From positions 19,843,224-19,907,223 of the forward strand of contig OZ316897.1 in NCBI GenBank assembly GCA_973895155.1: a DNA stretch of 64,000 bases, read 5' to 3'. Under the pieces are notes generated by a model. It was not told the origin of the DNA. It saw only the letters and a list, made by a program, of their open reading frames with translations, and did no database searches. Source of the DNA: Marsupella aquatica. Its lineage: Eukaryota; Plantae; Marchantiophyta. This document shows, piece by piece, positions 1-64,000 of the stretch. The translations under genes were made by a program, and so were the position numbers. The first letter of the stretch is position 1; the number at the start of each line of letters is the position of its first letter.

Positions 1-482
1 GAAGGTCAGGATCTCGGCTGTTCCGTTTCTCAGCCCAACTCACCGGGCCATCGAGGTTCACTTCCCACTTCCGCAATTCATCATTTGATGCCTTGCACGA
101 GCTCGATGGGCGGAATCCAGGTAAAAGGGCGTGGAAAGTCGAATCAGGACTATGCCTTTCTAGTTGGAGGTCTAGAAGGACAGATGACTCTGCAGCTAGG
201 GTTCGTCCAAGTGAATCCGCCATTGGCCGAGATTAGAAGGCTGGTCTCGTCGATGGCATGGCAAGTCGACCGAGGATGTCCCGTACACTCCTTGTTGGTT
301 GAATTGGTTTCGACTGAGGCGGCCCGCCCAGGCCTAGACTTGTGAGTAAGTCTAAAGAGCGGTGGTTATCATTGCCATTTCAGCGCATGGCAGGTCGTTT
401 CCATAGAAATGTGGAATGGTCCAACTCGCTGGCAAGCGGTAACGGTACGAGTTAGAGATTTAGGCAGGGCAATCTCTCACCA

Positions 483-3015
483 ATGGCCAACAGAGTTTAT
501 GAACCGGAGAATGAGGTCAACTGGATGAAGTCGATCAAGGAAAAACTGCATGAGCTCTCTGTTATACAGCCTTCGAAATCAGTGCAAGAGAAATTCCGCA
601 TTTTCAGAGTTCAAAAATCAGTGAAGAATCTGAAGAGGGTGCACTTCCAGCCCGAACTCATATTTCTGGGTCTCTTCAACAAGAGGTTTGATCCCGAGAT
701 CATCAATCTGAAAGGTGAAAAGCTCAAGCTCGGCATGGTTAGTGCATTCCTTAAGATACATCAGGAACTTGAAGATGGCTTGGAATGGGAACAAATTTGT
801 GAGCTTGTAGTTGACAATCCAGAAGGCCTACAACAAAGTTACTACGACAGGGAAGAGCCTCGGCATAGACTAAAAGACACTGTAGGATGTGAATTAACTC
901 TCGATGCCATTTTTCTGGCAAGCTTCTTGAGTGGCTCTTTGTTTGAAGCCACTGAGGTTATCAGAGCCGCCGAGGTCTACCGTGAGCATTTGGATCCCGT
1001 TGATCAGGACAAAGCTCGCTACCTTAAGTTAGGAAACATTGTCGAAAATGAAGGCCTTTCGAATCTTGATGTCGTTGCCAATGACATTATGAAGTTGGAG
1101 AATCAGATTCCTCTGCCGTTGATAAGAAACGTTCTTGGGATCTTATACCGGGACAACACTGCCGAGGCAAATCTTATGCTGAACGAACTATGTCGTAGGT
1201 GGATTCAAACGATATCGATCACACTCCCAGGGTTCTCCGAAAAGCACTTCCAAAAACATTTTGTTTCTCCCGAGTTCGACTTTGGGAACGAGTGTGGCCA
1301 CTTGCTGGATTGCGTTTGTCGAGTGATGCGTGGTGATGGTGGTGATCGCAAGTTCGAACCTTTAAGTTCGGTTCCATTTTTGGACAGGAATGATTTTGTG
1401 GGGAGTGCAAAGAAGTGCCTTGTCTGGATGGTGCACTTGCCTGGGCTCATAAATCTCGCATTTGGTCGTTGGCACCTGAATACAAGTCTTCGCAAGAATA
1501 ATCACAAGATAGAGAAGATTTCTCTCCCGTCGATGACACGGCTTCGAGAGGCTGGAGTCCACGTCCGAGGAGATGCAGGTAAGGCTACCTCGACGCAATC
1601 GATTCTAGGCTTTATTTGTGAAACGGTGTATTAGGGTACTTACATTGGTCTAGAAACTGTATCATCGACTCTTTCGTCTCCACAAGAGACTTCTCAATTT
1701 CATTTTTTTGTGAAAGTAATGTCAGGCATTGGCCTGATTTTCGTTCCAACCCATTCTGCAGGATTTTCTGTACGGAATTGTTCTTTTCAATCTCTTTCAA
1801 TTGAGACATTTTGGTTGAAGTTCATGCTCCAACCATCCGTAGCATTTATAGCTTGTGTACAATCTTGTGTCAGTCAGCATAGTTGAGATTGGACCTTGAG
1901 TTCTTCTGCATCCTTGAATTTCTAAATCCTGTCAATAATATGGTCTTTGTTCTGTGCCGGGTTCTGAAGGTGTTACTGAATAATAGTAGTTATGTAGATG
2001 TTGAGGGCGATATGCAATCTTGCAACCCTGGTCTGCTCTCATGTTTTGTCTTCCAGCATCATTCGGTGATTTGTGCACCTTTTGCCACAGAGACTTTCCT
2101 GAATGGTGAAAATGGTTCATGCAGGAGGAACTTTCGATCTCGTACCGCATTTCAAACCCGGGATTCTCCAAGCAACCCTGCACATTCCTACCTTCTCCGT
2201 AATACATCGCACAGAAATTTTGTGGAAAAATATGGTCGCTTATCTGTCTGAGACCGTGCGACCTGATGAGCGTGGATTGGTCGATCAGTTCATTTACTTT
2301 CTGAAATTCATGGATGAATTGATCGATACGCACGAGGATGTAAGTTTAGAATTCTCCCTTGAGTCCTTGGCATTCAGATTGTTCGATTTTCTCATCTTTG
2401 ATTTACTCCCGAACCTATGTGGCATGGCACATTGGCTCTGGTTTGTGAAGCTCACCTAGCTCGATGCCACACAAATGCCCAACCAACCTCTGAAGTTTTG
2501 GCGTACTCCGTGCTTTACTGGTTTGCGTTCCTTGAGATCATGAAGCGCTTAAGGAGTGAATCAATCTTATCTCGATTTTCCTTGCATTTCACTGACACAT
2601 TCTGCCCTTCGATTCGTTGTTGGATTTTATCTCTTGTTCATTGTTTTAGTCCTTCCATGAAACATGAATGGACTGACTTCTGGGTCATGACATCTATCAG
2701 GTTTTCCTACTGAGGAAGGGGAGGCATCCGGTGATCCCTAAGAATTTACTTGGCACAGAGAAGGATGTTGCGCAATTGTTTAACTCTATCACACAACAGT
2801 ATACTGTGCAAGATCCTCGAGCTGCGAAATGGGTGGAACTTCGAAGTCAAGTCGATGGCTTCGTCAACCAGAGATCCAGACTGGTTGTGCTGGAGTTTCT
2901 GCGGTACAATTTCGGCAAGCCTTGGTTTGTTATCTCCTTGGTGGCAGCTACCTGCCTCCTTGTATTGACTCTTCTTCAAACACTGTACACTATTTTTGCC
3001 TATTATGGAGTGTAA
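483..3015 (+). CDS. DUF247/UPF0481 family plant protein, 3 exons (483-1578, 2125-2339, 2701-3015)
   Basis: GT-AG introns join in frame. Motifs include IFRV...FQPELIFLG, LDAIFL, NDIMKLENQIP, HLLD, LPSMTRLREAGV, MDELIDTHED|VFLLRK...LLGTEKDVAQLFN, and a C-terminal TM helix PWFVISLVAATCLLVLTLLQTLYTI. Confidence 0.9.
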
Positions 3016-4131
3016 ACCATTGTACCTGGCACATTCAGATTTCTTTGCAAGTCTCCTGAAGGTGATCGCAGCAACCAACTAGAGCTTCGACTAGCGAGTC
3101 GCAATTACCCAGTGAGCAGTCCACGCGAGGTCACATTGTAAGAGTTTGTCACATTATCTTGAAAAACGAATTGGAAAGGATTCAGTTGGATCCATCTGAG
3201 TTGAGCTCCACACTCACTCTGAGGTAACACGCTGAAAGCAGCCAAGAGAACCATGGAGGAGCCTGTTGCAGAAGAAGACCCAGAGGACAGATCTCATCCC
3301 AGAGCAGTACTTGTATGCATATGAGTACTATGTGAATGTGGATGTTTGTAGTGGCTGTGCTACCTACGATGCACAAGGAAAAGTATATGATTACCCTTGG
3401 AATGAGCTCGCAGCTTAGACATCAGAGCTGTACGGACCAGTGTCCATTACGCTCTAAGATCCGTGATGTTATCTCTGCCTAAAAGTGGTTTCTTCTTTCC
3501 GTGGTTTTCGTCCGGACGATCCCGCCTTTGTGGTCTCGCTATACCACTCCTCGCTCGACTGGTAAACAAGAAGATGTCAATGCTTCTACATTCTCGAGCT
3601 AGTATCGACGGACGGATGGCACTAGGACGAGAAAGATTCTTCAGCTTGACAGTGAGCTGAGCAATGGATTCGGAGTCCAGACGACCCACCTGAGACCGAG
3701 ATCCTGCCATAAGAAAACAGATGTTGGACAACATAGAGACGAAGGTAAAAAGCAGTTCACCAGAACAAAGAGGATAAGACTACATGTATTTGATTTTTAA
3801 GAGCGGAGAAGCGTTCTTTTCCCTTCTTCTTTCTCGCTCTGTTCTCCTGCCAAGTAGAGTCTCGTGACAGGGGAGAGGGACTGCGTTTGTTGCGTCTGTT
3901 TGTTTTCGCTGCTCTGTTGTCGAAGTTGTTGATCTCTCCTGACGCGCATTAGTTGCTTCGCCTCCGTTTTCTTTGACTCGGTAGAAGGTTGTTTGAGGAG
4001 AAACGACGAACTTCTATCACAAATTTAAGAGAACGTCTTGACACGCTAGCATGACAGTAGCTGCTCCATTTCTATCCATCAGTTACTTTCGATCCGGGAT
4101 GGATGGATGCGAGTGAATTTCTCGTTCTCAT

Positions 4132-4205
4132 AATTCCATCCCATTTCCATGTCACCGTTCTTGTCTCTCTCATCCCATTTCCATGTCACCGTTCTTGTCT
4201 CTCTC
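4132..4205. repeat. ~34-bp tandem duplication
   Basis: catcccatttccatgtcaccgttcttgtctctct occurs twice in tandem. Confidence 0.85.
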
Positions 4206-4699
4206 ACTGAAGGTAGTCCCTGAGTGCGAATGTGAAGAACATTTTACAAGATTGTTCTGTTCTTGGCTGTTAAATTTGACAGTACTACTGTGTTGACGCA
4301 GCCAGACCAATATGGCGGAATTGCAAAAGGGTTGTCCAAGGCTGCTCTCTTCTTCCCTTCCATTTCTAAATTTGAGAATGCCACACTGTTCTCTTAAGCA
4401 GACGAATCTAACAAGGCAGAATCACTGTATCTGTTTCAAAAGAATTTACCAAAAGGGTGAGTTTGATCTCATCAACTCTGATAAGTACTGGAATGTAGGC
4501 TACGACAGTGAGTTCGGTCTCATCAATTGTCTCTGGACATAGCTCATACCAGCCAGTATGAGCTAGTATGGAATTATTTTCCCGGCCAGTGTTTTCATTT
4601 CAATCGTTGAAGTCAGTCGCAACAGAACTTCTCTGCGCACATGATTTTTTTTCTTAATTCCCAAGAGTATATTTAACTGCGTCAATCTCCACGGTAGTT

Positions 4700-4817
4700 C
4701 TGCGAAAATTCTTCACCGTGTAATGGACTGTGCAAAGAAAAGTTCAAAAGAAAAGCTCCTGCGAAAATTCTTCACCGTGTAATGGACTGTGCAAAGAAAA
4801 GTTCAAAAGAAAAGCTC
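4700..4817. repeat. ~59-bp tandem duplication downstream of the HECT gene
   Basis: ctgcgaaaattcttcaccgtgtaatggactgtgcaaagaaaagttcaaaagaaaagctc x2. The paralogous segment near 35045 has a single copy. Confidence 0.85.
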
Positions 4818-5142
4818 TAGTGCTCGACAAACCCCACGTAGAAGCGAAAGCTACATCGGGCTGCATAGCAATCAACGATTACAAGAATCATAGTTACGAG
4901 ACGAAAGATAATCTTTCCAGACGATTTCGAAAATTTATGTACACTTTGACCGATTGAAATTGATGATTCGTCATCAAGATTGCTCCAAAACTCTAAGCAA
5001 GTATCATGTTTTCTAGTGAGACTCTAAAAACAAAATATCGACAACCTATTGGCTCTCTATGAAAAACGTATTGTAGCAACAAGCAACCGGGGGATGTGCA
5101 AGATAGTCATGTGAGCTATGTTAAGTACAGAAACCTGCATCC

Positions 5143-8100
5143 TCAGGAAAGGTCAAATGATCCTTGTCCCTCTCTTATGGCGAACATCAATCTATCTCGC
5201 ATGACCTCCTTGCAAGAATAAGGAGGCAACTTCAGGTAATTTGCACACGTCATGACACTAGGCAAATCTCCATCGGCTAGAGTGGTCTCACAACTTGGTC
5301 CTGTAGCTCCAGCACTTGCACCAGTAAAACCCGAAGGATGCTTTCGCACTACCGTGAGCTTGGGACTCAAGACAGATAATCCACCAGGTGGAAGCTTTGG
5401 TGCTCCAGTAACGAAGCGCAGAAATTGCTGCTGTTCCAACGGAGTGCTGCTGTTCCAACGGAGTAAATTCTCCCATGAGCTCAAGAAGATGTTGAATCGG
5501 TGCACTGCTAGCATTATATCCATGATCAAACTTCAAAAGACTCGGCAGGGCCTCTGGCTTCCATTGCTCTAGTCGTCCACACAGCAACGACTCGAGCTCA
5601 TCCTCGTCAAATATTTGTAACGTAGACAGTTTGAAAACGTCATTAAACCCAGAGCAAAATGCCTCGAACTGCTCAATAATTCCCTTGTTCACAGTGGCAT
5701 CCACCACTAGTGAAACGTACTCTTCCAAGTTTTCAAGGTTCACCATCTCGTCACTTCCTCCAGGCTTGAGGGAATAGTCTGGATACCCGGGGAGGGTGAA
5801 GTCCAGGAAAAGATCTTCGATCCTTGAGTCCCTAATCCGCAACGCATCTATTGCGCGCCTGCTGTCAGATCCCAGTTTCTCAAGAAACTGTTTCCTGCGG
5901 GCCAGAATGTGCATCTCTTGCAGCGTTCGACCAAGCTCTGGATCAATAGACTGGGCAATATCATAGGAATCAAGCTTCTTTCCCAGAATGAGCTTATAGA
6001 AGGCCGAGGATAAAGGCAAGTCCAACATGCGTCCATCTTGCAAAGCTTTAGCCACAACTCGCCCCAGCAAACGAAAACGCTGAATAACTGTCGCATACTT
6101 GCCATTTGCGACGCTATTTCCACCAGGCAGCCAAGGTCGAGGAAACAAACCCTGTCGCGCACAGACATAATTCATTCCTAAAGAGGAGCCTTTCCCATCT
6201 CTATCTCCACCTTCTGCATTGCCCACCTCAGTGAGATCACCAGCATCATCTCTGCTAGAATCTGTTCGCCACATATCTAAAGAACTCCGTTGCAGCTCAT
6301 GACTAACTATAGTGTAGAACTCGAGTGTTGGACCGAGTCCAGTCCCAACTTCCCCGAAGTACTCAACTTCTAATACAACACTGTGACCTGAGTACAGCTC
6401 CATGACTTTAGCAGCTGCTTCCAGAATATTGTGTCTCGACACCCGAACCTTTTGGCTTCGAAGTCTGTGAATCCGAAGTTCCCTACGGTGATTCTGAGCA
6501 GGCCCATCACGACTTTGTAGCTGTTGCAATTGGAGACGCTGACGAGCTCGCGAGAGTCCAGAAGCTGTAGAATGGAAATACTGCAGCCTTGTTTCGAAGG
6601 AAAAGAGAAAGGGACAGACTTTGATCAATTGGTGACACCAAGCAGGCAGCGGGGCAGGCAGTTGACCGCGATCGACTGCCAAAGCTTCGTACATTCTCCA
6701 AGCCAATTTGGAAGTCAATTTCCTGCTTAGGAACCCTTCTTTCTGGACGACTTGGCCAAAAGTTTTCCAAGCTATCAGATTGTTCGTATTTCCAGATTCT
6801 ACAAAAGATTCCTGAGAGTCTTCAGCATGCAACCTGGGAGCTACACGGTTCAATTGTTCCAAAATGCGAAACAGGAGTAAAATGTTATAGGGAGAATACT
6901 TCTTCTCTAAATCGAAAGGCAGCTCCACTTCAACAATGCTTTTCAGAATGGACTCTACCTGCGCGCGCCATGAACCTTCCGTCCTAGCAGTATGGACTGC
7001 CCCTCTTTCAATTCCACCTGCTGCACTTGGACCAGTAAAGCACAATGAGTGAGATATCAATTCAGTGCCAGACATTTCAATATCATGAACGTGAACTCCA
7101 GTCCATCCTGCGTTGGAGAAGAACTCGTCATCCCAAAGTTCATATTGTGCGTCGTTAGCATGATATGCTCGATTGGCAGCAGAAAATTCTGGAAGCTCTG
7201 ATGATGCCAGCTCGGATGCCAGTGATTTCTGTAATTGCCGGAGTAGCGTGCTCAAAGGAACCTCCTTCCCATCACCAACCAAGGGAAGGGCAACCTCTAC
7301 GAACTGCTTGAATCGCTGTGATGCCCGATGCCTGGAAATTTTGGGAGCACGTAATTCATTTTCTGAAACATTTCTAACGCCAAAATAGCTCAACAAAGAC
7401 GACACAATCCCACTTTCTTGAAACTCGAAGGTTGAAAGTCCATCCTCGCTCCCGAGTTCTTCCAAAATCTCAGACAGTGATGCAGCACCTTCATTGCAAG
7501 ACCTGCTTCCAGAATTGCGAGGGATTCCTTTGAAATCTTCAGCACTTTCAGCGTTTAGCTTTGCACAAAGTGTTTTCAACTTCCGTACTGTCTCGGTGCT
7601 CTGGTCAATCGAAAGGCCACGGCATCTGGAGAGATATCTTTTCTTGAAGCTTTTCACAGTCTGAACTGCTGTTACGAGAAGTACTGATTGCCGAGATGAT
7701 TCTAAAAGTTCGTTGATAGAATGGAGTACTCCTTCCTTGACAAAAGCTTTGGCAAATACGTCGTGATTTTTCTGCAAAAGGATTTCGGCCATCTGTAGTG
7801 TAGTTATGAGAATAGAGGCGTCCCTGGATGCTAGAACACCGGCTAGGAAGCTCGATGAACCCAAAAATTCGGCGGAAGTACTGAAATGCAACAAGTTGTG
7901 AATAGCGGCAAGACACTTCGTCTGAACGCTTAGATCCAAGCTGGAGCCGTAAAACTGAACCGAGACTGGGAAGAGGTCTACCCCGAATTGCACTAGAAGG
8001 TCAGGTTGATGAAAGAAGAGCTTTTCCCGAACGCCTGTTTCTTTAGAAGCATGTGGCCCGGCCTCGCCCGAATTAGTCGAGGCCATCATAGCTGCAGAAT

Positions 8101-9358
8101 GCTTTTCTGAACCCATTTCAGACACACCCGTACCATTACTGGATTTCGAACGAACAGTGGTTCGTGTGCTTTCAGGAATCAGTGGTAGCAATTCATTGAC
8201 CAAAGTAAGAATTTCGTACAGTAGCTTATGAGGCAAGATTGCGTTAGACGTTAGCCCATATTCAGCGACAGTGTCCTTCAAAATGGAACTGATTCCAAGG
8301 AGAAGAAGACTCTCAGCTGCTGCTGCCAATCGACTTGCGCAAGTAGAAAGCAGTCGTATTAATCTCGTCCGAGTGGCCGTACTGAGGGAAGTCTGAGAAT
8401 CCGAAGTGGTGGCAGACTTTCTCAATGAAATGACGAACGCCACTTGTGAGATTAGCCCATGTGAGCAGACGATAACAAGCTTCTCAGGAGCCAATGCAAA
8501 TCTTTCTACAATTCGTGTCAGGCACACACAGGCATGCTCCACCACCTTTGAATCTTGGTACCGCAAAACGTTGATCAGTGTAGGAATGACTTCTATGACG
8601 TAGTCTGCTGCATCAGAGGGTAATTTCCTGCAAACGTTCGCGGCAGTAGAGACAGCAACCGTTTGAAGATCTGTCGAGAAGAAATCCAGATGAAGCAAGA
8701 CGGCGCTTAGAGCTCCTGCACGAAGACAATCTTTTGGACACTTACGAGATATCTTCTCCAGAGCTTGAAGAGCCTGTTCTGCTTGGTCAATATGCTCAAT
8801 GGTGACGAGCCAATCCCTAAAACTCAGAATAGCTCCATAGTGTGCTACTAGTGCACATGCATCTGGTAACACGTCACATAAATGGGTCAAAGCACGAGCC
8901 GCCAGTAACCTCATGCCCGGATTGTGCTCATAGTGTAGAAACCGCACCAGTAATGGAACAAAAGAGCCGACGGAGAAGCCTCTAAGCAAGTATAGGCTTC
9001 CAAATGACAACACTTCGCATAACTGAAAAAGTGAATCTAATTGAGACCCTTCATTTCCAAGGGCACACAGCCCAAAAAGGATCCGCATCATCTGTTCGTC
9101 TTGATTGGATGATCGCACGTTTGATGACTCTGGGTCATCCTGTCCAATTGGGATGTTATTTTCAGACGCTAAATTATGGCCAACGAAATTACTCTCTACA
9201 CCAAAGTGACCTTCCTCGTTTCCTCCGCCAGTAGCTCCCGAAGGCCCAGTCGTATCACGGACTCGATCATTCTCCATATCGGAATCCCTTTCCTTTCCTT
9301 GCCTCTCGTTTTTCTGCTTCCTATCTTTCGTCGATCGAATCCGATAGTCGTCCCTCAC
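5143..9358 (-). pseudogene. UPL3: Intronless UPL3/KAKTUS-like (TRIP12/UFD4 class) ARM-HECT E3 ubiquitin ligase, frameshifted near the 3' end
   Basis: 1356-aa ORF with ARM region (LLAARALTHLCDVLP, AEQALQALEKIS) and HECT N-lobe (LEVEYFGEVGTGLGPTLEFY). The C-terminus [12 protein letters not shown]...[17 protein letters not shown]...EGQGSFDLS* is in another frame because of a 19-bp tandem duplication at 5426-5463. Confidence 0.88.
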
Positions 9359-10059
9359 AATAAGGAGCTCCGGTATGTACAGTCAGCTGTTCCTAAGTCG
9401 GCTCCTCTCAAGGCGTCTTGAAACTACTACAACTATGCGGGTACAGTTAGCTCGGACACTAGTGACTCAATTGAAGGCAGCAGCCGGATGTCGGAAGGAA
9501 TCTTGAAAAGGGTTGCAGCTGTTTCAGCAATAGTATGTCTACCCAACCAAAAGATCTACTTCACAATAGATGTAGCAACGGCAATGTGTCGAGCAATGTG
9601 TGCGCTTTGAAGACATGGAAAACTACACCGCGTCTGCTCAGCTCTCCCCCCTTGCAAAGCGAACCTCGATTGAATGTAAGATTAGTGATACTTTTCTCTC
9701 TTCGCTCTCTGCTTAAATAGTGGAGCTAGCCATACACGCCAGAAGAAATTCGCAGGTGACAGGTGACTCACAGATGACTAGCTCCTTTCTTGCATGGCAA
9801 CTAATTGTCAACTGACTATGATTACTTTTTTCTCTCCTCTTCTATGGTTAAATAAGGTAGCCAGACATGCCACGGCTCTTGTCAAAGAAACTCATAGTGC
9901 CTATGTGCATAATTAGGTCTCATGACTCACTTTCTCTATTTTCAATTTTCCATTGCCCTCGAGATCAAGGCACTCCAATAGAAACAAAGCAATCTCATGA
10001 ACATTCCAGGCTGCATGAAAAAATATTAAATAATAGAAACAAGCAAAAAACCCAATGCC

Positions 10060-10680
10060 TATGTGTTGCACAAAAGATGTCGAAGTGACAAAAGATGTCA
10101 AAGAGAGAAAAAAATTTCAAGGTGATAAAAGATTCAAGGTGAGCAAAAGATGTCAAGGTGATAAAACATGGAAAGGAGAGGAAAGATGTCCCAGTGAGCA
10201 AACAATGTCCAGATGATAAAAAAGGTTGAGTCCAAGAGAAAAGCTTTCAAGGTGAGCAAAAGATGTTAAGGAGAGAAATAAATGTTGAGATGAGAAAAAA
10301 AAGTTTGAAAGGAGAGAAAAATACGCCAAGGTGAACAAAAGATGCCAAGGCGAGCAAAAAATGTTGAGGTGAGCCAAAAATGTCAAAGAGAGAAAAACAT
10401 TTTGAGATGAGAAAAAGATTTTGAGGAGACAAAAGATGTTGACATGAGTGAAGGAGATAAAAACATTTTGAGATAAGGAAAAGATGTTTAGGCAAGGCAA
10501 AGATGTCAAGGCAAAAGAAGATAAAAATGTTGAGGCATGTTTAAATGTACATTGCATTGAGGCAAAGATTTGGGGTGATGTGAACATTTTGACTTGAGGC
10601 AGAGAAATGCAAAAAGATGCAAGTGAGCCAAAGAAATGTAGATAATGCAAATTAATGTAAGCGAGGCAAGAAAGTTGTTT
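10060..10680. repeat. Degenerate ~20-bp A-rich tandem array (aaagatgtcaaggtgagca-like)
   Basis: Recurrent aaagatgt/aaaatgtt + gagatgag/ggtgagc units. A related array lies at 29330-29660. Confidence 0.7.
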
Positions 10681-12004
10681 AGACATCTCATATATTGTTG
10701 CGACCATCTGGTCATTATGACAATGCAATCACTCTGGCCATGAGGGTGTTGTGGCTATGCTGGTCTTGCGACCATGTTGTTGCCAAGCCCTATGCCAACG
10801 CATTGCATAGATACATTGAGGTAAGGTAAAGAACTGTTGATTAAAAGCTTGGTTTTTTTTTAGGTGGATCAAACTAAAAATATTGGATTCTCCATAATTC
10901 TTTCTTGCCCATTTCATGTGAAAAGTGTTGTCAATGCGGAGATCTTGTTCAAAATAGCACATGAAATTATGTAATCATATAATGCACTTCAAGTCAACAC
11001 CAAAATATGGGATAAGGTGCAAATGGGCAATGAGAGTACATGGGCAAAAGTTGGGCAAGAGTTGGGCAAGAAATCTTTATTGTTAATGATGCAAAAGATG
11101 GAACAAAACACTGGACAAAAGATGCATGGGGGCAAGAGCTGGGCTCCCTACTTGGGAAAAAATTAGGGCAAAAGCAAGACTAATAGAGATGAGGGGGCAT
11201 GTCAAACAATACATGTCTTGTGGAGAAATGATGTTGGGAGCTTGATCGTCTTGGCCTTCATTAAAGATGCATTTTTTGAAAAGCTTTTCAAAGAGAATGT
11301 TGGAGTTTAGATGGGATAACAAATTTGGGACCTATTTTATACAAAACAAAAAACAAAAAACAAAAAAATAATCAAAACATGTAAATACAGTTCACTTTGC
11401 TTTTGCATTTTTATTTTATTTTGGAAGAAGATGTTGTTTTATTGTGAAAACTATATTGTTGGGGAGAACAAGGATGTGGAGGGTAAGAGCGAGTGCAAGA
11501 GAGATGATGGCCCCCGGGTGTTTTAAAACTATTGGGAGGGGAATGTTTTAATTTTCTCTCCCCCCTTTTTTCCTATTTCTACACTCCTATGCAACACCAT
11601 TAATAAACAGAAAAAATGTCCAACAAAATACAGAGAAGAAAAAAAAGGAGAAAATTAACCCATTTTCCTTGTTCCAGAGCCTCATAGGCTCTGCAAAAAT
11701 CCAAAAAGTTCTCATGCCCCAAAAGATTCTCCTTCCCTTGTGTGTACTTTCATACTTGAAAAAAACACATTTAAGATGATGTCACATAAATATATTCTCA
11801 TATACGATGTCAGATTAGGATCATCTCCTATACGTTATATTTTACTATTAAAATGAGCATATCATTTGACATACCTGATCAATAAATCCAAGAGTACAAA
11901 AAAATCTGTGAAAAAATAGGATGGCTCAGGTTTGTTCCCTCCATTTCTGAATTTGTAAGCAGGCGAAAGAGCTTTTTGGCGGCATTGTATATTATAGAAG
12001 TAGA

Positions 12005-12560
12005 TTCATTTGGGATTAATCTTTCATTCTTCACCTCCTCTTTGGGGGTCTCATATCACGCTCTATGTTTTTAGTTATATACCCTAAAAAATAATCAAAA
12101 AATATATTTTAAATTATTTTCGTATTCCTATAGTTTTTGGAATATTCCAAAAACTCAGGGGCCACCTCAATCCAAAGGGTGTCCTATATCATGCACAAAG
12201 TTTAGGGGAATAAACACCCTAAAACTTCAATCAATAAAGTTTTTTTGAGGAATTGTTTTACCTCTAATTTAATGGAATATTCTCAAGTTTAATTTTTAAA
12301 AACCCTATGATTCTTATAATTCTCAAAACTGGATTGAAACAATCCTAATGCTCTTTAACAAAAATTTAAAAGTCTTTCACTAAACCCAATAAAAAACACT
12401 ATATTTATGCACCCATGATGGGTTGGAAGAAAAGAAATAAGGACCCTGGGTCTAAAATTATTCCCAGATTTCATTTCAAAAACACTATAGTTTCTTATAA
12501 TTCTTAAAATTGGAATTTGAAGGTTCTAGTGTTCTTCTACAAAAATTTAAAAGTATTCTT
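12005..12560. repeat. AT-rich dispersed repeat, copy 1 (others at about 29970-30270 and 36700-37255), likely non-autonomous TE sequence
   Basis: Shared blocks cctcaatccaa..gggtgtcc, ggaataaacaccctaaaa, tatgattcttataattctcaaaa and gatgggttgga. Confidence 0.75.
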
Positions 12561-12589
12561 CTCAACCAAAGAAACAAACACTATGATGA

Positions 12590-13170
12590 GCATATACGAC
12601 ATTCGCAACGGCAAGCCCATGAACCATCCAACGCACAATAGTCGACACAGAGAGATACGTGGTTCACCTCCACATGAGGTTACATCCACGGGAACACACA
12701 AGAGCTTTACTGCACTTTAGGCCGACCGGCCATACCAAGCATCCACAACACAAGCTCTCCCTATCTCTCAACTAGCTCCGTAACAATGAGCCTAAGTTCC
12801 ACCAGGGTCTGGCATCAGCCCTGGCTATATGCACAATAGCACCGCTAACATTAGCTAAGTCCTAACCCGAGTTAGACTAACTGTGGTTAGCTCATGAGTC
12901 ACAAGACTAGAGCAATATCTAACACACTAGCCTAAATTTACTTTAATTTGTGTGATTAGTAGAAAGGAAATAAATTAGACTTACCGTGAGACCTCCTCCG
13001 TCTAGGGATCGATCCTAAGCTCCTATGAGGGTGCAAACCCATTCCAAATTGTGTTGACACCCTATGGCCGGGTTGACAAACTTGTAGGGAATTAATTCAT
13101 GTCTGACTACTCCTATCATGGGCCCATTGATCCTATGTATCCCAAACCTATATGTAGATCCTTGGTGACT
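12590..13170. mobile_element. LTR-like fragment, same family as 28150-28560
   Basis: gacacaga.agatacgtggttcacctccacatga.g.tacatcca..aacacacaaga and caagctctccctatctctcaact are shared with 28180-28320. This resembles the 'tacgtggttcacc...tacatccac' block of plant Copia LTRs. Confidence 0.5.
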
Positions 13171-13862
13171 ACCCTACACTACAACACTACCTACACCTTT
13201 TGCGAACTTGAAAGCATCGCAAACAACAAAGGAAATCAAAAAACAAAACTCGTCTTTGCGAAGTATCGCGCATCGCAATAGAATCGCAAACTGCGAAGCC
13301 CAAAGGTTCGCATCCGGTCTTTCGCAAGACCTTCGCAACGCCTTCGCAACTTGCGACACTAATAGAATCGCAAAGGACTCACATTTAAGCGACTCCGTGG
13401 GCGTCGCGAGAGGATTGCGATAATAATCAAGCAGTTAAATATTTGCAATCCCAGGAGTTTGGTAATATGTTTGCGATATTAAGTGAATGGTAGTTATGCC
13501 ATGAAGATCGCGTCGCATTTTTGTGAACTTATGTGGTTTGCATAATGTTTGCGATACCTTCAGTATGGTAAATATGCGATTTGGGTTGTTCGCATAGGTT
13601 TTGCAAGATGTCTTGAGGCTAGGGTTTAGATTTAGAGTTTTGAATTATGGTTGGGGTCTTGTTGTCCAACACGGAGAATGAGGTCTAAATCAAAATTGCT
13701 TTATAGAAAATTGATAGGTACACAAAAATTAGGGTTTCCTAAACCCTAAACCCTAGATGGATGTCATATGACAAGCTAGGTCCCTATAAGACTACCCATG
13801 ATATCAAAACTATATACTACACTAAGTAAATGGGCATCCCATAGGCACTACACCACCAAGCT

Positions 13863-15842
13863 CTAGAATGGGGTCCTCCTACTCCTTGTCGCCGGCCTCT
13901 TCCCCTTGTCCCTCTTGCGACGATCTGAACGTGGCACAGGAGGTGGTGCTGGCTGCTCCTCCACATCTGGTTCCTCCTCATCCTCGTCCTCATCCTCTTC
14001 CTCATCCTCTTCCTCCCCCTCCTGCTGGGAAACTCCTCCTACTGGTCTAGATCCACTACTCCATCCTACCTTGGGCCCCTTTGTCGTGGTCCCCTCATTG
14101 TTCTCATCGGTGCTGCTGGTATCATTGGCATCCTCATCATCCTGTTTGCACAGCACAACCCCAAATTGGTTTAGGTTTACAGAATGAAAAGATAAGTGGA
14201 TTGGGTGGGAAAAACTGAAGGGGATACATGCACTTACAGTCGCCAACTCTACGTCAACCAAGTCAAAGAGATGTTTGGCTCCATGCGCAGCTCCTATCTC
14301 CATCTCTTTTGCTGTTATCTTCCTGCGGTACCTCTTATACTACCACAACCAAACATTCCAAAACCAAAATCGATCGAGGTTAATATGCTATAAACCCAAG
14401 AAAAATGCATGGAGGTGCTAATAGGGTGCCCCCTAGAACACAAAACTGGGCTCAATAACCCTTAGCGGTATTTTTTAAACATAATACACACTTGCGAAAC
14501 GCCCCACTTTGCAAATTCAAATAAATTGGCTGCTTGCAAAGTACTTTGCGAAGCGGGTTAGTTCGCAATAGCTTCGCATCTACAACTTTATAAAATGCCA
14601 TGATAGACTTTGCGAAACATTTGCGAAGCAACCCGCATCGCAAAAGCTTTGCAAACTCTGTTTTTAAAAAATTCCGAGAAATCTCTAAGGCACGCAATGT
14701 GTCAGGGTGACCTAAAGTACAAGGCAGGCCGTAAGAAAGAAACAAGAGGTATGCAGGGGGGGCATTGCAGGTTTGGATAGCAATTGAAAGCAAGGAAACA
14801 GAAGCAGGGGAGGAGAGGGCCCACTCACAAAGTGTGCTTTGAGGCCGGGAAGTCCACCTTGGCCCATCTTGTGCGTGGTCTTGGGCCGTTTGCTGACTCG
14901 CTCAGCTGCAAGGATGAATTTTTGGGGTGGTGCCCCCACTTCATCCACAATGTGCTGCATGTGAGACACCTTCTCAGCCATTGCCTTGAGGTCTCGGTCG
15001 GACTTCCCAGCCTTCTGTGCCTTGGCTTCCATCTCCTTCCAGAAGAGAAGGTTCCTGGCAGCTCTCATCTGCACCTCCACTTTGTAAAAGGCATTCCACA
15101 CATCCTCAGTGAATTGCAGTGGCCTCCTCACGTTTCTGTACTCCTCCAAGTTTGCCAGGTAGGCCCTTACCTTCTTCCTATCATGGTACCGTGCTTGAGA
15201 CATTGAATTGGAAATTCTATCTGCAAGCCATTGTTCATCAATCTCTGCTCCATTTCGAAATGAATCTTTGATTTGACTCATTATTTTCTTCTGGTCTGCC
15301 TTGCTGAGTTTCCCCCACTCAACTCCTCGTGCAAAATTGGAGCGCACCATAAGCCTGATAGTGCTCTTTGCCCCGGTGTAGGCCAGTTCAGTAGGAATGC
15401 CTTTGATCAAGGCAATCATAGGCAGCTTCTTCCTCTCTTCCTCCTTCTTTCGCTGCTCCTCCCGCTGTGCTCTTATCTCATCTCGTTCCTCTCTCCTCCT
15501 CTTCTTTTCTAGGGCAGCAGGTGAGATTACTCCTGCCTTGGCCCTCTCCTCCTTCTTACGCTTCTTCTCTCTTGCCTTCTGTTGAGCTGCACTCCTTTGC
15601 TCCTCCTCCCTTGCAATGTTCCCTGCATCTACTCCCGTTTGCAAGGCTTGCCCTAGGATTTCACTCAAAGAAGAAATCCCTGCTGGTGTAGTCAAATCTA
15701 AGTGGCTCAACTGTGCTGCATTGAGGTGCTCAGCCATCAAATCGGTCCATCAATTCCTCTCCTGCTCCCCATTGCCTTCATTCCCATTGCCACTGTCACT
15801 CACCCCTGCCCCATCACCTCCATTTGCTCCACTGGAATCCAT
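13863..15842 (-). pseudogene. CACTA TnpA (Ptta/En/Spm, Transposase_24)-like gene, 3 exons (15842-14829, 14339-14238, 14141-13863), in-frame TGA at 15752-15750
   Basis: Spliced product contains WGKLSKADQKKI...W...(R)YHDRKK...RPLQFTEDVWNAF...THKMGQGGLPGLKAHF|YKRYRRKITAKE, then an acidic/basic tail. GT-AG sites keep the frame. Confidence 0.55.
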
Positions 15843-17144
15843 AGCTAAGCCACCCCCCGAGCGCGCGCGAGCTTCCTTCTCCCTCCCTATGCTTGAAATT
15901 TGTCAAATGCTGTTGAGTACGCCGCGGCCGAGTGCAAAAGTACAAGCGGGTAAGGCTTGCGAAGCAACCCGTTTCGCAAGTTGCGATCCTTTTAGTTTCG
16001 CATGTAGTTTCTCAATTTTGCGAAACCATTGCGACGTGAAAGGCTTTGTAACACCTTCACTCTCTCACAGAAATGCTCTTGGGCTCTGTTTTTCTGAAGG
16101 TCGTGCAAAAGCAGCAGCTTCGCAAAACTCAATTCTAATTTGTGACGGTATTTGCGAAGGAAGCGGCTTCGCAAGACATTGGCAACTCGTCCTGGGGGGA
16201 ATGTTGGTTTCATTTGAAAGGGTATTTTTCAAAGGTGAAGTGGACCCCTCTATACTCATATTTGGAATGCTTTTTGGCCATGTTTTGGGTGTTAAATAAT
16301 AGTTGAAGGCGGGTTTGAAGGGTTAGGCAGATTTCAGGTTAATGGGTTATGTATGGTGTTGGTTTAGGCTAAGGTTTGGGTTTACATTAGTTTAGAAGAA
16401 ATAATAAAGGTGTGGGATTTGGTTTACAAGAAATAAGTAAGGTTTGGGTTTAGGGTTTTAGGGTTTGGGGTTTTTAAATAGAAAGGTCTCTAGGGTTGAA
16501 GAAAGGTTTGGGTTTGTGTGTAAGTCAGATTTAGGTTTAATAAGTAGGATGTGGTTTGGGGTTGAAGGTTTGGATAAGACAAAGCAAGGTTTCATGAGAT
16601 TTATATTGCAGCCTTTTGGGTTTAAGAGAGGTTCATTGGGTTTATGAATCAAAAAGGGATTGGCATGGGTTTTGCTAACAAAGGAGGGGAATATATGATA
16701 GCTTGCAGGGTGCGATACTTTTTGATGATTTGATACTAATGCATATGCATTGTGAGAGCCCGAGCATCTGAAAGGTAAACATTGCATGATCGGCTCAAGT
16801 GTTCCTTTCATGTACTTAACACTTTTGGTTGCCACTATGTATAAAGGGGACATGTATATAGGGTTTTTTTGTTCTTGTCTGGTCCAGATTATTGTGCTTA
16901 CATATACATGGAATGGTTGCAGCTTTTCCCTCATACTTTCAGATTGGGTTCATTAATTATCTTAGAGCCACAAGACCTATTGGCATTGCTGAGCCCGGGT
17001 CTCATAAAGGTACCTTTTTTTATTGCTATGGTCATTTTGGTTTGGGTTTCTTGTCATCATTATTTGGGAACTTTGATTTATATCATTTTGTGGTATGTTT
17101 TGGTCATAACATGCCCATTTTAATTATATCTTGTTACAGGGGAT

Positions 17145-18297
17145 ATGTCTTCATCTTCTGAAATCTCCACCACAGACTCGTCCTCCTCTGATGAAGATAC
17201 ACCACCTCCACCTCAACATCACACGACCGCACCTCCTCCTCGCGGTCCACCCCGTCAACTTTGTGAATGTTCCAGATGTGTGGGTCAGGTTTCCCAAAAA
17301 TCTTACATATGTGCCCAACATATTGAGAGATATGGGCGTTGTGGACGTCATACGGCAGGGGCTTCTTCATCTCATATGGTAAGTGTTATGCCTTAGTTTT
17401 CCTACCCTATTCCCATTACTCAATGGTTGAAGGTTTTTAATTTCACACCTACTTTTGTTTGTTTTGGTTTCGGTGGAATAGGTATCCAATAGGCCTAGAC
17501 CTGCGGCACAAGCACCCTATGTCCCATCACAAGGTGTTCTAGATGCTATAGGCAATGCATTCTCAAAAGCTTTGGGTCTAGCGGCAAGGCCCACCAGTCC
17601 TAGGGAAGTTGGGGTTGAGGCTATTGTCCCAAGAGGGAGAAAGCGTTCCAAGAGGCGGGCCCGAGGGGATACTGATTTGTACAAGACAGTGGTTACGGGT
17701 AGGTGGGGTGATTATGAGTTCACTGGTAGATGTGTCCCTATCATCAAGGACTGGGATCCTGAGACTCTTGGTTTGCCACAACAGGTTTCCTACGGTGCGG
17801 AGGTAGAGGTTTGGGGTAGACGTTGGGTTATCAAACCTTCCACACTTGGGGATAGACATGGCTATGGAGTTTTTGCCTGTGAGGACATCATTGTGGGCGC
17901 CAAGAGTGGTAGAGGTGGACGCGGCCAAGAGGGGCCTACTTTGTTTCCTTATGGTGGACCCATCTACAAGAGAAGACATTGGAACATGATCCTTGCACAA
18001 CACCCTGAGTGGAAGACTTATGCATTGGACATGGATACTTTTGATGGAAACACTAGAAGGTATAGTGAGCAGCGTGTCATAGATGGGGACCCCATACGGA
18101 CTGGGAATATTGCTGGTTTCATAAACAGTACCGTGGGGACTCGCCCTAAGCGTAGGCAAAATTGTGAGTGGGTTTTCATTGAGGGTCCTCTGCCAGCACC
18201 TTATGGCCAGACATATCATCATGACCATTGCCTAGTTGTAGCGACGAGGACCATTAACTCAGGGGATGAGTTATTTACTCACTATGAGTGGGATTAG
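17145..18297 (+). CDS. SET-domain protein with N-terminal CxCxxC...C..H zinc motif, 2 coding exons (17145-17378, 17482-18297)
   Basis: SET motifs IKPSTLG..GYGVFA, GNIAGFINST..NC, VVATRTINSGDELFTHY. Exon 1 has CECSRC...YICAQHIERYG. The intron is phase 0 GT-AG and I found no stops. Confidence 0.8.
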
Positions 18298-19011
18298 GGT
18301 TAAGTTAAGGGTCATAGGTGGTATGTTGCATATCAAAGGACACTACATATGGCCTTTGGCCACATTTTTTATTTGCACCACAACCTCGAGTGGACGGTGC
18401 TTCTGACGGGGAGGAGGAGGAGGAGGAGGGAGGGGATGACATGGCAGAATCGCACAATGCAAATGATATTGAGAAGGACCTCGGGAAGGTTGGTGTGAGC
18501 TGGTTGTCTGTACAGGGTTCTTGGTCAAGTTGCCCAATCTACAAGGCAGCGTCACAAATTGATGAACACATCACCTTTCAAAGATTAGTTGCGTTGAGGC
18601 TTGATTTTCGTGCAATTGGACTTCACCATGGTATCCCTGTACGGTGGAATACCGTATAGTAATACCATGGAAAGTCCCAAGTGCGACAAAAAGAAAGATA
18701 CTATGGGATATGACAGAGGCGCCGTCTGAATACTGACCAGGATGCAGACCGTAGGATGTGTGAGATGCAGGTCAGACGTGAGCGTGTGATGGTGACGCTA
18801 TGGTGCTTCGCACGGGGTATGATCAGGGACGGCACGGGTCACGAACATCATTGGATTCTGGGTCGGACGTGACATAATGGATGGGTATTACCAGGTTACT
18901 TGGGAACGTGATAAAATGTACGTTGGGGTAGTGAAAGGGCGGTGCCACCGATCGGAGATAATCTTTGTTGTGAGATCTACTACTGAAACTGCAGTGACTA
19001 AATGATGCATG

Positions 19012-22000
19012 TGTCAAACACTTGCCAAGGAGCTTAAGCGGCTTTTCTCCCCAAAAGACTACCTAATACCTGCTCCATGTCATACCAGGGTCACAAAGGA
19101 TTGACAAAACTTCTGAAGTGTGCTTACAATGTCCAATCACTCCATACATAAGTAGTTTCAACTCTCCACTTCTAGAGAGGTAGTCCCCTTGACTACTTTT
19201 GTACTCACCCCTTCCCCTCTCCTCTACTCCAAGGATCAGCAAGGGGGATCTCCGCTCCAAGCTGTCACCTTAGAGTAGATTCTCACACAAACACCCAAGA
19301 ACCCCAAAGTACTTTCCTCTTCAAGCTTAAGTCTCCTCAAGACCCTCAAAGTAGTGTTACCCCTCAACCTTGCCCCCCTGGCCTTGGTTTGGGTCCACAC
19401 ATCCCCTTTGAGCCCTAGAGAAGGCTCCTCTATCTAAGGACTCTTCCTCTTGTTCTTACTTCTTGTTAACACCACACACCAAGCAAAGTACTTTCCACCC
19501 TCAAGCTATAATCCTCTCTAAGTCTCAAAGTAATGCTATACCTTAACCTTGCCTCCTTGGCCTTGGTTTTGTACTAGCACATCCCCTTCAAGCTTAGACC
19601 AAGATTATACCATAGCATGGACTCTTCTCTTGCTCTCATATACTTCAAATGCACTCACACTTAATGGTCACAATGAAGATTGGTAAGTCTCCTTTTATTG
19701 CATCACCTTTACAACAAAAGTTCACTACACATTCTCCACACTAAGCATGGACCACCTCTCCTTTCTCAAGCTTAGCCCTACCTTGGCAAGGTAGAGATTT
19801 CACTTAAGAGATGAGACTCCCGGTCCCTAACAAATGAAAACTTCCTCCTTATATACTATCTCCTTCCACATCACACCAAGCTTGACCTGGGGTCCAACTA
19901 TACCTCCCCCAAGTCCTCCTAACACACAAAGTCCAACTCTATAGTTCATAGCCCACCCTACTACTTGCTATTTTGCCTCCTTCCAAGCCCTGGAATATGC
20001 CACACATGAGTGGTATGCTTTGACTTCCAAACCTACTCCCACTTATGGTCCTCCTCACCAGCTTACCAACCCACTTGAAAGCTCGCAAAAAGAGTGAGTG
20101 AGTCTCAAGTTGTGCCTAGTCAAAGTTGGCCTTATTTTACTTGTAACCCCTTTACTACCCTAAGTAAACTACCCCCTATATTTACTTTTCTTAACTTGAT
20201 GGCCTTACACCTTTGGCCAAAGGTAAGTACCCTTCTCTAGAGCCTAACTCAAGTGGTATGGGTGCAAGAAAGGTCAGCCCCTAAATCTGGTATTCATTCC
20301 CCTATGCCGACTTTGGTTTGCAAGTTGTCGGGACTCCCTCGTGGCCTCGGTTAAAAATATATTTGAGTGATTACTTTTCTGGGGTTCCACCTTCACCAGG
20401 GGGTGCCTTATCTTCCCCTAACTCAGCACAAAAAAATTTGGGCCCCAACGGATACCTCTAGCCAAAGTTATGCCCATTCTCCCAAGGCCTGTTTTTGGTG
20501 TAAAGCGGGTGTAAGCGGCGGCCCGATTACACTTACCTTACATGCCCCTTATGGGGATTCCACGTGTCATGAGGGGAGAGCACTCTCATTATACTCATGT
20601 TTCTTATGAAGAAATTGTAAGGACAGCAATGTTTGCAGCCATTTCTCTCTCGTGAATTCAATCTAAAACCACAGCATTCTCTATTGGATTCTTTCTTGTG
20701 CAGCAGTCCAGCTGATCAGCCGCCAGCCCCTCAATTTCACAGCCACCATAGCTCACAGCCAGCCTAGTCAATTTCGCAGCTAGCCCACCTCTTCAATTTT
20801 GCCGCTAGCAACACAGTCAATTTCGCAGCTAGCAGCACAGTCACATCAGCGCATTTACAGCACAACAACAGCAGATTTGAAGCACAGCAGCAGCAACCAT
20901 AGCTTGATTCCTTCTCAGTCAAGCAGGTCTCTCTTCTCAATTTCGTAGCTGCCCACCTTTGCAATTTCGCAGCTAGCAGCAGCATCATTCAATTCAGCAG
21001 CATCAAGGCAGCAGCCAGCCAATTCTCATGAGCATCTCGTGCCTGATTAGTAGGAGCACCTCTAATCTAGTGTGCAGCTGTCATAGCAGCAAGCAGCCTT
21101 CCCAATTCAAAGCCAGCAGCGATCCTAATTTGCAGCCATAGCTCTTTTCCTTCTCAGCAGCCATAGCTTCTTCAATCAGCAACAGCCCTTGCTTCTTCAA
21201 TCAGCAGCAGCCATTTCAATTCAGCCGCCCTTCCTTCAATTCAGCCGCCCTTGTGCTCAATTGATTCCTCAAGTAATCATGCAGCACCTTTGGACAGCCT
21301 CCCGGTGCTTGACGTCCTCACCAGCCTCGTGCTTGCTCCTCCTTGCCTCGTGCTCGCTCCTCCTTGCCTCGTGCTCGCCGCGTGATCGTCGCCCACGCGG
21401 TTTACACTTAGAAAAAAATACATTTTTTTTTTGGAAAAACAGCATTTTGGGGCGATTTTGGACCCCCCTCCAAAACTCACACATAAGTCCAAAAGGACTT
21501 CTGAGTAGCTCCACTGATTCTATGGACATAGGACTATGTCCGGGTTTACTAAGATATAAACAAAACCCTATAACAACTTTTCTAAAATTAGGCAAAGAGG
21601 GTCAAGTCTTTATGTCTTCCAAAATTCTTCTCAACTTTGAGATGCTCCCAAAAAGTAACCAAGTGTGACAAAGTTGTCCCACAAGTTTCTAGGGATAGAG
21701 GGGACCATACTTAACCCACTTCCAAACTTGGAACCCCTACATTTACCCATCAGCTATTTTTCCCGGGACCCGCTATTTGGTAACTTTGATTTTTGCCAAA
21801 ATACTTATAACTCCTAGGTTAAGACCCCACTTGACTTCATACTTTTTCAGGGTTCCCTAGGGACCTCCCAGCACCCATGGGAGAAATATCAGCCAAAAAT
21901 AAGATGTCCGGTGTCGGGTCATTTTTCGGTCCCGACTTAGTCGCCTATTATAACTAAGGACGGACTAGTTTCCTGCCCCTCCTATAGTAACTTGCTTACC

Positions 22001-22139
22001 CCTAGATAACTTTGCATAACTAAATTCCCTCTTACCTCTACTAAGCTTCCCTTCTTACTTAAGTGCCCTAAACCTAGCTACTCTGATAGCACTAAAACTT
22101 TTTCCCTAACTATTTCCTCTTCTAAACGAAAGAATGTCA
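19012..22139. mobile_element. Non-coding LTR-like block (TG...CA), possible solo LTR
   Basis: Begins tgtcaaacac and ends aatgtca. It has strong strand skew, an internal ~180-bp direct repeat (19300-19460/19480-19630), a CAG-rich tract and a 21-bp x3 repeat at 21323-21380. No TSD found, so ends are uncertain. Confidence 0.35.
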
Positions 22140-22381
22140 TGTTTCTCTACACTAGCTGACACTGAGCCATCCCACAGCATGCCACTGCGCACATGAACGC
22201 CCTATGAGGAATTCCTTATAAGCTTTGGGCAATGGTGCGAGCTCCTGAGCTCCAGTCTTTGATTGTGTAGGTTTCGTAAATCTTTGTGGCTGACAAGTCT
22301 GCCATTGGATAACACTTGGGGTGTTAGCGACGGAAGCAAGTATCGACGAGCGCGGGGTGACGTTGGAGGATTGGTGAAAGT

Positions 22382-25300
22382 ATGGTTCGTCGACATGATC
22401 GTCCAGCGCCGGTCGCATTGTTGATGCAGAGCGACGAGGATATCACAGATCGTATGTACCCCTCTTTCACTCAACTCCTTTGGTTCTTAATTCCGCATGA
22501 AGTATATTGATCGATTGTTAGAATGGCGCAACTAAGGCCTGCTTTGTTTGTACAGTCGTGACGGAGACGATTTGGAAGTCATGCTCGGGGAGGGTAATAC
22601 GGCATTATCTAGGGATGGCCCCTGCAGACCATAATTTAGCTAGAAAAGCTGGTTTGGTTCCATGTTTTGAACTCGACTGGCCCAGAGTTGCAATTCCTGC
22701 TGTAAAGGAGTTCGCAGTAGGGTATGATCAAGGTCGAAACTGTGTGTCATTCCGGGGTGCAACTCACACATTCAACAGAGAGGTATTGCGAGCTGCATTT
22801 GCTTTTCCGTCTGGAGAATGGGCCCGATTTAAACCTGGGTTGGTCCAAGGTCAACTAAATTCCATGTTTTCTGCCAAGACGAAAGGCAACCCATACAGTC
22901 TAGACAAAATCACTGCGCCATATATGCAGTGGTGTGGGATAATCAGGGCGATTTCTGAATTGCTCTCAGGCAAGAGCAAACCCACTCAAGTCACCTCAAA
23001 AGACATGTGGGTATACTGGGCGTATTGGTGGGATACGATTAGGGTACGTGATCGTTTTAGAGGAGCTGAAACTCCCGTGGTGAAGCCCGATTGGGCACAT
23101 TTGGTGTACGATAATCTGACGAGTGAGATCCTCAGGTTAAAGTCACACCTATCGAAGAATGGTGTCGTAGACAAACGACTTCCTTGCTATTGTGGCACTG
23201 CTATAACGCAGATTCTTGTACACTACGAGTATTCGCTGGAGGAGCTTATGGTCGAACAACACGAAGATGATCATGAGGAGGACGACAAGGAGGAAGGGGA
23301 CAATGGCTCACAAGAGGACGAGGAAGGGGAGGCTGGCTCACAAGAGGACAAGGACGGGGACAGTGGCTCACAGGAGGACGAGGAAGGGGATGACGGATCA
23401 CGAGAGGACGAGGAAGGAGAAGATGGCTCACGAGAGGATGAGGAAGGGGATGGTGTGTCTGACGGTGAGGGGCAGCCATCGGAGGTTGCGCCCCAATTCT
23501 CTAGGGATGAACAAAAATGTCCTCAGGGTGAGCACAAATCGCCGCCCTCTGTGCCAGAGTGCATGCGTGTTCTATCACAGCACATACGTGCGCTAGAGGT
23601 TGATCTTGCAGAAAAACCGGACATGCTACGAGAAGCAGTGGAGAATCATAAAAAAATGGTCCTCGATTTGATGAAAGAAAACGACAGACAGAGAGTCCGC
23701 ATATTAGAATTGGAAAGGCAGGTTGGGTTGCATTCAGAACAAGTTGGCAGTGAGACATCGAGTGGAGAAGGTGAGAGCGGAGGTGACGAGAGATGTTGTG
23801 AGGTTCTGGTAGGTCTTGGTGCTAGGGTACTTGCAGGTTATGATGCAGAGGCATCACAGCGTAGCCCAATTTCAGAGTTACCGCCAGTTTCTAGTGTTCC
23901 AGCTATAGTAGAGGTACCAGCAGCAGCACCAGCAGAAGCAGGTACTTTCCCAATTTATTATCCTGGTGTTCCAGCTATAGTAGAGGTACCAGTAGCAGCA
24001 CCAGCAGAAGCAGGTACTTTCCCAATTCATTATCCTACTTCAAAGATACAGCGAGAGGAGTCTATGTCAAGTGGAGGTGACTCACCAGTTTTGGTAGAGT
24101 TACAGGCAGCCGCACCACCAGTACTTGCAGAGGTACCGGCATCAGAAGAAGAGATGTCACTTTTAGAACGAGAGGCACCAAATGCTGCACCAACATCAAA
24201 AGTAGAGGTCTCAGCTACAGAGGAGGACAAATCGTCGGGTGCAATTGCATCAGAAGTACCAGGGTCACCTCCGATTTCTGTTCTATTTCATGTTCCAACT
24301 AAGAGTCCGGGATGGGAGGCTAGGACGAGTCACATTTCACGACAACCAAATTTGCCTCGTGCTTCAAAGAGAGGGCAAGAGGACTCTATTCCGAGTGGCA
24401 GTCACTCACCAACGAAGAGGAGGGCTATCGAAGTGGAGGAAGAGGAAGAGGTAGAGGAAGAAGAAGAAGAAGATGAAGTGGAGGCTGACGAGCATTCAGA
24501 ACAAGACATTCACTGGGAAGAGTGTGCCACAGAGAGTGGAAAGGTTAGCAATTTTTTTCCTTTGTTGTGTGATTACTGTTTTTTCAGAAACAATGTTCAA
24601 GCATATCTAACTTGGCTGTGAGCGAGATCCGCAGATTGATATCCAAGGGTCTCACTTGACAGAGGAGGCATGCCCTCCACCTGGTACAATGACTACAGCT
24701 CTATATCCACACCAATGGATTGGTCTTGCATGGATGTTGGAACGTGAATCCGGAAAAAGCTCTCCAATTGGTGGGATGTTGGCGGATGACCAGGTACAAA
24801 AGCCCCCAAATTAAGCCGAAGTCGCACTCATTATTTTCATTCAGCGGGATACTTTGGGGTATTTTTGGAGTATGTTAGGGGTACGCGCGCACCTTGTCTG
24901 CAAGTGAGTGGGTCCTTGACCATTTTCTTGGCTTGGATTTTTTTAGGGAATGGGGAAAACCATGCATGTCATAGCGCTATTTCTCGCAAATTGCCCTCAT
25001 AAGTGTGGGCCAACTCTAGTTGTTTGTCCAACCAACGTGGTGATTCAATGGGGCCAAGAAATAGCTGCAAGGACCTCCAAGATAGCAAAAGTGAAGGTCC
25101 TCCTCTACCACAACAAGAGGAATAAAGACATCAACTTTATTTCAAGCCATGACGTGGTTGTCACTACGTACTCAATCATGACAGGGGAGTCTCCCATTGC
25201 TCCAAAGACGTCCAACATGCCAAAAGGGAGTATGAAGAGACCTGTAAAAAAACCTAGACTTGCAGGTTCACTGTTTAAGATTAGTTGGCTTAGAGTAGTC

Positions 25301-27337
25301 CTGGATGAGTGTCATGTCATGAAAAATAAAACTAGTCAAAATTTCAAGGCCTCGCGTTGTCTCAAGGCAGAGAGGAGGTGGTGCCTAAGCGGTACACCCA
25401 TACAGAACGAGGCTTCTGATCTGTTTCCTTACTTCAGTTTTTTGAGGTATTATCCTCTAGGAGAGTGGAAGGAATTCTTGCAGTTAAAGAAGCTACTGAA
25501 GACAAGGCCAAAGATAGCGAATGGCATCCTCTCGAAACACTTGGTTGCGATTGCCCTCAGGAGAGACAAAAGTAAGCGTGCATGCATATATCATGGTAGA
25601 GTTCACTTTGTTTAATCCCAAGCCTGATTTCTTTATCAATTGTGCATTTACCCTGCCACTGTGCTTACATGCAGGCATACTCCCACTGCCCCCTAAGACG
25701 ATCGAGGTGCAAATTGTTGAATGGAGAACACAGCAAGAACGAAACACTTATTTTGATCAGGAGGAAAAGAGTAAGGAGTTATACAAGGTACGTAAGGCTC
25801 TTAATAATCCCCAATGTTGAAGACGTATGAGAGTTCAATTTGATCCCTTGAAGGTGTCTGTTCGGTGGCAATTAATGTGCCTGTAATGTTGTAGGAATTC
25901 CGTGACGCCGAAAGAGGTGCCTTATCGAATGTGTTGAGCGTTCTGATTTGGTTGCGACAATTTGCAATGCACCCGAAACTTCCTTCCTTATGTAAAATTT
26001 GCGAAGAGGAGATCGGGAACAAAGTGCAAAGAACGCCCCTTAGTGAGCCTCAACGAGCCCGACTCGTGTCAGAGTTTCAGCAATTGAAGATTGGAAGTGC
26101 TTGCGTGGACTGCAAGGTGAGTATAGTCACTCTGTGTATGGGGTATGATTGGGGTATTATTGGGGTATGATTGAGTTATTTCAGTTAACGTGCTTTGCCT
26201 AACAATTTCTGCACGCACTCACTTTAACGGTTGGATTGTGCAGGGGGGCTTGATTGGAAGTCCATTTCAGATTTCTGGCTGTGGCCATGTATACTGTGGC
26301 ATTTGTGCAATAGACCGGGAAGCTGGAACCTGCAAATCGGCAAAATGTTCAAAATACGTGACAGCCTAGGTCCTATACAGGCCAGCTGATTTGAGGCTAG
26401 TGAATGGTGGTGCGGAGTCAAAAGGGAAGGCGTGAAGAGAATATGATGTCCGACACCCACCTTCTCCAAAATTTGATGCAGTCTTGGAATACCTGAAGTC
26501 GATTCCGCTGGACACTACAGGACAGGGCAGCAGCAAAAGCTTTGTGCCCAGGCAGAAGGCTCTTGTTTTCTCACAATGGACTTCGTGTCTCGACATGCTT
26601 GAGCCACACATTCTGAAGGCTGGTCTAAAGTTCACAAGGATTGATGGAGGAATGAATTCCAATGTCAGAGAACAAGCCTTGAATGATTTCAAGACGACCC
26701 CAGAGGTACAACCGTCATTATCCGTGCAGATCGGTGTCTGTATTTGTTCAAAGGGTAAACTCTTTATATTCTAATTAAACTGTTTCTACTCATTTCATGC
26801 AGATCAGCATTATCCTCTTGTCCTTGATGGCAACGAACACAGGACTCAACATCACTGAGGCTACACATGTTCTTATGGTAGACGGGTGGTGGAATCCCAC
26901 GGTAGAGGACCAGGCCGTCGATCGGTCACATCGTATAGGGCAAACAAGGCCGGTGAAAGTCGTCAGGTTTATCGCCGAAGATTCGATTGAGTTGAAGATT
27001 TTGGAGCTGCAGGTAAGATTAGAAGTGCTTGCGTGGACTGCAAGGTGAATAAAGTCACTCTGTGTATGGGGTATTATTGGGGTATTATTGGGGTATTTCA
27101 GTTCGCGTGCTTTGCCTAACAATTCCTGCACGCACTCACTAGTAATGATGAATTACGAATTCCATATATGTGGTCTCTAATTGTACGCATGTTGCATGTT
27201 TTGTGTAGAACAAAAAATGAGTGATGATCAGGGACATCATGTATGGCTGTGCAACCGGGAAAAAAGATAACATGGAACAAAATGTGGAGTTCATACTGGG
27301 AGAGAATCGGCAGCAGAGGTTCAATGCATCAGAGTAG
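22382..27337 (+). pseudogene. RAD5/16-like SNF2 helicase with RING finger, fused to an N-terminal plant-mobile-domain-like region. Exons approx. 22382-22451, 22556-24543, 24635-24793, 24947-25571, 25675-25787, 25895-26116, 26244-26705, 26803-27012, 27209-27337
   Basis: LYPHQWIGLAWM..GGMLADDQ|[78 protein letters not shown]. In-frame stops at 26367 (TAG), 26433 (TGA) and 27218 (TGA). Confidence 0.85.
23270..23452 (+). repeat. Coding 30-bp (10-aa GSQEDEEGxx) tandem repeat, ~6 units
   Basis: ggctcacaagaggacgaggaagggga units. A separate 72-bp coding duplication lies at about 23895-24035. Confidence 0.85.
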
Positions 27338-28149
27338 CTAGATGAGTTTTAGCTAAGGTTCTCTTCGGTGCTTGAGTCAGTTAGGCAGTGACACTCTTAC
27401 TGTTCGTTTACTTGTCAGTGCCACTCTCGTTTCCTCCCGTTGTGATTTTAGTGCAGCGGGACAACGATGAGACTAGGAGGACAGAGCCTGAGTGGGTCTT
27501 TCCTTGCCACATATGTACCTGTTCGAGCCTCCTGTGGGAGCATTATGAATTGAAAACTTCATCTTTGAATCATGTCCATTGTTTCTCATGTCCACTGTTT
27601 CTCATGTCCACTATTTCTTTGGTATTCTTTCTTGTGTTCTTTTGTGTGTGTCTAGGGTTTAGGTTATGCACTTGCAAGACACACCGAATGATTACCCTAG
27701 GGACATAGGTAATTTACAAGCATAGCAGCCCATCCACTACAAGGAGATTTGGTTCCCTACTAAATATGGGACAAATACCTTACCATGAATCGCTTTGATA
27801 AGAGGGGAATGAATTCCCAACTCATCTTCTGGAAATTACCCCCAATAGTAAGGGGGCGGGGAGCATGAGGTACGTTGGGGTTAATTTCCCTACTTACCCG
27901 CTATATTCCCCTCTTTCAAACTCCTAACCTTGCAGATCTTCCTTGTGGTTGAGGAGCATGCAGAGAATGGACCCTGAGATGCATCTCTTGTAAAAGTCTA
28001 TAATATATATGAACCAAAAATTTGGCTATTAAAAATAATTATGAAAAGTGGATTGCTTGAGTTGAGGGGTACAAGAGTTAAGTAGAATGACTAAAATGAA
28101 ACCTAACATAGTCAGTTGGATAGTGTTGAGGATTGACAACATTAAAATG

Positions 28150-28560
28150 GCATGCCCATTACCATCTAACTATCAAGTAGTTGACACAGATAGATACGTG
28201 GTTCACCTCCACATGAAGCTACATCCAGGAACACACAAGAACTGCTCTAGACCAACCATCCATATCAAGCATCCAGAACACAAGCTCTCCCTATCTCTCA
28301 ACTGGCTCTATAACAATGTCTGAGTTTCCTCTATCCAAACAAAGACCGCTTTCCATAGGATATAGTGTGTGCACGTCATGACTAGTAACCTAACCTAGTT
28401 TGCGACTAAAGTTAGCCCTAAACTACAATACAGTCGTAACTCTAGACCTTAGAGTTAATCCTAACAGACATGTAAGGTCACTATAAGGAATTAAAGATTT
28501 GCCTTAAATAAAGGAAAGTTGCATACCCGCTACAATGGATAGAACTATCAAGCAATAACT
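28150..28560. mobile_element. LTR-like fragment, diverged relative of 12590-13170
   Basis: Direct similarity to 12640-12790. Confidence 0.45.
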
Positions 28561-29304
28561 ATTTAATTAAGTATATATAATCACATTCAATTGAAATCTA
28601 CTCCTTGGCTTCCTATCTAGAGTGGCTTACCATCTAGACTGAAGCCTATGTTAAGTAGTGGTTCTAAGGACATCATTGAAAAGGAGAGTGCGAAGGGATG
28701 GGGGTAGACTGGACTCTAAGGGCATAAAGTGGGGTGCCAACAGAAACCAGGGATGGGGGTAACTTAGATGAAATCAATGAGAAATACTAAGCACTTTGTC
28801 ACATCATTCTAGGTAGTGTTAGAGTGTATCGTACTATCTAGATCCGTATGTTTGGTATGTGTGTTATATGAGCCTATAAGGTTCCATCAGGTTTGTGTGA
28901 GAGGGTACTTCTTTCTTGTGAGGCATTGAAAGGTGGCTATGGTGGCTATGAGCTCTACTTGTGTAACGTGGATTCCTTGAGTAGTGCAAGGTGCGTCGGC
29001 TTGACATACATGTGTGATCGGATCGGTGCGGGATCGATGGGGTATTGTGGACCGGGATCGTTGTGCCGATTGTATTGAGATTACATTGTGGGTTTTGGAC
29101 ATGTGTGGACATGAGTTCCACTTGTATTCCATTCTCTTGTGTTTGTGATGTGGCAGTGTGACTATGTTTGGATGTATGTTACAAGCGTTGTATGTTGTGT
29201 AGCGATGTGTATGCACACGACAACTTTCATTTTTGTAATTGTGAATGTTTTTGCCCTTGACCTCTATATATATTGTGTTCAAGGAAATCAGGCTTTAGTA
29301 TACT

Positions 29305-30270
29305 ACTAGCTCAGTGCTCGTGCAATGCCCAAAAGATGTCATATTGGTCAAGATGTCGTGTCGGCAAAGATTTGGTTGAGAAAAAGATGTCGTGTCAGTC
29401 AAGAGGTCATTGAGAAAAAAGATGTTGTGTTGGCCAAGAGGTAGTTGAGAAAAAAATTGTCATGTCGGCCAAGACGTCATTGAGAAAAAGGACGTCATGT
29501 TGTCCAAGACATCATTGAGAAAAAATAAGTTGTGTTGGCAAAGATGTCATTGAGAGAAAAGATGTCATGTTTGTCAAGACGTTGATGACGGAATATACGG
29601 TCCGTGCGTTGCACAAAAGATATAGTATCACCCAAGATGTTGTTATGTGAAAGATGTTGCAAAGTAAAAAATCAAGGAGGGAAGGAGCGAGTCGACAAAG
29701 AGTCAAGGTTGTCGCATCTTGATGCTGTTGTCACAACATGTATCCAAGGGGCGGCATGGTTTTTTGGTCTTATTCCTTTGTTGTTGTCATTTTCTTGTTT
29801 TGTTTTGTTTTTTTACCCCAAATGCCCCTGCATTTGAATGGCAAACACTTTATAAATTGACCCAACGTTATATCATAGGTTTTGGGTTTAGGGTTTTAGG
29901 GTTTTAGGGTTTAGCATTATGTCGCTGTCCTTTCAATCCCTGTGCGTTGCATAAAAGATGTTGTTTGGCCTCGGGGGCCTCAATCCAAGGGGTGTCCCAT
30001 ATCACGCTCAAAGTTTTGGGGGAATAAACACCCTAAAAGTTAAGTCAATAAAGTTTTTTTAGGAATTTTTTAACCCCTAACTTAATGGAATATTCCAAGA
30101 ATATTCCCATATTTGATTTAAAAAACCCTATGATTCTTATAATTCTCAAAATTGGATTAAAATAACCCTAATGTTCTTCAACAAAAATTTAAAAGTATTT
30201 CACTAAACCCAATAAAAAACCCTATATTTATTCGCGCGTGATGGGTTGGAAGAAAAGAAGTGAGGACCCC
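29305..30270 (-). mobile_element. Possible Helitron-like non-autonomous element with ~40-bp tandem array and telomere-like tract
   Basis: actag followed by the degenerate hairpin gctcgtgcaatgc at 29305-29330, with further ccgtgcgttgcac-type hairpins at about 29602 and 29940. Array of aaagatgtcgtgtcggccaagacgtcattgagaaa units, and (TTTAGGG)-like tract at 29881-29914. Confidence 0.4.
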
Positions 30271-31842
30271 GGGTGTTTGGCTAAAGCTGCGGATGAGAAA
30301 TAGATCACGGTGCAAAAGATATCATTGAATAATAAAAGTTATTTGTTCAAACATATTACTACACAAAACCTTTTGTTAATTGAAAGATATCATTGTGCAA
30401 AACACTGGCTATGGCAACCACAAAAGTTCCCTTTTCTTTTTCTCTTTTTCTCTTTTTTCTCCTTGCACAAAAAATATTTCTTGAATAAAAGACGTCATTG
30501 CACAATGACAACCACAAAGGTATATCAAAATGAGAGGTTTTTTTTTCTCCTCTTTCCTCCTTTTGTTCCTTTTTAACCTTTTTTCTCTTATGTTCCTTCT
30601 AAACCTTAACCTCCCCCTTTGCCCTATATATTTCACTATTTTTGGTCTTCTCTTTTCTCATTCATCATCACTCCGCTCGATTGCTCGTCGGGCCCCACTC
30701 CCCACCCATGCGAGACTGGATCCCTTTGAGGGGCTGCCCTCCCGGGCTGCCCTACATTGCGAGTGTGCCCCTCACCCGACACCTTGCCATCAACGCCCGT
30801 GCCATGCGCTTCTCTATGTCTTTAGGCCTTATTACTTTTGTTTTTTGGCATTGAAAATGATTGCTGCAACTGACTGTAAAAATCACCACAAATATTGGGA
30901 TAACAGTTTTATTGATTAGTGTATGCAATACTAGATTGACTAAAATATTATTAGCAATTAAACTACTTTGACTTACCAGTATTATACAAAATTATGCTGC
31001 ACACCATTATTATACAAAATTATGTTGCACACAATATTGAATATATACAATACTTTCTTGCATGGATCATGGAGGGAGTATCCTCCTTGATCCTCCTGCA
31101 TTGTGTTAAAGTCTTTCACTTTTTTGTTGCTGTCTAGTGTGATTCTTTCTTGCTTGTCTTGGACAACATTTGGTGCAACTTTTTGTGAGTCACACTAAAC
31201 TCAATTCACACTAAATGGCTTTATTACTTACCTTTGACCATATTTTTCAATTTTTGTGCCCTGCAAATTTGAATAAGGAACACTCTAAAAAGAGGCGTAA
31301 CCTTGTATTATACTCTTTAATATACTTAGACACAGCGTCAGCTGGAACTTGCAGCAGAAAACGCCAGCTCAGCAACCATACTCCTAAATACATTATATCT
31401 CTAAGCTAGCCCCAACGGCTACTGTCCATATGCATTACTGTTTCCTGGAGGGGTATAACTAAACGTGCTATCGTTCCCTTTAAGGAAGAGACCTACCCAC
31501 TTCTGCCACCTGTCAAACTCTTCAATGCTGGAGCCGCAGGGTTTGAGATCGTGCTTCAAGGTAGGTTTCTGGACTAGCAACAATTCATAGCTGGCATGGC
31601 ATCACGTGAGTGGATAATAGACTTGCCAAGGATGTTTCATGCGGGAGCTGGTCAGGAACATACCTTGATGTTACCCAAGAATGCAACTTCAAGTTCAATG
31701 CAATAGCACCTCGTTCACTATTATGAAATGCCAAGAGAGATTCATCAGCTCTCCTTTCCTGCACTAGCTTGTGGAACATTATAAAAAAAAGCATGTGTCT
31801 TAAAAGAAAATGAGATTACACTAAAACAAAAACAAAGGAATA

Positions 31843-31900
31843 AATTTGTCCAGAATGCTTCGAATTTGTCCAGAATGCTTCGAATTTGTCCAGAATGCTT
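31843..31900. repeat. 20-bp tandem repeat x3
   Basis: aatttgtccagaatgcttcg x3. Confidence 0.9.
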
Positions 31901-32219
31901 TTTCTCGTCGTTGCAGTAGCACCTCGGCAAAATATCCCAGCGTGCAAAGTGTTTGCAAGGTATCCTTATGTAAGTTTGGCAGGAGGATTGTATCTCCCTT
32001 TCAACAAGAGAATATTACCACGTACTGTTACCACATACTAGTATATATATATGTGGAATGGCGCGCAGGTCCGGAGACACCATGCATAGTATTAATACAA
32101 AATGGAATTGACCCAAAACTTCGCCGGAGTTGCCTTATTAGTCAATGATCTACCCTAAACCATTTCATCTGGGGTAATCCTTGAATTATTGATGATCCGG
32201 AAGCGTCACTGCACTCTTA

Positions 32220-33365
32220 GGGCAGTGTCTGCTGTGTAGGTTGTGCCGTGGAGCTCTACATTTATACTACCAAATCTGCGTTCTCCACGGTGGTGACCAC
32301 CTTGTTGATTCTGCCTAGCAAAAATCCAGCCATTGAGGTTGGATATTGCCCTCGTCCAGGTCTGCCCTCGCGCCTGCCACCTTGTTCATTATCTCGAACA
32401 ACCGGGAAGTCGGAATTTGTATCTAGTCCTCCTCCAGGCCTGTAGATCGCAAGCATCTGTTCCTGGTGGCCACTTCTGGTGGCCACTGGAGTTTGAAGAC
32501 TTCTTTTGGGCCTACCTACCACTCTTTCTCTTCAACCCTTTTCCCATTCAAGGCTTCCGACGGTCCTGGTCGCGTCGTCACTGTTTTTAATTAATTGGAA
32601 TTGAAAAATCCAAAACACTTGGACTTCCCCTCACTGTCCCGCATCACGTACAACGGCACTGTTATTGTCGCCGAAAACAGCAATGCTATTCCTTATTAGC
32701 TCGATCCTGATCGATCGGTGATAAATTCGGCAATGTTTTAAACAAACACATTGCTGAACTTGGAACCTGCACCATAGTTATCGATCCCTTTTTTGCCGAC
32801 TAACAAAGGGTCCAACAAATACCTGCTTGTTGTTCAAGAGCATGCCGTCAACTATAGCGATGGCACTCTCTGCTGCCTTTTGCTGCTTAAACTGCACAAA
32901 GCCGTAACCCTTGGACTGTCCGGAGCCATCTGTTGCAACCTTGCAGGAAAGGATGGACCCAAACATGGAGAACGCGTCTGACAGTGCTTTACTGTCGATA
33001 GACTTTTCCAAATTCTTAACAAAAATATTGGCAATTCCACTTTTCCGTCCACTAGGGTCACGGTGTGAAATCATAATTCGAATGGGCTTCCCATTCACCA
33101 AAGCAAAGTTCAGGACCTCCAAGGCTGCTGCAGCATCTTGAGCGTTTATATAATTTACATAGGCATACCCACGAGAACACCCAGTAATGCGATCACGACA
33201 AATGCGAATTGAGGCCACCTGACCAAGTTGGCTGAAAATCTCATAAAGCTGATGCTCTGATACATTCGATTCCAAATCACCAACATAAAGGGAGGCTGCC
33301 TGCTGCTGCATTTTAGCTTCAATTTGAGACGTCTTCTTTTGCTTCCTCTTCTCTCTGACGGACAC
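32220..33365 (-). pseudogene. PAB: Intronless poly(A)-binding protein (PABPC)-derived gene: RRM1+RRM2 open (32778-33365), RRM3 remnant frameshifted
   Basis: [59 protein letters not shown]. Downstream GSKFSNVFV* and SAVV..D..G...FGFFN remnants are out of frame. Confidence 0.85.
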
Positions 33366-34659
33366 TAATTAGTCCTGGACCTGATTGTATATACGATTTG
33401 TAGATCCCGAGTTTCAAGACATTCACAGCTCCCTTACATGCACGCCAAAAAGTCAAAACATGCTTGAGTAACACGATAATCACGCTCCCTTTCCGTTCCT
33501 ATTCTGTTCCTGCTTTGCCCTTCCCCCTTCTAATAAGTACGTACAAGTCCTGGCCAATCTCTTTTTGGCAAGGCCACTTTTCACTGTCCAGCTATTGGCT
33601 ATCGACCTTAGGATGAAGTGCTACCAGAGTCCTCAAGGCAATTGCGCGAAAGAAAGAGAATGGATTGTTGAGAGAAATGAAAGACGAGAATGGGCAAAAG
33701 GTCCTTATATTCTTCTCCAGAGGTGATCGACAGCTAGCTAGAAATTAATGTCGCAGATAACAACTATGCAACACTGACTGATAACCCTCTGTCATCTATA
33801 GCCAACTGTAGGATGACTAGCAGAAGCATATATTTCGTCCAGTGCACTGTCAGTATCACTTCTTGTCATCTGTCACATTTAGTTTCTAGCAGAAGCATTT
33901 GATCCTGTGGACAGTCAGTATCACTTCTTGTCATCTGTTTCATTCAATTTCTAGCTAGCTTCCAGCTCTGGAGATGTACGTATATAAGTTGTCTTCTGGC
34001 AGTCTTCTGCCCATACTGATCTCATTGTCATCGATCTCCCTATCCCGTTGTCTCGTTTTCTCTCGATCGCTCGATCAATTGCCTGATGTGGCTAGCACTT
34101 CTTCAAAAGGTCGATAGCCAGAGAACAGTGAAACCCTGAATTGCAAGACAGATCGAGATTGGGAAGGACGTTTATCTTCAGATTAAAGTCTCGAATCAGA
34201 AGGGCAGGCGAAAGGTAATTAACGTTATTCAGTTAACGAAATTTGACTCTGTCAGTCCGGACCATTTCACTACCGAAGTCAGTCTTCCATAGGACATCCG
34301 AGTGGGAACGACCAAATTCGAAACTGAATTCCCAATCCTCTAAAGACAACTAGAATCTTGATTCTATGAATGAATGTTTAAGGGAAACGGGGGTCCCACA
34401 TATATACCCGCTGAGTGACAATCGTTCAAGATACATCAAAGGGTAGAAGACAAAGACCTAAAGATCTACGGTAAAGGCTAATTGCGTACATACTACGAAC
34501 TAGTGAATCATGACAATAGACACCCGGATAATAAGGCGTGATATCCGGGGAGTGGACTCAGATACATGTCTGAGTACAATCATGTATTCACACTTAGAGG
34601 CGCATGATACTTTGCACAATAGTCATGGGCCAAAGTAACAACATCCTCGTTTATACTAC

Positions 34660-35711
34660 GAGGGTGAGTTTGATCTCATCAACTCTGATAAGTACTAGAA
34701 TATATGTAGGCTACGACGGTGAGTTCGGTCTCATCAATTGTCTCTGGACATAGGTTCGATCTTAAGGTTAATCGTTGGTGCAATAGCTGGAAATTGGACC
34801 GTTGTGACAGTTATCTTGAATAGATCTGTAAGTATCAATCTAGGCCAAATGTTTACAGCAACAAGAGTCACAGTGTAGATTGAGGGACTCAGACCAGCCA
34901 GTATGAGATAGTATGGAATTATTTTCCCGGCCAGTGTTTTCATTCCAATCGTTGAAGTCAGTCGCAACAGAACTTCTCTGCGCACATGATTTTTATTCTT
35001 AATTCCCAAGAGTATATTTAACTTCGTCAATCTCCACGGTAGTTCTGCGAAAATTCTTCACTGTGTAATGGACTGTGCAAAGAAAAGTTCAAAAGAAGAG
35101 CTCTAGTGCTCGACAAACCCTACGTAGAAGCGAAAGCAACATCGGGTGCATAGCAATCAGCGATTACAAGAATCATAGTTACGAGACAAAAGATAATCTT
35201 TCGAGACGGTTTTGAAAATTTATGTACACTTTGACCGATTGAAGTTGATGATTTGTCATCAAGATTGCTCCAAAACTCTAAGCAAGTATCATGTTTTTGA
35301 GTGAGACTCTAAAAACAAACTATCGACTACCTTATCGGCTCTCTATGAAAAAAGTAATGTAGCCACAAGCAACCAGAGGATGTGCAAGATAGTCATGTGA
35401 GCTAAGTACAGAAACCTGCATCCTCAGGAAAGGCCAAATGATCCTTGTCCCTCTCTTACGGCGAACATCAATCTATCTCGCATGACCTCCTTGCAAGAAT
35501 ATGGAGGCAACTTCAGGTAATTTGCACACGTCATGACACTAGGCAAATCTCCATCGGCTAGAGTGGTCTCACAACTTGGTCCTGTAGCTCCAGCACCCTA
35601 AACTGCCAACGCCAGAAAAAATTCGCAGGTGACTGACAGATGACTAGCTCCTTTCCTGCATGGGAACTAACTGTCAACTGACTATGATTACTTTTCTCTC
35701 TCCTCTTCTAT
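34660..35711 (-). pseudogene. Internally deleted copy of the UPL3-like locus
   Basis: 34660-35596 matches about 4455-5315, including the last ~57 HECT codons. It then jumps to sequence matching 9736-9845 upstream of the gene. Confidence 0.88.
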
Positions 35712-37260
35712 CAGTTTAGACCCAGAAGTAGACCCAGTAGTAGGGTTCTAAGTGGTAATTAAAGCATTTCTGCCTTGGAGGGGTTGCCAAGAGGGGTCGG
35801 CAACAAGCCATGCACTAACTAAGGGGGCATATAAGAGAATAACTTGCAGGAGGCCCCAACAGTCTGAAGCACAAAGCTGGAAGAAGGGCTCAAATACATA
35901 AACCATAGAAAACATTAAACAGACATGATTGTTTTTGGCTAATATTAATCAACCATTGTCATGTTTGGACTCATTCTGAAGCCCTAGGTGAGCCCCATCC
36001 AAAGCCTGAGTTATCCAATTAAGTTAGGGTCCTTACCAAATTATGTGACTGTTGAGAGAAACTTAATTTGGTGCCTGAAACGGGGCCTGAAATCAACACG
36101 AGCCATATGATCTCAACTATCCTTAAATACTTTTATTATAGCTATCGCTTAATCATAACCTTAATTAAATAGCTCGAACTGATTGTTAAATATGCTAGCC
36201 AAACCTATTGTTCATTTTGTAGAAAGATTCACATAAATTTCTAATAAAACAGAGAATTAGGTATGTACCTCATGCTAGTGGCCCCATAAAAACCACACAT
36301 GGACAATATATGTGGTCACTACAAAAGCTGCAAGCATCTTCTACCAGCTGAAAGCTATGCTCCACAAAATTCAGATTTGTAGATGAGGAGGGACACATAT
36401 ATTTTGCTACCCGTAGATAGCCAATGGGTCATTTGATTGATCACATGTTGAAAAACTGTAGACCGGATGTTGACTTCATTTTATTTGGTTACACTCCTAT
36501 GTTGTTGACTATACTTGAATAGTGGACCTTGGAACATTCAGGGCATGTCATTCTGAGACTGAGAATCATGATTCTTTGATTTGGTAGCACAATTACCTTC
36601 CACTTATCGATCTACCCTTTCTTGGGCATCCTGAAGTGTGACACTAAAAGAATAACCTGTTATCATGTTTTTGCTTTTTTTGTCTGTTCATTATGGTCCA
36701 TTCATTTGGGATTAATTTTTCATTCTTCACCTCCTCCTTGGGGGTCTCAGATCATGCTCAACGCGGGGGTCTACCTTTTTAGCTATTCAACACCCTGAAA
36801 AATAATTTTAAAAAAGTTATTTTCAATTATATATTTTCTTGTTATGTTTTTTGGAATATTCTAAAAACTCAGCCCGGGCCTCAATCCAAGGGGTGTCCCA
36901 TATCACCCGCAAAGTTTTGTGGGAATAAACTCCCTAATACTTAAGTCAATAAAGTTTTTTGAGTATTTTTTACCTCTAACTTAATGGATTATTCTTGGAA
37001 TATTCTCAAATTTGGTTTTAAAAAACACTATGATTCTTATAATTCTCAAAACTGGATTAAAAAAACCCTGGCTAATGTTCTTTAAAAAATGATTGAAAAG
37101 TTTTTCACTATACCCAATAAAAGAAACCTTTATCTATTTGTGTGTGATGGGTTGGACCTGGGGTACTATTCCCAAATTTCATTTCTAAAAACACTATATT
37201 TTCTTATAGTTCTTAAAATTGGATTTTCAAAGTTCTAATGTTCTTCTACAAAATTACAAA

Positions 37261-38080
37261 CATGCTTGAGTAACACGATAATCACGCTCCCTTTCCGTTC
37301 CTATTCTGTTCCTGCTTTGCCCTTCCCCTTCTAATACGTACAAGTCCTGTCCAATCTCTTTTTGGCAAGGCCGCGTTTCACTGTCCAACATTGGCTGTCG
37401 ACCTTAGGATGAAGTGCTACCAGAGTCCTCGAGGCAATTGCGCGAAAGAAAGAGAATGGATTGTTGAGAGAAATGAAAGACCAGGATGGGCAAAAGCTCC
37501 TTATATTCTTCTCCAGAGGTGATCGACAGCTAGCTAGAAATTAATGTCGCAGATGACAACTATGCAACACTGACTGATAACCCTCTGTCTTCTATAGCCA
37601 CCTGTAGGATGACTAGCAGAAGCATATATTTGGTCCTGTGCACAGTCAGTATCACTTCTTGTCATCTGTCAAATTTAGTTTGTAGCAGAACCATTTGGTC
37701 CTGGGGACAGTCAGTATCACTTCTTGTCATTTGTCAAATTTAGTTTTTAGCAGAACCATTTGGTCCTGTGGACAGTCAGTATCACTTCTTGTCATCTGTC
37801 TCATTTAGTTTCTAGCTAGCTTCCAGACCTGGAGATGTATATAAGTTTTCTTCTGCCAGTCTTCTGCCCATATTGATCTCATTTTCATCGATCTCTATCC
37901 CATTGTCTCGTTTTCTCTCGATCGCTCAATTGCCTGATGTGGCTAGCACTTCTTCAGAAGGTCGATAGGCAGAGGTTGAACAGTGAAAACCTGAATTGCA
38001 AGACAGATCGAGATTGGGACGTTTATCTTCAGATTAAAGTCTCGAATCAGAAGGGCCGGCGAAAGGTAATTAAAATTATT
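37261..38080 (+). repeat. Direct duplicate of 33459-34232 (upstream region of PABP copy 1), with an inverted homolog at about 45380-45900
   Basis: Both start catgcttgagtaacacgataatcacgctccc and run to gaaaggtaattaa. The internal ~62-bp tandem unit has 2 copies in one and 3 in the other. Confidence 0.9.
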
Positions 38081-38423
38081 CAGTTCATGTTCTTAATTCT
38101 CGATCGTTGTATGAGCAATGGAGTTGAAATTAATGGTGAGCTCCAGGGATGTGTATTCCGTAATATGCTAATGAACTGGGGTGACACAAAGCCCCTAACG
38201 AGGTCGGTAGTTAACTAAGTCAAGGTGCTGACAGGAGAGCTAGCTATATAGTTGCGAAATGGACGTTCTCAGAATCTGATTATGATCGATCAAAGAGACA
38301 TGCATAAGTGGCTAGCTACCGTAGTTACACTTCCTGTAGGATATTGAGTTTAATTATTTTCCATGATTCAGATGTGCCTGGAGCAAATTGACGAGCTAGC
38401 TGGAAACATTTCAACAGTCTAAT

Positions 38424-40385
38424 ATGGGCCATCAGCTTTCGGACATTCAAACTACGAGATCCTCCGGGTTATTGAAGAGGCCTGCAAAACAACCCCCTGA
38501 AATGGTTGAAGGAGGTGGATGTATTTCGCCAATATGGGAACAAATTGTGTCAGTTTTTAGGGGTTCTAAAAAGCATGACCAAGTAAGTGTACGTAGCCCT
38601 AGCTCAATCTACCTAATGTGCTTGATATGCTTGATAAGAAACCATGCATACGTACCTGACCAGCGTGTTAATTATACTCATCAACATTTTAACTTATTTA
38701 CCATCGCGCGGTACTAAATATCTGTACAAAAAAATTTAATGTCGTTTCTACGAAAATTCTAGTCATCTGCTTTCAATGCATGCTGTGATCCGATTCTTGT
38801 AGATTCTGATCTGGAAGAATTTTGGTATCTTGTGACGTTGTTTTTGGTGTTACGAACTGAAAGACGGGGAGGGGGCAGAGATCACATTTCTTTACACATT
38901 TAAACACTGGGGTGTCTCCTATCCCTTAACAAATAAATCGACCACTCTAATATATAATTGACAAAATGCAGGATGAAGCGTCCAGGGGGGGCGCCGCTGT
39001 GATACTGTCAGGTTTCAAAGGTGTCTTCTATCACCGCCCAAGTGACAGATGGAAGGCAATTGTCTGGTGAGCAATAGTTTACACTAGAAGAGGCTGTCTG
39101 GACGTTTGCATGTTTTTGGAAAAGACAGTTTTGCGATTGGGATAGAATAGATATTTTGGCAGGTGTCTGACGAGTTGATTAGTAAGCTAAGCGATCAACC
39201 TTGGACAAGTGATTTCGTGCACTTGATAGAGGCATAAAAAATGCCTTGATCACATTTCTTCTAATTGCCTTGGATGCTAAGATTGAAGAGATGTCATGCA
39301 CAAAGATCGAAGGCTAGATGTCCCTGGCCATTAATTTTTCTGTTCCCGATGGGTTTTATCTGCTTATTACATATGCTGAAGTACAATTATAGTAGAGTAT
39401 TGCTATTTAAATCTTGATATGATTTTAAATGAGATATATAGCTGTAAATTCTGGTTTTGACAAGCAAATGTTTTGGAACTGTATTTACAGGGACGACAAA
39501 GAGAAGAAAAATTTGGATCTAGGTGCTCACTTCTCCTTCTGTTTATGAGAGTGGATCATAACTGCAGAAGTTATATTTTCAGCAAGCTTGAGGACAGAAT
39601 TGTTTAGCAACGTTAACTTACACTCTTGTGAAAAAATATTGGGAATCAACTCCCTGATGCTAACTTTGAGTTGTCTCGTGTATAACAGGTTCCTTTTTTA
39701 CGCCTACTCAAGCAGCAAGGTCATATATGCCTGCACTGTTTGCCTCACAAATACTTCTTGGTCTGTTTGATGGAACGGCCTTGAAGATGTCTTTTGTTTC
39801 TTTCCAATATCACTGCAATTATGCAGCTTCGATCATGTATGAGATGCTGCAAGGCTGTGCAGCTTGATATCTATCATATGTAATATGCTGCAAAAAGCCG
39901 TGCAACCTGACTGCAAGAGTCAAGTATTGAATTATTTCCTAGCTTCTCTGGTAAAACGATATATCTAACATCTGAGTTTCTTCTTATAACAGGGCCTATG
40001 ATAGAGTTGTAATAAATGGTACTAGCATGGTAAATTTTCAAAAAGGAACGTCCCCAGTGCTAAATTTTGAACGAGCCGACTACTCAAGGGAAATGAAACA
40101 GGTGAAACGCTTTTAACTTGTGTACTTAGGTAGGAGCTATTTACCCATCATCTGACCGCAAGGCTAGTTAGAAATAGAAACAACTGAGTGAGCTATCCCT
40201 TAAGCAACACAGATCGTTTCTTACAAAAGTATTTCTTAACTGATCGAAATCTTGATGATTATTTCTATCTGAAATTTTTCCTACAGTTAATGGAGACATC
40301 CCAAGAGCGATTGGTACTTCTTATACGGAAGCAGAGTGCTGGAGCAGGGAGACCACAACCTGATTACTCATGCACGTCTTTGTAG
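38424..40385 (+). CDS. Divergent euAP2-type single AP2-domain transcription factor. Exons approx. 38424-38582, 38972-39066, 39491-39522, 39689-39719, 39993-40101, 40287-40385
   Basis: Spliced: SGFKGVFYHRPSDRWKAIVW|DDKEKKNLDLG|SFFTPTQAAR|AYDRVVI...LNFERADYSREMKQ|LMETSQERLVLLIRKQSAG. This parallels euAP2 R1 plus linker, with matching intron positions including the 31-bp exon. The 5' exon is less certain. Confidence 0.8.
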
Positions 40386-40414
40386 GTCTCTCAATCATGG
40401 CCTGGGTAGCTGAT

Positions 40415-43400
40415 GGACCATGTCAGTACTGTTCTGGTCAAATTTGATAATAGGTTTAGAGACTCCAATGAAGTTACATATGGCGGTTTAATAACCTCAG
40501 TTTTGCACAATTCAGTAAATAGTATCATGGTAGCATGTACATACCATTTATCTGCTTCTTGAAATACGCTTCTACAGCCGGCCTCTGTCCCATACTTTCA
40601 GGACAAACTACGTCGGTTTCAAAGTAATGAACAGCTTCCTAGCTGAGTTTAAATACTTTGGGCGAGCTTTAAATCCTTTAGGTGATTTGATAAAGTGTTG
40701 TGTTTCTACATGCGGTAACAGCTCACAAGATGGACATATTGAGTTTAACAGAGCGCCCTCTTTCCTGTTAGAGCGCGCTCATCCTGTTTTAGCGCTAGGC
40801 ATTTTATTTTCAATATTCATACAAGTTTGGCCTCAGTTGTAATTTATTATGACTCCATTTGTTTTCTGAATAATGTATTCAGCTCTAAGTCGGAGCATTT
40901 TGTTGCGTTTTTTTAGTAGATACACCATTATTTTTAGATCTAGGTTTCCATCATAATTGATGAAGGAAAACTGTATGCAGTTGCAAGTCTACAGATACTA
41001 CATACTTCACATCAAAATGAAATGATAAGCTCTTGCTTTGGTGCGGCTGCAATTTCTTTGCTATCATGTTTGTTACAAAACCCAAGAAAAGCTCCTTCCA
41101 AAATATTTGGCATCAAATGCAGTCACATAACTGAAGTACTATTGGTCTGAACAAACAAGAAAGTCTAATTGTCCAATAAGAACCAATTGAAACCTAACCA
41201 CTTGTGTTTGAGATAAGAAAAACAGTCATACCCATAGCAGTACATAAAAACATGGAATTTTAGAAATAGCACTTCAAGTAAACAAACAAAGAGGTACAAG
41301 AAAATAACCTTTGGGATGGGGGTCCATCAATACATCAGCGTTTGTCCAATAAAGTGATTGAATTTTCTGTTTAATTGACAGAATTTTGAAGTAGGCATGG
41401 ACAAAAATAAATCATTTGACTTCCATAACATCTTGCATAGAGTGTATGATTGGATAGAGGAGTACCAAGGGAATAGTAGAACCTTTGACTGTTAGAACAT
41501 TTTTCATTGACTTAATTTAAGTGGGACTTTATGAAATGTTACATTGACTGCTTGTCCGTAAATAGAAGTGCCAAAAGAATGTATGGACTCTTACCATGAA
41601 TAATCTTCTCATTGTCTTCAATTGAACATGTTTTAGCTACCTTAAACCCGGGTATGCAACTCCCTTTTTATAAGACAAGTTTTTTTAACTCCTTATAATT
41701 GTCTCATTTCCAATTGACCAATACTAGACTCTTGTACCTCCTAACTCAGGGAACAATTATATATTTACAACTCCAACTCCTTGGGCCCTCATACTTAAAT
41801 AATATGTGGGGTATGTGTAAACACTTGAAAGCTGGTTTTTACTCATTTTGAACTAATAATTATTAATGTTACAAGTAACAAGACAACTTCATATGGAAAA
41901 CCTAAATAACAAGGGGTAAGAGCAACTGGGTCATTATTGCAGGGGGTTCACTAAGTTTAATACTTGGACGGAGGGCCCAAGGCTCCAACTCTAGTTATAT
42001 AACAAGTCCTTAAAGGTACGGTACTTTTGATGTTTTTGGAAATGTTATATATATATTGACCAAGTTTAACATTGCACACATGTTACTTTGCAATGTTTGA
42101 ACTGGAAAAATTACAATGATCATGTCGCCTTCCAATCTTTTTAGAAAGATTCCATTGTTCATGTTTTTTGAAAATGTACATTGACCATGTGCAACTTTGG
42201 GCAAATATCACCCTCAATATTTGTGGAGACTATCATTCACATCCCGGGTACCTCATTTCTTCTTATCATTTATTGAAAACAATTCACAATAATAATTTCT
42301 TTAGATAAAACCTAAATAACTCATATTTGTAAGTATTGTTGTAAATGACTTTATGTTCAATACAACTTGTTGTCTAAAGCAACTCACACATAGTGCACTC
42401 AAAAGCAATTGACATTAGTGCACTCAAACTGTTAAGTTGTAATTTGTTTATTAGTACTCAGAAACAAGTTAATCAAATAGTGATATTAAGCTAACCAAGA
42501 CCAGAAAGTTTCTTTCTAGTCGTATGACAAATGACATGGTTATTTTCTTGGTTCTAAAGGAAAATTTAAGATTCTTTTTAGAAGAACATTAGGGTCTGGG
42601 TACGCAACTCAGGCATAATAGGCAGGGCGGGAGGCAGGTTCCATCTACATTTTTGTATGAACTCAAAAGCTGCCAATAATTAAAATTAAACTTGAAAACT
42701 GTTGTGTTTATTACTTTTAGTTAAAAAATTATGGTTTTTTAATCTTTTTCCATGTGATATTAAAAAGCATTTCTAAATTTTCTGTATTTTTATTAAAATA
42801 TGTTTTTGAGAAATTTCAATAAAATCTTAAAAAGTTGGCTAGTTTGGTTGTAGACCCTTGATTAACAAAAACCATATAATTTGGTTCTAACAAGTTCTTC
42901 CATATCAAAACAAGTTTGGTTGTTTGAAATGAAATTTCACATGGAACACGCTGACCAACCAAACAAGAAGTTGGATCCAACATTGGATTCCAAGTTGCAT
43001 GAGATACTTTTTGACAAAAAATGGCAATTAATTCATTAAAATCTCTGATTATATAACAATCCATCCTGAAAACATTTGTCAAACACAAAACCCATAAAAC
43101 AATGATTCACAAGTCCTATCTCCGCACGCTAAATTAATTTTCCCGACGAAACGTCCAAAACATGAATCTCCGTTTGGCTCAGATTTATTTTATTTTGTAG
43201 CATTGAATGAAGTGGCTGAAGCATCTCAAACTCGTCTTTCTAACGGTATCAATTATAAGGAGTTTGGATAAATAACGACAAAGATATGGCTTCCAAAGTG
43301 TGATAGAGTACAAACTTAATTTTACAAATAATTATTTTCACCTCACAATTAACTTAAAACATTGTAAGTGATGCCCTAGGCCCTGGTATGCAACCCCCCA

Positions 43401-46400
43401 TATTATTAAGCCAAGTTTATATCCAATTAACCATGTGAAGTTTTATTTTATTCTACTATTAAAATATTGTACTTCTCTATTTAGGATTCCAAAAATGTAA
43501 CTTAAGAAAAACCCTAAATCCTAAACCCAATTTTAGTTTTAATTACACCCAACTTTTTAGTTCATACAAAAATGTAAACCCTTGTGATGGGGAGGTCTCC
43601 ATATAGTGAGACCTCCAAGGGGGGTGCAAGATTGATTTAAGAATATCTGGGGTATTGTGGGGTCACTTCCACAGAAGTGACATATCACATGCAACAAAGT
43701 ATATGGTCATTTAAAATGGTTAATTTGATTGAAGATATATTGATCAAGTTGTTAGAGGAAATATAAGGTTGTTTAATAGCAAAATGCATGCTTGTCATCA
43801 AGTGATTATTTGGTGTTGTACAAATTCATATAAAGTTCTTAGGGGGGTCCTAAATGATCCAAACCTTCACACATAATTATGTCTGGCCCTCCATATATGA
43901 GGTGGCTGAGGAGGAGTTGCACAATTATGCTAAATGGAGTGAGAACATATATTTTCAGACCTTTTTTTCTTCCCTGTCCCCTCACCCCCATGCACTCTCT
44001 TTCTTTACTCCCGCTCTTCCTCCCATTGCCGATCTCCATCACTCCCTTCCCCTCACCCCCATATATGCCCGCTCTTTCTTTACTCCCACGTACTCTCCTT
44101 CCCACTGCTAATCTCCATTGCCCCCTTCCCCTCACCCCATGCCCTCTCTTTCTTTACTCCCACTCCCCCACTCATTGCTGATCTCCATCGCCTCTTGTTG
44201 CCCCTTCCCCTCCCCCTTTTTCTTTCCTCCACCACCACTAAAAATTAGATTAAAATTAATAGAGAAGAAATTACAGACCTCCAAACAATTGATCAGAAAT
44301 CGTTAGTTTCTCAAATTAAAGCAAATAGCCAAATACCTTTCAATGTCACTTTCCCTTTATTCACTCCAAGCCAGAAATCTGAATCTCTGGTCCATCTGAC
44401 TCTCAAGAGTACTCTCCTTCAATGCTCCATCCCAGGCTCCAGGCCAAAACACTTTATGCACAGGCTATACTATGGACACTAGGTTATATAGTATACTCAT
44501 TATTTTACTGTCAGTATGTGAAAGCAATTTTGGGTACTACCCATTTGAGTCATCCAACAGTCTCAAATAACTTTGGACAGTATCTGACCCTTGACGGTAC
44601 AATATCTAACCCTTGGTGTAATACGGAATATTGTTCCCTTAATTTTATCCTCACATTTCACTTCTCACAAGGAAGTCAAGTTTTCCTTGTATGAAAGGAG
44701 AGTTAGGAAACTGGGCAAGCTCGGAAAATGAAAGGTGTTCAGCACCAAGCACACAATTAATGGACAGGAAAATCCAGCCACAAATATAGTAACATATAAA
44801 CGCGAGTTTGTACATTACTATTGGACAATTGGAAATGGCTCTGAGATGTCCACGTACACCAGATAACCCCAGCTCAGCAACCATACTCCGAAGAACAGAA
44901 AAGTGTCTATATCACCAACCCCGCTACTGTCCATTACTCCTGGAGGGATTTTAGTAGCTCAATGTACAATTATTCCTTAAGGAAAAAACCAACGTAATTA
45001 ACCGTGCATGCCACTTGTCAACCTTTTCAATCACCCAGCCTCTACTGAGCACCCCCAAAGAAAGAACCCAAACCGAACAGTTTACCCGTCAAACCCCTTC
45101 AGTCACCAAGCACCTGAATTCCAATGAATAAGCCCAGATGTTAATTACCATCTGTGACTCAGGGCTAATCATATGTAATTAATTAAGTGAAGACAATGGA
45201 GCCTAACTTTTAACGTTTCAACCCCATTAGCTCACACCACGTCTACTGTCCATGCATGCTCATATTACTGTAAACCTAATCCGACCCGACTGGAAAGACA
45301 ATATAGGGAGAGTAGATTTTGCTTCCTGTGAATTAGCCCACTATTTGCCACGAAGTAGTGTCAGATCGACTATACAATGCATCATTCTGCGTTCTGCTAG
45401 TCATCCTACAATTGGCTAGATGACACAGAGTCATCAGTCAGTATCACGTAGTTGTCATCTGCCACATTCAGTTTCTAGTTAGCTATACCCAGTCAGTATC
45501 ACTTAGTTGTCATCTGCCACATTTAGCTAGTTTCTAGCTAGCTGTCCCCAGTCAGTATCACTTAGTTGTCATCTGCCACATTTAGTTTATAACTAGCTAG
45601 CTATCCCCTCTGGACAAGAATATAAGGAGCTTTTGCTCATGCTGGTCTTTCATTCCTCTCAGCATCTCGTTATCTATCTCTCGCACAATTGTCTGAGGCA
45701 GCGAGCACTCTAGCCTCCTAGCACTTCAGAAGATCGATAGACAAGAGTTGGACAGTCCAACCTGACTTTGCCAAGAGGAGATTGGACGTACAGAACTTGT
45801 ACGTATCAGAAGGCCAAAGAAGCTAGGAACAGAATAGGAACGCAAAGGGAGCGTTATCATCGTGCTACTCAAGTAGGTCTTGATTTATCTAGGTCGGAAC
45901 GTACTGGAACTGTGAACGTCTTGAAACTCTGGGATCCACATCTCGTGTCATACAGGTCGTGAATTAAGTGTCGGTGAGAGAAAAGAGGAAGCAAGAAGAT
46001 CGAACAAGTCTCAAATTGAAGCTCAAATGCAGCAGCGGTCAACGGAGCTTTACCTTGGAGATTTAGAGTCTAATGTATCAGAGGATTACCTTCATGAGAT
46101 TTTCAGCCAATTCGGTCAATTGGGCTCAATTCGCATTTATTGTGATCCGATTACTGGGTTTCTCTTGGGCACGCCTACATGAGCTACATAAACGCTGAAG
46201 ATGCCGCAGCAGCCATGGAGTTCCTGAACTTTGCTCCGGTGAATGGGAAGCCCATTCGCATTATGATTTCTTGCCGTGACCTTAGTGGACGGAAAAGGGT
46301 TCCAGCTTCGTGCAGTTCGAGCAGCAAGAGACAGCGCAGAGTGCCATCGCTAAAGTGAACGGCATGCATGCTCTTGAACGACTAATAGGTATATGTTGGA

Positions 46401-47990
46401 CCCTTTGTTAGTTGGCGAAAAAGGGAGTTATTTGTTGGACCCTTTGTTAGTCGGCGAGAAAGGGATAACTCCGGCGACGGTTCCAAGTTCAGCAATGATT
46501 TTGTTAACAACATTGCCGAAACTACCACCGATCAGGATCGAGTTGTATTCGGCTATAGATTTGTTGTATTTGGCGACATTAGCAGTGCCAACGCGGCAAG
46601 GGCCGTCAAGGTCTTGAATGGGAAGAGGGTTGAAGAGAAAGAGTGATACGTAGGAAATGCCCAAAAGAGGTCTGACAGAGAAGCAGAGAAAGAGCAACGT
46701 TTGAACAAGAGCACAAAAGCAGGATTCAACAACATCCGGGTTGCATTTTCTTCTGGCAGCCCCTTTTGGGTATCATTTTCCCGCAGAGTATTGGCTTATC
46801 TTACCAGCAACCGATGCTTGATATACGTCTAGAAACCTGGAGGAAGATAGGACCCAAGCTTCAGATTCCAGGTTGTTCTTAGCCAGAATCAGCAAGGTGG
46901 CAGGCCTGAAAGAGGGCAAAATCCAAGCTTCAATGGCCACCAGCAACAGAACCTTGCATGCTGTCTAGAGCTAGACCTGGAGATGGACTGGATACAAATT
47001 CAAATTTCTAGGTTGTTGGAAAGAATTAACAAGGTGGCAGGCCTGGACGAGGGCAATACCCAACCTTAAATGGTCCGGTTTTCCAGAGACAGAATCAACG
47101 AGGTGGTCACCACCGTGCAGAATGCAGATTTGGTAGTAGAGCTCCAGGACACCCACCTAAACAGCAGACACTGCCCTAATAGGTCATTGAGGCTTCCTTA
47201 TCATCAGATATTCAAGGATTATCGGAGTGAAAAGGTTTAGGGTGCATCTTAAGGCAACTCTGCCGAAGTTTTGGGTCAATTGCATTTTGTGTTTTGTGTT
47301 TACTCTATGGTGACATTTCTTGTTAAAAGGGAGATATCATCTTACTTTCAAACATAAGAATACCTTGTAAAACACTTTGGATGTCAATGCTTGGATGTTT
47401 CGCCCAGGTGCTATTGCAAAGAGGAGCAAAAAGTTTTGACAGCATTCTATACCATTTTTTAGAATAAAATTATATATATTCAAGTGTAATCTCGTTTTAT
47501 TTAATCTTACTACGCATGCTTCTAAAATTTTGTCCCACAAGTATAGAAAAGGAGAGCCGATGACTCTTTTGGGGCATTTCATAATACTGAACGCTATGAT
47601 ATTACATCCATATTCAAGTTGTTGGGTAAGATCATGATATGTTCCAGCTCCGGCATGAAACATCCTGTGGCGAGTCTAATATAATATCCACTCAAGTGAT
47701 GACATGCTGTGAATTGTTGCTAGTACATAAAATTAACCCATTTTGAGTGAGAAGGAAGATTTCAAAACCAGCCGCTCGAGCGAGGCTAGTCATCTCCGTC
47801 AACGAGAAATGACATCACCGAGACTTATAGGAGACTTATACGCAGAATGACCCATTCTATCATCTGACACTACTTCGTGCCAAATACACAGTGGGCTAGT
47901 ACGTTCACAGACAACAAAATCTACTCTCACTAATTTTACCATTCTATCATCTGAAACTACTTCGTGCCATATACATATATATAGTGGGCT
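40415..47990 (+). repeat. Segmental duplication unit A (related units about 48280-52350 and 52670-64000)
   Basis: Collinear shared blocks: 40870-41040/48360-48550/53310-53500, 42220-42930/49000-49730/53950-54660, 43360-44200/49910-50580/55040-55260+63389-64000, and 47200-47990/51520-52350. Confidence 0.85.
45965..47180 (+). pseudogene. Degenerate PABP-derived copy 2
   Basis: Homologous to 33365-32220 in inverted orientation ([42 protein letters not shown]). It has frameshifts, an RRM2 deletion and a ~39-bp duplication at 46395-46470. Confidence 0.85.
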
Positions 47991-50589
47991 AGTTCACAGA
48001 CAACAAAATCTACTCTCACTAATTTGTCTTTCCAGTCGGGTTACTTTTACAGTAGTACGAGCATGCATGGACAGTGGTGGCTGTGAGAGCTAATGGGGTT
48101 GAAAAGCTAGTTGAAGATCGATCCCAGCACGTTGGCTTTGGTTATAATCGAATAACCCCGACTCACAGATGGTTAGTGAATGAAGAAGTTTGACTGGACG
48201 GTAGACTGTAATGCACACCAGGCAATTGCGCTATCGAAAGAGAGAGAGACAATTGGACAGGGAGATGAATGAAAGATAAGTATGGGTTCCAAGCCATACA
48301 AGTGTATTTGAGGCATCGAGCACTTGTGCTCCCTTCTCCTCGATCATTGAGTTTATCATGAGACTCCATTCTTTCAGTAAAATGTATTGAAGCAGAACTT
48401 CTGGTTTGGAGCATTCTGTTGTATTTCTCAGAACTGACACCATTTTAGATCTAGGTCTCCATTATAATCGATAAGGAAAACTGTACGCAGCTGGAAGTCT
48501 ACAGATTCTAGATACTCCACTCCAAAACGCTACAATAAGCTCTTGCTATGCTGCAAACTATCTGCTATTATATATGTTTCTTGTAATATATCATCATGGA
48601 TACGGATCACAGTCTAAAACGTTTGTGGAAATCAAGTAAAGTAAATCGTTTCTTAAGGGTCCATAGACATAGTAGAGGGTTCTGGACTTTAATTAGATAT
48701 TAAAAATGTACAAAGTTACTGAAATTTAATTATGACGTTCCATATATTTTCATGTACCCATATGTGTATCATTTATGGAGATTTGTGGTACCTGAGGTGA
48801 ATATCGCCCATAACATTGAACCCCTACATCCCTACGTACTTACCTGAGCGTGAGCAGACATGCATTTGTAGGCCGGTGACAACAAGGCACCTTGAAGATC
48901 TTCAGCGTGTTTGGTCCATTCGTATTATCAAGGCTATCGGTCTCTCGTGATCATCAGTATTAAGTTTGGCTTTCCCTGCTTAGTTTGCCTTAACTCAATG
49001 TTTGTGGAGACTACCACATCCCCGGTACCACATTTCTTCTTATCATTTATTAAAATAAAAAAATCATAATAATAACTGTTTTGGGCAAAACCTAAATAAC
49101 TCAATGTTTCTAAGTATTTATTGTAAATGACTCTATGTTCAATATAATTAGTTGTCTAAAGTAATTGACATTAGTGTACTCAAAAGCAACTGACATTAGT
49201 GCACTCAAACTGTTAACTTATGAATTGTTTATTAGTACTCAGAAACAAGTTAATCAAATAGTGATCATAAACTAACATAGAACAATTTCTCTCTAGTGGT
49301 GCAACAAATAATATGGTTATTTTCTTGGTTCTAAAAGAAAACTTAAGAATTTTTTAGAAGAATATAATTAAGGTTTCAGTATGCAACTCGTGCATGATAG
49401 GCAGGCCGGGAGACAGGGTCCATCTACATTTTTGTATGAACTCAAAAGTTGCAGGCCTATAATAAAAATTAAACTTGAACAATGTTGTGTTTATCACTTT
49501 TAATTAAAAACATTATGGGTCATAATTATATAAAGTTTGCCAGTTTTTAATCATTTTCCACATGATATTAAAAATATTCTAAATTTTCTGTAATTTTTCT
49601 TAAAATATCTTTGAAATTTCAATAAAATCCTAAAAAGTTGGCTAGCTAGTTTGGTTGAAGAACCCTTGTATTAACAAAAACCATTTAATTTGGTTTTAAC
49701 TAATGAAGTTTTGCCATTTCAAAACAAGTTCGGCTTATTTTTTAATCTTGTACATATTTGGATTCTTTGAATTTAGAGGTACAATAGTTTTGTAGACTGA
49801 AATGAAACTTTACATGATTGGCCAGTTTTGGCATAAAGTCACTCTAAGGAATTAAAAACTTACCTTGTAAAACTAAAATTTCACATGGTCAATTTGGCAT
49901 AAATTGGTTATGCAACTAGTATGCAACTCCCCATATTATTAAACCAGGTTTATATCCAATTAACCATGTGAAGTTTTACTTTATTCTATTATTAAAATCT
50001 TGTGCCTCTCTACTCAAGGATTCCAAAGATGTAACTAATAAAAGAAAAAATCATTAACCCTAAACCCAAATTTAGCTCTAATTACACCCAACATTTTAGT
50101 TCATAATTATAAAAATGTAAACCCTTGTGATGGGGAGGTCTCCATATAGTAAGACCTCCAAGGGGAGTGCAAGATTGATAAGAACATCTGGGGTATTGTG
50201 GGGTCACTTCCACAGAAGTGGCATATCACATGCAACAAAGTATATGGTCATTTAAAGGGTTAATTTGATTGAAGATTTATCACGTTGTCAAAGGGAATGT
50301 AAGGTTGTTAATTAATAGCAAAATGCATGCATGTCATTGAGTGATTGGTGTTGTACAAATTTATATAAAGTTCTTAAGGAGGAGGGGTCATAAATTATCC
50401 AAACCTTCACATAAAATTATGTCTGACCTCCCATGTATGCGGTGGCTGGAGCTAGGAGTGTATGCTATATGGAGTGAGAACATACATTTGACCTATATAT
50501 TTTTCTTTCCTACATCCCCTCACCCCATGCCCTCTCTTTCTTTACTCCCACTCTCCTTCCCATTGCTATGATCTCCACTGCCTCCTACA

Positions 50590-51520
50590 CCGATTACTGG
50601 GTGTTCTCTTGGGCACGCCTAGGTGAGCTACATAAACGCTGAAGATGCTGCAGCAGCCATGGAGCTCCTGAATTTTGCTCCTGTGAATGGGAAGCCCATT
50701 AGCATTATGATTTCTTGCCGTGACCCTACTGGACGAAAAAGGGTTCCGGCTTCTGGCAGTTCGAGCAGCAAGAGACAGCGCAGAATGCCATGCTCTTGAA
50801 CGACAATAGGTATTTGTTGGACCCTTTGTTAGTCGGCAAAAAAGGGATAACTCTGGTGAAGGTTCCAAGTTCAGCAATGGTTTTGTTAAGAACATTGCCG
50901 AAACTATCACCGATCAGGATCGAGTTGTGTTTGGCGATAAATTTGTTGTATTCGGCCACATTAGCAGTGCCGTTGTGATGCGGGACAGTGAGGGGGAGTC
51001 CAGTGTTTTGGATTTGTCAATTTCAATTACAAACAGTGACGACGCGGCCAGGGCCGTCGAGGCCTTGAATGGGAAGTGGGTAGGAAAGGCTTTTTTTGGC
51101 CTTTTTTGGGATTCATTCCCCCGCAGAGTATTGGCTTGTCTTACCAGCTACCGATTCTTGATGTACGTCTAGAGACCTGGAGGAAGATAGTACCCAAGCT
51201 TCGGTTTCCAGGTTGTACGTTCTTAGCGAGAATCAGCAAGGTAACAGGCCTCAAAGAGGGCAAATCCAAGCTTCAATGGCCACCAGCAACAGATGCTTGC
51301 TGTCTACAGCTAGACCTGGAGATGGACTGGATCGATACAAATTCAAACTTCCAGGTTGTTGGAAAGAATTAACAAGGTGGCAGGCCTGGAAGAGGTCAAT
51401 ACCCAACCTTAAACGGCCCGGTTTCCAGAGACAGAATCAACGAGGTGGTCACCACCGTGCAGAACGCAGATTTGGTAGTAGAGCTTCAGGACACCCACCT
51501 AAACAGCAGACACTACCCTA
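50590..51520 (+). pseudogene. Degenerate, 5'-truncated PABP-derived copy 3
   Basis: Near-identical to 46148-47180 and retains VVFGHISSAVVMRDSEGES..DDAARAVEALNGK of RRM3. Confidence 0.85.
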
Positions 51521-54500
51521 GCTAGCTAATAGGGCATTGAGGCTTCCTTATCATCAGATATTCAAGGATTATCCGAGTGAAATGGTTTCCGGTGGATCTT
51601 AAGGCAACTCGATCTGCCAAAGTTTTGGGCCAATTGCATTTTGTGTTTTGTGCTTACTCTATGGTGATATTTCTTGTTAAGAGGGAGATAGCATCTTACT
51701 TTCAAACATAAGAATACCTTATGAAACACTTTGGATGTACCGCAATGCTCGGATGTTTCGCCCAAGTGCTATTGCAAAGACGAGCAAAAAGCTTTTCAAA
51801 GCATTCTAAACCATTTTTTAGAATAAAATTATATTCAAATGTAATCTCGTTTTATTTAATCCTATAACGCATGCTTCTATAATTTTATTCCACAAGTATA
51901 GAAAAGGAGACACAACTATAGAAAAGGAGAGCCGATGACTCTTTTGGGGCATTTCATAATACTGAACGATAGGATATTACATCCATATTCAAGTTGTTGG
52001 GTAAGATCATGATATGTTCCAGCTCCGGCATGAAACATCCTGTGGCGAGTCTAATATAATATCCACTCAAGTGATGACATGCTGTGAATTGTTGCTAGTA
52101 CATAAAACGCATTTTGAGTGAGAAGGAAGATTTCAAAACCAGCCGCTCGCGCGAGGCTAGTCATCTCCGTCAACGAGAAATGATATCACCGAGACTTATA
52201 GGAGAATGACCCATTGTATCATCTGACACTACTTCGTGCCAAATACATAGTGGGCTAGTACGTTCACAGACAACAAAATCTACTCTCACTAATTTGACCC
52301 ATTCTATCATCTGACACTACTTCGTGCCATATACATATATAGTGGGCCCGTTGCTGAGTCGATCTTGTTAGAACCAGTAAAACAGTTCCCCTCTTGGAGA
52401 CTCTACTAACTACCTACATGGGACTTTAGATACGTACCATGAAGGTTTTGAAATCTCCCACCATAAACCTAACATACTTCGGGAATTTTCGTTTTCCCAC
52501 CCCAAGAAACCCACATTGGAAAAATATTTGTCTACTTTAAAATAGTTTAATTGAACCCCCACGTAATCTTTATGAAATTGGCCGTTTATCACAGATTAAC
52601 GCAGGCAATTTCACAAATTCCATCAGGGAGCGGGACAGATTTGCCTTGTGAGAAGGGGAAGGGTAACATGACTCAGTTCATGTTCTTAATCTCGTTGTAT
52701 AAGCCAGTAATGTAGTTATAGATCTCCAGGGATCTGAATTCCTTAATATTTGCTAATTTGCTAATTAACTGGGGCTGAACGTACGTGTCAAGGCTGCTGA
52801 AAGGAGATTTATGGGACGTTCTCAAAATATGAGTATGACGTAAGTGGCTAGCTATTCGTGGACCATCTACTATTCTGGTGAAATTTTTTATAATAGCTTA
52901 AGTGACTCCAATGAAGATATGGCTGTACAACACTCCAGTTTTGGTAAACTCAGTAAGTAGTAGCATGGCAGCCTCCACGGCGCTTCTTTCAAATACGCGT
53001 CTACAGCCTCTCTCCGGCATTCTCAGGACAAACGACGGCTCAAATTAAATATCTGACAGCACCATAGCTGAGTTTGAATACTTTGAGTGATTTGACAGAC
53101 AGTTGGGTACGTTTAATCTTGCCGACACCTTTTCTCACTAACAGCTCAAAAGATGGACATCTTGACTTTAATTGCAGCAGCGCCCTTCTTCCCGTTAGTG
53201 CTCACATCTTGCTTTGGCTCCAGGCATTTTTGGTCCAAGCCATACAAGTGAATTTGCGGCATCGAGCACTTGCGCTGGCTTCTCCTCTACCATCTTTGAG
53301 TTTATCATGAGACTCCATTCTTTCAGTAAAATGTATTGAAGCAGAATTTCTGGTTTGGAGCATTCTGTTGTGTTTCTCAGAACTGACACCATTTTAGATC
53401 TAGGTCTCCATTATAATAGATAAGGAAAACTGTACGCAGCTGCATGTCTACAGATTCTAGATACTCCACTGCAAAACATTACAATAAGCTCTTGCTATGC
53501 TGCAAACTATATATCTGCTATTATGCTTCTTGTAATCGTTATAGATACGGATCACAGTCTCAAACGTTTGTGGAAATCAAGTAAAGTAAATCGTTTCTTA
53601 AGGGTCCATAGACAACTTAGCAGGGTTTTGGAATTTAATTAGATATTAAAAATGTACAAAGTTACTGAAATTTAATTAGGACGTGTCATATATTTTTATG
53701 TACCCATATATGTGTATCATTTATGGAGATTTGTGGTACCTGAGTTGACCGTCGCCCATAGCATTAAACCCCTACATACCTACTTACCTGAGCGTGGGCA
53801 GACCATGCATTTGTAGGCCGGTGACAACAAGGCGCCTTGAAGATCTTCAGCTTGTTTGGTCCATTCCTAATATCAAGGCTATTGGTCTCTCTTGATCATC
53901 AGAGTATTAAGTTTGCCTTTCCCTGCTTATTTTGCCTTAATTCAATGTTTGTGGAGACTACCACATCCTGGGTACCACATTTCTTCTTATCATTTATTAA
54001 AAAAAATCATAATAATAATTGTTGTAGACAAAACCTATATTACTCAAGGTTTCTAAGTATTTGCTGTAAATGACTCTATTTCAATATAATTGGTTGTCTA
54101 AAGCTATTGACATCAGTGCACTCAAAAGTAACTACATTAATGCAAACAAACTGTTAAATTATGAACTGTTTATTAGTACTCAGAAACAAGTTAATCAAAT
54201 AGTGATAAACTAACAGAGAACAATTTCTTTGTAGTGGTGCGACAAATAACATGGTTATTTTCTTGGTTCTAAAAGAAAATTTAAGAATTTTTTTAGAAGA
54301 ACATTAAGGTAACTTTGGGTACGCAACTCGTGTATACTAGGCAGGCCGGAAGACAGGGTCCATGTACATTTTTGTATGAACTCAAAAGTTGCCTATAAAA
54401 AAATTAATTAAACTTGGAAATTTTTGTCTTTATTACTTTTAATTAAGAAAAATATGAGGCATATACAAAGTTTGGTTTTTAATCATTTTCCACATGATAT

Positions 54501-55585
54501 TAAAAAACATATCTAAATTTGCTATAGTTTTTCTTTAAAGATTTTAAGAAATTTCAATAAAATCCTAAAAAGTTGGCTAGTTTGGTTGTAGAGCCTTGTA
54601 TTAACAAAAACCATATAATTTGGTTTGAACAAATGAAGTTTTGCCATATCAAAACAAGTTTGGCTTTTTTAATCTTGTACATATTTGGATTCTTTGAATT
54701 TGGAGGTACAATAGTTTTGTAGAATGATTGAAATCATGAAACTTTACATGATTGGCCAATTTGGCAAAAGTCACTCTAAGGAATTAGAAACTTACCTTGT
54801 AAAACTAAAACTTCACATGATGGTCAATTTGTCACAAATTTGTTATCAGAAATTATAAACTTGCCTTACAGAAATATATAGGAGTTGCAAATTAGGGCCT
54901 TTCAAACTAAATTTTTGAGACTTACACAACACTAGGGCATTTATCAAAATTTGAGAATATTCCAAGAATATTTCAGCTAAGTTATAGGGGGTAGTAATGT
55001 TTTACTTCAATTTTAGGGGGTCTCAGGCCTAAAACGTTGTAAGTGATGCCTTACGCCCTGGTATGCAACTCCCCATATTATTAAACCAAGTTTATATCCA
55101 ATTAACCATGTGAAGGTTTATTTTATTCTACTATTAAAGTCTGGTACCTCTCTACTCAAGGATTCCAAAGATGTAACTAAAGAAAATACCATAAACCCTA
55201 AACCCAAATTTAGTTTTAATTACACCCAACTTTTTAGTTCATATAAAAATGTAAACCCTTGAATAACAAGAAGCCTTAAGGGATGAGTCCAAAGCCTTAT
55301 TTCTCTTTTCAAAATCTTCATGATATTAAAAAGTGTATACCAAAAAACCACCAAAAAATGGTATGTATTTTCCAAACTAGACTCAAGAGAATTTTACCAC
55401 CAAAATCTAAGCATATCTTATATGATATTCTCACAATTGTATAAACCTTGAAATATGCACTTTATAAAAGTAATCAAAATCAAACTCATCGATCAGAGTT
55501 TAAGTCAAACTCAAAGTTTTACAAAATATAACCCAACTTAAGCCCAAGTGGTTTCAAATGCTACGAGTCCCTCTATTTATCTAGT

Positions 55586-58500
55586 CTAATCCAAAGGGAC
55601 CGCTTCCCCTTCCTCGGTTTCGGAAGTCCCTGTCGTCAATTCTGGAACAATTGTGGCATCGTCAACCACGCTATCCTCTCCGGCCTGAGGAATGTCTTCC
55701 TCACTCTCCTCATCCATCTCCCCCTGTCCGTCTTCCTCTTCAATGTTATCTGCAAGGTTAAGAATCCTCCCTTTCAACACACTGCTCTGTCGCTCGTCAA
55801 TCTCAATGGCAACGCAATGTCTCCCCATGGCCAAGGAGGAGGTTGTCCCAGTCCCTGATCCTGAACAAATATCCAAAACCCAGTCTCCAACCTGACTAAA
55901 ATGACTCACTTCCCAATCTAACAATGCACGTGGTTTCTGATAAACATTCACTGCCTTGTTATCCCCGTTGTGTTTCAGCTTCTTAGTCACAGCTGCGCAT
56001 ACAACCACATTGTTCCTTGATTCATTTGTGTCAAAATTGAAGTGCTCCAATGACCGTTTACCATCCTGGCTGTGAAAGCCAATTGTAAAGCACTCAAAGT
56101 TGTTGTTCAATCTTGGTCCACCAGCATTCTTCACATTATCCTTAACCCTGAAAAGTCACAAAAAGTCAAGGAGTTATTTAAACTGAGAAACATGGTTCAT
56201 GAAATCATGAATAACTAATAGTTGTTTTTTTCAAAAACAAATATTTCTTACCACACACAATTCTGGAACCCTCCATTACACTCCGCTTTCAAAACGGTCT
56301 TGATGGCCTCATATTGGTCAAGGCTGTGGTGAATGATAATACGCCACAACTTTGCAGTAGTAGCCACCTTGAACGATTGGACCATTTTTGTGATCTCCTC
56401 AGTTCCCCATCCAATAGTGTCTTCATGAAGACATCCAGGCAATGCAAACCCGTAGGGAATATCCACTAAAGCTAATGTGTAAGCCCGACCCGGAACCACC
56501 TCATGTAATCGCTGAGCATCATGAGTAAAAATATCATAGTGCACATCACCAAACTCTGGATGCTCAAACGAATTTGGATGAAGTTCCCCCTCTTGGGTTT
56601 GCCGACTAGAAGTCTTCATGGATAGCCAATTTTGGGCTTGCACAATATGCGCATTGAATTTGTCCGGGAATGACTTGAGATCTTTGCCTTCCTCATCTCC
56701 CTTCTTTTTCCGGGAGGTGGTATCTTTCTACAAAAAGGAACTGTAGAATTAGAAACAAGGATTCCAAATATTAAATGAATTCAAACAATCATTCGAAGAA
56801 AGGTGACAGAATCTTACCCATGTCTGGAAAACAGGTACGAAATTCTTAAGCACATTGTCTGTGCAATGCTCAGGGTACTTGGTTTTACAACCTGACCAAC
56901 TCTCCTCGTGTAGACACGTGAGGAAGGCCTTCTGCACCTGCATCTGAAATTTGTGTCGAGTAAATTCGTGACCCATTTCATGTAAAGAGAGTTCTTTAGT
57001 AAGAACTCTCTGTAACACTGGGCAAATCATATCAGGATCTTTCAAGGCTTGCATGTGTCTCCACTCTGTTAATTTCATGTCCTCATAAGGCAATTTGGCA
57101 TCTCCAGACTTAGAGACTTTCTTCTTGCCTTTGTCTCCTTTTTGACCTTTGATCTCACACATCTCCCACTTGTCACAAATCTGCCTCACAAATGACCACA
57201 CAGGATCTTGTCGGAATGCCAACTGAAATAGGTTATCATTGGCATTAAGAACCTCAGCATCCTTTCGTACACCCCAATCCTTGAGATTGATTTCAGTAGC
57301 ACACTCTTTCTTGAAATCCTGGTTGGACGACAATCCATTCTCAACAAATCTCATGTGAATATAATTTACTCTCTGGATTGTCGTCATCTGTTGTCGAAAT
57401 TCAGAATCAATATTGTGACTCCACGCCAGGTTTCTTGCCTCTTGCACACTCAATCCCGCAAATATCCAAGATTGCACTCTCCGAAATGCCTTGTTGTTAG
57501 GGAACTGAAGAGCAAGGTCTGCTTTGGCACAGGCTGAATGGTTGCCCCCAATCACATAATAATGGTAATCAGCTTTCCTTGAAAAATCAAAGTCTTGCCT
57601 AGTAGCACACTCCTTCGGATCCACCAAGAGGACAAACGGAGCTGCAAGTGGACTGGCACCTACAGTCTTCATCCGCAAGGTCAATTGGGTCAAGAAATAT
57701 GGTTGGATGTGTCGGACCTGGTAAATGGGCAAGCCCACAGCCTTCTCTCTCACTGGAGGGTAAAGTTGACCAATGTCAACGGTCACGGTCTCCTCTTGAA
57801 CACCACATCTTCCCAGAATCTCCTCCTGGTACAATACCCGTGCATCCATTGACATTGATTGAGCCTTTTGCTCCAAATGCGTTGGAATTTTCTCCAAAGT
57901 CTTCTTTTTTGACTTTGTAGCACTGGGCTCGGTAGGCTCATGAGTCATAGCAGGTCGCTTCTTTGAAGAAATGCGAGTTCCAGTCGTACCTTGTGCCGAC
58001 CCACCAGTCAAAGCCGTTCCCTGGGATGATCTGCCAACTTGAGATCCCCCTCCAGATGCTGCTGCTTCCCGGGAGGTTGTAGGCGCTACCACGGTCAAAA
58101 TATCATTGGGTAAAATGCTAGGCCTGGATCCAGAAGGAACACCGGAAGCCCCAGATTTGGGTGGACGACTTACTCCCTTCTCTGCCGACCTTTTCCGGAG
58201 AATCTCTCTTGATTTTCGGATTGCACTCTTTAAAGTGCTAGCGTGAAATTCAAACACAAAACCGAAATCTTTCCCGCGACGTCGTGGTAACGTTCCTCAC
58301 TCGAAAGAGACTTGACAGTCTCAATGATGCTATCGATGTCCTCATCGAGATAGCAGGTGGCAGCCGTTCCAGAAAACCTCTCCACATCCACGACAATCAA
58401 AGTTGATGTTTCCTTCGTTGTGATCAACATGTTCACAACTTCGTCGCCCCATCGAAATACATCGATGCGGCCGTAATTTACCCACCCTAATGCCCCCGAT

Positions 58501-58646
58501 GGAAGCCCCTCAAATACACACAGCATTAGGAAGGGCTTCTTCCATGTTTCCGTCCCTAAGGAAATCGTCCAGGATGAGTTGTGGAAGTCCGTCAAAGGAT
58601 GGCGCGAAAAGATGTCATCCACCAGCTCTTCCTGCGACATTGTCAT
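55586..58646 (-). CDS. ParB/Srx-like domain + beta-class N6-adenine/N4-cytosine DNA methyltransferase fusion. Exons 58646-56818 (apparent frameshift near 58270), 56727-56252, 56147-55586
   Basis: YYVIGGNHS (ParB/Srx-type), LALVDIPYG (motif IV-like), CVW|VKDN...NNFE, then YQKPRALL..FSQVGDWVLDICSGSGT...GRHCVAIEID (motifs X-I-II). Motif IV before motif I is the beta-class order. Two GT-AG introns splice in frame. Confidence 0.85.
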
Positions 58647-58810
58647 GTTTTTGCCTGATCTTCAAACCTGAGAACATACCACAAAATCAGTCCACTTCAA
58701 CCCCAACCTGCGAGACAAAGTGCCACAGAACCAAGGAATGTGCCAACAAATGGCTACTAAAACCGTGTCCTTACGGATCTAACAACGCTCTCGGCCACCC
58801 CAGGACTCCT

Positions 58811-58876
58811 ATCATGAATTCATGAAGGGAGTCTCCCTCTCGCTCCGACCTTCATGAATTCATGAAGGGAGTCTCC
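58811..58876. promoter_or_regulatory. Duplicated palindrome TCATGAATTCATGA in the divergent promoter of the element
   Basis: tcatgaattcatgaagggagtctcc at 58812 and 58852. Further TCATGA at 59192, 59224, 59267 and 59340. Regulatory role is inferred. Confidence 0.55.
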
Positions 58877-59425
58877 TCTCTCTTTGCTTGTACACCTCGG
58901 TGATGCAGAAGGGTATTTAAAATAGGGTTCGGAGGGGGGTGACGTGAAGAAATCACCCAGGGCCTAAATTACTACCTAAAACAGGGTCGAAATGAAGTGC
59001 GACCGCGACAACTCGCGACACGTCGCTGATGAGTGCTGAAAATGGCACGAAATTGGACAGCGAGATTGTTTTTCACTCTTTTACAAAGGAAATCCAAATG
59101 ACATTGAGTGAAAATGAATGGGCTGCCCCGTGTTCCTTGGTTATACATACTAATCACGGATCAGGCGCGACTTAGTAAAATTAACCCTGAATCATGATAA
59201 ATCAATGTTTTCGGGCCAATTATTCATGAATATTTTGGGGTATTAACGGGAAAAAGCTTGCAAATTTCATGAATATTTGATATTTTTGAAGTTAAAAAGT
59301 CCCAACAATCCGTGAAAAACTATAAATAGGCTCGTTTATTCATGACTCTTGGTCATTATTTTGAGAAGATTTGTTAGATTTTACTGATTTTCTGAGTTTC
59401 TTGTCAATTTGCACTAGTTTTTCCA

Positions 59426-62400
59426 ATGGCGGCATGTTACGAATCAGATGATTATTCAGATGGAGTTTCTGATGATGTTTCATTGCCGGATGGCCCCTGC
59501 ACAGTGGTTGGCCCAGATATCCCTGGAATAACTACTGTTTTAGATATGCCACCCCCCACCCCTATGAGCAAGTTAAAACGTAGTCCTTTACGACTTGCAA
59601 TTAGTGGGAAGAAATCATTGGTCGGTGGTAAAGAGAGGTCAGGGAGCTCCTCTGACTCCTTGGAGAGTATTGGTCCCCCTGGACGTCAAGTTGTATCTCC
59701 TTTGTCACCAACAAAGGACAAATTGGGGAGTAATCTGGAAGGTTCAATGCCTATTTGGATGTCTGGGAAACGGTCTCATGAATTCATGAAGACTGGATTT
59801 GGAAAGACGAAGAAGGCACTAAGTGGGGAAAATGACAGAGATTTTTGCAGTCTCCAAAGTGTTCAGCGGCTGAAGCAAATGCCAAAAAGTAAAACCTTTG
59901 GTAAGCCAACGTCGGAAACATTTCACAGGGGGATGAGGGAAGAAACTAGACAACCAGTGTTATTGAGAAGTATTCCAGAAAAGAATTCTAATGTGCGTTC
60001 CTCAGTTTTACCTAGGAGTCATGGTGTTGGGGCAGGGAGCGGATCAAGTCACGGAAACTCAAACAGGGAAACCAACCTGGTGGAGAGGGACCCTAGGAAA
60101 ATATTGAAAGGGTCCCTACACGGTAATGGAGGGATTTCTGAAATACGCCCAGGTATTCCAAGGGTGCATAGAGTGAAGGAAGAGCCTCCATCTCCGAAGG
60201 CTGCAGGTCTGGAATCTAGGCATGTTCAGAAGCAAATGTTGGTGACCATTTCATCATCGAATGAAAGCGAGTCTTTGGAGAGTGGGGAGGATGATGATGT
60301 TCCGGTGGCATCTAGTCGTTACAAACGTACGAGCAACGCCACTTTGTGTGAAACAAAGTTGAAAGAGGAGGATATCAAGAAAACAAATAGTAAGTACTGT
60401 TGTCAGAGTCATTGTCTCCTAAGTCTATCTCCAAAAGAAATTCGTGAGGCGCGTTCTAAATTTTTGAGGCAGAAATCTCAGGATCGATCTTTATCTTTGT
60501 AGTGGCTTATAAAGCGAGACGGAAATGAAGGAGGGAGGCAAACTATATCTTACACGTTTGGTCAAAAGAGTATTTGTCGGAAAGCTTTCAAGCTTATATT
60601 TTGCGTTGGCAATCATAGATTAAATAGAATTTTGAAATTAGACAACCAAGACTTAGGATATTCTAAACCAGTTGGACGCCCTCCATCTGTTAAAAGATTA
60701 GTCTTGGTCAGTTGGCTTAGGTTGTTTTTTGAGACACGCGTGGAAACATTGCCAAATAAAGAAGTTTCACATTTACCGGATAATTATTCAAAGCTGGAGG
60801 TATGGAAGATCTACGACTCCAACTATGCCAAGATTGATGAATCTTCAAAAATATCCTATCGACAATTCTTGAAAGTTTGGGTTCAAGAATTTGGTCATGT
60901 GAAGATTCCTCCAGTCAATCGATTCAGTGCTTGCGCGGATTGCAAGGAGTTCAAATCAATTCGGGATAAAGCTGTCTCGGAGACCGAAAAGAGTAAGTTA
61001 CTTACAAGTTTGACAAGTTTTTGTTTCAAGAATATGGCTTAACACATGATTTCTAATTTTTTTTGAAGAAACTAACAAGTTGTTTTTCCAGGGCGAAGGG
61101 AAATTATGTTACAAAAACATAGAGACCAACAATCCAAAGAACGTGAGAAACTCGCAAAGCATCGTAAGAAATGTTTTTCAAATTCTGATAAATATTTGGG
61201 AGTTGTCATTGATGGGATGGATCAGAAGAAGACAAGGTTGCCTCATTGGCCGCGGCCCCCAAAATCGGTGGACGAAACATGTTTGATCCAAATGCACGTT
61301 GTCGGATGCCTGGTTTTCAATGGTGCACTATTTTCAAGAGTGTTTCTTAATTATCCTGTATTGCATAATGATGGAAACTTGACAGTCACAATCCTGCAAA
61401 GGGTGTTTCACGAATGGGAAGAAAAGCCTGGTGGCTTGCCGCCTGTTCTCTATCTTCAACTTGATAATACCAGTAGAGAAAATAAAAATAATTTACTCTT
61501 TGCCTATCTTCATATGTTGATTCGAAGAAAAGTTTTTCGGAAAATCAAACTAGGATTCTTGTTGGTTGGACACACACACGACTAAATAGATCAAATGTTC
61601 AGTCGATTTTCTAAACGACTAGCAAGGTTTAAGGCATTCACATACGAAAGCCTATGTGATATTATTTGTGAATCATATCAACCCCAACCAAATATCACTC
61701 TTTTAAAGGAAACATATGATTTCCGTCAATATGCCTTCTCAGATCCACCTTTAGTCATTGAAAGGATTCGAAATGTTACCTTCCACCACCAGTACAAATT
61801 TGCATTTGACAAGTTGGAAAATCAAGTTCCAACCCAATGGGGGAAGAAGTTTTCCACGGACTCAACTTGGAAACCTGACGGAGGCGTGAAATTTTTGAGG
61901 GAAGAGGAGCCAGAAAAGGTGATGGGTTGTGCTCCCGGATTACCCCTTTTCAAAAAGGGGGATAAGAACGTTACAAGGACTCAACCAAATATGTCTAGTT
62001 CTTCAAGAATGACTTTGAAGGAGATGGATGATTCGTTAAATGAGATTCAAAAGGGAATACTTGCAGTTGAAACTTTATTCTTAGAAGAGGAAGTGAACTG
62101 GTGGAGAATGTTTTTTGAAGAGCAACGGGAATTGAATAAATCTTTGCTCCTTGATCAAAGACCATTGATTTTCCCTTTTCAATGGCCACGCTCCCAAAGG
62201 GAGATTGCTGTTGCTGCTGAAGTTCCCAGAGTCCTTGTCAATGAAGAGGAAATTGAAGAGAGAGTATACGGACCTACCAGAGATATATACGTGGGTCCTT
62301 ATCGGAATCAAGGAAAGATAGATGCAGAGAAGGAGAATATGGAAGGAGACTTTTCGGATCTTGAAGTCAACACTTATATTTCTGTTGCTGGAGAAGAATC

Positions 62401-62824
62401 GGAAACATTTTGGGTGGCCAAGGTGGAAAGAATTGACCAGCGCGATGAGTTCAACATTCCAAAAATGATTTATGTTTTATGGCATGCTACAAAAACCGGG
62501 TCAGATCCTTGGAAAGCCAAGTACTTACCAGAAGTCTTAAACTACGAAAAGAAGAAAAGTGGTCGTGGGAAAGGAACTTTGAAACCAATATGGTTTCACC
62601 AAGAGCTTGATTTATCTTCAACGACTGTTTTTGCTTACAACTTCATGTTGACAAAATCTGATACATTGTACAAAAAGACAGTAGATCGAATCAAAATCCG
62701 ATTGACTGAATTTTTGGCAGAAGAGAAAGAGCAAGAACAAGAGAATGGATCAACTAGAACCCCGCTAGGAGATAAATCTAGGGATATTTCGTTCCAAGAA
62801 TTGAGGACTTCTAGATCTGAGTAA
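59426..62824 (+). pseudogene. Sola1-like (DUF7869-type) DDD transposase, exons 59426-60992 and 61092-62824, in-frame stops at 60500 and 61583
   Basis: CCQSHC, ICRKAF, FSACADC...H, VIDGMDQKKTRLP, LYLQLDNTSRENKN, FLLVGHTHD*IDQMFSRFS. Reading continues in the same frame across both stops. Confidence 0.82.
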
Positions 62825-64000
62825 TGAAAAGTAGTTATTGTTTGTGACATTACCATTGAAAAACATGGATAACTTGAAATTTTACAAATTTTCAAAATGC
62901 CTTTACCACTTATTCATGAATTCATGGTTAAAGTTTCTTGAAAAATTTGTAGTTTAATATTATCTTAGTGGGTTGTGTTTCAATTCAATTAGATGGTGTC
63001 ATTTCTATTCTCCTTGTCTTCTTTTCACAATAATGTGTATCAGGTTAAGTTGTAGTAATTTATTTTCTGGTTTTTAAATGACAATGGCTTTTGGAGGTGA
63101 TTTAGTTGTTGTTTCAAAAGACACCTCGTGTAATTGTGAGACCATTGTAGATAATAGTGTTGTATTTGAGATCATTTATTGGTGGAATGTAACTTCAGAT
63201 GAATTTGGTCATTTTTAGGTGTCAAAACATAGCTAGTTTATGTCATATTTTGTTCGCTCCATATTTTTGCTCTAAAATAGGTGCTAATTTTTGCACTTTT
63301 TTTGACTTTTTCGTTGTTTTTCTGATTTTTTGGCTAGAGTTCCTAAAGTATGGGCTTGTTACTCATCATTTAAGGCTTCTTGTTGAATGTGATGGGGAGG
63401 TCTCCATGTAATAGTGAGACCTGCAAGGGGGGTGCAAGATTGATAAGAACATCTTGGGTATCGTGGGTCACTTCCACAGAAGTGACATATCACATGCAAC
63501 AAAGTATATGGTCATTTAATTAAAAGGGTTAATTTGATTGAAGATTTATGGAATGACCAAGTTGTCAAAGGAAATATAAGGTTGTTTAATAGAAAAATGC
63601 ATACATATCATCACATGATTGGTGTTGTACAAATTTATATGAAGTTCGATCTTAGGTGGGGGCCTAAATGATCCAAACCTTCACACCTAATTACATGTCT
63701 GGCCCTCCATATATGAGGTGGCTGAGGAGTTGCACAATTATGCTCTATGCAATGAGAACATATGTTTGACCTTCTTTTTCTTCCCTACATCCCCTCACCC
63801 CCATGCCCTCTCTTTCAATTCTTTACTCCCACTCTCCTTCCCATTGCTGATCTCCATTGGCCCCCTTCCCCTCACCCCATGCCCTCTCTTTCTTACTCCC
63901 ACTAGATCTCCCACTAATTGCTGATCTCCATTGCCCCCCTTCCCCTCCCCCTTTTAAAAATGAGATTAAAATAGAGAAGAAATGACAACATCAACGTACC

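Follow-up and report, generated by a model that had tools for sequence, protein, structure and literature searches.

A plant DNA transposon that carries a bacterial-type DNA methyltransferase raises two questions, namely, whether the gene belongs to the element at all and what it does there. We examined such a locus in a 64,000-nucleotide stretch of the Marsupella aquatica genome (here, the window), in which an element of 8,120 bp (55265..63384) holds a transposase gene and a divergent three-exon gene for a fused ParB-HTH/beta-class amino-methyltransferase (ParB-MTase). The bounded element proposed in the initial annotation was recovered, with terminal inverted repeats (TIRs) of 32 nt each (84% complementary) and GAAT at both ends (Table 1). 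At up to 6 mismatches, the left TIR had only two matches in the whole window, i.e., the element's own ends. Judged from the flanks, GAAT is likely a 4-bp target-site duplication (TSD) of this element. The proposal of empty paralogous sites stood in part: two copies of the host repeat are uninterrupted, but both read CCCTT/GTGATG, with GAAT missing. They thus fall 4 bp short of the length expected from a simple duplication, and the empty sites provide no proof of a TSD.

Table 1. Features of the element and of its host repeat (window positions)
Feature	Position	Strand	Remark
Empty paralogous site 1 of host repeat (outside element)	43568..43600	+	Uninterrupted at 43583/4
Empty paralogous site 2 of host repeat (outside element)	50111..50143	+	Uninterrupted at 50126/7
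Left GAAT	55261..55264		Likely 4-bp TSD, left copy; absent from both empty paralogues
Left TIR	55265..55296	+	Starts AACA, a start common to relatives
ParB-MTase exon 3	55586..56147	-	QKP, SAM-binding motif I (DICSGSGT), acidic tail; PF01555; CcrM is best PDB match
ParB-MTase intron 2 (GT-AG)	56148..56251	-	Contains one palindrome; same position in L001 and L002
Palindrome TCATGA-N2-TCATGA	56197..56210		Within intron 2; aligns with palindromes of L001 and L002
ParB-MTase exon 2	56252..56727	-	Catalytic motif IV DIPY at 56463; 61% to Calypogeia fissa CAM6129466
ParB-MTase intron 1 (GT-AG)	56728..56817	-	Spliced product vs P0018, 63% over 404 aa
ParB-MTase exon 1	56818..58646	-	N-terminal domain, low-complexity linker, ParB domain (GGNH at 57549), helical HTH-like region; one-base frameshift near 58263
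Two TCATGA-AT-TCATGA palindromes, 40 bp apart	58812..58865		Intergenic; likely ParB-HTH sites
Transposase exon 1	59426..60992	+	Disordered N terminus, Cys-rich motifs; stop at 60500-60502; palindrome at 59776
Transposase intron (GT-AG)	60993..61091	+	Missing from distant relatives
Transposase exon 2	61092..62824	+	DUF7869 core; Asp at 61211, 61463, and 61589; stop at 61583-61585; C-terminal beta domain
Subterminal palindrome, one mismatch	62914..62927		470 bp from right end
Right TIR	63353..63384	-	TGTT end
Right GAAT	63385..63388		Likely TSD, right copy

The gene that had been read as a DDD transposase yielded two DUF7869 matches (109.8 and 45.8 bits; cut-off, 26) and contains three conserved Asp motifs. 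A low-confidence model (pLDDT, 53.6) of the transposase from a relative, L047, resembled RNase H-like cores, that of integrase among them (Z up to 8.3; rmsd, 3.4; 100 aligned). The C-terminal beta domain may be BAH-like, a weak match that serves as a lead only. Passages on Sola1 describe a 4-bp TSD (PMC10741241) and an AWWT target preference (PMC3845634). Both TIR ends were found in the window element and in L030, L035, L046, and L047; a 4-bp TSD is present in two of these five complete elements (GAAT in the window and TGTT in L030) and absent from L035, L046, and L047, the flanks of which may stem from different copies. AWWT occurred in 1 of 33 junction 4-mers of the relatives, and the window reads GAAT. 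In an unscored comparison by eye with positions 1 to 30 and 82 to 107 (of 124) of the Sola1 HMM consensus, the second Asp motif agreed (lysDncagqNkn versus LQLDNTSRENKN), whereas the first disagreed (fdlqkvlslP versus IDGMDQKKTRLP). Sola1-like, as the element was originally called, is a fair label, but canonical Sola1 is not supported, the AWWT targets being missing.

The divergent gene is predicted to be spliced to a product of 955 aa, with introns deduced from GT-AG ends and homology rather than from RNA. Its motifs follow the beta-class order (IV, TRD, and I), with DIPY at residue 699, QKP at 839, and DICSG at 861. Exon 3 matched PF01555 (35.4 bits; cut-off, 26.7), and a family profile of the MTase retrieved solved m6A beta enzymes at an E value of 1.8e-18. 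An Atlas model of the homolog P0018 has a Rossmann MTase fold (TM, 0.71 to 0.78 to PF01555 clusters), and the top structural match of the MTase part was a cluster that is 96% viral and combines ParB_N with N6_N4_Mtase (TM, 0.76). The ParB part has a ParB/Noc fold (E, 1.3e-5; Z, 8.7; rmsd, 2.8; 95 aligned) followed by a helical DNA-binding-like region, while Pfam gave no match for the ParB region of the window element and no ParB match among 18 members. Fused homologs (743 to 2120 aa) were absent from one search and recovered in a later one. These results bear out the earlier reading of a spliced gene that joins a GGNH ParB/Srx-like domain to a beta-order MTase, with the expected MTase fold in a homolog.

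Both genes of the window copy are damaged, by two stops in the transposase (60500 and 61583) and by the frameshift near 58263 in the MTase gene. Deep contigs of the same family (1.0 to 1.8 kb; depth, about 570; 3 to 9 differences) read through two of these lesions, with a sense codon at 61583 and an extra base near 58263; the codon at 60500 is open in relatives.

Such decay is the observation in favor of a one-off capture of a passenger gene or of bacterial contamination. Both are highly improbable. Read depth was even across both genes in three runs (X1, 484 to 1100 inside the element versus 34.5 in the last flank bin). All 10 loci that extend 3 kb or farther upstream of the ParB match contain a divergent transposase, and of the 51 that extend 900 nt or farther downstream of it, 48 contain MTase exons; these loci, most of them from one assembly series, were recruited via the ParB gene, and copies lacking that gene are invisible to this count. 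The layout is unchanged across the 10 long loci at a ParB-region identity of ~30 to 35%. Median dN/dS was 0.049 for MTase exon 2, 0.049 for exon 3, 0.077 for ParB, and 0.058 for the transposase core, indicating purifying selection. Because of the even depth, the dN/dS near 0.05, and the shared layout of 10/10 loci, we rejected a one-off capture, the possibility raised with the initial annotation. As to contamination, plant genes surround the element, and no match was found in phage records, viral contigs, or prokaryote genomes by word-based or single-query searches, which distant donors could escape. Named homologs come from Chara, two liverworts, a fern, and Ginkgo, with Riccia and Adiantum among the genera represented. 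Transposase and MTase distances correlated across seven families (r, 0.87; p, 0.019), with poorly resolved trees (1 and 0 starred branches). Together, these results support the proposal that a beta-class amino-MTase fused to ParB is a stable component of this plant transposon family.

What the protein may act on is suggested by spaced palindromes of 14 to 17 bp, which are candidate loading sites. At up to one mismatch, five lie inside the element and none in the other 55.9 kb of the window. The zone between the two genes holds 57 of the 59 palindromes of the 10 loci in 21% of their length, although L046 has no intergenic palindrome and L047 and L049 have one each. The observed count was 153, compared with 0.1 in shuffles, and the spacers were of 33 different kinds. 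Their spacing has a period of 10.35 bp that was reached by 0 of 2000 jittered sets, a statistic inflated by the shared ancestry of array gaps. The half-site differs between the two clades, the motif being TCATGA-N2-TCATGA in one and TCGATRC-N3-GYATCGA in the other, and so does the predicted recognition helix, a covariation of two states only; within the distant clade, HTH residues did not covary with G/A half-site variants. The element shows no enrichment and no clear depletion of CATG, GATC, or TCGA; thus, a 4-bp methylation target cannot be inferred. The family-specific, phased palindromes between the genes are new here and are likely the sites of the ParB-HTH.

With modest confidence, we favor the interpretation that the element in the window is a decayed member of a multicopy family of Sola1-like, cut-and-paste plant transposons with two genes. 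The ParB-HTH/amino-MTase likely recognizes the phased palindromes of the element itself, and its predicted activity is methylation of DNA close by, probably at adenine. An HTH dimer would read the palindrome half-sites, several dimers could load on one helix face in the promoter region that the genes share, and the methylase, thus tethered, would mark the element in cis. Such a mark may control both divergent promoters and help the element to stay active against host 5mC silencing. CTP-clamp ParBs have an arginine-rich box II (GERRxR), and it counts against this interpretation that GG[NS]HS is invariant in its place (GGNHS in the window), without the arginine patch; an upstream Arg (R63 of A2) is invariant.

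Also counting against it is motif IV, in which DIPY departs from the canonical (D/N/S)PP(Y/F) and several homologs have DLPR, DIPH, or DFPC. The protein could instead be an operator-binding regulator with a catalytically silent methylase domain that binds or flips bases or aids dimerization, which we consider rather unlikely. A palindrome inside the gene's own intron in three elements would suit autoregulation, and the MTase domains of DIRS elements are thought to be inactive (in a passage of PMC4738411). Related retrotransposon DAMs gave no 6mA in Escherichia coli (according to passages of bioRxiv 10.64898/2026.05.21.726589), a further point against the favored interpretation, perhaps from lack of the right substrate. 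Against a silent domain, QKP, the SAM-binding motif, and three residues of motif IV (D, P, and Y) have been preserved at a dN/dS near 0.05, and deeper homologs have DPPY or DLPY (DPPY in 3 of 68 reads of motif IV among the 150 best homologs).

Dam methylation times IS10 transposition after replication, and an active enzyme here might do likewise by postreplication methylation of its sites, or might act broadly or write 4mC; these variants are less probable still. PF01555 enzymes have repeatedly switched between 6mA and 4mC (as passages of PMC8885841 describe), and the half-sites contain both A and C (CATG and TCGA). Nevertheless, the family profile scored m6A enzymes at 60 to 70 bits versus 36 (35.9) for N4CMT and 32 for PvuII, and a ParB-HTH with its own candidate sites suggests local targeting. 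Since the catalytic motif is DIPY and SPPY occurred in 0 of the 68 reads, 6mA is the likelier product. It is quite doubtful that the phased palindromes serve the transposase as enhancers and that the ParB-MTase target lies elsewhere. One palindrome is subterminal, and related TTGATAC-N2-GTATCAA palindromes occur in L035, L046, and L060, ~100 bp in from the transposase-side end, but nearly all sites are intergenic, far from the ends, and the unrelated Plavaka elements of red algae also have inverted-repeat arrays next to ParB (as passages of bioRxiv 10.1101/2025.02.11.637652 describe).

More tentatively than the favored interpretation itself, we suggest that a transposon lineage widespread in land plants may have its own read-write system, in which ParB dimers on a phased promoter array would spread in a clamp-like manner and direct 6mA, a family-specific self-mark would keep the element active in hosts without the usual 6mA writer, and binding specificities would evolve per family. 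Compact two-gene elements with intact relatives and a predicted DNA site per clade make the idea that transposons write non-5mC marks on themselves directly testable. If true, the family would supply land plants with local 6mA and might yield a site-tethered methylase.

Among the closest known systems is Sola1-1_Ec32 of Ectocarpus (2025), and the novelty first attached to the layout was overstated: a Sola-type DNA transposon with AAC termini, a 4-bp TSD, and, opposite the transposase strand, a gene that joins a ParB-like domain to an N4/N6 methyltransferase is already in print, with self-modification only proposed (passages of PMC12477816). By description, that brown algal element has 21.5 kb, a 282-bp TIR, AACCG ends, and a protein of 1104 aa, whereas the two-gene land plant elements analyzed here have 7.6 to 8.1 kb, a ~32-bp TIR, AACA ends, and 955 aa (the window product); passages of PMC12477816 contain no arrays or selection test. 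Our literature search returned no land-plant report of the ParB-methylase design. Plavaka elements of red algae, with the accessory genes PAG2/PAG3, likewise place a ParB-domain gene beside tandem inverted repeats and carry a PF01555 methylase, and self-binding has been proposed; they differ in having an EnSpm/Plavaka transposase and ParB-2OG oxygenase and methylase-SET fusions in separate genes (passages of bioRxiv 10.1101/2025.02.11.637652). DAM-carrying DIRS/LTR retrotransposons are eukaryotic mobile elements with a prokaryotic-type adenine methylase, which in their case is linked to 6mA on the element, but they are described as retroelements with an NPPY-type DAM and no ParB, and DAM-LTRs are reported absent from streptophytes (passages of bioRxiv 10.64898/2026.05.21.726589). 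A profile search of the present element and the motif-IV reads of its homologs found neither reverse transcriptase nor an NPPY DAM domain.

N4CMT of bdelloids and MpDN4MT1 of Marchantia are eukaryotic enzymes of the beta class (PF01555) with a bacterial origin, but as described they are host genes with SPPY, demonstrated 4mC, a chromodomain or no extra domain, and no ParB (passages of PMC8885841 and bioRxiv 2021.02.12.428880). The suggestion that the family was a source of the bryophyte 4mC writer is not supported by the motif-IV reads or by the profile scores of m6A enzymes, N4CMT, and PvuII, and neither is a link to MpDN4MT1. The MTase part is structurally closest to phage ParB-methylase fusions and the ParB part matches bacterial Noc and ParB (NBS/parS), but here the gene has introns, box II reads GGNHS, and the search of phage records gave no match at the sequence level. 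VANDAL transposons (MuDR superfamily) encode VANC anti-silencing proteins, which cause 5mC loss and contain no methylase, and they have a plant DNA transposon protein that acts on its own sequence, as is predicted for the present family. If the favored interpretation is true, this family would join VANDAL as a second type of plant transposon with an epigenetic tool directed at itself.

The element is real and is a new example, from a land plant, of a transposon design that was described only recently; it constitutes a mobile two-gene unit that is under selection and carries its own phased palindromes. The window is plant DNA. Upstream of the element, 5 of the 12 open reading frames (ORFs) scanned exceeded a Pfam cutoff. 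The nearest named homologs were from the liverwort Calypogeia fissa. GAAT adjoins both terminal inverted repeats (TIRs), which bears out the bounded structure proposed in the initial annotation. The empty paralogous sites proposed with it were upheld in part. The element breaks a host repeat, two intact copies of which (at 43583/4 and 50126/7) read CCCTT/GTGATG; the insertion point is thus confirmed, but a GAAT target duplication is not, because these uninterrupted copies lack GAAT. The host repeat is among several duplicated blocks (0.6 to 1.7 kb; 80 to 91% identity) at 42200-55260 and 63385-64000, a region without a long ORF.

Features of the element and of the host DNA in the window
Feature	Position	Strand	Description
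Element	55265-63384		TIRs of 32 nt, 84% complementary, AACA start
ParB-MTase gene	58646-55586	-	Two GT-AG introns, 955 codons
Transposase gene	59426-62824	+	One GT-AG intron, 1099 codons, DUF7869 core, three Asp motifs
Host genes	459-33368		DUF247, HECT E3 ligase (5288-9382), SET domain, SNF2 helicase, RRM protein

The minus-strand gene had been described as a spliced gene with a ParB-like domain and a beta-order methyltransferase (MTase), and this description held. A ParB/Noc fold occupies the middle of the protein (model pLDDT, 80.6; E, 1.3e-5; Z, 8.7), and the C-terminal part is a beta-order amino-MTase whose best structural match was a viral ParB-methylase cluster; word-based or single-query sequence searches of phages, viral contigs, and prokaryote genomes gave no match. 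The alignment of the product with C. fissa CAM6129466 (63% over 404 aa) spans both introns, and we infer from sequence that both genes of the element are spliced. The DDD transposase assignment was likewise supported by the DUF7869 core and Asp motifs, and a low-confidence model of the transposase of an intact relative (L047) matched integrase-type RNase H cores. A conserved beta domain (FWxAKV...WY) ends the transposase (window 62350-62700 and the L047 model). In that low-confidence model, it weakly matched a histone reader, the BAH1 domain of DNMT1 (89 columns; E, 0.03), and may be a chromatin-targeting module.

The window copy is broken by stops at 60500 and 61583 and by a one-base frameshift near 58263. 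Contigs were compared from four of the seven listed runs. At 61583, nearly all depth in runs X1, X2, and X3 has a sense codon, and at 58263 it has one extra base. The 40 listed of 610 contig differences do not include the stop at 60500, a position that is open in relatives. Read depth was even over both genes and far higher than in the flanks (in X1, 484 to 1100 inside the element, 34.5 for the last bin, and 17.4 for a flank contig). Read depth does not equal copy number, but this pattern is compatible with tens of near-identical copies carrying both genes. One X1 contig (depth, 293) skipped 3.5 kb of the transposase (window 59793-63325; short side, 23 letters) and may represent a common nonautonomous derivative keeping the MTase gene. 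Across runs X1 to X5, a near-identical element occurred under two organism codes (shares, 0.67 to 0.83) and partly under a third, reflecting either close relatives or transfer.

A metagenome scan yielded 123 related loci, of which 80, largely from one assembly series, were kept (two at 66 to 69% identity, most at 29 to 40%). Sequence upstream of the ParB match ran to 2 kb or more in 16 loci. All 10 loci in which it reached 3 kb have the divergent transposase, and the other 6 end short of it. Downstream, 51 loci extend for 900 nt or more, and 48 of these contain MTase exons. Because the survey detected loci by their ParB gene, it is blind to copies without one. At 33 termini (the search favored AACA starts), the inner sequence was constant and the flanks differed within a family; a 4-bp direct repeat flanked two of five complete elements. 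Median dN/dS values, from nonindependent pairs with dS of 0.15 to 1.5 and at least 60 codons, were 0.049 for MTase exon 2 (75 pairs) and exon 3 (86 pairs), 0.077 for ParB (104 pairs), and 0.058 for the transposase core (8 pairs). Transposase distances correlated with those of the MTase (r = 0.87, p = 0.019) and ParB (r = 0.85, p = 0.036) across seven families with poorly resolved trees.

An L047-family element was nested inside an element of another family (L011:3280). The TIR-bounded 6.0-kb copy at L046:506-6549, with broken frames and a short intergenic region without a palindrome, is likely a deletion derivative. Next to the element in L035 (11222-14963) is a distinct repeat whose arms are long and inverted.

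A protein search gave 410 matches among 1.84 billion proteins. Eleven of 20 looked up were named (proteins alone: Chara braunii, 5; Riccia sorocarpa, 3; Adiantum nelumboides, 2; Ginkgo biloba, 1). Three unnamed single-ORF proteins (P0131, P0152, and P0234; 691 to 902 aa; ~24% identity) had the ParB-plus-methylase layout, two of them with DLPY or DPPY; their sequences suggest that the fusion extends beyond plants.

Palindrome arrays are an addition to the initial annotation. TCATGA-N2-TCATGA occurred five times in the element and not in the remaining 55.9 kb of the window (≤1 mismatch); at two mismatches, there were six sites, against an average of 0.78 and at most 5 in shuffled sequence. The intergenic region holds two sites, 40 bp apart, and MTase intron 2 holds another. 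Related locus L001 has the motif upstream and in the corresponding intron, and at both of these positions L002 has a symmetric variant, TCATGC-N2-GCATGA. In a distant clade, the motif is TCGAT(G/A)C-N3-G(C/T)ATCGA, and 27 of 80 loci carry two or more copies. There were 153 sites, against 0.1 after base shuffling, with 33 distinct spacers. Of 106 exact sites, 97 had matched half-site pairs. The 10 two-gene loci held 59 sites, 57 of them in the intergenic zone. Spacing over 56 distinct gaps (20 families, one locus each) fitted a period of 10.35 bp best, with a mean cosine of 0.72 that none of 2,000 jittered sets reached; the p value is optimistic because gaps share ancestry. A subterminal TTGATAC-N2-GTATCAA, related to the intergenic half-site, lies ~100 bp inside the transposase-side end at L035:3257, L046:604, and L060:217.

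We lean slightly toward targeted self-methylation, in which the ParB-HTH would bind the element's own palindromes and thereby bring the methylase to the element. Fixed half-sites, a free spacer, and helical phasing would be the imprint expected of a dimeric DNA-binding protein, and the predicted recognition helix changes together with the motif between the two clades (two states only); that the transposase binds the arrays is quite improbable. Motif IV was D-x-P-Y in most of 68 homolog reads. The predicted product is likelier 6mA than 4mC because none of these reads was SPPY, the motif of known eukaryotic 4mC writers, and the family MTase profile scored m6A enzymes at 60 to 70 bits versus 32 to 36 bits for 4mC enzymes; 4mC, broad, or timing roles seem rather unlikely.

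Against targeted self-methylation stand the noncanonical motif IV (DIPY) of the window copy and a ParB box without the arginine patch of CTP clamps. Retrotransposon DAMs, moreover, are inactive in E. coli according to the accessible part of a preprint (bioRxiv 10.64898/2026.05.21.726589). A silent methylase domain is a somewhat stronger contender than the other alternatives, yet unlikely.

The initial annotation called the element Sola1-like. We file it as Sola1-like in the AAC-ended DUF7869 branch but not as canonical Sola1, because AWWT adjoined only 1 of 33 termini and, in a comparison by eye, the published Sola1 profile has a different first Asp motif, although the second agrees. In the literature searched, we found no land-plant report; Repbase, Iyer 2011, and preprint supplements may hold one. 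The predicted DNA target is testable, and the accessible portions of the sources gave no earlier report of such a target. As far as the available text of PMC12477816 goes, Sola1-1_Ec32 resembles the window element in carrying a ParB-methylase gene (1104 aa; N4/N6 methylase) opposite the transposase; self-modification is proposed for it, its best transposase match is Sola1-1_PPa of Physcomitrella, and the supplement gives AACCG-CGGTT termini and a 4-bp TSD. Inverted-repeat arrays next to a ParB gene are described for Plavaka elements in the accessible part of a Bostrychia preprint (bioRxiv 10.1101/2025.02.11.637652).
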